DNA of 64,000 bases from Nemertoderma westbladi (taxonomy: Eukaryota; Animalia; Xenacoelomorpha), in contig JAUCBJ010002087.1 of the NCBI GenBank assembly GCA_032718475.1, positions 1 through 64,000 on the forward strand, written 5' to 3'. Below are positions 1-64,000 of the stretch, one piece after another (within the stretch, counting starts at the first letter, position 1; every line of letters starts with the position of its first letter). Both the position numbers and the translations under genes were made by a program. Under the pieces are notes generated by a model. That model was not told where the DNA came from. It did no database searches and saw only the letters and a list, made by a program, of their open reading frames with translations.

Positions 1-843
1 TTAATAATATAACATACAAATCGCATACTAATAGTGTAGAAATTAATACACAATAATTAATTATTATCAGAAACTTACATAGCAAGTTTCAGAAATACAA
101 TATCGATGTAAAGACTACCCTACTGGGGAAACTAAACGGTTTCAGATGCATTCAGGTAAAAGATTAAAAATGAAAAAAAAAACAGATTGAATTGTGTCAA
201 CAACTTTAAAACTAATTAATGTAAAAGTGTAGGAACGTTAATAATTTTAAATATAATACGTATTCAACTACAGCCTCCGAAAATAACAGACTACGAAAAG
301 GGAATGGGGGTTAATTTAAGGGAAAAAATATATTACAATCAAAATAATACAAAACATAAATATTATAGTTTTACAGCCAGACTCCTTGTAATCCTCATAT
401 TAGTTTCACAGACACCGCATTGCACGAACACGGACAAATAATGGCACATTAGATAGATGTCCAGTAAGAATTATAATACAGCTAGTACAATAGAAAAAGA
501 CGAGGAAATGGACACAGAATTTTATAATTGTATTGGGGTTAGGAATGTTTTTAGAATTAAATTAAATTAAAGCCTCCAAAAAAAAACATCTCCAAAACCA
601 AGAATCGAACTATTGGCGGGGTCTTATGATTCATCAGATGATTCATGTAGGTACAGCGGTACAGGTAATGTGGCCGGCCAATCACTTCGGTTCATCTAAT
701 ATTAATGAACACAATTGGTTACAATGGAGAGCCAAATAAAGAGAGAAATATTTTCATACCGAATTTCCTAGCATTAAGGGAGATGGTGTAATGCGTGACA
801 AAGAGCAGTAAAAATGTTCAAATTATCGCTCGCTGTATCCACT

Positions 844-1189
844 ATCCATACAGCAGTACCAAAATATATATAAGGTGAAAGATTCACTTGCCATGCCTTG
901 CCTTCAACTATCCCCATATTCGTATCATTTTTTACAACAATTAATGTTTCAGGCGTTGATATTTCTAGAAATGAAATAAAGAATGAAATAATGTGTCCAT
1001 TTTCCACTAGCCGACGATCCATACAGCAGTACCAAAATATATATAAGGTGAAAGATTCACTTGCCATGCCTTGCCTTCAACTATCCCCATATTCGTATCA
1101 TTTTTTTAGAACAATTAATGTTTCAGGCGTTGATATTTCTCGAATGAAATAATTTGTCCATTTTCCACTAGCCGACGATCTATACAGCA
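844..1189. repeat. Tandem duplication, ~2 copies of a ~160-172 bp unit
   Basis: The block ATCCATACAGCAGTACCAAAATATATATAAGGTGAAAGATTCACTTGCCATGCC...GTTTCAGGCGTTGATATTTCT occurs at ~845 and ~1017, and a third unit start (GATCTATACAGCA) lies at ~1177. Confidence 0.85.
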
Positions 1190-1614
1190 TTGTTACGCTC
1201 ATATTTACAATACGTTAGGTTAAATAATATCTCTTTATAACATGTTAAATTAAGGTATAAGAGAATAAGGGATAGAAAAAAAGGATATCTAGCTAGGAGG
1301 TATCTTCTTTACTGCTCCAAAGTGATATATGGGGGGGATAAATCAATACGAAATAACAAACAGCGGTCTAATGCAGCGAGAAACAGAAAGGAGAGAAACA
1401 GGAAAACAGTTATTCAATTTCGGTGAAAAAGTAATTAATATTTTAAGTGTTACGTTGTCTGCTACGATGTAATTAAATTAGTTTGTGTCATATACCGGGT
1501 ACACCGTTGGCGTTACCGTTGTACTGCTGTCAATCCAAACACAATAATGATGTAAAGGTCAGTGTTTAAACGGTTTAAATGAAACGATCAATCAATATGT
1601 AATAATGTGTCTTT

Positions 1615-2058
1615 CTTAAATTACGTAACGTAATTTAAACGACACCCCACCGTCCCCCAACGCTGTCACAAATTGTCACTCACATCCCCCCCCCCCCCCC
1701 CCCCATGGCACGTCACGAAATATGTTCCAAATTTAATAGCTTTATATTATTAATCCTAGTAAATAGTGATAAATATATATTGCTTGAAATAATTCCATGA
1801 AATATTTGTTTTATTGCCCCGTTGCGCATTGGTCATAGTCGTATAGAATTTAAGAGAATCCTGGTTAGGCATAGGCATAATGTACCTAACGTTGCCTGTA
1901 TTCGACAATGATGTGATAGAGTCAGACTAGAAGCTAAACTGAAAGTTTTTATATTGCGTAATTAACTTAACATGTATGTCTACACAATTTTGTTGTGTCG
2001 CGTTTTTTTCGAATACCCCCCCCCCCCCCCACCCCCACCTCGCGTTACGTAATTTAAG
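1615..2058. mobile_element. Degenerate MITE-like element with 16-bp inverted repeats
   Basis: CTTAAATTACGTAACG (1615-1630) is the exact reverse complement of CGTTACGTAATTTAAG (2043-2058). Internal poly-C tracts are present. No clear TSD. Confidence 0.45.
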
Positions 2059-4057
2059 GATAAGTCGTAAGTCGTATAACAGAATGATGGTAAATAAACA
2101 AAGATGTATAAACAAAATAAGCGGCAGCGGTACAAGCAGACAGACACAGTACAGAACAGACCATGGAATCCCTCCATATATCTGGTACGTAATCACCACA
2201 GTCTCATTAACTAAATAAGAATTATAATATTTTTTATGGCCCGTCAAAGGTGAGATGTTGAAAGTTATTAGTCAGAAAACAATAATAAAAACTATATTAT
2301 ATAAATAAGTTACATTGAGTCAATCAAATGAGGAATAAACGAGAAAAAAGTTGTTCAATTACTAAAAATCTGGCTAAAATATCAGCACGGAATAAATGAT
2401 AATTTTTAAAACGATTTTTGGTTTTTATGTATGCCTTTGTACTCTGGAAAAAATGATCTGAAAATAATTATTCTCATATGGAAAAATCTATCGGAATATT
2501 CATCCATGAGAACACAAACCTATGGATATATTTAAAGTTCAATAAAATAATAAAATATCTAACGAAATATAATGATTTCAAAAATAGCCGTCTTAAAATT
2601 TTAGTGATATATATATTTGTTTCATTACTCAAATAATTAAATTATGTTACATCATATCATAATTTCAGAAAGAAAAACTCCAAATACAAAATATTCATTG
2701 TACAGTTTTGAAGTACGATGGTGGTTATCTGTATATTTGCGAATAGCATACCTCCAAATTTGACAGATGATGTTTTATGAGCTGAGCACTGCTGCTTTCG
2801 AAACGCCTAGAAGCACAAGGAATAGACGCACTCATTATGAATTTCGAGCTGAACATTGAAACTTAAATCAAAAAGAAAAAGAAACTACATAAATGAAATA
2901 ATTTGGAAATAAACTGAAATTATGATAAAATTTGAATTCAAATTCAAAACAAACGCCTGTCCAGGAGAACTAGAAAACGCAATATTTGTTGTATTGTATT
3001 GCTAGATATTCTGATTTCTTGTTAAAGAACTGATACATGGATGGAAAGTAGGTTATCGTATACTTATAATGCACAGATCATATTAAATAAATAAGAGTTA
3101 AAAGCAGCAAATATAAATAATATAATGAGATAGGCCTAGAACAATCCACAAAAATGGAATAAAAATAAACAAACGGAGCGCCATATCAGATTAATATCAA
3201 GATTTATAGTTGTACATAATTCAAGCAGTTTGAATTTTCTAAAATATAGAATCAGCAACTGAAATAGGACAACATTTCGTACCTATCGAAATTTAAAATC
3301 AATTTACAAATTAGTTTTATGTTGCGAAAAATTATAAAAACTAAAGAGGCCTACTAATTGTAACCAATCAATCTTGTTTGAAAGTAGAAAATGTTCTATA
3401 ACATATTAGCTCTTTATTAAATACAAATGAATATTCTAGTCTAGAACAACAATTATTGTGTTTTAGAACATTTCAATGAGATCATTAAAAAGAGATTTCC
3501 TTAATAAAAGCAAAAGGTCGCTATGTCAAATTAAATAATTTTTTTAAAATAGTTATTTAATTTTATATATTTTTTTAATATTTTTTTTTGAATTTATTTA
3601 GGAAACATTGAGTTAAGAAATCAGTTACTTTAAAATCCAACATCGTAATGCCCCTAAACTGATTAACAAAAGATTGAAGCGCTAAAAAAACTGTCTATTA
3701 TACATTAATCTACCCAAACTAAGCAGGTTGGGTGGGGAGAAATCTACACAAACACACAATGGAATTACAAATAGTAAAGGAAAACACTGGAAATACAAAA
3801 TAATCAAGTATCGTAATATACTACGACCTGTTTGCATGCAGCAAAGAGATAAACTGCGAATTAAACATAAATATATAATTATAATATACCCACCAATGAC
3901 TTATAATGGTTGCAAGAAACACTGGGATTCGTTAAAATCATTAGCATGTAAGTCAGTGTAGCTGTGAGGTACCGGTAGAAGGAAATGAACAGTAGTTCTG
4001 ATTGATGGTCGCCTCTCGAGGTATTCATTGTGATTTCAAGCAGCGAGACAGACGGGT

Positions 4058-6883
4058 TTATACGTAGCGGTTGTAGGGGTAGCGACTGGCTACCTTCGCG
4101 TGGGGAATCTCGGCGGATTGATGCATCTGTGGGGGGTAGACGTCGTTGCCGTAGGGCCGTTGGTCCCTGTGGTAACCGGTGTAGCGCGGGGGCGGCTCGT
4201 CTATCAGTCGCATATCGCTGAAGGACCCGTGTCCGGGGTCGTAATCGTCCACCGAAGTTGTCGTCCCGCGGGGGCGGGGGGGAGGGGGGCCCTCGTCGTA
4301 CCGCGGCCCCGGGGGGTTGTAGTAGACGGGTCGGGAGGCTGTCGGGGGCACCTCCGCCATGGGGATCGGTCGCTGCTGCGGATAGTGGGAGCGACGCGCG
4401 GCGCGACTCGAAGCGGGGAGGTCCTCGTTCATCCGTCGGAAATGTTTCGCTAATCGGACGCCCAACACGATAGCCGGAATTAGAGAAGCGACGACCGCGC
4501 CTAAGGCGAACCAGAACACATTGAAAGAATCCACAACATTGGAGCAAAGGACCACGTGGAAGGAGTCGTAGACGTTACTGAGAGGCCGACAGGGGGCGAC
4601 TTCGGTTTCCAGGGAATAGTAAACCAAATCAACTTGAGACCCGATAAACCAGAAAAAACTATCTTTAAAGTCCTGAACCGCCTCGACTACGATGTTATCA
4701 AGCTCGTTGGCCATATCCTCCTGGGCGGTTGTGAGACTCGACATGAAGACCGGGACGTCCTGTTCGCGGATCCACGTGAAGTTACGTTTGAGTTTCTCAA
4801 TCAACTCGTTGATGTTCAACGATAGAATCTCCAATTTTGGAACGGATGTCGTCGTCATTGCGGCGAGGTTGTTGGCCGCGGTATTGATATTATCTTTACT
4901 CTCGGTTGGAAGTTCTGGTAGTTTCGCGATCTCGAGTAATTCGTCGACGAAATAATCGAAGTCGTCGACTTCCAGGACATCGCTGCCCATTTGGCTCATA
5001 ACATCGACGTTGTCCGCAAAATGAAACTTCGTGTAATGGAAGTTTGAAAGTTTCTCGATCTCTACGGGATTAAGAAAGGCGACGCTGTTTATGTTCACTT
5101 CGCTGTCGTCGATGAAGTTTCTGGGAACCGCGTCGATCAATTTGTCAAGTTCATCAACAACTCCGGCGGAGCGGAGCACTTCCTCCAGACCCAGGGCAGT
5201 GTAGACAGTGGCGTTGTCGCGGCAGTCCTTGAGCATGCCGCTGACGCTGAGAGGCGAGTCGTAGAGAGCGCTGAAGTTGTAGAAGTAGGGCGAGGCTGGG
5301 TCGTCCACGGTCTCGGCCAGCAGCGTGAGGTCGCCGAGGTCCCGACAGACGACGGCGCCGAACGATCCCACGATAAAGAAGATGACAACAATGAGCATGA
5401 GGAGAGAGGCGAAGATAAAGGAGAATCCCACGCCGACCATGAGGAACACCCCGCCACAGGTGGAGGCCCCACTGCGCTGGGAGGGGAGGTCCGACTGGTT
5501 GAAACCACAGACACCGAGGAGAAGCCCGAGACCATAGAAGAGAGCAATGAGAACGCAGAGACCACTGACCGCTAGGAAGCCAATCCAACGGTAATTTTCC
5601 ATAGGATCGTAGTACTTCTGTATAGAGTTACGGAAGTTGACGGTGTAGTTGGTTAACAAATCCTCTGGAACGTAATCAGTCGCGTTACTCAACTCGGCCT
5701 TCAGCGATACCAAGAGCTTCTCCTCGGCGGTGGTGATCTCCGCACGGCCCTCCGCCACGCCGTCGGCCAGCTGGAGACGCACTTCCGAGCTGATCTCCGC
5801 GAGTGTGGCCTCCCCTTCGGTGACCGAGTTCAAGTAATCCGGATCCAGAACATCCCCGAGATTGGTGCGAACGTCTCGAACCGCTTCGAGCGGAACCTGG
5901 TCTGAAGAAATCAAAATCTTCAACTTGCCAATCTCGTCTCTAAGATACTCGCAGTGCTCAATCTCATTGCAATTCGGTATCTTATTAAATCCGTCATTAA
6001 GAATATCACGCTGATCCTTCAACTCCTTACTCAACGATTCGATACTCGATTGCGAATCACTTAGATACGTAATTAAATCATCAAGGTTGGGACCGATATA
6101 ATTGAGATTCTTAGCCAAGGATTTCGCCTGGGACAACGGGGAACCGGCGATATCGAGCAACCTCCGCTCGATCTGTTCCCCGGCGCTGGCGACATCGTCC
6201 AGGATGGCCCGGGCCCCCTCCCCGGTATCGGAAACCAACTCCACCGCGGTGTCGGTCAACTCGTTCGCAGAGTTGCGGACAAACAACTGGATGTCGTTGA
6301 CCCCGTCGCTGGCGACCTTGACAATGCGCCCCGGGACTGGTTGCAGGTCCGCGTTGCTAAGGAACATACAAGCGGACGCAAGGCCCATGATAACAACGAG
6401 TAGAAGTAAAAAGAAGCAGCACAGCCAACGGGTGCAGTTCGCCCGCTTTGCGGGTTTCTGCACCATCGTGCCACCACATTTGCCGCAGCAACGGCAGCAG
6501 CAAAATATCAACCCGATAATCGGCATCAATATTATGAATAAAATCCCGACAGCGAGACATATGGTAAACTCGAGGTAATTACTCTCCACTTGTTCAGTAA
6601 GTATTGTAGTCCATCCGAGTTTTGAAATTTCTCCACCGGTATCAACAAATAAATCAGTTAGAAGATCGTATGGGAGATGGTCAGGTTGAATTCGACCTAT
6701 AAATAAGTTTGTGAGTTTAATGACATCATCGAGAAATATCGAGGGGCTGTATATATTGCTGGGATCCAAGGCGTAGATCGAGCCTGAATCAACCCCGGGT
6801 GTAGATGAGCTGGGATCATTTGCAGAAACTCCATATGTAACCAATACTATAAACAATCCGGTGACTTTCCCTAAAATATCCAT
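4058..6883 (-). CDS. PROM: Prominin (CD133-family pentaspan membrane glycoprotein), single exon, ~941 aa
   Basis: N-terminal signal peptide (MDILGKVTGLFIVLVTYGVSA). TM1 is followed by the Cys-rich prominin motif FCCCRCCGKCGG, there are five TM segments with two large extracellular loops, and the end (PCRPLSNVYDS...LCSNVVDSFNVFWFALG...RLAKHFRRM) is typical of the family. The ORF track starts at GTG 6901; the first ATG is at 6883. Confidence 0.93.
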   Translation of the reverse strand: MDILGKVTGLFIVLVTYGVSANDPSSSTPGVDSGSIYALDPSNIYSPSIFLDDVIKLTNLFIGRIQPDHLPYDLLTDLFVDTGGEISKLGWTTILTEQVESNYLEFTICLAVGILFIILMPIIGLIFCCCRCCGKCGGTMVQKPAKRANCTRWLCCFFLLLLVVIMGLASACMFLSNADLQPVPGRIVKVASDGVNDIQLFVRNSANELTDTAVELVSDTGEGARAILDDVASAGEQIERRLLDIAGSPLSQAKSLAKNLNYIGPNLDDLITYLSDSQSSIESLSKELKDQRDILNDGFNKIPNCNEIEHCEYLRDEIGKLKILISSDQVPLEAVRDVRTNLGDVLDPDYLNSVTEGEATLAEISSEVRLQLADGVAEGRAEITTAEEKLLVSLKAELSNATDYVPEDLLTNYTVNFRNSIQKYYDPMENYRWIGFLAVSGLCVLIALFYGLGLLLGVCGFNQSDLPSQRSGASTCGGVFLMVGVGFSFIFASLLMLIVVIFFIVGSFGAVVCRDLGDLTLLAETVDDPASPYFYNFSALYDSPLSVSGMLKDCRDNATVYTALGLEEVLRSAGVVDELDKLIDAVPRNFIDDSEVNINSVAFLNPVEIEKLSNFHYTKFHFADNVDVMSQMGSDVLEVDDFDYFVDELLEIAKLPELPTESKDNINTAANNLAAMTTTSVPKLEILSLNINELIEKLKRNFTWIREQDVPVFMSSLTTAQEDMANELDNIVVEAVQDFKDSFFWFIGSQVDLVYYSLETEVAPCRPLSNVYDSFHVVLCSNVVDSFNVFWFALGAVVASLIPAIVLGVRLAKHFRRMNEDLPASSRAARRSHYPQQRPIPMAEVPPTASRPVYYNPPGPRYDEGPPPPRPRGTTTSVDDYDPGHGSFSDMRLIDEPPPRYTGYHRDQRPYGNDVYPPQMHQSAEIPHAKVASRYPYNRYV

Positions 6884-8102
6884 CGCAATACCGGTGCTCA
6901 CTCAGTCCAGCAATCTGTCAGTGCATTTCATTAAATGATAGGATTAACCATTAACTAATTGATCATTTAGGGTTCAATAGGCCTATTTGTTACGTTACAT
7001 AAACATAATATATATCTACCATTTAAACAGTATGATATGATAGGGGGAACCTAACTCTGATATTCTATTACAGTTACTTACACTTATGGTTAATTATCGT
7101 TTGCTCAGTCCCAGTCCCACCTTCTGACCTTGAAAGTGGGGCTGGGCTGGGCATTATTTTTTTTGAGTCAGGCTTGTTGGGACGTTCCTGTTTAGGGGCC
7201 TCCATTTTTAATTTTTAAATGTCATTTTACCGCTTGCGCGATACAGGCTGACAGGGGGGGGGGGGGGGGGGGGGGGGACTAGATGCAAAACCCGCCTTGG
7301 CGAATTAATATCCCGCCCCGCCACAATGTTAAATTCAAAAGTAGGTAAAGGAGCAGGTTACAGTACAGTGGCACGTTATTTTAACCAAAACAATAAACTA
7401 AACACAATAAAACAGGTTACAGTTTTATTTTTGAGAGTAATCAAATCATCTGTTATTTGCGTCTAATTTCCCATGGAAGGGATTAATTTTTATTGCGTCC
7501 AGTCTCCCCCCCCCCCCCTGCCCCACCCCCCCAACCCCCCTATCTCAGTATCTGCAGATCTGGTTTTTTTACTTCATTGTGGAATTTATTTTTATAGGCC
7601 GAAGTAATTTTTAAAGAAAAATTATTATTAAATAAAAATTAATTTTTATTTTTATTAGGGCCTATAGCAGTATAGTATTTTTCCTGAAAAGACAGTTTTT
7701 CACGTGCTGTGCGTAGGGCACATCGTCCTCTTCTGCAGCAAAATTTTATAGTAAAGCAAAGTAGGCCTACACCCTAAAAGTATACAGCGGCTTAAGCCTG
7801 TAAGCAGGAAGGTTACCGTGCAGTCAGCTGGTCAGGTTACAGTAGGGAATAAGACTATATAATATATAATAATAGTACAGGATGGAGCGGAGCCCCCCAA
7901 ACAGGAATGAGCCGGATTGTCCGGAAATTGGTGCAACAAGCATAATTCCGGAAATAATGGTAGCCAATATATGGAAATATAAATATAAATGACTCAGATA
8001 AAAAGTAGGCCTATCAAATAAGTTGAAAATATGGGTCATAACATTTACCGGTAGGCTAGCTAGGCCAGCCAGGTTGGAATTTATGTAGAGTTTGCTCAAC
8101 AT

Positions 8103-8225
8103 GTGTGGCGCGGATTAAGGATCCTGGCGCGTAGTGACAGGGGCGTGTGGCGCGGATTAAGGATCCTGGTGCGTAGTGACAGGGGCGTGTGGCGCGCATC
8201 GAGGATCCTGGCGGTCCTGGCGCGA
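8103..8225. repeat. Short tandem repeat (~43-bp unit, ~2.5 copies), probably part of a small non-autonomous element
   Basis: GTGTGGCGCGGATTAAGGATCCTGG(C/T)GCGTAGTGACAGGGGC is repeated and followed by GGGTTAGGTTAGG. Further TGGCGCG motifs lie at 8941-9002. Confidence 0.6.
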
Positions 8226-9027
8226 ATATGGATGTAGGGTTAGGTTAGGACAGTAGGAGGTAGCAGGGTAGTGTAGCAGAGCAGTGCACTGGCAACACAT
8301 CCCACTCTACAGCTCTATTTGAAATTATTCTATAGGTTTAAAAAGATTGTAAAATGTCCGCTCGCTTCGCTCGCGTTTATACTATAAACCTACTCTTAGC
8401 ACTGTCTGGCTGTGGACAAATGGAAACACACGGATTTGGGATTGAGCATGACCATTAAAAACATGACTTGTTTCAAAAGATTTTCAATTGTCAGATTCTT
8501 CAAACCAATAAAACCATGACAGCCTGCATGATTCAGCAGAATTTCCGTGCTCGCCGCGCTCGCCAGCTCAGCAGCTCGCAATTTAATGACATCTGCATTT
8601 CTGCATTTGACATTTGAAAACAGTCGCTTTGCCTACTTTAAATGCTGAAATGTTAAAATTTTCGTGCTCGCTGCGCTCGCATCTTGATCACATCTACATT
8701 TAAAAACAGTCAGTTGATGTTTACCTACTACTACTACTACTACAACTATACAGCACTATCTGACTATTACTGTCAGACTGTATTTATGTTAACATAATCA
8801 GATATAATTGGAATATTTCCTTGCTCGCTACACTCGCATTTTAATGTTAAAATACTGTAGGGCTACAGCATTATAAACTGATAAATTAATACAATTAGGC
8901 CTAAGCAATTACTGCAAAATTTCATAGTCAATTGTTGGCTTGGCGCGCATTTGATATCATGGGTGGCGCGATTTTCGTTTAACCAGAACGCGTGTGGCGC
9001 GCTTTTTGTCAGTATTCCATATAGGCT

Positions 9028-9195
9028 GTAGGTCGTGGGTTCGATCCTCAGTTTTCCTCACATGGGCCAGAGCAGTTTTCGTTTCGGCACGAATGCTTTA
9101 AAGGGACCAGCCAGGGCGCATCTCTCGTCTTGCATCCTTAAGTGGTAGCTAAATGAGTACTGGAGTTTCCTCTGGGGAGTAAAGTTCTGGGGGGA
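9028..9195 (+). mobile_element. Possible 5'-truncated tRNA-derived SINE remnant
   Basis: Pol III B-box-like GGTCGTGGGTTCGATCC at ~9031-9047, followed by CATCCTT...GCTAAATGAGTAC...GGGGAGTAAAG, which resembles conserved SINE central domains. No A-box or TSD seen. Confidence 0.35.
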
Positions 9196-10689
9196 CCGCA
9201 CTGGAAATATCAGTAGGATATATGACCAAGGCAATAAGATAGATTTAATAGGCTACCCACAGACCCTATGATATTATAAACCTTTTTTTATATTCAGATA
9301 TTGCAGTATTCAGGTATTGCAGTATTGGTACCGGTAATTGTTGATTTTATATTGTTGGCTTTATTGGCCTGTTTGTATGAAGACTAACTAAGAATTTATG
9401 TTTCTTTTTGATGATGGAATCTAGCTAAACCATAATACACTGTTAACCAGTTTATACTGTTTATAAGGTGTATTGTACGAGAATGTATTATAAACCTTGT
9501 TTTATATCTACGGTAGATAGGTATCGATAATTGTATTGTATTGTATATAATTATATTGTTGGCTTTGATGGCCTGTAATTTTGGTTTGGCCTTTTTTAAA
9601 AAGTTGAAAATGTCCGGAAATATCCCTGAACTATTCCTGATGGGGAATTTCCATTTTTTACTGTGTTTTTTCAACTGTCCCGAATTTCCCAGGTCCGGGA
9701 AATTCCGGACACCTTGAGACCAAAAAAATAATGAGCCGGCACAGCCACAGGGCCGGCTCACGGATTTCAAAAAAAAAATGTATGCAGTATGATAGATGGA
9801 TAACCTAACTGCCTAATGTATATGTAAAGCAAATGGTTTGCATTTTAATGTAAAGGTCTGGCTGTGAGGTCCAAAAAATCGAAAAATTGTCCATAATTAC
9901 CCCAGTATACCCTATAAAATAGGCCTAAATAAAAATTATAAAATATTTATAAAAACGTTTTCTTATAAAGGATATACATTAAATTATAGGCTTATAGCAG
10001 TATAGGTACCGGCTGACCGGTATGACATATGACCTACAATTGCGCGGTGGCGGTGTACCGGTAGGCCTAATTCATTTCATATTAAAACATGCTCAATAAA
10101 GCTAATACAGTAATACTAAGGTAGTTCATAGTTGGCTTTACTATGCTATGCACAACAAACTTAGGCGTACTCGCACTCGCGGTAGCTGGATTGGACAGAT
10201 GGAGGAAAAGCAGAACACCGAACATGGCTGCATGGAACAATAACCGAATAAAGAAATGCGATAGGCTATAACAGTATAAACAACCAACTTTAACATGCAG
10301 ACATGAAATCCAATACAATGTACGGTACAGCAGCACAGTACAGACGTACGGTACACAACCGGTACCGTAGAGCTGTAGAGGAAAAGCAGAACAATGAAGA
10401 AATGCAAAATCACACACAGCTGTGCAGCATCCTGCACACGCACAGCAGACAGCTGACTCAAGGCCATCGCCATATTAATTGCCTCTATGGTCAGATGGTA
10501 TAGGACATTGAACAAGTTGAGCTAGGTACAGTAGTTAATGAATTTTCCAATATGTCTTTAAAACCCCTCCACAACCTACAAGCGGGATCTCTCCTCCAAT
10601 TGATATTGTTGATCCTCCAAACTTCACAACGTCCAGAAACTACAGTATGATGTTTCGGTAGAGACCGTGGATATTCTGTCTGCTCTTGA

Positions 10690-11170
10690 TGTTAATTAAT
10701 AAATCTCGTGGACCAGATAATATCCCACCGAGTTTCTTAAATCGTTGATGAAATTCCTTGCACCTTCTTTATTTAGAATATTTAAATTACTGAAAAAAGG
10801 CAACTATTTTCCGATTGTGTGGAATAATTAATGCCTTAGAAATTCACCAACATAAAAATGGGAGTAAAATTGACATACAGTATTTAGTACTATCCGATTT
10901 CACTTCTCGCAATCCCAGGGAAAGTGTTCGAAAGGTGCATATTCATTGCAGTATATGAACAAGTAAGGGTGCGACTACACAACGCCCAACATGGGTTTAG
11001 AAAATGTAGCTCACATTTATTACTCAACTTCCTTATTTTCCTAGATAATGTTTACAAAGGTATGGATAATGGAGAGTTGGAGGTGGAGACAGTTCGACTT
11101 TCAAACTTCGACTTTCAAAAAGCATTTGAATCAGTTAGCCACGAGTCACTACTTAAAAAGTTATGGTATG
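10690..11170 (+). pseudogene. Decayed non-LTR retrotransposon (CR1/L2 group) ORF2 reverse-transcriptase fragment
   Basis: Disrupted translation gives KSRGPDNIPPSFL...HKNGSK...PISLLAIPGKVFER...AQHGFRK...FDFQKAFESVSHESLLKKL, matching LINE RT motifs 0-3. Confidence 0.8.
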
Positions 11171-13685
11171 GATGGAGAAGAAGGCGTAAGAGGAAATCTT
11201 TGGTATTCTCTGGTAAGTTAAAAATTAACTACTAGAAAGCTAGCAAGCTGCCTGGAAGGAGCCCGGGGGAAAAATCCTAGCCAAGACTATTACAAAGAAC
11301 TATGTCAGTCAGCAGTAAGTAAACTAAAATTGTCTAAACTGCAAGGCGTGAGGCAAGCTGACTTTGTGGCTCGCCCCACATAATAAAAAATGCAACTTAG
11401 CTACCACTAACAAAAATATAATATGAAGCAAATAATTTCATTATCAAGAACGTTTACAAGATATAAGATGCGATTACCGAATATTTATAAAAAATGCCCA
11501 TGATGCACAACCAGATAAATAACAACGAATAGAGCCAAATAACAAATTTAGTTTCCTTCTATAGGTATTACCCCGTCGTCAAGCGGAATATCTCTTCCCA
11601 GTGAATTCTATGTGAATATGTAATATAGGTACTCCTTAGGCGATAGGCCAGAGCGGGCTCCTTAAATACATGCAACTACTGTATTATAGTGTAGGTCAAC
11701 TATAAAACATTTTGCAATCCACAGTGAGTATCGACTGCAATAGGACACAACACACTGCTTTGTGTAACTAAAATTCATTCTCCTGATCCACCCCCTAACA
11801 TAGCAGAGTGAGTAACCTTATTGTAGATATACCCTTAGGAAGCACTGGGAGAGCAATCAGCTTATGGGGTAATACATTAGAAACCAACAGCTTATGTGTG
11901 AGTAAACATTGCCTTTCCTTATAGCCTACTAGTAAAACTTGGCAACCAACACGTTTTTCTATGACTGTGTATAACATATTAAGCCATATTTCATCATGAA
12001 CACCAGCTGTTATTTTACCATTGCTTTTAATTTCGCGACAAAACAATGTCAAAAAACTAAATATATCGAATACCACATGTTAAACGAACTACCCCAGCCT
12101 AACCAATAAAGACACAAAACTGTTCTATTTACTAGACGGGGCAATCAGGAGCGTATATTACTAAATGTAGGGTTTCAGGTACGGAAAACCACTACTTCCC
12201 GTTGGATGGCGCTAATCTGCCGTCCGCTAATATATTTCCTAAATTTCTACGGCTCCTACTAAATTCTCGTTCCTTTCTCTACCAATTACTCGATAGAGAG
12301 CTAACTGTTCGAATATATGAGCCACGCGGGAATAACCAAAACAATAAACCCGAATCGGCTCCCTAAGCTGACTTAAAACGAGTGTGAGAGATTTTACACT
12401 CTGAGTGTATTTTATAGCCTAATATTACTGTAAATTTGCGCTTACAACTACGTCCTTTCTAATCGAATCTAATCGCAATACTGGGGTTCCCTAACGGAAA
12501 ATGTGAATGTGAGAATATTTAAAAATAATCGAAAATCGGTACGGTAATTATTTCGGGACTCTAACTTATCTGCGGCTGGCTTTAGGCCAGCAATTTACTG
12601 ATGCGCGTTGCGTACTGTATACTGCGATGTGAATTTTGTCCGCTAATTCAAATAACCGCCCAGCGTGAATAGTGTACGGTACTCTAAATTTATTACCTAA
12701 CTACCCTCCGCTATGCAGCGTACAAATTCCTAATTTTACTAATTAATTTCAGTCACAAATATGTAACGGCGTACTAATTACTAAGTATTCCAGAATGCGC
12801 AATTCTAAATTATTACGCAACGGGTCACACTAGCAACAGCCTAAAATACCGTATTATTTTCGACCTAATCAGAAATTAATTACAGTAAGCTAAGAAATAG
12901 AAATCAATCAAAGGGAAAAGAGCGCCTATCCAAGCATTCGTGATTTATTAGGCACACTTTAGTAACGCACCAATCAGCATAACACAATCGCGATCTACAG
13001 TTTAGCTAGCAATTCACAACTCGCAATTCGCAACTCGCAACTCGCAACGTAAGGGACGCAGATCTCTCCCGGCTACGTCTAGGCTTCCTAACTAACCCAA
13101 TTCCTGTCCCCCTAGTACTACAAAATAGAGACAAAACCTGGATCATCAGCCCCTAATTGCCGAACCGGCGTACCTGGCCCACCCTACGCCGCAACTTGCG
13201 CGCGCAATAGTAATCCCCCCAATGTTACTTGTCTTTGAATCCTCCGCACTCCCGTCGTCGCTAACCCCCCGATGCGCCCGCCGCGCTTACCGGTACCCTT
13301 GCCCTCCATCAGAATGAGTAGCTACCGTAGCGGCACATGCAAATCACAAAAGTCTGACAGTCTGAGAAATCCCGTAGGATTATTGTCGAAAGGAATCACA
13401 TAGAACCATTTACTAAAGGGTAGAAATCATAGTTCCAACTTGTAATTAATAGCGTGTAGTGGCCATATATATATTAGGGGTCATCGAACCTGAATTGAAC
13501 TAATACTGTTGTACCTTACTGCAGTATGCACCCATCACTGTGCACTGTATCAACTTTCGGTTTCATGGAAACTATTGTTACAGTCAGACAGTGGCTGTAC
13601 CCGTAGTCATTACTAATACTGGTTTTACTTACTGCTGTACTGACTCATGTAAATATTAAACGTTGAGAGACTACGCTCTCTACAT

Positions 13686-13701
13686 TGGTGACCCAGACTT
13701 G
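13686..13701 (+). promoter_or_regulatory. Primer-binding site of the Gypsy element (tRNA-Trp type)
   Basis: TGGTGACCCAGACTTG starts 1 nt after the LTR and matches the tRNA-Trp PBS TGGTGACCCCGACGTG at 14/16 positions. Confidence 0.8.
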
Positions 13702-13743
13702 CGCGAACGGATTTCGCGTACAGGCGTAGCTCTGTAGCTACCG

Positions 13744-14433
13744 ATGGCTAACGACCTCAACGCGGTCGCCATCAAACTGCCCCCGTTCTGGACGGAAAAC
13801 CCATCCGTCTGGTTCGCGCAGGTGGAGGCCCAGTTCCAACTCCGGAGGATTGTCGACGACTCGACAAAGTACTATCACGTCGTCGCCTCTCTCGACCAGC
13901 CGACCGCCGCTTGCCTCCTCGACACACTCACCGCTCCGCCTACAGATGGGAAGTACGAGGGACTGAAGGCGAGGCTCCTCGGGACTTTCGCCCTGAGTCG
14001 GCGGGAGCGCGCTGCGAGACTCCTCCATATGCGTGGGCTGGGCGACCGCAAGCCGTCCGAACTCATGGACGAGATGCTGGGGCTCCTCACCGGGCACACG
14101 CCGTGTTTGCTGTTCGAGCAACTCTTCCTCGAACAGCTCCCCGAGGACATTCGGCTACAAATCTCCAACGACTCTTTCGAGGACCCCCGCGCCCTGGCTG
14201 CGACCGCCGACGTTCTTTGGTTGGCCAAACGCCAGGGACAATCCCAACTGGCCGGCATGAACAGGGGGATGACAAACTCGCATCGCCCCAGGGACTCCTC
14301 CACAAACTCCTCCGGCACTGCTCAGCCTGACACCAAAAGCGTGTGTTACTACCACGCTCGGTTCGGTAGCGCTGCCAAGCAGTGCAAGGCGCTGTGTTCC
14401 TTCCCGGGAAACGCCCCGACCAGCCGACGGTAG
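13744..14433 (+). CDS. gag: Gypsy Gag (229 aa)
   Basis: N-terminus IKLPPFW..NPSVWFAQVEAQF and C-terminal CYYHARFGSAAKQCKALC (CHCC knuckle). Confidence 0.92.
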   Translation: MANDLNAVAIKLPPFWTENPSVWFAQVEAQFQLRRIVDDSTKYYHVVASLDQPTAACLLDTLTAPPTDGKYEGLKARLLGTFALSRRERAARLLHMRGLGDRKPSELMDEMLGLLTGHTPCLLFEQLFLEQLPEDIRLQISNDSFEDPRALAATADVLWLAKRQGQSQLAGMNRGMTNSHRPRDSSTNSSGTAQPDTKSVCYYHARFGSAAKQCKALCSFPGNAPTSRR

Positions 14434-17400
14434 CCGCGGCGTCGACTGGTCGATACAAACAGCGGGATAACCTCCTCTACCTCTGGGACCGGAACTCCGG
14501 GCGCCACTTCCTCGTGGACACCGGCGCCCAGGTGAGTGTGTTCCCCGCCAGCGGATTCGACACCCGTTCCGGACGTACTGGGCCGCCGCTCCGCGCCGTC
14601 AACGGATCATCGATTCGTTCCTACGGGACGCGCTCTATCCCCCTGCGGTTCAACGACCGGCGGACCCACTGGGACTTCGTCATCGCAGACGTCCCCCAAC
14701 CATTGCTTGGGGCTGATTTCCTCTGCGACAACGCCCTGATGGTTGACGTTAAGGGGCAGCAACTCATCGACATGGAAACTTTCCAGCCGATCCCCCTCCG
14801 TTGCTCCTCCTCCACCATCCCGGGAACCCATCCTCACCTCGCGTCGACCTCCGTGGACCGAGTTTACTCCGACCTCCTGGCGGAGTTCCCCGCCATCACG
14901 ACGCCAACCTTCTCGGACTCGTCACGGCGTGGAGCATTACATTCCGACCACTGGTCCTCCCGTTCACGCCCGCGCCCGTCGACTCCCTCTCGATAAACTC
15001 GAGATCGCGCGTGAAGAGTTCCGCAAGATGGAGGTGATGGGGATTATTCGCCGTTCGAATAGCCCCTGGTCGTCTCCCCTCCACATGGCGCCCAAACCAA
15101 ACGGCGGTTGGCGGCCCTGCGGCGACTACCGTCTCCTCAATGACGCCACGACCCCCGATCGGTACCCCGTCCCGCACATCCAGGACTTCTCGGCGCGACT
15201 CGCAGGGGCCACGATATTCTCCAAGGTCGATCTGGTGCGGGGCTACCACCAGATCCCCGTGGCGCCCGGAGACATTCCCAAGACCGCCGTTGTCACTCCG
15301 TTCGGCCTCTTCGAATTCGTTCGTATGCCGTTCGGCCTCAAGAACGCCGCCCAGGCCTTCCAACGCCTGATGGACTCTGTGTGCTCCGGGCTGGACTTCC
15401 TCTACGTGTACCTCGACGATATCCTCATCGCGAGTGAAACCCCCGAGGAACACCTCGCCCATCTGCGTCAACTCTTCCAGCGGCTCCAAGACTACGGCCT
15501 TGTTGTCAACCTTGCGAAGTGCGTGTTCGGGGTGGCGGAAATCCAGTTCCTGGGCCACGTCGTAAATGCATCCGGCGCCCATCCGCTCCCCGATAAGGTA
15601 GAAGCCGTCCGCTCCTTCCTGCGTCCAACCACCACCAAAGGGTTGCGGGAGTTTATCGGTATGGTAACGTTTTACCACCGATTTATACCCGCAGCTGCTG
15701 CCGCACTGCAGCCACTTTACGCCGCCGTCGCCACCAAGGCTAAGGACGTCGACTGGACTCCCGAACTAGCCGCGTCCTTCGAGTCCTCCAAGCGGGCCCT
15801 CGCAAACGCCGCCATGCTCGTCCACCCTCGCCACGATGCGCCGACCTCCGTCACCACCGACGCATCAGACTCAGCTGTCGGCGCGGCACTAGAACAGTGG
15901 ACCGATGGAAAGTGGCGACCGCTCGCGTTCTTCAGCCGACAACTTCGCCCTCCCGAACGGAAGTACAGCGCCTACGACCGCGAACTCCTCGGCTTATACC
16001 TCGCGGTCCGCCACTTCCGTTATTTTCTCGAAGGCCGAACGTTTGTGGCCTACACGGACCATAAACCCCTAACTCAGGCCTTCTCAAAGGTCACTGACCC
16101 CTGGTCCCCCCGTCAACAGCGCCACCTGGCGTACATCTCGGAATTCACCACGAATGTACGCCACGTAGACGGAAAGGACAACCAGGTCGCGGACGCCCTC
16201 TCTCGCAGCTTCGTGGGCCATCTGTCGACCCAACTCGGGGTCGACTATAAGGCCATGTCGGCCGCCCAACGGGAGGACGACGAACTACAGGCCTTCCGGG
16301 CAAACCCTGGTAGCCTCGATCTACGTGACGTCACACTCGCGGACGATGACGTCACGCTCCTCTGTGACGTCTCTACGGGCCGACCTCGGCCGATAGTCCC
16401 CAGCACGTGGCGCCGCCACATGTTCGATGTGGTCCATTCGCTGTCCCACCCATCAATCCGCTCCACTAGGAAACTCCTCTCCGAGCGTTTCGTCTGGCAC
16501 GGCCTGTCCAAACAAGTGACGAGCTGGGCCAAGGCTTGCGTCGCCTGCCAGACCTCTAAGGTTCAACGCCATATAAAGGCCCCCCTCGAGACATTCTCTG
16601 TTCCTCGACGCCGGTTCGACCATGTCAACGTCGACCTGGTAGGGCCCCTCCCTCCATCCAGAGGCTCCACCTACCTGTTTACGATCGTCGACCGGACTAC
16701 TCGTTGGCCCGAGGCCATCCCGCTCGCCGACTCCACAACCGAGAGCTGCGCCCGCGCTCTCGTCGCCCACTGGATCGCCCGGTTCGGCGTACCGGTCGAA
16801 CTATCCTCCGACCGCGGCAGTCAGTTCACCTCGGAGTTGTGGGCCGACGTCAACAGACTCTTCGGCACCAAACTCCACCGGACGACGGCCTACCATCCGC
16901 AGGCAAACGGCCTGGTGGAACGGTTCCACCGTTCCCTCAAGGCCTCCCTTAGAGCCCGACTAACTGGACCAAACTGGGTCGACGAACTGCCATGGGCCCT
17001 TCTGGGCTACCGGACCGCCCCCAAAGAGGACCTCCACTGCTCGTCGGCCGAGCTGGTCTACGGCGAGCCACTGACGGTGCCTGGCGACTTCGTTGCCTCG
17101 CCAACCGACCCTCCGAACTCGACAGCTTTCCTCCCGGGCCTCCACAACCACGCACGGCAGTTCATGCCCACACCAACCTCCCGTCATGGCCAACCCAACT
17201 CGTCAGTGCCGTCACAACTAACAACCAGTGACTATGTCTTTTTACGCACTGATGCTCACCGCGCTCCCTTACAGCGGCCCTACACCGGGCCGTACAAGGT
17301 CGTACAGCGCGGCTCAAAGACGTTCGTCATCGAGGTGGGCGGGCGTCAGGAGACCGTCTCCATCGACAGACTCAAACCGGCCCACCTCGCTATCGATGAA

Positions 17401-17559
17401 CCCGTCATTGTGGCCATCCCACCGCGCCGTGGTCGACCACCTACAGTGACACCCCCGGACCTCCCTCCCCCCAGTCCCTGCAATTCACCCGAACCACCGC
17501 AAACTACCATAGCAACTCGAAGTGGGCGGGCCATCCGGCAGCCGGACTATTTTTATTAA
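14406..17559 (+). CDS. pol: Gypsy Pol (protease, RT, RNase H, integrase), entered by -1 frameshift and broken by one extra frameshift near 14920
   Basis: LVDTGA protease in ORF 14382-14996. RT YLDD, RNase H TTDAS, integrase HH-CC (H..SHP...CVAC) and DDE core (VDLVGP, SDRG, ERFHR) in ORF 14743-17559. Confidence 0.9.
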
Positions 17560-19442
17560 TTCAGGTTCTGGGGGGAGCCATGTAGTGGCCATATATATAT
17601 TAGGGGTCATCGAACCTGAATTGAACTAATACTGTTGTACCTTACTGCAGTATGCACCCATCACTGTGCACTGTATCAACTTTCGGTTTCATGGAAACTA
17701 TTGTTACAGTCAGACAGTGGCTGTACCCGTAGTCATTACTAATACTGGTTTTACTTACTGCTGTACTGACTCATGTAAATATTAAACGTTGAGAGACTAC
17801 GCTCTCTACAAGCGATCATTGAGATTGATTGAGAAACACAAACAAGAATCGAACAGAAATTGCAAGTTAACGAATCATTGCAAGAAATCAAAAAAGGGCA
17901 GTAATTTACGCAGAAAACTAAGCATCGAATAATAGTTGAAGGTGAGCTGTGTGGGGTGTGGTGACTAAGCAGAATGTGAGATTGAGATAAGTAACAATGG
18001 AAGTAGGCCAATTTATAGGTGATTTGAGAAGGGTGATGCAATCGATCTCTCATTGGCTCCCCAATCCGAGCTAACATCAGACCAACCTGGAAGCAGTTAG
18101 GCCAATAAGAGAGCCGGATTGTGGGCCTATAGCGCCCTGAAATCGTAAATTGCCACCATATAAGGTAATTTTCCCGATGCTTAATTTGGCGGTACTAATA
18201 ATATCATGCACAAATATAAATTTAGCGCAATTATAGAGAAATTAAAACCAGTAGCTAGCCTCATCAAGGCTAATAACGGCAAGCCCAGATCCAGGGTCCA
18301 ACAAGGACTTGCTACCCTGGAACTATCTACTTATATCCTATTACAAAATTACATAGGTAGGGCTACATACTATACAAAATGGATGAATCAAAAATATATG
18401 GGCGTTTCAACTTCCTTATCTAAATATCATTGCGCATTATGTCTTATCTAAATAATTATACTGCATCACGGACTAATATATGATACTATATAATGGACTA
18501 ATATATTATACTGTATAATGGACTAACATTATTATACTGTATAACGGACTAATATATTACATAATGTAGGTACAGCGCCATATACCGTAACACCGCTCCA
18601 AGGGAAATCATGCAATGTTTCCCTCCAACTGTAGAAGAGTGTAAGGCGATGTATACAAAACAAAATAAATCTCTTTCAAATAATCTAAAATATCTTGATA
18701 CTATACTATTTACAAATATTGCTATAGATATTGCATAATGAATTGCATACAAATTAAATTTACAAAATATTATCTCTCTCAATGTTAACGATTATTACAT
18801 ACAAATTAAATTTACAAAAATATTACTTCCTCGTTCGTACTACATAATGATTACTACATACAAAATTAAATTGACAAAAATATTACTTCCTTTATTTATT
18901 TACAAATTGACGGTCTACCTATTGAAATGGAACATGGCTAGGACAATGTCCCCCATTTCCCATCTCAAATTAACGATCAACATTAACAAGATAAACTAAA
19001 TATAAACGTATTGCATTAAAGGCCGATAATCAAATTAAATATAAAATACGTAATAATTTCTTCCATTTTCGGACTTTACTTAATTTCTTATAAAAAATGC
19101 AAATCATCTTGGTTTAATGATTGCTCAGGTAAGTGAAAGGAGTAAGCCAAACCCGCGGGTTTGTCTCCCCAATCACTTCCCTTGCCTCTTTCAATAAACT
19201 TTAGAGCAAATAAAGTCGTATACACAAAATCAAATATAGTATAAAGTATTTACTATTTCCAACGGACTACAAAGTTAAAGTATTTCCTTTCAATATTTTT
19301 CGGCCTTCGAAAATAAAACTCTAAAATATGGATACGACTAGTGTATATGAGTCCAGTCGAATGATTGATCAAAACCTACGATATACATCAGAGCGACGAT
19401 GATGTATATGTCTAGAGTTTGTCGCTCCGTGATATTATAGTC

Positions 19443-20640
19443 TCATCGGCTAGCTCCTGGGTCTCTCGGGCTCGCTCCCCTCTCCAGATACACCAGTCTA
19501 CCTCCTGTAGACTCTGTTGACGGCGTCCTTGAGGCGTCACTTCCCGGAACCGGCGACGACGTTCCCTGGGCACCGACTATCTCCCGACTGGTGCTCCTCC
19601 CTCGGCCTCGTCCCATTTGCCGTGTCCCTGTGGGCGCCTCCGCCAACTCCTCCTTCTGCAACTTTATAGAATGGAACTGCTCGTCCTTGGCTTGACGCTT
19701 GCCAAGGACTCCTCCTTCTGCAACTTTATAGAATGGAACTGCTCGTCCTTGGCTTGACGCTTGCCAAGGACTCCTCCTTCTGGTACTTGCCACGAGCTGT
19801 GAGCTCCGGCTGTTGTCGCTGTGGGCGCGGCGGTCCGTTGCTCCTCCACTCGTTCAGAGGTCAATGACCCCAAACGAGTCTCCTTAGGCCGCCAATTGTG
19901 CGCTGGGTAATAAATCTAGACGTATATATCAGAGCGACGATGATATATAAAGGATTGGACATATTCGGGCTTAATAATGCGTGCGTCGAAACTTCCCGAA
20001 ATAATTTGGAGTAAATATCGTATAAATAGCGGATCGTGGGTATAGTTAGTAGACGGATGGATGGCGCGAATCTCGTCTGGATACTCAGGCGTGAGCTTCC
20101 TCTCTTGGTGAAGCGAAGTGAACGTGGTCCAGGAACTCGAGTCCCGTGCCGCTTCGCGCCGCGCCTCTAGGTCTTTATAGGCTCGGTATAGCGAAATGGC
20201 CGCCGCCGTGTCTATCAAAGCGGGTGTCGAACAGGTTTAATCTCCGTATACGGATCTAAAGTCGTAACGGTCGGCGTAATGGGTCTCGGAGGTCGCTTTC
20301 CGCTGAAGTCGATACTGATCATCGGGTTGCTCATTGGGTAACCTCCCTCGTTATATCTAAGGAATTGGTGAGCTTGACATCGCGTTAATATTGGTTCAGG
20401 ATGTTGCTCGTTCAGTCGATCGGGAATCGCCACGTCTTGTTTATTCATGCATTCACCGCATTTGTAGAACAACTTGTATACGCTGAAGACCTTTGGCGTC
20501 TCCTAATCCTCGCCTCGAGTCCTCCGGTAAAGATGCATCCCGTCGAATTGATCTCGGAAGGCAGGTAGCGGTTCATCGTGTCGCAAATACATATATCCCA
20601 ATAGTTCGTTACGCAAACCAATTACACTGTGGGTAAATCA
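19443..20640 (-). pseudogene. Decayed accessory ORF downstream of pol in the outer BEL element
   Basis: Chain of same-strand ORF pieces (20215-20472, 19916-20218, 19664-19873, 19443-19793) joined by in-frame TAGs (~20500-20502, 19916-19918) and frameshifts. Contains a CGEC...CQAH motif and a 62-bp internal duplication. Confidence 0.5.
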
Positions 20641-21349
20641 GTTAGATGTCGCCGAAGGACAGACCTCTTGAGCCCCCCCACCCCCCCACCCCCCCCCCCC
20701 CCCCCGCCTTCCAGCAGTTCAGGTTCGACTCTCTAGATCTCGTCTCATTCCTAACTATCCTCTAACCTATTCCCATGCATAGCGCAAAACTTTGGAGGTA
20801 AACTGGCCGTGACCAACTCACTTTTTGATGCCCAAACTACTCCCATTACTTGTACTAAACTACAGTAGTTAGAAAGGGCCATAATCTCAATGCTCGACTA
20901 TACCAAACCCACAGGTTTGATAATCGAACATCACACTTCACTGCAAACTACCGAGTGGGGTCCGTGTACGCCCTGGTGCTACTAACCTTTAGCACCTTAG
21001 TTGTACTGTTGGCACCAATCTGTGGATATTGCTAAACTCAATTTACACTCCTACGTAATATAGCCGTCACCATGGTTTCTAAATGCTATTTTCCAGGCTT
21101 CACGACTTTTCAAATTACTGTTTATCTATAGACGAATTCAAAACACGTCTATACACAGCGTCTGGAATTGTCTTGGGTTCACTTCTAATTTTTTTTTTTT
21201 AAATTTTCTAATTTTCCAAAATTTTGAAAATAAAATTTTGTTTTGATACCCACCAGACAAAACTCAACGCAAATCACCACAAACCCGCTCCTATGCATTT
21301 CCTAGTATTTGCATACGAGGAATGCATACGAAGTGAGTTGCGTCCAACA

Positions 21350-24300
21350 CTAATTTTTATTTGAGGCAGGAGACAAATTACAATCCCCCGTCTCGATGCG
21401 TGTCTCCTCTAATAACACGATATCTTGGACCGGTCGGTCCAAGGTGTGTAAACCATTAGTTTTACACTTCTTTGGGTGCGGACACTTGCACCTAATTTTC
21501 ACAGTGACTGTGAGCACTATGTTTTGCACGTCTGGGTGTGTGTGCAAGATCACTCCCGTCTCCCAGTACTTTCTCTTGACAATCGGCTCGGTTATCAATA
21601 CGTAATCTCCCCTTTGGAGACTCCGAACCGTTTTGTACCACTTTGTTCTGGTGGATATGGTGGGAAGATAGTATTCCCGCCAATATTCCCAGAATGTGTA
21701 CGCTACGAATTGAGTTATTTTCCAGCTCTTACGACTGTATAGGTCGGCACTAATGGGTTCTGATGCCGGCACAAGAAATGCTGGACTCTGCATTAGCAAA
21801 TGATTCGGCGTTAATGCAACACCGTCTGGTAACATAGCTATCGGCCTCGAGTTTAATGTATGCTCGATTTCGATGAAAGCTGTGACCAGTTCGTCGTCGG
21901 TAAGTTGTTTGTTTACAGGCAACGTTTTGGCAATGGCCTGCTTTACAGAGCGAACTAAACGCTCCCAACTTCCTCTTCTCCAAGGACTTTCTGGAGTATT
22001 AAATCTCCACTCTACTCTTTGCGGCAAAAGTGCTGCAGAAATTTCCTTATTCTGTGCCGCTTTATGAACCGCGTTCAACTCGCTATTCCCTCCGACAAAG
22101 TTTGTACCCTTGTCAGAGTAGAACGCCTTTACTAGTCCTCTCCTGGCCATAAATCTCTTCAAGGCCAGGAGCAGAGATTTGGTCGACATGTCTGCCACAC
22201 GCTCAATGTATATGGCTCTACTAGCCATACATGTCAGTAGCAGACCCCATCGCTTGTGGGTCAACCGTCCACTCTTTGCTTCAATCGGACCAAAACAATC
22301 CACCCCTGTGTTCGTAAAGGGTGGGTCATATGCCTGCACTCTCGCTTCCGGGAGTTCAGCCATCTCCTGTTCCAATACTCTGGCGTTCACCCTCTTGCAA
22401 ACCAGACAGGCGTCATACATAGTGCCTACTGCCCTGCTTGGCTGCAATAAAATGAATCGCTGTCTCGCTGCCGACAAACAGTGTAACTTTCCCGCGTGAT
22501 GCAACCTCTTGTGTATATCCCATAGAATCGCTCTTTGCAATTCTATTGGGTGACTAGGGATTATCACTGGGAACCTGAACTGTGAGTTTATGTCGACAGT
22601 CTGGATTCTCGATCTATGACAAATCAAACCCTTATGGATTAATGGACTCCATTTTCTAAGGGGTTTATAGAGAACTGGTCGTTGAGCCGATAATAGATAG
22701 AATTCTTTGGGGAAGGTACACATTTGATAATGTTTCAAATGCTTTAATTCCGCTTGATCAATCTCATCCTCTGTCAGAGGTTGTTTCAATTTCTGAATTC
22801 GCTCACTATTAGTGCTCGTTTGTTCTCCTAAATGTTCCGAATGTTTTATACAAAGGTACGAAATGTATCGGCTTAACCACGCAGTTCTTTTACAAATTGT
22901 CAGCCAAGAGGCAGACGAATTTAGTAATTTGTCATAAACACTACATGGCTCAAATGCCAGCGATGGTTGTCCGCTAACTAATGGAAGTTTCGAATCCAAA
23001 CCCGCAGGTTTGGAAACCAAAGGCTCCATTTTGTCAGTCATTTTCTGTCCGTCACTTACTAATTGTGACTCCGGTTTAGTCTGTAAGGGTGGTTTTATGT
23101 CATAACTTACCCTTCCGGACCTAGTAGTCACGTAAGTCTGTTGGTCTGACAGGTCTCCGGGCCGCTCCAATGACTCTTCAGGCCGCTCCAATGACTCTTC
23201 AGGCCGCTCCAATGACTTGAGTTTGGCTTTAGACTTTGACTTAGAGACTTTCCCCACTTTGACTTCTGCATCTTCAGGCATCGGATTGGTCACTATCTTT
23301 AGTCGCTCTGGCCAATGTTCCTGTGTCCTCGTTAGAAAATCAGGTCCATGCAACCAAAACTCCTGCGACTCTTCCTGACAGAATTCCGCCGGCATTGCAC
23401 CTCTCGAAGTTATGTCGGCCGGGTTTAACACTGCCGGACAATGTCTCCATTGTTCCTTCGTCGAAAAGTCAACGATTTGAGCGCGTCTGTTGGCCACAAA
23501 TGTCTTTAGTGCAATATTGTCGGCCGCAATATATACTAACACTAAGGATGCGTCCGTCCAATAGAATAAGGTCAATGTCGTGTCTAACTCCTTTGTTATC
23601 TGCTTACTTACCTCGACTGAAACTACAGCCGCCTGTAACTCTGCACGAGGGACAGTCATGTATTTGACCGGCATTGTCTTTGATCTAGAAGTCACAAAAG
23701 CCGTCTCAAATTTATCCTGACTCACCTCTCGGCGAAGGTAGGCTACCATACCAAAGCCGGTGTCACTTGCGTCACTAAACAAGTGGAGTTCGAGATCAGC
23801 TGGGAATACCAGCTGATTCGGAAAGTAGGAACGGGGTACATCTATATTTTTCAATAGATGCAACTCGGCCTCCCACTCTCTCCACTGCTTTGCATGTATA
23901 GGAGATATTGGTTCGTCCCACTCTAAGTCGGACAACCAAATTTTCCTCATGCACGCTCGTGCCTGTAATATTACCGGACTGATAAATTTCATCGGGTCAA
24001 ATAGTCTACTTAAAGTCGATAAGCAAATTCTCTTTGTCAAAACTTTGTCTGGGCTACTGGGCTCAAATCTAACTCTTACCTGGAATTTATCCGTGTTCGG
24101 ATTCCAAGCGAGTCCCAGTACTCGCGCCATGGGGATGGGTTCTACCCCCAATTCAATGTCTCCGCTCCCGCGATCCTTTACCGGGAACGACTCTAATAGG
24201 GCCTCCGAGTTCGTAGTGAACTTGGTCAGAGGAAATCCCCCTGTAGCCAAGCACTCCTGCAGGCCGTGAGCCACTTCTATGGCTTGTTCCGCCGTGTCCT

Positions 24301-24889
24301 TGGACACCAATCCGTCATCCATATAGAAGTTTCTCAAGATGGACTCGATAACCTCTACTGGATACTTACCAATCTGGGCTGTTGCCGTTTTCTTTAGAAC
24401 AAACAGCGTGCCATTCGGACTATCGCGGGCGCCAAATATCCTAACGTACATTTGGTATGTAACCACTGGGCCGGATAAGTCTTCATTCTCGTACCAGAGA
24501 AATCGAAGACTATCCTGGTCTGCCTTACAGGCTCTTACCTGGTGGAGCATCGCCTCGATGTCACAAGTAAATGCGAATCGCCGCTGTCTAAAACGCAACA
24601 GTATTCCTATCAAATAATTATTCAGGTTGGGACCATCCATCAACTCTGAATTCAGGGACATACCTCTATAGACTGCTGCGCAGTCGTTGACTACTCGGAC
24701 TTTGTCTGGTTTGTCAGGGTGAGTCACATAGTGGTGTGGGAGGTAATAAGTCTGGTCTGTCACTAAGTCAGGGTCCTCTACCTTCCCAGCAAATCCCTTG
24801 GCAAAATAGTTGTTGATCTGGGCGCAATACTTCTCCCTAATGTCTGGATTCCTTAACAACCGAGCCCTTACTCCGTTCAATCTTTTCAA
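21350..24889 (-). CDS. pol: BEL/Pao Pol (RT, RNase H, integrase), 1179 aa open
   Basis: YYLPHH, KVRVVNDCAA, CDIEAM, NFYMDD (RT); LHLFSDAS and QWRHCP..NPADITSRG (Pao RNase H); HKRLHHAG..CLVC, GVDCFGP, YSDKGTNF and WERLVRSVK (integrase). It is in frame with gag-pro, separated only by a TAG at 24911-24913. Confidence 0.95.
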   Translation of the reverse strand: MKRLNGVRARLLRNPDIREKYCAQINNYFAKGFAGKVEDPDLVTDQTYYLPHHYVTHPDKPDKVRVVNDCAAVYRGMSLNSELMDGPNLNNYLIGILLRFRQRRFAFTCDIEAMLHQVRACKADQDSLRFLWYENEDLSGPVVTYQMYVRIFGARDSPNGTLFVLKKTATAQIGKYPVEVIESILRNFYMDDGLVSKDTAEQAIEVAHGLQECLATGGFPLTKFTTNSEALLESFPVKDRGSGDIELGVEPIPMARVLGLAWNPNTDKFQVRVRFEPSSPDKVLTKRICLSTLSRLFDPMKFISPVILQARACMRKIWLSDLEWDEPISPIHAKQWREWEAELHLLKNIDVPRSYFPNQLVFPADLELHLFSDASDTGFGMVAYLRREVSQDKFETAFVTSRSKTMPVKYMTVPRAELQAAVVSVEVSKQITKELDTTLTLFYWTDASLVLVYIAADNIALKTFVANRRAQIVDFSTKEQWRHCPAVLNPADITSRGAMPAEFCQEESQEFWLHGPDFLTRTQEHWPERLKIVTNPMPEDAEVKVGKVSKSKSKAKLKSLERPEESLERPEESLERPGDLSDQQTYVTTRSGRVSYDIKPPLQTKPESQLVSDGQKMTDKMEPLVSKPAGLDSKLPLVSGQPSLAFEPCSVYDKLLNSSASWLTICKRTAWLSRYISYLCIKHSEHLGEQTSTNSERIQKLKQPLTEDEIDQAELKHLKHYQMCTFPKEFYLLSAQRPVLYKPLRKWSPLIHKGLICHRSRIQTVDINSQFRFPVIIPSHPIELQRAILWDIHKRLHHAGKLHCLSAARQRFILLQPSRAVGTMYDACLVCKRVNARVLEQEMAELPEARVQAYDPPFTNTGVDCFGPIEAKSGRLTHKRWGLLLTCMASRAIYIERVADMSTKSLLLALKRFMARRGLVKAFYSDKGTNFVGGNSELNAVHKAAQNKEISAALLPQRVEWRFNTPESPWRRGSWERLVRSVKQAIAKTLPVNKQLTDDELVTAFIEIEHTLNSRPIAMLPDGVALTPNHLLMQSPAFLVPASEPISADLYSRKSWKITQFVAYTFWEYWREYYLPTISTRTKWYKTVRSLQRGDYVLITEPIVKRKYWETGVILHTHPDVQNIVLTVTVKIRCKCPHPKKCKTNGLHTLDRPVQDIVLLEETRIETGDCNLSPASNKN

Positions 24890-24910
24890 GGCTAAGCTGT
24901 AGTTGTTCTC

Positions 24911-27900
24911 CTACTTAGGTGGTTGTCGACGCCACAACATTCCAACTTCAAAATGTCCAGTCGGCAGCAGACGTATGGTGTCTTCCATCATCTCCAGCGA
25001 CCGCTTCTCATCAGTGGACATGGCTAGGTCATATCCACCGGGTTCCATTGCGTCCCTATCCAGCCATTCGACGGTTCTAGCTCCTGTCTCGAGGTCCTGG
25101 CGTATCAATTCCTTCTGTAGCTCCTCCTCACTGTATTGGAAAATGTCGAGGTCTCGATATTTAGCCACTTGACCCTCCACTATGTCGGTATAAGTCAAAA
25201 CGTTACTCAGATAAGTAGCGTGGGCCGCTGAACCAGACCCACGGGTCTGATAACAGTAGTCCTCGGGTTCACTATCTGTCCGGTCATTGTGAAGTGGTTC
25301 CGACAACCTAACATTATCGGGAATCAACTCCTCGCCCGACTCGCTAAAGTCACTATAGTGGTCGATACAGGTTCTCCTAAACTCGTCTATGTCTGGTGGT
25401 TCTACTAACGGTGGTTGAGTTATAGGCTGTAATTCGTCGTATCTGTCTATTGGCTTGTCGCCACCTGTAAACTCATAAGACATGGGTACTCTTGTATACC
25501 AACCTAGTATGGTCCTATGGGCATGTGGTCCATTGACATGCGGCTCAGCTGGTCTCGTTTCCCATATTTGGTGGGCGATCAGCTGTTCTGCACCAATCAA
25601 CATAGAAACATTCCTATAACCTACCTGGTGTCTCGGTATTCTGAGCTTGTCAAAATACTCCTGTGCTATGGGACTCATTGGCGGCACCTTACCTAACTGC
25701 CTGCCGAATCCCTTCATAGCTAGACACTTAAATCCGTCCAATGGCAAAGCTTTCCGTTCTTGTCGAGTATGTTGGTCTCTCGGAAGTAGGGAGTCTAGTT
25801 CTACCGAAATTCTGTGTCCCTTGAGGTCTCCTACTCCATGCATAGACTTCAACTCTATTTGGATCTCCTCGGCGTCCTGGAAGCTAGAAACGGCTCTCGC
25901 CACTTCCTCGTCGATATACGATAATGTGGACGCAGTGTCCAACATCACATATATTCGCTTAGATCCCTTATCGCCAGTAAGTTTCACCGGAATCACGCTA
26001 AATATTTCCGACGTGGCCGATGATAAATACGTCCACGCGCTGGTCGATGAACTATCCGCGGTGAAACCTTGGCAGGTCACCTCTCTTGCGCTCGACTCGC
26101 CATCCTCGTCCGACGAACCTGGTTGATAACCATCGTCCTGAATGCCGGTATATGTATTCCTTCTTATCGATACGGGTTCTTTGCTCCCCTTCCTGTGAGG
26201 ATTTCGCTGTAAGTAACGGTCCGTTGGTGTATGGAAATCCGCATGTAGCAACTTGTGATGTAGTCTGCCGCATTCCATGCATCCGTCCTTGCTGTTCGGG
26301 CACTGCCGCCATACATGACCTGGCGCAAGACATGCCCAACAGGTGTCCAACGTCCGCACTTGAACTCTTCTCTGTTCTGAATTTAATTCTTTGAACCGTC
26401 TGCAACTATCTAACTTATGGTCGTCAGATCTTACCTCCTTTAGTAAACAGTATTGGCAACCTACAAATCCATCCGGCAACTCCTGTTGCTTTAACCTAGG
26501 TCTATCTAACCGCTCACCTGACCATACTCGCGAGTCTGATCTAAAGGCTAGGGTACTCGAATTATATCTGTCTACTGAGTTAAATGTCACAGTGGTCCTG
26601 TCATCGTCAAAACTTACCATAGACTTACCGGTAACAGGTTTAGACTCTCTCATATTCTCTTCTGAGAAGTTTGATTTCATCTCTGCTACTGCGTCTGTGG
26701 CTATCATGTCATGAATATGCTGAAGTGTCAATACTTTACCTTGGCCCTCCAACTTATTCTCCAATTTGCGCCATTTTTGTCGATAACGCATGTTTAAACG
26801 TCTTATTACGCTCTTTAAAACTTCGGCGTGATCACCATGATGAGGTAGATTCACCGTCCTCAAGATGTCCAATGCGTTCGAAATAGCATTCGCTAAGTTC
26901 AACAGCTCTAACAGAGTTGTAATCCTTCCGCCCTTACCCAAGTCTTCCACTATCGACTGTGCCATCTTGGTTTTATTCCCGTAGATGTCGCTAAGTGTCT
27001 TTATTGCCAACTCAAATGCCCTTTCATTGCCAACGAAGTTGTCAGCAATGGCTCTAGGTTCTCGATGGACCATTTGAAGCAAATAGTTGAATTTCTCATT
27101 GGGAGTAAAGGTGCTGTTGGTTAGCTGTTCATCGACATAGGTTTTGAACGTCCTCCAATGCTTATGGTTACCCATAAACTTCTGGGGTTGTTGCGTCGGC
27201 AGTCCTTGCCTAGCAGCAAACTTACCTATGTCCCTAAGGGTTGCGTCGTTCCGGGTTAACAAATGGTTTAGTTCCGCAGGGTTGTTAAGTCTGGTCCTTT
27301 CCCGGTGGTTCAAACTTACCTGCTCCGCGTCCGTCCTTCTTTCCTTATAGTTTCGGGACTTCTGACGTCTCATGTCTTCCTCTTCATCGCTCGATTCTGT
27401 GTCAGTCCTTAGCGCTCGCGATGGTTTGCGCGCCGAGGCCCTGATCCAAGCATCCTGAATAAATCTTTCGGCTGAATTTTCGAAATCGGGATTATGGATA
27501 TTCGGGACAGGCGTCCTTACCTGAGGTCTATGTGGTATAGTTTCCTCCGATATGCGTACTCGTTGACTAGGTTGGACTTTATCTAACTCAGGCCTGCTAG
27601 GATTAGAATTACTTCTTACCTGGGCTGCTTCCTTTAACCGTAGGTTGCTAAGCATGTCCGTTATAGGTTGGATGTGCAGCGATATAGCTTGCGCTAAACT
27701 AGCACTCAACTCATCCCTCGTAATAAATTCCTGGCTAGGGTTCTGTTGTATAGTCGGCTCTATCTGAGTAATCCGCTGTCTCTCATATGATCCCTCTTCC
27801 GGTTTAACCCGGAAGTTCTCCGTCGAACTGGGTCGGCGCTCCGTCTGCGTATTCCAAACCCGCGGGTTCGGTTCGCCAAATACTCGGCCCGTCGGAGTTT

Positions 27901-29001
27901 CTCCTCTAAACTCTTCGTTCTCGCGTTCGGTATGTAGTGGTGCGGTGTTCTGATGCCGTGGATTCTGCGCGATAGGTGAAGCACTAATACCAACTGGTGT
28001 GCGATATGTAGAGAACGGTTTAGCGATCCGTGTACTCGTAATAGCTGGACCAGGTATAGGAATTCTGGTCATCGTCGACTCGCAGCCTTCTGCAGTGCGA
28101 ACAGTTCTCGCAACTCGGTCCCTACACTCGCCCCACATTCTTCGATCATTCGCATCCCCTTCTCGGCGATTTCATTCGCCTTTCTAGTCCGTTCTTCGCT
28201 CTCTAAATTTAATCTCGCACTTTCCAACTGCGCCAGTTTACGTTGTTCTTCTTCCCTCGCAAGTCTCGCTGCGCTCTCTTCTTCCAGTCGCGCCTTCTCT
28301 TCGTATAATGCGCGTCGCTCTTTCTCGATCTCGAATTCGCGTTCTTTGCGCTCGCGTTCGAGTTGGAATTCGCGTTTCTTCTGTTCGCGCTCGAATTGAA
28401 GTTCGCGTTCTTTCGCTTCCCGTTCGCGTTCAAGTTGGAGTTCGCGTTGTTTCTGTTCGCGTTCGGCTTGAAGTTCGCGTTCCTTGCGCTCGCGTTCGGC
28501 TTGCTCACGCTTACTTATGTCCTCCAACTCGCGCAGCTTCGCGTCTAACTTACGTGTGCGCTCCCGTTCTCGTTCGGCTTCCTTCCGTGCCTCCGATGCA
28601 CGCAAAACTTCCGCCTGCTGTTCGTCCAGTCGGCGTCTTCTCTCCTCTGCCGAGTTGTGAGAAACAAGGGATCTAGCACATATAACCTTCCCTCGCGCGT
28701 GACTAACCTGGGAATCGCCACTGTCTCTAGATGCGTCGTCGGGTGGAGTTAACGTTCTCTGTTGGATGTTGTCCGTCGTTGGTAGCACCTGACCCGGTAC
28801 CACCACTCCACTCTGCATCAGCCAGCCGGTAACTTCCCGTTGATACATGCGCTCCTCTTTATCCTGCATATCTTCCCGCTCCACTAAATTTCTCGACACT
28901 GCGTCATTCACCTGAGTCGCCTGTGCTTGTGATGCCCATAGCAACCAGTTCTCCGTCCTAACTCGTTGAAATCGCTCCGATAACGCGCGGTGCTCTAACA
29001 A
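24911..29001 (-). CDS. gag: BEL/Pao Gag-protease with N-terminal coiled coil (two frames overlapping at 28069-28138)
   Basis: E/R/K-rich coiled coil in ORF 28069-29001. ORF 24911-28138 has the gag core (KFMGNHKHWRTF...EKFNYL), the triple Zn-knuckle (CQYC..H..C, CWACLAPGHVWRQC, CMECGRLHHKLLH) and protease MLDTAS. Confidence 0.88.
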
Positions 29002-29303
29002 GGCTGCTAAAACCCTGTCGTAAACCCTCGTAACAGCAATCAGCCTAATGTACTACTGTACTATTGTACGAGACCAGTGAATACAGTAATCTAAACTAAC
29101 AGCCTAAAGGAATACACTCTCTGTCTTACTGTACGCAGTACAGTGCCTAATACAGTAATCTAATTCGTATTTACTGTACACAGTACAGCAAAACAAAACG
29201 TCCTTTACTGTTACGAAGTAACAGTAAATAATACAGTAATCTAACTTAACAGCCTAAGAATACACTCGTCACTGTAAGCAATAGGCCTACAGCACACAAA
29301 AAA

Positions 29304-29313
29304 CGTCCCTTAC
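29304..29313 (-). promoter_or_regulatory. Non-tRNA primer-binding site of the outer BEL element (GTAAGGGACG), complementary to its own LTR
   Basis: Directly abuts the 5' LTR end and lacks TGG. It is the exact reverse complement of LTR-internal sense CGTCCCTTAC (30916-30925 and 13049-13058). Confidence 0.65.
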
Positions 29314-29400
29314 TGTTAAACGAACTACCCCAGCCTAACCAATAAAGACACAAAACTGTTCTATTTACTAGACGGGGCAATCAGGAGCGTATATTACTAA

Positions 29401-30020
29401 CTACGCCTCCACCACGGCAATCCTAAACGCGGTCGACCGCCCTGCAGAGAACGGCGAGCTCTCCCTCCTCGAACTCACAGGCTACAGGCGCCGCGCTGCA
29501 GCCCAATTCATCTCCAATGGCTCGCACCACAAGCTCTGCCGCAGTAAAGGGTGTTGGCGGCCGACCCCCACATGCGTCTGCCGTCTCTGCGACGACCAGG
29601 CGACGGACAAGGACCACGGCCTCAGTTGCACTGGCGTCCCGACTCTACTAACAACAGTAAAACGCTCACTGTTCCTGTACGCCGTGAAATGATCTATTCT
29701 AATTTTTACACGATCTATTTTAAAACTTCCCCCAGCCACGCTATAACCAAACATTGAATTGTACAATATTTCAACCGTGCAACGACATTTTATTATATTA
29801 TATACATTTTTACTATTTTTATTATATTATATATTCATTTTATTATATCCCCATCCCCAAATAACCTATAAATAATGTGTATCCCATTTTCCATTATCTG
29901 TCATACAATACAGTATTATATGGTCACATAACAACTTTCATATTTTACAGTAGGCCTACCTACCTTTATGTGCATGTTTATTTTATTTACACCATATGTT
30001 GGTATTAAAGCTTTCGTTTC
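29401..30020 (+). mobile_element. 5'-truncated non-LTR retrotransposon (620 bp)
   Basis: 10-bp TSD ATATTACTAA (29391-29400, 30021-30030), and absent from the other LTR. Open frame 29402-29692 ends ...GSHHKLC...CVCRLCDDQATDKDHGLSC...* (C-terminal CCHC of LINE ORF2). AT-rich 3' UTR with ATTAAA and a TTTCGTTTC end. Confidence 0.85.
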
Positions 30021-32297
30021 ATATTACTAAATGTAGGGTTTCAGGTACGGAAAACCACTACTTCCCGTTGGATGGCGCTAATCTGCCGTCCGCTAATATA
30101 TTTCCTAAATTTCTACGGCTCCTACTAAATTCTCGTTCCTTTCTCTACCAATTACTCGATAGAGAGCTAACTGTTCGAATATATGAGCCACGCGGGAATA
30201 ACCAAAACAATAAACCCGAATCGGCTCCCTAAGCTGACTTAAAACGAGTGTGAGAGATTTTACACTCTGAGTGTATTTTATAGCCTAATACTGTAATATT
30301 ACTGTAAATTTGCGCTTACAACTACGTCCTTTCTAATCGAATCTAATCGCAATACTGGGGTTCCCTAACAGAATATGTGAATGTGAGAATATTTAAAAAT
30401 AATCGAAAATCGGTACGGTAATTATTTCGGGACTCTAACTTATCTGCGGCTGGCTTTAGGCCAGCAATTTACTGATGCTCGTTGCGTACTGTATACTGCG
30501 ATGTGAATTTTGTCCGCTAATTCAAATAACCGCCCAGCGTGAATAGTGTACGGTACTCTAAATTTATTACCTAACTACCCTCCACTATGCAGCGTACAAA
30601 TTCCTAATTTTACTAATTAATTTCAGTCACAAATATGTAACGGCGTACTAATTACTAAGTATTCCAGAATGCGCAATTCTAAATTATTATGCAACGGGTC
30701 ACACTAGCAACAGCCTAAAATACCGTATTATTTTCGACCTAATCAGAAATTAATTACAGTAAGCTAAGAAATAGAAATCAATCAAAGGGAAAAGAGCGCC
30801 TATCCAAGCATTCGTGATTTATTAGGCACACTTTAGTAACGCACCAATCAGCATAACACAATCGCGATCTACAGTTTAGCTAGCAATTCAGAACTCGCAA
30901 TTCGCAACTCGCAACGTAAGGGACGCAGATCTCTCCCGGCTACGTCTAAGCTTCCTAACTAACCCAATTCCTGTCCCCCTAGTACTACAAAATAGAGACA
31001 AAACCTGGATCATCAGCCCCTAATTGCCGAACCGGCGTTGTAAAAGCTTCTGTGGGATATAACTGGCCCCTTTGCTTCGCAATCCAGTTTCCCCCCAGGC
31101 GCTGGAATACTCTAAAAAAGGTTCTCTAACTGTATATCTATTCCCCTCGCCCGCAAGGTACCGTTACAGGTGTTTTAACGGACATAAAAGTCATTCTGCT
31201 ATATACGTGTTTTAGCGGACATGGTAAGGCAAAAAACCTACAATGCACCAAATGCCTTTCACAGCTTGGCCGTGATGATTCATATTACGACATCTAACAG
31301 CCGGTTGCTGACATGGAAACAGCCATTGGACGCATGGTTCTTTGTTTGGCTTGAGCCAATCAGAGCGATTTTTCCTGTCGACGTGTAGCTTTTCGGCCGA
31401 TCATAAGGAGAGTGTTCAGTCTTACTGTTTTCACTTGATACTTTGTTGTTATTGCTGTCTAAGCCAGAAACACCGGCTCTAGAGTTAATTCTTTTCATAC
31501 TTTAAGAGGAAACATTAGTAGGCTTAAATTATAGAGCGTATGACTGTTATCAGTCAAATCCATTCACAATTCAATACTTTGTTGTTATTACTGTTCAACA
31601 TACATTATTATACTGCTATTTACTGTTGTGTTTGGTTGAATATTATTTGGAGAACATATATAAAGAACCCAAATTTCCCAATTTTCTTGATACACTACAG
31701 GTTAGAGAGACGGGTTATATATATAGCGATTGCGACTTATATTGTTGTGGTTTGTAGTGAATTTAATGCTATTTGATAAGCACTACATTGGTCCGTTGCT
31801 ATTCCCTTTATATATGATAAAATACATTGACGGGCGGCAAATTAATGAGCAGTATTGTGTGTTACCGGTAGTGTGCATGATTGTGACCGATAACTAAGCA
31901 TTTCCTAAAGAATGCGACTCATACGTGAATCATAAGCCTTACCGACTTACCGTTGTGATTGGTATAAGTCATATCTCTGTTTACTTAGATAGAGCGCCAC
32001 GTCCTAAAAGGAACTGTTAATATTTCCCGAAAGTGAATAATATTAGTCAGAAATTAATTATTAACGATCAATCGAATAATACAATACCGTAAGCTTCACT
32101 GCAATAATAATCTAAGCCGACAGAATCCAGCCTCCCGGGATTATCCAGCGGATGAATGGACGCGCACTAGGCTGGCTTCTGCTAATGTTGTGTTTATTGG
32201 TATTAAATATTTGTCATCTTCTAAAGTATATTTATAAATCAAAAGACATATAAATTTTGGCAGGTTAAACTGCTAAAGGTCTTCAAAAGCGCGTACA

Positions 32298-32308
32298 ATA
32301 ACAGTCAT
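32298..32308 (+). promoter_or_regulatory. Non-tRNA primer-binding site of the inner BEL element (ATAACAGTCAT), complementary to its own LTR
   Basis: Abuts the LTR end and lacks TGG. It is the exact 11-nt reverse complement of ATGACTGTTAT at 31540-31550 (and 42107-42117). Confidence 0.72.
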
Positions 32309-32579
32309 TGACTTTATTGCAGTAAGCAATAAAGTTGAAAGTACCGATCGACCGGTAAACCTGAACCGGCACTTCTGTAGGTCCGTAGGCCCAACTGCCC
32401 TAACCGGTACTTCCAGTATAAGTACATTAGTATTATTCGATTTTGATTATAGTATACCGGTAGGTCTTAGTATTTAATCAGGGAACGGCCGCCCTGATTT
32501 TTATTTGAGATTCTACTTATTTCTGTCGGTTTTATTTACTAGTAGGCTAATATTGAGCAGAAGGCGTGTGACCCTGCTC

Positions 32580-33160
32580 AGATTGTTCAGATAATTGTAG
32601 GCTGAGCTGCTGTCTGACTGTTGTTGGGTTTGGAGAGATTACGGCGTGTGTAGAGTTTGTCTGATAAAGTGCTGTTAGTAAGTTGGGGCAGCCATATGCT
32701 GCAAGGTCAATCCCCTCTTAAAGAATAAGTCGTACTACCGTGTTAGAACGCATACTAACTAACTATTTCAGAATCTGCATATACTGTAGTTTATTTAGGC
32801 TTGATCGTAGTCTGCCAGCGTTTTGGCCTGTGTTTGTTTGTGTGGTCTGTTCAGGTACCGTAATAGTTATTACTCAGATATTTTGTAGGCTGGATTGTTG
32901 TCTAGCTATTATTAGGTCTGAAGAGATTGCTGCGTGTGTAGAGTTTGTCTGATAAAGCTCCGTTAGTAAGTTGGGGCAGCCATAGCGGTAAGGTCTATCC
33001 CCTCTTAAAGAATAAGTCGTACTACCGTGTTAGAACGCATACTAACTAACTATTTCAGAATCTACACGTACGGTAGTTTATTTAGGCTTGGCGGTAGTCT
33101 GCCAGCGTTTTGGTTTGTATTTGTTTGAGTATTCTGTACGGGTAGCGTAATATTTATTAT
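32580..33160. repeat. Tandem duplication (~288-bp unit x2) in the 5' UTR of the inner BEL element
   Basis: GCGTGTGTAGAGTTTGTCTGATAAAG...CCCCTCTTAAAGAATAAGTCGTACTACCGTGTTAGAACGCATACTAAC at ~32644 and ~32932. Confidence 0.85.
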
Positions 33161-34475
33161 TCAGAGTTTATGCGATTATTCGCAACATTCATGTCCCCAA
33201 GTTTATTCCTACAGTAATTGTGCTTGTTATACATACCGTTATAGTTAAATTAACCCCGGTACTACACGGGCTGCTCGGCGTAGGACAAGACTGGTGACTT
33301 TGTGCTTCGGTCACTCCAGCAGATGCCGTGGTTCTTTTAACTGTTCAAGTATATTTAACTACTGATTATTTGTTATACCGGTACTTGTACCTAATTTAGG
33401 GTTTAGTGTACAGTGCTTTCCGAAGTAATTAGTGTAGGCAGTATATTTGTGTTGTAAAGTGGTTGATAGGCACATTCGTTAGCTCTATTAGCTTCTGGGT
33501 AGGAACAATCCGTGATACATAACGTAGTACCTATAGCGATACGGTTATAGGTCGTCAGGCGGTGGTATTTTCCTATCTGGACAGTACAGTATATTTACTA
33601 CTACTTATTATTTAAATACCGTAGTACCCTGTCCATTGTAATAACCAGAATTCTAACCCTTTGTTAGGCTGGTTTGTAGACTTCCTGTAAAATTACCCTA
33701 AAAAATTCGTACGTAATATTTGTTGTGTTTAATTAGAGAATTAATCTCACCCATATCGTAAGTAATTTGTAGTATTAAGTAACTTAGGTAAATTAGAATT
33801 ATCAGTTTTAGTGTCAAATAAATAGCACTTCACTGAGAGCTCACAGCTTCTGTGTAGTGACTCCCCCAGAAATAATAACATTTATTTCAAATATTGACAA
33901 AAACCCATTTAAACGGGTATATATCTATTATAAATCAACTCAAACGATTTATAAATAGTAGGCCTGCCAGACAACAACTAGGTCTCAATATCAGTTGGAC
34001 TACTGCTTAAATAACGGTAATAAAGTAAGTTAAAGTAACCAAGTAACCCTAAATATTCAGAAATTCAATTATTCTAAAATAATTGATAATTGACATACCG
34101 GTATTTACCATAGGCTTATTATATTTATCTCTATAAATTTGAGCTGAAATCATACCGGTACTCTGTAATTAATCTAGTCCGTAATTACACTTATATATAC
34201 TATAAGTGTAAGCTGTATACCGGTATTCACTATAGGCCTATTATATATTTATATATATCTGTGCTAAATTTATATACCGGTACCCTGTGACAAACCTAGT
34301 TTACAATACTTATATATATATTATGAGCATACCGTTATTCTAATATATTATATATATATCACGCTACACTGAGTAGCAGTATCGGCAATTAATTATTAGG
34401 CTAACGGTGATACTGAATTACTAGACTTACTTTGACTGTATTTGTAACCGTAGGCATTCAACTGTGTAAACAAAC

Positions 34476-37400
34476 ATGGCTGACACAAGGCAAACTCTGT
34501 CAGATAGTCTCCTAGAAACAACAGACTGTTTCTCAGATCAAAGTGTAGAGAATCCCAGACCGAGGTCTGAAACCCCTCATACTGTAAGAAGGGCAACCCC
34601 TGCAGTGGTTGTATCAGAACCTAGGTTGGTAGAAGCGATTTCGCATTTTGCGAAGTTAGTGAAGCGCCGTTGGTCTGCCATAGGCACTCGGGCCCAAGTC
34701 AAGCGGGATCAAGAAGAAGCTATAAAACAGCAGCAACCTCCTAGCCAAGAACCTAGTTCTCAGCGGCCCGATAGCTCCAGTAGTTCGGATACTGTTGAGC
34801 GGACGCCCGAACGCGGAGCGAAGATGGCGGATATGGTTTATGATGAGCGGCCAACCTATGAAGAATCAACCGACGCCACTTCTTCTCAAGTGGAAAGCGA
34901 GGTGGAAAGCGAAGTGGAAAGCGAATTAACAGCAGCAGAGAAGCCGCGAACTAGAGACGCCATTGACATATATCTGTCAGACTATCAGCGATTCATAGGA
35001 GACGAAGAGTTGAGGAGACGACTGTCTGGACTTCGCCCTAATAGTGAAGGAACCAAGCTTGTGTTGGACGCAATCGATGCGGAAATGTTAGCTGCAGAAC
35101 AAGCTAAATGTGATGAAAAACTCCGCCTCGTTAGAGTCCAAGAAGAACAAATAAAGAAAAGAAGGATAGAGGAACAAAAGGCGACGGCTATGGCGGCGGC
35201 TATGGCAGATGCAGAAGCAGAAAGAAAAGCAGCAACGGCGGTGGCTATGGCAGATGCAGAAGCAGAAAGAAAAGCAGCAAAGGCGGTGGCAAAGGCAGTG
35301 GCAGAAGCAGAAAGGAGAGCATCTGAGCAGACTACCCAACTGGAGTTGGAGAATCTGCAAGAGACACAAGACAGTATAAATAAACAGTTTACTGCTAATC
35401 AAATGCAGATGATGAGAAAATCTACTCCCAAGCGCCAAGGATACACATCCTCGGAGGAAGGCGATACTACCGATCCTGAAGGCGGAGGAAATAGATCTCA
35501 TCTAAGTAGGCGTAGAAAAACATATTACCGTCGCAAATTGCCTGATTTGCCCCCAGCTGTTAAAAGACAGCTAACTAGCACAGACTTAGGTAGTGCAGAA
35601 CCCATAGAACAATTTATCCAGGTCAAAAGACTCCCTACTATAGTCGATGAACCTGAAATAATTAGGCCTGTTGTTCCCAAAGTCACTTCTGTGCTAGAGA
35701 CCCCTACACTTCCAGAGCTTAACTCTAAATTCCCTTTACATAGTACTATACTGCCTGTACCCGGTGGAACAGTCCATGCAAATACCCCTGTCCAGATAGC
35801 AGAGAGGGAAATCAATAATTTGTCTCCCGTCGTCCCGCGTCAGCCCGCTACTATGTTGGCGACTCCCGCTTCGGCGGTTGAGTGGGTGGAAGAGGGACGG
35901 TGGGGGATGAATCTCCTGCTAGGACAGATGCAGGAGACTGTCCACCAACTTAAGGGAACAGTGAGGGAAGGTAGAGCAGAGTTGCAAGAAGTGCAGCAAA
36001 GTATCGCGCTAGAACGCGACAAATTAGTCAATATACAAAAGGGCATACCAATACCCCCTGTAACATTGTGTCCACCTGTTAGGTCTGAAGTATTACATGC
36101 GCAAGGTGTGGAGCCTACACGCATCTATACTGCTAGTGAAGTTGAAACTCCTATAGCAAACCCTATTAAGGGTGATTATAGACCTGTTATTAATGATATT
36201 CCCTATAGACCTGATAATGATCCGAGAAATTTATATACCGATAATTCGATATTAAATAACACGATGGCCCAAGAAAGCTTTACGCGTCAGATGGCTAGAA
36301 CAGAAGCCCGCCAAGCGGTCAAAGTGGGAGAGATCGTCAAATTCAATGGAGATGAGATGAAATGGTTACCTTTCAACGAATATTACAAAGATAGCATACA
36401 GAACTCTGTACTATCTAACGGAGAGAAACTTAGATTCCTCATCAAGTGCTTGGAAGGACCTCCCAAGTTAATGGCGTTAAAGTTTATTGGACATCCAGAT
36501 GGATTAAGACAAGTTTGGGATACATTAAACATCAGGTATGGTAACAAGGATAATATAGCTAAGTATTTGTATGCAAAATTAGTAGCCCCCCGACACTTCC
36601 TTAGTAGCGGGATTATAGAGTTTTCCGATGAAATTCAAGAGATCTGTAGACAACTGGACTGGTTAGGTAAGTCGCATGAATATCAGAGTTCCATGGTCAT
36701 TGGAGCCGTAGTCTCTACTTTACCAAAGGGTGGAGTATGTACGCGCTGGGACAAGAAAGTGTTGTACATGAATGAACAACAACGCCGAAGCCCTACCATG
36801 GCTGATCTCATGTCCTTCTTAGATAGTGAAGTAAAATTACAACTCATAAGGCAGTCCAGAGAGAAAACATCGGAAAATAAGGTAAGTGAGAAACCCGTTT
36901 CTAGGAGAAGGATAATACCAGTGTGTTATACTGACGACGGCGAAAGCCAAGCTTCTCAAGAAGAGGACAGCGGGAAAGACACCGAACGATCTTACTATGA
37001 CAACAAGACCTATAAAGACGTAAGTAAATACAAGTCTCGAACCAGTGACAGGAGAGAACAGGTAACAACAACTCCTCCTACGTCTCCTAAGAGAATTCAC
37101 GGAAGAAAGCCCGAAGAAAGAACGAGAGTGCAGAACGTTAACCAAGTTAAGGTGAGTAACATCAAACCAAAATGTGCGCTGTGCGACGGGCCCCACCGTT
37201 TGAGTGCGTGTGCAGAATTCCTAAAGAAATCCCTGGCAGATAGACGTGGAGTCCTGTGGGATAAGCGGTTATGTTATAACTGTCTCAGACGCGGACACCA
37301 GCGGCGAACCTGTTACTCTGACGCAAGGTGTGCTAAGTGCGGCGCGAAACATCATAGCTTGTTGCACACGGAATTCGAACGAAACAGCCCGAGTCAGGTA

Positions 37401-38606
37401 AGTGAGCCCAAATCACATGTCCAATTCAGTGATGTGAACGACACTGACCAAAGTTCTGAGTGGGAAGGATTCTATACGGACGAATTCTCCGATGCCAACG
37501 AATCCTGTTATCTAATAAATACCGCAGTGTATCGAGCACTTACGTACGAAAAAGACACCGACACGGAGTTCCCCCCAACCACCTTTGACAAACAACCATC
37601 TTGGAAAGCTCCAGCTTCCAACGTAGGAATCAGAGAATTTCCTGTAGTTCAAGTAAGAGTTCACGGTCTTAACAAAAGCTACATAGTGAACGCCCTCCTT
37701 GACTCCGGCAGCACAGGAACATTCATCGATCAAGAACTAGCCGAAGATATCTTTGCTGGACAACCCAAATTCCAAACTAAGTTGAATATGTCCGGAATTA
37801 TGCAGGTTTGGAAATCTACCATAACGGCAGATTACTATGTAGGTGCGTTGTCCACCCCCCAGGATAAATTAGGAGCACAAAGTATAAGGTCAGTAAAGAT
37901 GGTGGCTATAAAGAACTTCGCTACTACCCAAGCAGACCTTTATAATTGGGACGAGGATGAGAGCATCCAACATCTTAAGATACCTCGATTCCAGACAGAT
38001 TATCCTGGAGTGCAAATACTCATCGGCCAAAACGCGCATGAGGCGCTCGAGACATTGGAGAAACGGCCTGCTCAACCGCAGCCATTACAAACTTATGCGG
38101 TAAGAACTAGAGTAGGTTGGTACTTTACTGGCCCTTCCCGCAGAACTCTTGAAGAAAGATTGCCACAAGACCGGCTACTTCAAGTAAAGGATTGGGAAGA
38201 GGGGAGCAGTGAAGTGGACGAACCCACTGAGGTAACACCATACTCCTCAGATAATGAAGATATTAACTCCAATGTAGATCAATGGAGACATCGCCCCGAG
38301 ATGATTAATATAGCCGACATCGCTTCCAGAGGAGCAACTCCTCAAGAACGGATAGATACTCCCGGCTGGTTAGGTGGACCCGACACCCTAAGTAAAGAAG
38401 AAGATGAATGGCCTCCTCATCTTACCACTGAGGAGATTAGACAGGCCAAGGGAGCGGAGGAAGTAACACGACAGCCTAATCGCCCAGCTGGTCGCTTAGG
38501 TTTACTGGAAAGAGACCGAAAACTGTCCGGAAACCATGGAAGGCCGGATACTCTTCCTACGACCACTTCCCTAATTCGACAAAGATCTAGGGACTCCATA
38601 ACGTAA
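34476..38606 (+). CDS. gag: BEL/Pao Gag-protease fused to a remnant of the RNase H C-terminus (1376 aa)
   Basis: Coiled coil, gag core (KFNGDEMKWLPF...EKLRFL), triple knuckle (CALCDGPHRLSAC, CYNCLRRGHQRRTC, CAKCGAKHHSLLH) and protease ALLDSGS, then directly QWRHRPEMINIADIASRG...WLGGPDTL...WP. No YxDD and no DDE motif. Confidence 0.92.
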   Translation: MADTRQTLSDSLLETTDCFSDQSVENPRPRSETPHTVRRATPAVVVSEPRLVEAISHFAKLVKRRWSAIGTRAQVKRDQEEAIKQQQPPSQEPSSQRPDSSSSSDTVERTPERGAKMADMVYDERPTYEESTDATSSQVESEVESEVESELTAAEKPRTRDAIDIYLSDYQRFIGDEELRRRLSGLRPNSEGTKLVLDAIDAEMLAAEQAKCDEKLRLVRVQEEQIKKRRIEEQKATAMAAAMADAEAERKAATAVAMADAEAERKAAKAVAKAVAEAERRASEQTTQLELENLQETQDSINKQFTANQMQMMRKSTPKRQGYTSSEEGDTTDPEGGGNRSHLSRRRKTYYRRKLPDLPPAVKRQLTSTDLGSAEPIEQFIQVKRLPTIVDEPEIIRPVVPKVTSVLETPTLPELNSKFPLHSTILPVPGGTVHANTPVQIAEREINNLSPVVPRQPATMLATPASAVEWVEEGRWGMNLLLGQMQETVHQLKGTVREGRAELQEVQQSIALERDKLVNIQKGIPIPPVTLCPPVRSEVLHAQGVEPTRIYTASEVETPIANPIKGDYRPVINDIPYRPDNDPRNLYTDNSILNNTMAQESFTRQMARTEARQAVKVGEIVKFNGDEMKWLPFNEYYKDSIQNSVLSNGEKLRFLIKCLEGPPKLMALKFIGHPDGLRQVWDTLNIRYGNKDNIAKYLYAKLVAPRHFLSSGIIEFSDEIQEICRQLDWLGKSHEYQSSMVIGAVVSTLPKGGVCTRWDKKVLYMNEQQRRSPTMADLMSFLDSEVKLQLIRQSREKTSENKVSEKPVSRRRIIPVCYTDDGESQASQEEDSGKDTERSYYDNKTYKDVSKYKSRTSDRREQVTTTPPTSPKRIHGRKPEERTRVQNVNQVKVSNIKPKCALCDGPHRLSACAEFLKKSLADRRGVLWDKRLCYNCLRRGHQRRTCYSDARCAKCGAKHHSLLHTEFERNSPSQVSEPKSHVQFSDVNDTDQSSEWEGFYTDEFSDANESCYLINTAVYRALTYEKDTDTEFPPTTFDKQPSWKAPASNVGIREFPVVQVRVHGLNKSYIVNALLDSGSTGTFIDQELAEDIFAGQPKFQTKLNMSGIMQVWKSTITADYYVGALSTPQDKLGAQSIRSVKMVAIKNFATTQADLYNWDEDESIQHLKIPRFQTDYPGVQILIGQNAHEALETLEKRPAQPQPLQTYAVRTRVGWYFTGPSRRTLEERLPQDRLLQVKDWEEGSSEVDEPTEVTPYSSDNEDINSNVDQWRHRPEMINIADIASRGATPQERIDTPGWLGGPDTLSKEEDEWPPHLTTEEIRQAKGAEEVTRQPNRPAGRLGLLERDRKLSGNHGRPDTLPTTTSLIRQRSRDSIT

Positions 38607-40228
38607 TTATATATGGAGTGGGTGTGTGACTATATTATTTTATATTTTTTTTATTATTATTTTATATTTAGGTATGGATTATTATGTACTTTATTATAAT
38701 CGTTTTATTTAATTTTATTTAGTGGAATGTTATTTAGATTATTTAGTAGATTAGTGCAATATATTAGTGTTTATTACGTAATTACATAATATATCTAGTG
38801 CGACGGCGAGAAATAATTCTTTTCTCTTTCCTTACTGTCCGTATTATATTATAAATGCGAGACTATAGTAAGATGACATGTCCGTACTTATTAAAGTACA
38901 ATAAAGCTCCTACTATATTTAAGTATTATTGGTAGGCAGAGTATTAGGAATGCAAAGTTCAGATCCTCGTGTCTCGGCTAAACCAAGCTCTGGGTAGACC
39001 TTGGAAACGACTTGCCTCTTCACACTGACATTGCTTCGTGCGATATTGCTCTTCTACCTTATATTAAATAATACTTATAGTAGCGTGATGTCCCTATAAC
39101 AGTAGCGTAAAACGCAAATAAATCTGTTAAACCTTTTGACCATCTGTAATTCTAGTCGATTAAGATATCGCGGCACCCACCGATATACTTGAAAGACAAA
39201 TTCTAGAATCAGTGGTTAACGTCCCCAGACAAGTTCTGGAATAAATCGGTGCCCATCTTAAATATTAATTTAATATTTATTAAAGTCTGTAAAATTCAGA
39301 TCCGTTAACAATTCTAGTCGATTAAGATATCGTAGCACTTACCGATACTCTTAAAAGACAAATTTCATAGAATTAAGGATCCTATGTCCCCAGACCTGCT
39401 CTGGAATCAACTTATGTCAATTTTAACATCAAATAATAAAATTCACGGGAATAAATTTAAATTCATATTTTAAATGAATTTCATAAATTGTCATTTTGTA
39501 CAATTTATAACATTCCCAAAATTCCATTAATTAATAGATCATGGGAGCGGAGATTCATCCTATTGAGTGTACTAGAGTGTGAGAATCTCCAACATATAGT
39601 CAATAGCCGATAAAATTTATAAAATCATGCATAAAGAGGATATTGACAATTAAAGAATTATTATTAAATAGCATCCCAGATCTGTATGCATGAGAATTAC
39701 CCTAATTCTACCGCTAGCATTCCATAATGTCACCATAGCAACACCCACGCTAGAATTAGAAGCAAGTTAAGAAAACAATAGAGAGCTTGTCACATTGCAT
39801 AGCATAGAGAATACATAGCACGCTGTTAGTATCCAAGGATACACAGTAATAACGTGACATTCTGGAAGGCACTGACTAACGGACAAATGGCCTGTATGTG
39901 TACAATTGGTGACAGTTGTGTGGAATTTGTGCGTTTGTAGGCGAATGTTACTGCTAAGGTGTGTTTACAGTAGCTAGTCGCAATTGTGAAAGTAACCCAA
40001 CTCTCCTATAGAAAGAACCTAAAGTGGATTCAAGCCTTTGGGACGGACAGTGGAGTGACTTGTGCCGGTTATCGTTGTCGTACTGTTGCTACATGTTGGC
40101 GTAAATACCGCGACAACGGTACATCGGCGCTGAGGATCCCACTGTCCGGGGGCAAAGAGAGGTGGGCAGCGACGTCCGCTCGCCTAAACATAAACTCATT
40201 TCGATATTAACAAACTCAGATAGCAGAT

Positions 40229-41218
40229 ATGACGGAGTTGATAGAAGATGATCTTGGTATCAAGGAGCGATATACTCTACCTTTGCAAGCATTTGTGGAT
40301 AGCTTAATACGCGGTGAAGCCGATCCAACCATTACGGAGGACGATGGTCGTTATATCGAACCGCCGATGTCCCAAGAGCAACTTGCGCGTGAATTGGACT
40401 ATCGAAAATCCACCGCGCGCTATACGCATCGTAATAGTACGTATATGGACTTCCTAACTACCGGCCATCCTATCGATTTACATGATACGGACGATGTAGA
40501 CACCGAAAGGGAAATGGTTCTATTTAAATATCATACCCAGCGGAGTCGGAACGATAAAACGAGAATAGATCACGAAAATTCTATTCGTAACAGACTGGGA
40601 AGACGAACCAATATGCCTAGAATCTGAGGAGATTCAGCCTATCGCGCCCGGAACAGCGACAACGATTACATCCTAGAATGGTATCAAGGTCCACAGTGTC
40701 TCACTGCGTACGATTATCGCCATGCCAACTATGTTTCTAGGCAACGTTGTCGGTTATGCGCATCGAGAGACCACGATACGCCCATGGACACCAACGTCCG
40801 CTGTTCCTATATCCAAGAACAACCGACTATGGAAATTTATTGCGCATATTGCAGACTCAATAACCTGCACATTTTTGCGGTTTGCCCTCAATTTATGACT
40901 CAATGTCACCATTGTCAACTAAAGGGACACGCCAGTTTCGATTGCCCTTTTAATCGCGATTTGGAAAGCGTAGATGAAATGATCACACTACGTTACATTA
41001 GAGCTTGGGAAGCGAAGGCTGATTTACATCGTGATTCGCGCCATCGCTATTATCCTGAACGCGCTTACGAAGGAATTTATGCGTTCCATCCTTATCTATT
41101 CGCTTCTGTCGAACAGAAATCGCGCATATCGAGTTACAGGAAGTATATCGACGGCCTTACGAATACCGAGCTCGTGAACGCGAGTTGGAAAGGACCATTA
41201 AACCCCGGAGGTTTCTAG
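40229..41218 (+). CDS. Accessory ~330-codon ORF with three Cys/His zinc-knuckle-like motifs, interrupted by one in-frame TGA
   Basis: ORFs 40229-40627 and 40784-41218 are in the same frame, and 40628-40783 is stop-free. Motifs: CRLCASRDH...C, CAYCRLNNLHIFAVC and CHHCQLKGHASFDC. Confidence 0.65.
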
Positions 41219-44200
41219 CTGCCTATAGTCAACCCACGGCCCTCGTTCAGACCACTCGTAAAGGACCCGTAAGAGCGGCTGTCTTAAAACGCGCTCTCAA
41301 AGCCGTTAGACCCCTCTCCCCCGACGTTGATGTCAATCAACCCGGCACTTCGACTGGCGGATACACCGTCCATAATTCTACACCCTCTGATGCAATCATA
41401 TTGCACGCTTCACCCAGGAGTTATAGCCCTCCTTGTAAAGTGGCTCGCCCCAAAGAGAAAAGGACTCTGGCTAGCTTTAAAAAAAAAAAAAAAACTGCGT
41501 AAACGCCGTCCGCGCAAGAAAGACTAACTGTTTAGAGTATTTACGTATATTAGAAACTGTGATTTTGTATATTTCATAGACTCAAATCCCATTTTCTGGG
41601 AGCGGTGTAAAAGCTTCTGTGGGATATAACTGGCCCCTTTGCTTCGCAATCCAGTTTCCCCCCAGGCGCTGGAATACTCTAAAAAAGGTTCTCTAACTGT
41701 ATATCTATTCCCCTCGCCCGCAAGGTACCGTTACAGGTGTTTTAACGGACATAAAAGTCATTCTGCTATATACGTGTTTTAGCGGACATGGTAAGGCAAA
41801 AAACCTACAATGCACCAAATGCCTTTCACAGCTTGGCCGTGATGATTCATATTACGACATCTAACAGCCGGTTGCTGACATGGAAACAGCCATTGGACGC
41901 ATGGTTCTTTGTTTGGCTTGAGCCAATCAGAGCGATTTTTCCTGTCGACGTGTAGCTTTTCGGCCGATCATAAGGAGAGTGTTCAGTCTTACTGTTTTCA
42001 CTTGATACTTTGTTGTTATTGCTGTCTAAGCCAGAAACACCGGCTCTAGAGTTAATTCTTTTCATACTTTAAGAGGAAACATTAGTAGGCTTAAATTATA
42101 GAGCGTATGACTGTTATCAGTCAAATCCATTCACAATTCAATACTTTGTTGTTATTACTGTTCAACATACATTATTATACTGCTATTTACTGTTGTGTTT
42201 GGTTGAATATTAATTGGAGAACATATATAAAGAACCCAAATTTCCCAATTTTCTTGATACACTACAGGTTAGAGAGACGGGTTATATATATAGCGATTGC
42301 GACTTATATTGTTGTGGTTTGTAGTGAATTTAATGCTATTTGATAAGCACTACATTGGTCCGTTGCTATTCCCTTTATATATGATAAAATACATTGACGG
42401 GCGGCAAATTAATGAGCAGTATTGTGTGTTACCGGTAGTGTGCATGATTGTGACCGATAACTAAGCATTTCCTAAAGAATGCGACTCATACGTGAATCAT
42501 AAGCCTTACCGACTTACCGTTGTGATTGGTATAAGTCATATCTCTGTTTACTTAGATAGAGCGCCACGTCCTAAAAGGAACTGTTAATATTTCCCGAAAG
42601 TGAATAATATTAGTCAGAAATTAATTATTAACGATCAATCGAATAATACAATACCGTAAGCTTCACTGCAATAATAATCTAAGCCGACAGAATCCAGCCT
42701 CCCGGGATTATCCAGCGGGTGAATGGACGCGCACTAGGCTGGCTTCTGCTAATGTTGTGTTTATTGGTATTAAATATTTGTCATCTTCTAAAGTATATTT
42801 ATAAATCAAAAGACATATAAATTTTGGCAGGTTAAACTGCTAAAGGTCTTCAAAAGCGCGTACAGGCGTACCTGGCCCACCCTACGCCGCAACTTGCGCA
42901 CGCAATAGTAATCCCCCCAATGTTACTTGTCTTTGACTCCTCCGCACTCCCGTCGTCGCTAACCCCCCGATGCGCCCGCCGCGCTTACCGGTACCCTAGC
43001 CCTCCATCAGAATGAGTAGCTACCGTAGCGGCACATGCAAATCACAAAAGTCTGACAGTCTGAGAAATCCCGTAGGATTATTGTCGAAAGGAATCACATA
43101 GAACCATTTACTAAAGGGTAGAAATCATAGTTCCAACTTGTAATTAATAGTGATCATTGAGATTGATTGAGAAACACAAACAAGAATCGAACAGAAATTG
43201 CAAGTTAACGAATCATTGCAAGAAATCAAAAAAGGGCAGTAATTTACGCAGAAAACTAAGCATCGAATAATAGTTGAAGGTGAGCTGTGTGGGGTGTGGT
43301 GACTAAGCAGAATGTGAGATTGAGATAGGTAACAATGGAAGTAGGCCAATTTATAGGTGATTTGAGAAGGGTGATGCAATCGATCTCTCATTGGCTCCCC
43401 AATCCGAGCTAACATCAGACCAACCTGGAAGCAGTTAGGCCAATAAGAGAGCCGGATTGTGGGCCTATAGCTCCCTGAAATCGTAAATTGCCACCATATA
43501 AGGTAATTTTCCCGATGCTTAATTTGGCGGTACTAATAATATCATGCACAAATATAAATTTAGCGCAATTATAGAGAAATTAAAACCAGTAGCTAGCCTC
43601 ATCAAGGCTAATAACGGCAAGCCCAGATCCAGGGTCCAACAAGGACTTGCTACCCTGGAACTATCTACTTATATCCTATTACAAAATTACATAGGTAGGG
43701 CTACATACTATACAAAATGGATGAATCAAAAATATATGGGCGTTTCAATTTCCTTATCTAAATGTCACTGCGCTATTATGTCTTATCTAAATAATTATAC
43801 TGCATCACGGACTAATATATGATACTATATAATGGACTAATATATTATACTGTATAATGGACTAACATTATTATACTGTATAACGGACTAATATATTACA
43901 TAATGTAGGTACAGCGCCATATACCGTAACACCACACATAGAATCGATCTGAAATTTTGTAACGCGATTATGAACCACCAAAGCAATGTACTTGCAAAAT
44001 TTCATCAAAATCGCCAGGCAGGAAGTGCCTTAACCTAGATAATTATCAGTCAGTATGTCAGTCAGTCAGTCAGTCAGTGTAATGTATCCTGAGATTTTTA
44101 CAGTAAGTATCCCGCTGTCATCCCGCTATCCCGCTATCCGGTATCCCGCAATCTCTGGTAGTTATTTATCTGAAAGAACGCAATCTGTAACGGTAAGCAA

Positions 44201-44249
44201 GGCGACATCCACACACAGCTAGAACATCCGGTCTGGAAGCCGGGTTATA

Positions 44250-44570
44250 ATTCAATGATCAAAGTGAAACAGATAGTATTTCGTGGTGATATTGAAAGGC
44301 GAAGTATAAACTCAAAATTAATGTCTTGCGTTGATAAAGAAATAAATTTGGGAATAACAATTTCGTCAAATTTGTCCTTGACAGTGGATATAAAGGAGAA
44401 ATGTAGAAAGGAAATGACGTATTCCAATTAATACGAAGAAACTGTGCAGCCTCAACACTTCCTTTAACGACACTATTAACCAACCCAACTCCACAGGTAG
44501 GCCTACAGTGCAGAAACTGTGCAGCCTCAACAATTCCTTTAACGACACTATTAACCAACCAAACTCCATA
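44250..44570 (+). pseudogene. Decayed CR1/L2-group LINE fragment ending in a 75-bp tandem duplication
   Basis: The plus strand reads ...VDKEINLGITISSNLSLTVDIKEKCRK...FQLIRRN, resembling the EKDLGI..SSNLSW..HI...KA post-RT motif. AAACTGTGCAGCCTCAACA...CCAACTCCA occurs twice at 44439-44570. Confidence 0.5.
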
Positions 44571-44859
44571 GGTACCGGTACAGTACACGTAGTTTTGCGC
44601 GGGAAGGTTTGAACTTTGAAGGCGATTATCTCAGAATCACAAAAATACTAACTCCTCCGCCATTTCTTAACCATTTTTTGCAATTTTTGCTTTATATGAA
44701 ACGTAATTTCATAAGCTTCAATAAATTTCACGCACTTTTCTTAATTTAGTAATATATCCCCATTTTTTTTAATGAAAATTACAAAAAACACGGGATTTTT
44801 CAGTTTTTGAAAATTTTTAGAAATTTTTAGATCTTTGCTCAAGAATTACAATTCTGATG

Positions 44860-47760
44860 GTATAAGTGTTTCAGAGGTGGCTAATCATGATAAAACTTGT
44901 TAAAATATTTTCTTTAATTTATTTGATATATTCTAGAAATGCAACCATCATATTTGGTGCTATTTTAATACCAAAAAGGACGAAAAGTACAAGTAAAATA
45001 ATGTCAAGCTAAACAATTTTGTGTTGGTTTTGATAATTCTGAAGGTAGGCCTACTTGTATACGGGTTTTCGAGGTCGCCCATAATGATGAAACTATTGTT
45101 ATAAATATTTATGATAATGCGAACCCAATTTTGGTGCCATTCTGGTGGCCCTGAACGAAAAGTACAAGTAGCGAAAAATTACAAACTGCTAAATTGCGCC
45201 TTTGGTTTGGTAATGCTGAGATTCTAGTACAGTTTTCAAGGTCGCTGATCACGATACAACTCGTTAAAAATCATTCGTGGTAACGCAACTAACGTTTTTG
45301 GTGCTTTTGTGGTGGGGGCTCATTCCAAAGTAAAGTACGGCATGATGTTTCTAGGGAGTAGATTATGAAACTAGATTGTAATTGTTTCTTAATATGACGC
45401 AACACAAACGTGCTTTGCATTCCACTGGGTGTTTGGGCTTAGTTAGACTACTTCTCTGTGTTTAAATTAAAAATTTCACTATTTTTTGGTAAAGTATGGG
45501 ACTTTACATTCATAAACCCAAAGATTTCTTGACTGAGGAATGATTCTCAGTTCAAATATAGACTCCTATTCTTACGGCCGACTATGACCTTAGAGTATTA
45601 TATCACTCATGGCTTCACATATTACATTAATACAGTGCACTAACATAATCGCCATTTTAATGGTAAAGTATGGGACAATTTTCAATTGGCCGCCATGATA
45701 TTTCTGAGGGAGTGAAGATGAAACTAATTGTTTTATACGATGACGCAACAAAAACGTGCTTTGCATTCCACTGGGTGATTAGGCTGAGTTACATCTCTGT
45801 GAATAAACTAAAAATTTCACTATTTTAGGTAAAGTATGGGACATCACAAGATTAACTTTATCGATTTCATTACAGAGGAATGAAACACTGGTGAAATTAA
45901 ATGAAACCAAAAAAAATCGAAAATGGGTTTGTTTTTGATTTGGTACATGCTCAGAAATGTTAATTTATTGGTCATAGGAAGGTCACAGGAAACGAAACTT
46001 TTGCAGACTTTTATTCACATTTTGTGCAGAGCAGGTGCATAATTTGTAATTCGACTATTTTTGATAAACCACACCTGTGTTGATACAATTTTTAACATTG
46101 AATTCATGAAGTACGATAAATTTTGACCTAAAATAAGTATAAATTCAAAGCTACATCTCATTTTTAGAAATTAGTGTGGAGGTTGACCTTTTCATGGAAT
46201 GAGCCTGGGACGAAAAATACAAGTGTACAACATAAAATTGCAAACGGCAAAAATCGAATTTGGTTGAATAATACGATATATTTGAGTGTCATATTCGTGA
46301 TCAGCATCCCAAAAAGACAATGGTCATAAAATCAATTTGATTATGTGGTGATTTTTAATTCTCATATTTCCACTACATGTTTTTTTGAAAACATTCAAAA
46401 TTACCAAAAAATTACGTCACATTCAAAATTACTAAAAATTGTCTCGAATGTTATATTTCAGTTCTATAATCGTGACCAGCATCCAAAAATCGCTATATAC
46501 CGCAATTAAATTAATTTTAGGCCCATTCCATGCAAATGTCAACCGTAGTGCCAATTTTGAAAAAAGTGAATTATTGCTTCTCATATCAATTTTCAGAACT
46601 GATATGATGCGATTTACAAATTTAATACAAAAATCCGCATAAAAATTGGTTAACTTTCTGAAATCTGGTGTTATTCGCCCTTACTGTACCTCTAAAACTG
46701 CAAAAATACAGTGAACTGAGTGCATAATATGACAACCGCGTCTTATGAGTAGCTTTAGGCAGAAGGTAACGTAATATAGTACTTTTCGAAGCAAAACAAT
46801 CATATTTTCTAATGATATAATTTGCTGTCAATTAAAACAACGTTGTGTCTAAAAATTCATTGCTCAAAGTCTACTTACATACTTACAGCATAATATCCCG
46901 CACTTTACGCTGAAAACCATATTTTGTTTGTACAGGATAGACATAATTATTATAATAGAATGATGTTATGTCGTTTGCAAAGCACAAATATATGTACTTG
47001 TAATCTGGAGTACTTAGTTTGTTTGTGGTGTTTCATGTTTTGTGGTAAACAGGTATCCCGCACTTTACGTAAAGTGCGAGACAAAAAGTAGAAATATCAA
47101 AGGAAGTTGAGTAAGCGTGCACTTAGATGGAAGAACTTCAACTGGAATAATCGTAACAGACATAATAACTTCCATATCAATCTCTGATATTACATTACTA
47201 CACATATATTTCAGTAAATATACTCAAAATTGTAATTCCCATTTTTATTAGTTTTTACATACTCTGAATAATATTTTGTAGGCCTGTCATTAACCCTTTC
47301 CTGGCTGAAGCCGGAGCGTACTACAGTCCCTATCTCATTCTAGATCCCGTTTCTCAAACTGGGTACCTTCTCTCTTACCTCACTCTTACTAACTCAAACC
47401 TGTCTGGTTTACTCAAACCCAACTCAAACTAACAATCACTTTATAACTATCACTTATTTAGTCTGAATAATGTAATAATTAACGATTTAATGTATTTACA
47501 AATGATAAAATCGCACGTGTCCCGCACTTTACAATGAAATGTCCCACACTTTACATGTCTTTGCTGCACTTAAACTACTCCCCTGTTTCATTGATGTTAC
47601 CTACCAGCTTACTAAAGGCTAATTTATTTTCCCTACATATCTTGGAATATCATGAAACAGAACATTTCCCATTAACTTTACCCAATTCGCTGAACTTTAG
47701 CAATGAAGTTGACAGTTGAGAATTTCACTTTCGTACGCGTCCCGCAATTGACAATTTTTT
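44860..47760. repeat. Mosaic of decayed non-autonomous DNA-transposon sequence with internal direct and inverted motifs
   Basis: GGTCGCTGATCACGAT-like units at ~44877, 45073 and 45240, with inverted copies at ~46294 and 46469. A ~200-bp block is duplicated at ~354-bp spacing (45341/45695). GTAAAGTATGGGAC (45489, 45663, 45829) faces inverted TCCCGCACTTTAC (46896, 47056, 47520). Confidence 0.45.
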
Positions 47761-47927
47761 GAAGCAATAATTCTGAGACATAAACTGCTGCAGGTTTTGC
47801 AAACTGTTTTTTTTACTGAACCGATAATTGGTTTTTCTAAGAAACACAAGCATTATAATATTTTAGTTCATTTTCTTGATGTACAGTGCTAAAGTATGCA
47901 CAAAAAGTCGCGCGAATGTAGTCGGAC

Positions 47928-50900
47928 GGACCTTTTTCTTATTCAGACCTTCTTTCTATTCGGACCTCCGTCCCACTCGCACCTTCTTCCCATTCGGACC
48001 TTCTTCCTATTCGGACCTTCTTTCTATTCGGACCTCCGTCCCACTCGCACCTTCTTCCTATTCGGACCTCCGTCCCACTCGCACCTTCTTCCCATTCGGA
48101 CCTTCTTCCTATTCGGACCTTCTTCCTATTCGGACCTCCGTCCCACTCGGACCTTCTTCCTATTCGGACCTTCTTCCTATTCGGACCTTCTTCCTATTCG
48201 GACCTCCGTCCCACTCGCACCTTCTTCCCATTCGGACCTTCTTCCTATTCGGACCTTCTTCCTATGCGGACCTCCGTCCCACTCGGACGTTCTTCCTATT
48301 CGGACCTCCGTCCCACTCGCACCTTCTTCCTATTCGGACCTCCGTCCCACTCGCACCTTCTTCCCATTCGGACCTTCTTCCTATTCGGACCTTCTTCCTA
48401 TTCGGACCTCCGTCCCACTCGGACCTTCTTCCTATTCGGTCCTCCGTCCCACTCGGACCTTCTTCCTATTCGGACCTCCGTCCCACTCGGACCTTCTTCT
48501 TATTCGAACCTCCTTCCTATTCGGACCTACGTCCCACTCGGACCTTCTTCCTATTCGGACCTTCTTTCTATTCGGACTTCAGTCCCACTCGGACCTTCTT
48601 CCTATTCGGACCTCCGTCCCACTCGCACCTTCTTCCTATTCGGACCACCGTCCCACTCGGACCTTCTTCCTATTCGGACCTCCGTCCCACTCAGACCTTC
48701 TTCCTATTCGGACCTCTGTCCCACTCGGACCTTCTTTCTATTCGGACCTCTGTTCCACTCGGACCTTCTTCCTATTCGGACCTTCTTCCTATTCGGACCT
48801 CCGTCCCACTCGGACCTTCTTCCTATTCGGACCTCCTTCCTATTCGGACCTACGTCCCACTTGGACCTTCTTCCTATTCGGACCTTCTTTCTATTCGGAC
48901 TTCAGTCCCACTCGGACCTTCTTCCTATTCGGACCTCCGTCCCACTCGCACCTTCTTCCTATTCGGACCACCGTCCCACTCGGACCTTCTTCCTATTCGG
49001 ACCTCCGTCCCACTCAGACCTTCTTCCTATTCGGACCTCCGTCCCACACGGACCTTCTTCCTATTCGGACCTTCTTCCTATTCGGACCTCCGTCCCACTC
49101 AGACCTTCCTATTCGGACCTCCGTCCCACTCGGACCTTCTTCCTATTCGGACCTCTGTCCCACTCGGACCTTCTTCCTATTCGGACCTCTGTCCCACTCG
49201 GACCTTCTTCCTAGTCGGAACTTCTTCCTATTCGGACCTCCGTCCCACACGGGCCTTCTTCCTATTCGGACCTCCGTCCCACTCGGACCTTCTTCCTATT
49301 CGGACCTCTGTCCCACTCGGACCTTCTTCCTATTCGGACCTCTGTCCCACTCGGACCGTCTTCCTATTCGGACCTTCTTCCTATTCGGACCTCCGTCCCA
49401 CTCGGACCTTCTTCCTATTCGGACCTCCGTCCCACTCGGACCTTCTTCCTATTCGGACCTCCGTCCCACTCGGACCTTCTTCCTATTCGGACCTCCGTCC
49501 CACTCAGACCTTCTTCCTATTCGGACCTCCGTCCCACTCAGACCTTCTTCCTATTCGGACCTCCGTCCCACTCAGACCTTCTTCCTATTCGGACCTCCGT
49601 CCCACTCGGACCTTCTTCCTATTCGGACCTCCTTCCTATTCGGACCTCCGTCCCACTCAGACCTTCTTCCTATTCAGACCTCTGTCCCACTCAAACCTTC
49701 TTCCTATTCGGACCTCTGTCCCACTCGGACCTTCTTCCTATTCGGACCTCTGTTCCACTCGGACCTTCTTCATATTCGGACCTCCGTCCCACTCGGACCT
49801 TCTTCCTATTCGGACCTCCGTCCCACTCGGACCTTCTTCCTATTCGGACCTACGTCCCATTCGGACCTTCTTCCTATTCGGACCTCCGTCCCACTCAGAC
49901 CTTCTTCCTATTCGGACCTCCGTCCTACTCGGACCTTCTTCCTATTCGGACCTCTGTCCCACTCGGACCTTCTTCCTATTCGGACCTCCATCCCACTCGG
50001 ACCTTCTTCCTATTCGGACATCTGTCCCACTCGGACCTTCTTCCTATTCGGACCTCTGTCCCACTCGGACCTTCTTCCTATTCGGACCTTCTTCGTATTC
50101 GGACCTCCGTCCCACACGGACCTTCTTCCTATTCAGACCTCTGTCCCACTCGGACCTTCTTCCTATTCGGACCTCTGTCCCACTCGGACCTTCTTCCTAT
50201 TCGGACCTCTGTCCCACTCGGACCTTCTTCCTATTCGGACCTCTGTCCCACTCGGACCTTCTTCCTATTCGGACCTTCTTCCTATTCGGACCTCCGTCCC
50301 ACTCGGACCTTCTTCCTATTCGGACCTTCTTCCTATTCGGACCTCCGTCCCACTCGGACCTTCTTCCTATTCGGACCTTCTTCCCACTCGGACCTTCTTC
50401 CTATTCGGACCTCCGTCCCACTCGGGCCTTCTTCCTATTCGGACCTTCTTCCTATTCGGACCTTTGTCCCACTCGGACCTTCTTCCTATTCGGACCTCCG
50501 TCCCACTCGGGCCTTCTTCCTATTCGGACCTTCTTCCTATTCGGACCTCTGTCCCACTCGGACCTTCTTCCTATTCGGACCTTCTTCCTATTCGGACCTC
50601 CGTCCCACACGGACCTTCTTCCTATTCGGACCTCCGTCCCACTCGGACCTCCGTCCCACTCGGACCTTCTTCCTATTCGGACCTCCATCCCACTCGGACC
50701 TTCTTCCTATTCGGACCTCCGTCCCACTCAAACCTTCTTCCTATTCGGACCTCTGTCCCACTCGGACCTTCTTCCTATTCGGACCTCCGTCCCACACGGA
50801 CCTTCTTCCTATTCGGACCTTCTTCCTATTCGGACCTCCGTCCCACTCAGACCTTCCTATTCGGACCTCCGTCCCACTCGGACCTTCTTCCTATTCGGAC

Positions 50901-53900
50901 CTCTGTCCCACTCGGACCTTCTTCCTATTCGGACCTCTGTCCCACTCGGACCTTCTTCCTATTCGGAACTTCTTCCTATTCGGACCTCCTTCCCACACGG
51001 ACCTTCTTCCTATTCGGACCTTCTTCCTATTCGGACCTCCGTCCCACTCAGACCTTCCTATTCGGACCTCCGTCCCACTCGGACCTTCTTCCTATTCGGA
51101 CCTCTGTCCCACTCGTACCTTCTTCCTATTCGGACCTCTGTCCCACTCGGACCTTCTTCCTATTCGGAACTTCTTCCTATTCGGACCTCCGTCCCACTCA
51201 GACCTTCCTATTCGGACCTCCGTCCCACTCGGACCTTCTTCCTATTCGGACCTCCGTCCCACTCGGTCCTTCTTCCTATTCGGACCTCTGTCCCACTCGG
51301 ACCTTCTTCCTATTCGGACCTCTGTCCCACTCGGACCTTCTTCCTATTCGGACCTTCTTCCTATTCGGACCTCCGTCCCACACGGACCGGACCTTCTTCC
51401 TATTCGGACCTCCGTCCCACTCGGACCTTCTTCCTATTCGGACCTCCGTCCCACTCGGACCTTCTTCCTATTCAGACCTCCGTCCCACTCAGACCTTCTT
51501 CCTATTCGGAATTCCGTCCCACTCGGACCTTCTTCCTATTCGGACCTCCGTCCCACTCAGACCTTCTTCATATTCGGACCTCCGTCCCACTCGGACCTTC
51601 TTCCTATTCGGACCTCCGTCCCACTCGGACCTTCTTCCTATTCGGACCTCCGTCCCACTCAGACCTTCTTCCTATTCGGACCTCCGTCCCACTCGGACCT
51701 TCTTCCTATTCGGACCTTCTTCCTATTCGGACCTCTGTCCCACTCGGACCTTCTTCCTATTCGGACCTCCGTCCCACTCAGACCTTCTTCATATTCGGAC
51801 CTCCGTCCCACTCGGACCTTCTTCCTATTCGGACCTCCGTCCCACTCGGACCTTCTTCCTATTCGGACCTCCGTCCCACTCAGACCTTCTTCATATTCGG
51901 ACCTCCGTCCCACTCGGACCTTCTTCCTATTCGGACCTCCGTCCCACTCGGACCTTCTTCCTATTCGGACCTCCGTCCCACTCAGACCTTCTTCCTATTC
52001 GGACCTCCGTCCCACTCGGACCTTCTTCCTATTCGGACCTTCTTCCTATTCGGACCTCTGTCCCACTCGGACCTTCTTCCTATTCGGACCTCCGTCCCAC
52101 TCAGACCTTCTTCCTATTCGGACCTCCGTCCCACTCAGACCTTCTTCCTATTCGGACCTCCGTCCCACTCAGACCTTCTTCCTATTCGGACCTCCTTCCT
52201 ATTCGGACCTCCGTCCCACTCGGACCTTCTTCCTATTCAGACCTCTGTCCCACTCGGACCTCCTTCCTATTCGGACCTCCGTCCCACTCGGACCTTCTTC
52301 CTATTCAGACCTCCGTCCCACTCGGACCTTCTTCCTATTCGGACCTTCTTCCTATTCGGACCTCCGTCCCACTCGGACCTTCTTCCTATTCGGACCTCCG
52401 TCCCACTCAGACCCTCTTCCTATTCGGACCTCCGTCCCACTCAGACCTTCTTCCTATTCGGACCTCCGTCCCACTCGGACCTTCTTCCTATTCGGACCTC
52501 CGTCCCACTCGGACCTTCTTCCTATTCGGACCTTCTTCCTATTCGGACCTCCGTCCCACTCGGACCTTCTTCCTATTCGGACCTTCTTCCTATTCGGACC
52601 TCCGTCCCACTCGGACCTTCTTCCTATTCGGACCTTCTTCCCACTCGGACCTTCTTCCTATTCGGACCTCCGTCCCACTCGGGCCTTCTTCCTATTCGGA
52701 CCTTCTTCCTATTCGGACCTCTGTCCCACTCGGACCTTCTTCCTATTCGGACCTCCGTCCCACTCGGGCCTTCTTCCTATTCGGACCTTCTTCCTATTCG
52801 GACCTCTGTCCCACTCGGACCTTCTTCCTATTCGGACCTTCTTCCTATTCGGACCTCCGTCCCACACGGACCTTCTTCCTATTCGGACCTCCGTCCCACT
52901 CGGACCTCCGTCCCACTCGGACCTTCTTCCTATTCGGACCTCCATCCCACTCGGACCTTCTTCCTATTCGGACCTCCGTCCCACTCAAACCTTCTTCCTA
53001 TTCGGACCTCTGTCCCACTCGGACCTTCTTCCTATTCGGACCTCCGTCCCACACGGACCTTCTTCCTATTCGGACCTTCTTCCTATTCGGACCTCCGTCC
53101 CACTCAGACCTTCCTATTCGGACCTCCGTCCCACTCGGACCTTCTTCCTATTCGGACCTCTGTCCCACTCGGACCTTCTTCCAATTCGGACCTCTGTCCC
53201 ACTCGGACCTTCTTCCTATTCGGAACTTCTTCCTATTCGGACCTCCTTCCCACACGGACCTTCTTCCTATTCGGACCTTCTTCCTATTCGGACCTCCGTC
53301 CCACTCAGACCTTCCTATTCGGACCTCCGTCCCACTCGGACCTTCTTCCTATTCGGACCTCTGTCCCTCCCGTACCTTCTTCCTATTCGGACCTCTGTCC
53401 CACTCGGACCTTCTTCCTATTCGGAACTTCTTCCTATTCGGACCTCCGTCCCACTCAGACCTTCCTATTCGGACCTCCGTCCCACTCGGACCTTCTTCCT
53501 ATTCGGACCTCCGTCCCACTCGGTCCTTCTTCCTATTCGGACCTCTGTCCCACTCGGACCTTCTTCCTATTCGGACCTCTGTCCCACTCGGACCTTCTTC
53601 CTATTCGGACCTTCTTCCTATTCGGACCTCCGTCCCACACGGACCGGACCTTCTTCCTATTCGGACCTCCGTCCCACTCGGACCTTCTTCCTATTCGGAC
53701 CTCCGTCCCACTCGGACCTTCTTCCTATTCAGACCTCCGTCCCACTCAGACCTTCTTCCTATTCGGAATTCCGTCCCACTCGGACCTTCTTCCTATTCGG
53801 ACCTCCGTCCCACTCAGACCTTCTTCATATTCGGACCTCCGTCCCACTCGGACCTTCTTCCTATTCGGACCTCCGTCCCACTCGGACCTTCTTCCTATTC

Positions 53901-55130
53901 GGACCTCCGTCCCACTCAGACCTTCTTCCTATTCGGACCTCCGTCCCACTCGGACCTTCTTCCTATTCGGACCTTCTTCCTATTCGGACCTCTGTCCCAC
54001 TCGGACCTTCTTCCTATTCGGACCTCCGTCCCACTCAGACCTTCTTCATATTCGGACCTCCGTCCCACTCGGACCTTCTTCCTATTCGGACCTCCGTCCC
54101 ACTCGGACCTTCTTCCTATTCGGACCTCCGTCCCACTCAGACCTTCTTCATATTCGGACCTCCGTCCCACTCGGACCTTCTTCCTATTCGGACCTCCGTC
54201 CCACTCGGACCTTCTTCCTATTCGGACCTCCGTCCCACTCAGACCTTCTTCCTATTCGGACCTCCGTCCCACTCGGACCTTCTTCCTATTCGGACCTTCT
54301 TCCTATTCGGACCTCTGTCCCACTCGGACCTTCTTCCTATTCGGACCTCCGTCCCACTCAGACCTTCTTCCTATTCGGACCTCCGTCCCACTCAGACCTT
54401 CTTCCTATTCGGACCTCCGTCCCACTCAGACCTTCTTCCTATTCGGACCTCCTTCCTATTCGGACCTCCGTCCCACTCGGACCTTCTTCCTATTCAGACC
54501 TCTGTCCCACTCGGACCTCCTTCCTATTCGGACCTCCGTCCCACTCGGACCTTCTTCCTATTCAGACCTCTGTCCCACTCGGACTTTCTTCCTATTCGGA
54601 CTTCTTCCTATTCGGACCTCTTTCCCACACGGACCTTCTTCCTATTCGGACCTTCTTCCTATTCGGACCTCCGTCCCACTCGGACCTTCTTCCTATTCGG
54701 ACCTCCGTCCCACTCAGACCTTCTTCCTATTCGGACCTCCGTCCCACTCAGACCTTCTTCCTATTCGGACCTCCGTCCCACTCGGACCTTCTTCCTATTC
54801 GGACCTCCGTCCCACTCAGACCTTCTTCCTATTCGGACCTCCGTCCCACTCGGACCTTCTTCCTATTTGGACCTTCTTCCTATTCGGACCTCCGTCCCAC
54901 TCGGACCTTCTTCCTATTCAGACCTCTGTCCCACTCGGACTTTCTTCCTATTCGGACCTTCTTCCTATTCGGACCTCTTTCCCACACGGACCTTCTTCCT
55001 ATTCGGACCTTCTACCTATTCGGACCTCCGTCCCACTCGGACCTTCTTCCTATTCGGACCTCCGTCCCACTCGGACCTTCTTCCTATTCGGACCTCCGTT
55101 CCACTCGGACCTTCTTCCTATTCAGACCTC
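47928..55130. repeat. Minisatellite of two interspersed 17-bp variants (A GGACCTTCTTCCTATTC, B GGACCTCCGTCCCACTC), ~420 units
   Basis: Read directly. Mostly AB and AAB patterns, a pyrimidine-rich plus strand, and a 2,257-bp higher-order duplication. Confidence 0.97.
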
Positions 55131-55481
55131 CTACTCCTACTAGGATCGGCATGCTGCATTGCAGCTGCATTTTTAAGAATGCTGTGCCGGCTTGTCGACA
55201 TAATTGCGCCGCCACAACTCCCTATCACCCATGGCATTTGCTAGATCATCCGCATCTTCAAGGCCAGTGTCCTTTAAGATGCGTCCCAAGAAAGTCATGT
55301 GCTGTCCACCATGCTTATTCACTCCATGAGGCTGCCAAAGCACAAGATTATGCACTGGCTGGTCCTCACGGCGAAAGCAATCTCCTGTAAAGCGGAGACG
55401 ACTTTGTTCCAGTGTCAAGCTTGGGGAAACCAATGAGACACCTCCAATGTTATATAGTGTCTGATTCGAGATGTGTGATTT
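55129..55481 (-). mobile_element. 5'-truncated RTE-clade LINE 3' end inserted in the minisatellite
   Basis: The minus strand encodes HISNQTLY...SRLRFTGDCFRREDQPVHNLVLWQPHG...DTGLEDADDLANAMGDRELWRR, the RTE C-terminal signature, followed by a short 3' UTR and an (AGTAGG)n tail. Confidence 0.82.
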
Positions 55482-55968
55482 GGACCTCTGTTCCACTCGG
55501 ACCTCCGTCCAACTCGGATCTCCGTCCAACTCGGACCTCCATCCCACTCGGAAATTCTTCCTATTCGGACTTCCGTCCAATCTCGGACCTCCGTTCCACT
55601 CGGACCTCCGTCCCACTCGGACCTCTTTCCCACTCGGACCTCCGTCCCACTCGGACCTCCGTCCCACTCGGACCTCCGTCCCACTCGGACCTCCGTCCCA
55701 CTCGGACCTCTTTCCCACTCGGACCTCCGTCCCACTCGGACCTCCGTCCCACTCGGACCTCCGTCCCACTCGGACCTCCGTCCCACTCGGACCTCCATCC
55801 CACTCGGACCTCCGTCCCACTCGGACCTCCGTCCCACTCGGACCTCCGTCCCACCCGGACCCCCGTCCCACTCTGATCTCCGTCCCACTCGGACCTCCGT
55901 CCCACTCGGACCCCCGTCCCACTCTGACCTCCGTCCCACTCGGGCCTCCGTCACACTCGGACCTTCTT
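55482..55968. repeat. Second block of the 17-bp minisatellite, almost purely B-type units
   Basis: About 28 units of GGACCTCCGTCCCACTC with only isolated A-like units. Confidence 0.95.
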
Positions 55969-57318
55969 ATTATTGAGACTGTGATAGTAATACAAATCCT
56001 AGCAAAGAAGTCGAAGAAAATAAATGGCGAGAAACGAATACTTTTATATTGAAAATGTCTGAAAATTAGCATTTCATTAACGAACGGTAGATGAGTCCTA
56101 AACTCAAGTATTAACTAGACGAGACTAAATATCACCAAAATAATAATAAAATTACATAAACGAATATCTATAATAGGGACCGGCTAATCATATCAATCTT
56201 GTGCTTAATTGAGCGCTAACCAAAATAAATATATATTAATTTTAATAATAATCTTAAGTACGTTTTCTACAAATATCTAGAATATTGTGTATGAGACATT
56301 CACGAAATATTACGATCATATATATCTGTGCTTAATGCGCTTCTAATAAGGTGTTGTCAAATTCGGCTTAGCAAAAATACATAGAAATTCGAACGGCTAT
56401 TAATTCGTTTACTTTATTGGGCATTTATAGTGCACTAGGGATGCAAAAGAGCTCCGGCTTTGGTTCCGACTCCGGTCAAATTGATCAGGAGCCAATCCCC
56501 AGCTTCTGTTGTTAAAAATCAAAATAATGTTTTTTAATCTATGAATAATGTAAATATCATAGATATGAACATATCAAGTGTGGATGGAGGATACTCATTG
56601 GCTACAGCTGTTATTCTTGAGTTCACCATCATCCCACTTATGAAGTTTAAATTATTTTAATTCTAAAGCCAGTTTAATAATTATAATTCTTGTATTTATA
56701 TAAAAATTTGCTACCGGTCCTATGTCTGTGTCATTTTTGGGGATTTATAGAAAACATTTAGAGGTTGTCATTTGCAACAACCAAATATATTATCTGGCTA
56801 TCTCACTAATTTGTCATTAGACCCAACATCAATATGTTTTTTATTAGAATCACCATATGAATAACGACCTAACGACGCAGTACTTAATGGACCAATACTG
56901 TCTTTCAAACATAATATTAAAATTAATGTAAATTTCCCCCGAGCAATTTGTCGACCTCTAAAACATTTAGGATAACATTTCATCTCCTAAACACACATCT
57001 TTATACTAGAATAATAAATTAGAATCATCAATCGCCAAAAACTCGTATTTGTTCCGATACCAGATAAGCTCTGTTGCAACTCTAGTGTGTAGGTGTACCT
57101 CCAGGCAGGATTGCTAGAGATTGCTACTGTATATAATAACTTTGGTGCTGTGAAACGGTAAGTAAGAATATAAATAAATTGTAACGAAACATATTGTTTC
57201 AACAACTGGTATCTTTTAAGGTGGAGGCCCGTTGGAATTTACACTCATAATTTTTCTAATATCCCATTCTAGTGGTGTCTGTATCTATTTCACTAAACAA
57301 AAACCGTTTTGAATTCGA

Positions 57319-58840
57319 TTACTTTGATACTAGTTTATGATCTAACGTTTCGCGAACAGCTTGAAGGAAGTCCATAGTGTTGAGATACTGATCGGGTTGT
57401 ACATTACTAATCCCGTAGATACAACCCGCGAGATCTTTAGTCATCCGACCTCCATCCACTGTGTCTACGCACGCCGCCTCTAACGCCTCGCACCACCGTT
57501 GCAATTCGGGGTTCCCGTCCAACTTGCCCCGATGGCTCAACCCCCTGGTCCAGGCGAATATACTAGCTATAGGATTGGTCGAGGTTTGGTTCCCTTTCTG
57601 GTGCTCCCGGTAGTGGCGTGTTACGGTCCCGTGTGCCGCTTCCGACTCGATGGTTTTACCGTCCGGACAGATGAGGATGGAAGCCATCAGACCGAGGGAC
57701 CCGTAACCCTGGGCGATAATATCGGATTCTACGTCCCCATCGTAGTTCTTACAGGCCCAGACGAATCCACCAGACGACTTCAGGGCCTGGGCGACCATAT
57801 CGTCAATAAGACGATGTTCGTACCAGATTCCACGGGACTCAAAATCCTTCTGGTAATCCGCTGCATAGATCTCATCGAAGATATCTTTGAATCTGCCGTC
57901 GTATTTTTTTAGAATTGTGTTCTTTGTGGACATATATAGGGGCCATCCCTTGGCGAGAGAGTACTGGAAGCAAGAGTGGGCAAACCCGTTTATGGATTCG
58001 TCTGTGTTGTACATTCCTGCGTAAAATAAGTTAACAATATACCGTATGTATTCGAAATAGGCCTAGGCCTACTAAAAATTAAGAATTAAAAAAAAATTAA
58101 CAAAAAAAACAACAAAAGTTCATCCTGTGTTAAACTTACTCAAACACTAAACTAACTCCTCTCAAGTTCACTAACTTACCCAAACCAACTCCCCCCGAGT
58201 TCACAAAGTTAAACACAGTCATCTTCTTAACTTCCCCTTTCTGCGGGGTGTATATCATCTCGAACTTCCCGGGACCCTCGGCCACGAAGTCGGTCGCTTT
58301 GTACTGATCCCCAAAGGCGTGACGACCGATAATGATGGGCTTGGTCCACCCCGGGACGAGGCGAGGGATCGTAGAACAAATAATCGGCTCGCGGAAAACT
58401 GTTCCTCCTAAAATGTTACGAATCGTTCCGTTGGGCGATCTCCACATCTCCTTAAGTTTAAACTCTTCAACCCGCTGCTCGTCCGGCGTTATTGTAGCGC
58501 ATTTGATACCAACGTTGTATTTGAGTATGGCTCGCGCAGCTTCCACCGTCACCTCGTCATTCGTCTCATCCCGATACGGCAACCCAAGATCGTAGTATTT
58601 ACAATCCAGATCGAGGTATGGGAAGACCAATTCCTCTTTTATTTTCTGCCAGATAATTCTCGTCATTTCGTCCCCGTCCAACTCCACCACAGGGTTGTCT
58701 ACTTTGATCCTTTTCGCCGCCGTAGTTAATTCCCTATGCCAAACAGGCTGCGTGTTGAATGGTTTCCTGGCAACCCTGCGCCCGATTCTGCAACTTGCGG
58801 ACGGCTTAGTGAAAATCGTAGATAACAGATTTAAACCCAT
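57319..58840 (-). CDS. IDH2: Isocitrate dehydrogenase [NADP], mitochondrial; exons 58840-58180 and 58016-57319; 452 aa
   Basis: Basic N-terminal transit peptide. Motifs [52 protein letters not shown] and [17 protein letters not shown] intron at 58179-58017 (GTAAGT...GCAG) restores GGVGLG|MYNTDESI. Confidence 0.97.
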
Positions 58841-59324
58841 GATTAGTCTATGTGACTGAATGGATGATACAGCAGTGTACAGTAGTCTGGTAGTGCAGTA
58901 GTGGTAGTATGCAGTGATTTGTCTGTAGGCTAGGCTAGGCTACTTCAGCCTGTCAGTACTTTATTTCTGAACACCTATCGCTGTATCGCTATCAGCATAC
59001 GGTGTAAACAGGTTCAGAGGTAAGGCAGTAAGGCAGTTCAGCAGTTTAGCTGGTTGGAACTACTGAAATATGCCTAGTCCGATTTTCTAATCGCTGCTAG
59101 CTGACAACTGGACAGCAAGTCAGCTGGTAGCTTTTAATGCAGTACAGCAGTAATGCTATTACCGCACCGGCAAACGAAAATAAATTTTAACCTGATATAT
59201 TTTTGTAAATGCTATGATACCTAACTGCCAAGTGCCAAACCATGTGATATATGTTCAGCATTGATTGTTTAGCCTATGTTTGAATATTCTATTTTAATAC
59301 AATTTTAGTTTACAACAGCGTAAG

Positions 59325-60955
59325 AAAAAATTGTTGGGCTAGAAACAATTGAAGAAGGGGTAACAAGGCGCCCTGAATCGAGTGGCACAGGACGGTGTGT
59401 TTTTTGTAAAAACACGAGGAAACGCAAACGGTCGAAATGGCGGGTTTATTAAGTAAGCGCGGGAAGACAATTTTGAAAGGCGGCTGTGACTGGCTGCTAC
59501 CGGTAAAGAATTTGAGGTCACTACAATGTGCTTTGTCTCTGATTCTGATAGTTTCTTATCTTGGTTTATATAAAGATTGATAAAATGCTGGTTGTAATTT
59601 TAAAAACTAGAGTTGATTACCGGTATATGCTACCTAACTAACCACTAACAGTCTCATAAACCTACATATTATTATAACATAGACATATGTACGACCGGGA
59701 TTCAGGGATGACATATTCCGGTCCAGTCGACAAGTAATGTACAATATGCTGCCGGTAAAAAACAACTGTCAGATTTTGTTTATCCTGTTAGCGATAAAGG
59801 CCATAGTTCTGAGTTCCAAGCTGTATTGAATACGGTAAGGCCTACAGATTAGATTTACTACTGTATATGCAGTAAGGGGCCGTCCAAGTATGACGTCAGC
59901 ACTTTAGGGGTTGGGAAAATCTGATGACGTGCTGATGTGGGGAGGGGAGGGGGTCAGCCAAAATCTGACGTCAGCATGTTTATTTATAGGTGCTAGAAGA
60001 GATATAGCAGAAGAGTAAATAGCTTGCCTATTTTAATTGTTCGAAGCCCCCGAAGGCCTGTAGCACGACCTTCTGTTTCAGTTACCAGTCACCATGTTTC
60101 AGTGATTAGGACGCGTGCTACTGGGGTTCGCCTGAAAATGAAACATTAATCCTAATCCTATTATAATAATTAATTAATATTTTACTATAATAATTAAATA
60201 ATTCATAATTTGATTAAAAATAATAATTGAATGATTTACAAGTGATTATAAATAATCTTCATAATATAATAGTTTATTACAAATTTTTTTTAAATCTGAT
60301 TTAGGGGGGGGGGGGGGGGGGTGGTCAACGCCTATCTGATAACATCTGATTTAGGGGAGGGAGGGGGTCAATATTGTGGGGAAAAGTGCAGACGTCATAC
60401 TTGGACGGCCCCTAATAACACTAAACTTGTACTACTGGTCAGCCACAGCCTGTACTATAATTGTTGGTAGTAGAAGTAGGCTACTCATCAGCTCCTTGGA
60501 ATATTAAAAATGTGTACCAGTCACCACCGGTAGCGCAAGAGCGGTAGGTTTACCTTAATTTATGAAGTAAGACGCAATACTCTGATACTACAATGCAATA
60601 GGATAAGTGCCTGTATACTGGTCAGGCAATCTGCCAAGTTTACACTTGTGAACAGCAATTTATCAATGTTCATCATCATGAATTTAATTAATTGTAGTGT
60701 CAAAAAAACGCGCCAGACACTCCGCTTTCATTTGATATAAGCCACGTGTAAAATGATTGCAATTAAATGTGTATTTGAATGGATCGAAAATCACCCTCCA
60801 TAAAAATCAAGATAAAAAACTATCAGAGCACTTTGTAGTGACGACACATCTGAAGCAGCCAATCACAGCCGATTTGCAGAATTGGCTTTCCGCGCTTATT
60901 TAAACCTTTCCCTCGTGTTTTTACAAAAAACGCTTCTAGCCCAACATTTTTTTCG
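59325..60955. mobile_element. Old element or repeat pair with diverged ~150-250 bp inverted arms
   Basis: 59325-59570 (TGTTGGGCTAGAA...TTTTTGTAAAAACACGAGG...TAAGCGCGG...CGGCTGTGA.TGGCTGCT...TCACTACAA.GTGCT...CTGATAGTTT.TTATCTTG) is mirrored at 60800-60955. Confidence 0.6.
59876..60412. mobile_element. PIF/Harbinger (Tourist-like) MITE, 537 bp
   Basis: Perfect 22-bp TIR GGGGCCGTCCAAGTATGACGTC (30 bp with 1 mismatch) and a 3-bp TAA TSD on both sides (59873-59875, 60413-60415). Non-coding. Confidence 0.9.
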
Positions 60956-62289
60956 CGCACGAACCCCATTTTTGTAGTTACTTAATATTTAACGATATTT
61001 ACTACGATATTTAATTAGTTACATTTTGCATTGACAGACCAAGATATATAATTATTATACCAAACTATCATTTATTTTATAGCGGTGAATTAATATTCTT
61101 TAAGTTAATAGTTAATACCATATTATTATTATTACCGCATGGAAAGAGATTGGCATACGTTATTGGCATACAACAAGAATTATTAAATTTAATAAATTAT
61201 CAAACATCAAAGGAACTAACATTGTGATTATACTAAAGTCAAAACCTAAATGTATAATGATGTATAAAGGAGCCTAGCGGAATGAACTATTATGTAATAT
61301 ATTAGCTGTTTACTACATAATTAATAATTTACCTTAAACTTCGTAATATCACGTTTTAGAACAAATAAAGGTCTTAAGATATTTGCAAATACACCAAGGA
61401 CATAATATGATCATTTCCCATCTACAGTATGCAGTTTCATCAAGTTGCTAGTCTAGGTCATGTTGTGAACTTGTACAAATAATACTGTAGGTTAGAGGTA
61501 TCATTACACCAAATACTTAAATATATAAACTATGGATATTATGTATATTACTTATGTACACCATGACCCGTAATATATTGTCAATTTGTTGTTGACACGG
61601 ACCTCCCCCCCCCCCCCCCAGATTTTTCTTCAAATCTTTTATCATATTGCTTGAAATTTGAAAGAGAGCTAGTTAAACCCACCGACTTTGTCCCCATGAA
61701 TTCATAATTTTCGATGTTGCCTTTAAATTTTTTATAAAAGTTTATAAAAAAAGTGTCTATTGCTAAATCGCACTCATTTACGCATCATTCACTCATCGCT
61801 CACTCTCGCATCCCATTTATTCCCATTATCAAAGGAATGCTTGGGTTAATATCTGAATTTCGATGAGAAACAGCTGAGACATGCAGCTGAAACGGCTAAA
61901 TATGAGTTTGTTAATCAACTATAATTATACCCAATTTCGTAGCATAATTTATTGAAATTTGAAATAAAAATAGAGGGGGGGGGGGGGGGGGGGGGGGGGG
62001 GGTTGGCTCTGACTTGCTAAAAATGGTTGTTGTATTAATCGATATGATGTACATGAGGAAATAATACTAATTGCAGATGAGGCAGCCAAAACAATTCAAC
62101 ACTTAAATCATAATGGGCTGGGGGAAGATGGATTTATAAAGTATTTGGTTAAACACGGAGTGTACCATGAATTACGTGATTGTGAAAAACACATGATAAA
62201 TCGAATTCCAGTGGGTTTGATCGTAACACTCCTATTTGTATTGGACAAATCATCATTTGAATTTGATAATTTTTTAGACTCGTTAAGCC

Positions 62290-62635
62290 AAGATCACCCA
62301 TGGTGGTGAACAGGTATTCCATTGGGAAACAGAGTGGAAGGGTTTACTGTGGAAGATCACCCGTGGTGGTGAAGAGGCGTTCCTTAAAGGTAACAGAGTT
62401 GAAGGGTTTACTGTGGAAAATCACCCATGGTGCTGAACATACATTCTTTTAGGAAACAAAGTGGAAGGGTTTACAATGGAAGATCAACCATGGTGGTGAA
62501 CAGGTATTCCATTGGGAAACAGAGTGGAAGGGTTTACAATGGAAGATCAACCATGGTGGTGAACAGGTATTCCATTGGGAAACAGAGTGGAAGGGTTTAC
62601 TGTGGAAGATCAACCATGGTGGTGAAGATGCATTC
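62290..62635. repeat. 63-bp minisatellite, ~5.5 copies
   Basis: GGAAGATCAACCATGGTGGTGAACAGGTATTCCATTGGGAAACAGAGTGGAAGGGTTTACAAT at 62478, 62541 and 62604, plus diverged copies upstream. Confidence 0.9.
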
Positions 62636-62819
62636 CCTGGATTAACGACTCTAAAAGATTCTCCCATTCAATAATTCGTTTCCATAAAACATTTACAATA
62701 TATTACAGTATTATGTAGTTATGGAAAGTACCGGTAACAATATAAAATGAGTATGAGTAAACAACCTGTGGGTCTTTTTGGGACCAATTAATATTTTATA
62801 CACGATATTATTTCTGTAT

Positions 62820-63822
62820 TTACACATTAGACCTACTTTTTCTTACTCTGTGATAAAATTGATAAACAACCGAGAAGTCCTTTCCATCATAACCACTGGC
62901 GACCAACAGTCTGTACAAAGAATGGGCCAACCCACCCAAAGGGGTTGGGCACGCATTAGCGGTGGCGGCGTCCTGTGCAATCCCCAAATCCTTGAGCATC
63001 AAGGCAGCCCCGAAGCCACCCTCGTAACCTCGCCCACTGGGTACACCTTCTACAATGCCCGGGACAGGGTTATACACCTCCGAGGCCCAACATCGACCGC
63101 TCGAACTATTAATAACCCGCGCCAACACAACCGGATCCAATCCCAATTTCTCCCCGAGGTTCATTGCTTCTGAGGTACCAATCATTGATATCCTAACAAC
63201 ATATTGTTACATATTTTTGCGGCCTGTCCTGAGCCAACTTGTTCACCACAATGGACTACGTTTTTACCATTAATTTCAGTAGCGGTTCAATTAAACCGAA
63301 TTCTTTATCGCGTCCACCTACCATGAAGGTAATAGCGGCGTTCTCTGCCGCCACAACGCCGCCCGACACAGGTGCGTCCAGATAAGTGGCGCCGGAATCG
63401 CCACATATGAGCGCCACATCTCGCGACACTTGGGGGTCGATAGTGGATGAATCAATTAAAATAGATCCGGGGCGAACCGACGACAATATACCACTGGTTC
63501 CGTTCAGATAAACCTCCTTGACGTTGCCACTGTTTGGTAGCATTGTGACTACGAGGTCTACAGCAGCAGCCACCTCCATGGGACTACCGAGTACTGTAGC
63601 TCCCCGCTGGGCGGCGTCCTCGAGCGCGCTAGGGTTTACGTCGTACGCAAACAAAGCATGGCCTTCCTTCATTAAATTGTTAGCCATGTGACGGCCCATG
63701 TTCCCCAATCCAATAAAGCCGATTGGAGTTTTGTCTGATATTTTGCCATATGAACGTCGAAATTTGGTTAATCGCCGAGAATTGTTTGCAAAACAAGTAA
63801 TAATTTTCTTGACACTCAACAT
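62820..63822 (-). CDS. HIBADH: 3-hydroxyisobutyrate dehydrogenase, mitochondrial; intronless, with two 1-bp frameshifts (assembly error or young pseudogene)
   Basis: Motifs IGFIGLGNMG, IDSSTIDP, DAPVSGG, FMVGG, GSGQAAKICNNMLL and MLKDLGIA. Adding one G at 63267-63268 (ATG GGT AAA AAC) and one at 63192-63193 (TTA GGx ATA TCA ATG) gives one continuous ORF. Confidence 0.88.
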
Positions 63823-64000
63823 AATTTTGTAATTGTAATAATGTAAGCAATACAGAAATACGGAAATCTTGAATACACAGATCTGCAGATACCAGGATAT
63901 CAGGGATACAGGGCTGCAGTTCAGCAGATTCTTACAGCAATACTACACTACAGTACTGGTTCCCTAGCCTAGCACCAACAGTACCGGTATGTGCGGTATG

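Follow-up and report, generated by a model that had tools for sequence, protein, structure and literature searches.

The two BEL/Pao elements of the window, the whole 64,000-nt stretch of DNA analysed, probably prime minus-strand DNA synthesis with their own RNA and not with a host tRNA. In each of them, the 10-11 nt that follow the 5' LTR without a gap can pair perfectly with a word within the element's own LTR. Pairing of the same kind and polarity recurs near the LTR end in relatives, changes its letters between families, and is absent in elements carrying a TGG site. In most relatives the primer becomes contiguous only after removal of a predicted LTR intron, and splicing therefore likely builds it. 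A broader reading of these sequences, which we hold to be rather more probable than not, is that a large, multi-phylum branch of BEL/Pao elements dropped tRNA priming. The spliceosome would build the primer at an exon-exon joint within the LTR, and the primer would be ready-made in intron-less lineages, among which the two elements of the window; by analogy, these two likely represent a splice-built primer that has lost its intron.

Nested elements and their primer-binding positions

Self-BLAST comparisons and reading of the junctions resolve the window into three nested LTR elements, an outer BEL/Pao, a Gypsy and an inner BEL/Pao element. The inner element (31039-42864, forward strand) is inserted in the 5' LTR of the outer one. 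Its LTRs (31039..32297 and 41606..42864, forward strand) are 1259 bp long, begin with TG, end with CA, and differ by two mismatches, both internal. The element is flanked by the 5-bp target site duplication (TSD) GGCGT (left copy 31034..31038, forward strand; right copy 42865-42869), and the polypurine tract GGGAGCGG (41598..41605, forward strand) adjoins the 3' LTR. The motif GGAGCGG before the 3' LTR is common to inner and outer elements. These terminal features are those expected of BEL/Pao elements, as are the BEL-type Gag and protease. Gag, with DUF1759 and zinc knuckles, and protease are encoded by an ORF that then passes abruptly into a remnant of the RNase H end (34470..38606, forward strand); DUF1759 was detected in Pfam searches with E 7.5e-12 in the inner and 7e-9 in the outer element, and the protease region is alignable to P0001. 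RT and integrase are missing, the short RNase H-end remnant being all that is left of this region. The attribution of the inner element to BEL/Pao in the sequence-only reading thus holds for Gag and protease, with the amendment that, judged by its coding content, the element is a non-autonomous derivative. Since RT and integrase are absent, mobilisation must take place in trans. Two extra frames, separated by one stop, precede the polypurine tract (40211..41218, forward strand); they are Cys/His-rich, and the only match obtained is a weak one to a zinc knuckle (E 0.008).

The outer element lies on the reverse strand. Its 5' LTR (29314..43931) is broken up by two insertions, the inner element and a 620-bp insert, its 3' LTR (12078..18592) by the Gypsy element, and the TSD CCACA is found at 12073-12077 and 43932-43936. 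The gag-pol region (21350..29052, reverse strand) is in three reading-frame pieces which include DUF1759, Peptidase_A17 (E 1.7e-39), integrase and DUF5641; it is about 40% alike to BEL polyproteins, and shows the RT-RNase H-integrase set of Pao-type elements. Membership of both elements in BEL/Pao rests on such proteins, and the priming trait departs from it. The 620-bp insert (29401-30020) has a 10-bp duplication at its flanks; by eye, a frame rich in Cys and His precedes an AT-rich tail, which gives the insert the look of a 5'-truncated non-LTR element. The Gypsy element entered one LTR of the outer element and the inner BEL element the other; projected onto a single LTR, the insertion points are separated by about 290 bp (13161-13454; 31034-31038).

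The primer-binding position of the inner element, ATAACAGTCAT (32298..32308, forward strand), follows the terminal CA with zero gap and has no TGG. It is the exact reverse complement of the putative self-primer ATGACTGTTAT (31540..31550, forward strand; 3' LTR copy at 42107-42117), the 3' end of which faces the terminal CA without a gap. Absence of a TGG, exact complementarity and orientation had all been claimed from the sequence alone, and reading of the junction confirmed them. An 11-nt match was reached in 14 of 20,000 dinucleotide shuffles of the inner LTR and, within the internal region, at 7 of the 9,263 positions other than the site itself, hence with a chance of about 7e-4; the earlier estimate of ~3e-4 was right in order, if slightly low. 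In the outer element, the primer-binding position GTAAGGGACG (29304..29313, reverse strand) again has zero gap to the terminal CA and no TGG, and its 10 nt (29313-29304) pair without a mismatch with 30925-30916 of the element's LTR, where the putative self-primer CGTCCCTTAC is located (30916..30925, reverse strand; 3' LTR copy at 13049-13058). This match was equalled in 31 of 20,000 shuffles and at 28 of 10,676 positions. The geometry is the same in the two elements and the letters are unrelated, the cross-match of either site to the other's LTR being 6 nt only; the joint chance of both matches is about 1e-6.

No TGG was found within the first 8 nt behind the LTR of either BEL element, nor is the 18-nt site for tRNA-Arg or tRNA-Gly by which ICTV describes the family present at either. 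A complement of at least 10 nt located 0-5 nt behind the LTR is present in both, with 11 nt (inner) and 10 nt (outer) at offset 0. The nested Gypsy element (13455..17810, forward strand; within the outer 3' LTR) served as internal control: a TGG lies one base behind its LTR, and its best self-match is 6 nt. ARAGORN detected no tRNA genes in the 64,000 nt, and no Rfam matches were found in 28000-44500. When the primers of the two window elements were examined for an extension that splicing would build, the best match was 7 nt in the inner element and there was none in the outer.

Family copies of the inner element were searched in contigs of DNA runs (X1, X3, X5, X6) aligned to 29100-32600; contigs aligned to 31465-31635 numbered 248 in X1, 100 in X3, 7 in X4 and 0 in X5, which is tentatively taken for an RNA run. 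In three DNA runs, at a 1% threshold and away from contig ends, no substitution is listed within 31540-31550. Family contigs end, branch or depart from the window at 31551-31554, 1-4 nt behind the 11-mer, and summed contig depth drops about 18-fold at 31555. With divergence setting in directly behind it, the 11-mer marks the right edge of a kept block. None of the 40 differences listed, out of 233 in 29100-32600, falls in the four sites. Loose ends at 31674-31675 indicate that contigs leave the window around the TATA word at 31657. Among the 16 of 32 loose-end rows listed, none lies in the 11-mer in a way that would suggest a family copy with an intron, and for this reason the term intron-less derivative rests on analogy.

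Site and LTR words in related elements

The outer Pol was aligned with 32 homologues, and 78 metagenome loci were fetched. The 5' LTR end could be fixed by a direct repeat in 10 relatives (in L029 the end was adjusted by eye). Two of them, L023 and L061, have TGG-type sites and a self-match of 4 nt; two, L003 and L033, carry contiguous 11-mers; in the remaining six a match of 11-15 nt spans a predicted intron. In five of the latter the match is found only across a predicted GT-AG LTR intron of 76-186 nt (L008, 15 nt; L016 and L019, 12 nt; L022 and L029, 11 nt), and in L078 the 13-nt match needs a weak donor, being reduced to 8 nt under the strict rule. Seven further loci, in which only the LTR start was fixed and the end was set by scan or by eye, all pair across GTAAG or GTGAG introns over 10-13 nt. 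Overall, in 15 of the 17 relatives scored the site pairs with the LTR of the same element, with differing letters. When sites and LTRs were swapped, matches of at least 10 nt were obtained in 1 of 156 and 2 of 342 controls. These pairings and that of the outer element support the central claim of the sequence-only reading, tRNA-independent self-priming in BEL/Pao, well beyond the single match.

GT or AT opens the paired site in 15 of the 17 non-TGG rows, the window's two included. Where there is no spacer, the site opens with GT, or with AT in the case of the inner element. Where a spacer of 2-4 nt precedes the paired site, the spacer starts with T (L008, L016, L018, L019, L025, L029, L045, L046, L056, L057 and L003). 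A TGG-type site is also present in L037. The site of L061, a BEL-type element, lies at 405-425; we take it to resemble the common initiator-Met type, and not Arg or Gly.

Loci were also scanned for spliced matches without given LTR ends. The scan covered 69 of the 78 loci, 9 being left out for too little upstream DNA. A match of at least 11 nt to the locus's own junction was found in 18 of 69 and of at least 10 nt in 20 of 69, newly adding L002, L007, L032, L045, L049 and L070; 47 of 69 gave no match, many of them being devoid of an LTR or a site. Cross pairs of at least 11 nt numbered 18 of 4,692, of which 13 involved the same or sister families, one fell within a weak fork, and four were unrelated. 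The scan is not fully blind, because its settings were chosen from earlier matches.

L033 has an acceptor in one LTR copy and is contiguous in the other (the copies are 88% alike, and possibly two element copies are joined in one contig); in L003 the 11-mer is kept in two LTRs only 74% alike. In a quick RT tree of 79 rows, midpoint-rooted and with no outgroup, self-pairing rows are spread, and those with a TGG group together in a single small clade. A long branch (2.29) leads to the outer element, the placement of which is unsure. L048 and L012 were dropped, as the repeats lie in coding sequence, and L024, which belongs to the same family as L022, was not counted in the scored set. Ten loci (L005, L007, L014, L021, L054, L059, L060, L064, L069 and L070) were dropped from the end-fixed set, their repeat having fixed no LTR end. 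No relatives were found among viral contigs.

Transcription start, folding and source of the primer

The CCAAT box assigned to about 31355 by the sequence-only reading is at 31356..31360 (forward strand). An Inr-like TCAGTC at 31416, 60 nt further, makes a candidate upstream start, and the two words together point to 31418. The weak TATA-like word TTTAAGAG (31501..31508, forward strand), 39 nt before the 11-mer, is present as claimed, but its last base varies: position 31508 is G in the window and A in most family contigs, and the word is therefore not a canonical TATA. The second TCAGTC (31550-31555), raised earlier as a caveat, is likewise there, but it is not kept across family contigs. Canonical TATA words occur at 31657 and 31716, downstream of the 11-mer. 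The two TCAGTC words begin the units of an imperfect direct repeat of the inner LTR (31416-31459 and 31550-31596), and short tandem repeats lie behind the putative primer in both BEL elements. Of 15 relatives, four have a canonical TATA ahead of the primer, at a distance of 31 nt in L016 and of 122-167 nt in L008, L029 and L033; the other 11 have none.

In folding models, the probability of the primer duplex is 0.93-0.94 for inner RNAs starting at 31538-31540, falls to 0.14-0.35 with 4-15 extra bases at the 5' end, and is 0 from 20 extra bases on, the start at the Inr-like word at 31416 included. The models favour a start within 2 nt of the 11-mer. For the inner element, we prefer a primer taken from the 5' LTR copy, in a transcript that begins near it, to one within the 5' leader or from the 3' LTR copy. 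We give somewhat less than even weight to the tentative suggestion that the inner RNA actually begins with the primer. Promoter words are ambiguous and TATA distances vary among relatives, so that the primer is only possibly the first 11 nt of the mRNA, as the Tf1 rule would have it.

The loop from primer to LTR end measures 747 and 971 nt in the window elements, against 46-223 nt in relatives. Helper stem-loops (U5-IR-like) are reported beside the site in Tf1-type self-priming. A 13-bp leader hairpin (32308..32338, forward strand) is found directly behind the inner primer-binding site; fold z values are -3.0 and -4.4 for U5, and -5.6 (the inner leader) and -1.8 for the leaders of the two window elements. 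According to these folds, hairpins flanking the site may help to close the long loop. Conserved flanking hairpins were not found in relatives, 1 of 17 reaching z -2 on either side, and the MFE of the whole region (z -1.06) is uninformative. A second LTR-leader complement of 10 nt pairs 32098-32107 with 32314-32323, and competes with the leader hairpin; a family variant (loose end at 32083) seems by eye to lengthen this pairing.

In the mechanism proposed, transcription would proceed through the LTR word, and the LTR segment of the transcript would fold back to pair with the primer-binding site. As in Tf1, the RNase H activity of RT would then cleave where the duplex ends on its 3' side, and RT would extend the primer into the terminal CA and U5 without a spacer; for the RT-less inner element, both activities would be supplied in trans. 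In relatives, the LTR intron would be spliced out to yield a contiguous primer, and would be lost whenever a spliced copy templates a new LTR. The site had been described as Tf1-style. This description fits its geometry and polarity, and misses the predicted intron which splits the primer in most relatives.

Other explanations have been weighed against self-priming. The idea that the match arose by chance, or that a defective element has a tRNA site damaged by mutation, could appeal to the non-autonomous state of the inner element, and to the scanning of many elements for a match which singly has a probability of ~7e-4. Given that a second element in the same window brings the joint chance to about 1e-6, that LTRs are near-identical and the TSD intact, and that the pairing pattern recurs in relatives, this idea is hardly credible, and may be taken as largely refuted. 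It is quite unlikely that pairing reflects a real RNA structure, involved in packaging, dimer formation, translation or a splicing switch, while a host tRNA half, a spliced-leader RNA or an snRNA primes. The 17 non-TGG rows have differing sites, each matching its own LTR only, and no more than 4 nt (0-4 nt) separate the duplex from the LTR end, the point from which priming has to start. One leader RNA, moreover, cannot serve both window elements, because no site sequence is common to them. Strong hairpins flanking the site in the window elements, and the second LTR-leader pairing at 32098-32107, are nevertheless in keeping with a structural role, and half-tRNA priming is known in copia lineages from the passages available of PMC6317226.

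A further possibility is a variant within self-priming and does not exclude it: the primer may come from the 3' LTR copy, the transcript being circularised at initiation. The presence of the 11-mer in both LTR copies and of canonical TATA words downstream of it (31657, 31716) would suit this variant, and one spliced plus one unspliced copy would explain why the intron persists. However, family contigs diverge from the window in the stretch that holds the 31657 word, they do not keep the Inr-like word at 31550, and TATA words of relatives, where present, are upstream of the primer; we regard a 3' origin as unlikely.

Comparison with known systems

Self-priming from the element's own RNA is best known in Tf1, in which RNase H cuts between bases 11 and 12 (PMC7175516, in the part available); the mechanism is treated in PMC4600332 and PMC5341516, likewise accessible in part. 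According to the passages available, Tf1/Tf2 of S. pombe, Tj1 of S. japonicus and the Tf1/sushi and Tcn1 groups of Ty3/gypsy resemble the window elements in lacking a tRNA site and in having about 11 nt that pair with the LTR. The window elements differ from Tf1 in belonging to another superfamily (BEL/Pao Gag DUF1759, Peptidase_A17) and in having a loop of 750-970 nt. Membership in Tf1/sushi was rejected, since Pfam matches are to BEL/Pao families and not to Ty3/gypsy chromovirus-type Pol. In addition, the primer of the relatives spans a predicted splice junction, and the Tf1 passages available describe none. Self-priming has also been predicted for the TAR lineage of Ty1/copia (Houba, Osr-1), on the basis of a complement of at least 10 bp lying 0-5 bp behind the LTR (PMC6317226, in the part available), an arrangement which both window elements share. 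TAR members are plant copia elements, and splice dependence is not described in those passages. Hairpin priming has been proposed as ancestral (PMC3601003, in the part available). In view of these two proposals, and of an RT tree with no outgroup, the convergent origin put forward in the sequence-only reading is a possibility beside retention of an older state.

Belpaoviridae are described by ICTV as tRNA-primed, with an 18-nt site for tRNA-Arg or tRNA-Gly, their replication being poorly understood (PMC8742986). The window elements conform to this description in the Gag-PR-RT-RH-IN order, the LTRs and the short polypurine tract; unlike it, they have no tRNA site, and the outer LTR is about 2.2 kb long, against the stated 0.2-1.2 kb. 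A search of titles and abstract openings retrieved no BEL/Pao self-priming or splice-built primer. In the passages available, a BEL/Pao survey (PMC3118150) and the Sinbad paper (PMC554778) contain none of the primer-site terms looked for and nothing on BEL/Pao self-priming, and those of PMC8220671, PMC6934838, PMC4558846 and PMC5443660 hold nothing on BEL/Pao self-priming.

If self-priming in BEL/Pao is correct, these would be the third superfamily of LTR elements to share the Tf1 mechanism. Whether tRNA priming or self-priming came first becomes testable on a tree holding both states. If the primer is made by splicing, the start of reverse transcription would be tied to RNA processing. The primer site might also be beyond the reach of silencing by tRNA fragments, and annotation tools seeking a TGG would plausibly miss sites in many BEL/Pao elements. 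C. elegans Cer7 and Oikopleura Tor reportedly use self-encoded or otherwise non-tRNA primers (a tRNA-like RNA or a spliced leader). They too would depart from plain host-tRNA priming, but their primer is said not to be an LTR segment.

A few other features of the window may be mentioned. Prominin is encoded at 4058-6901 in one open frame of 947 codons, apparently intron-less, and its best matches are fish proteins, 24-27% alike, which points to a divergent animal as host. In IDH2 (57319-58939), two parts are separated by about 75 bp. The region 47800-55200 holds about 400 copies of a 17-bp satellite with a strong strand skew, which accounts for open frames of 2000-2500 codons.
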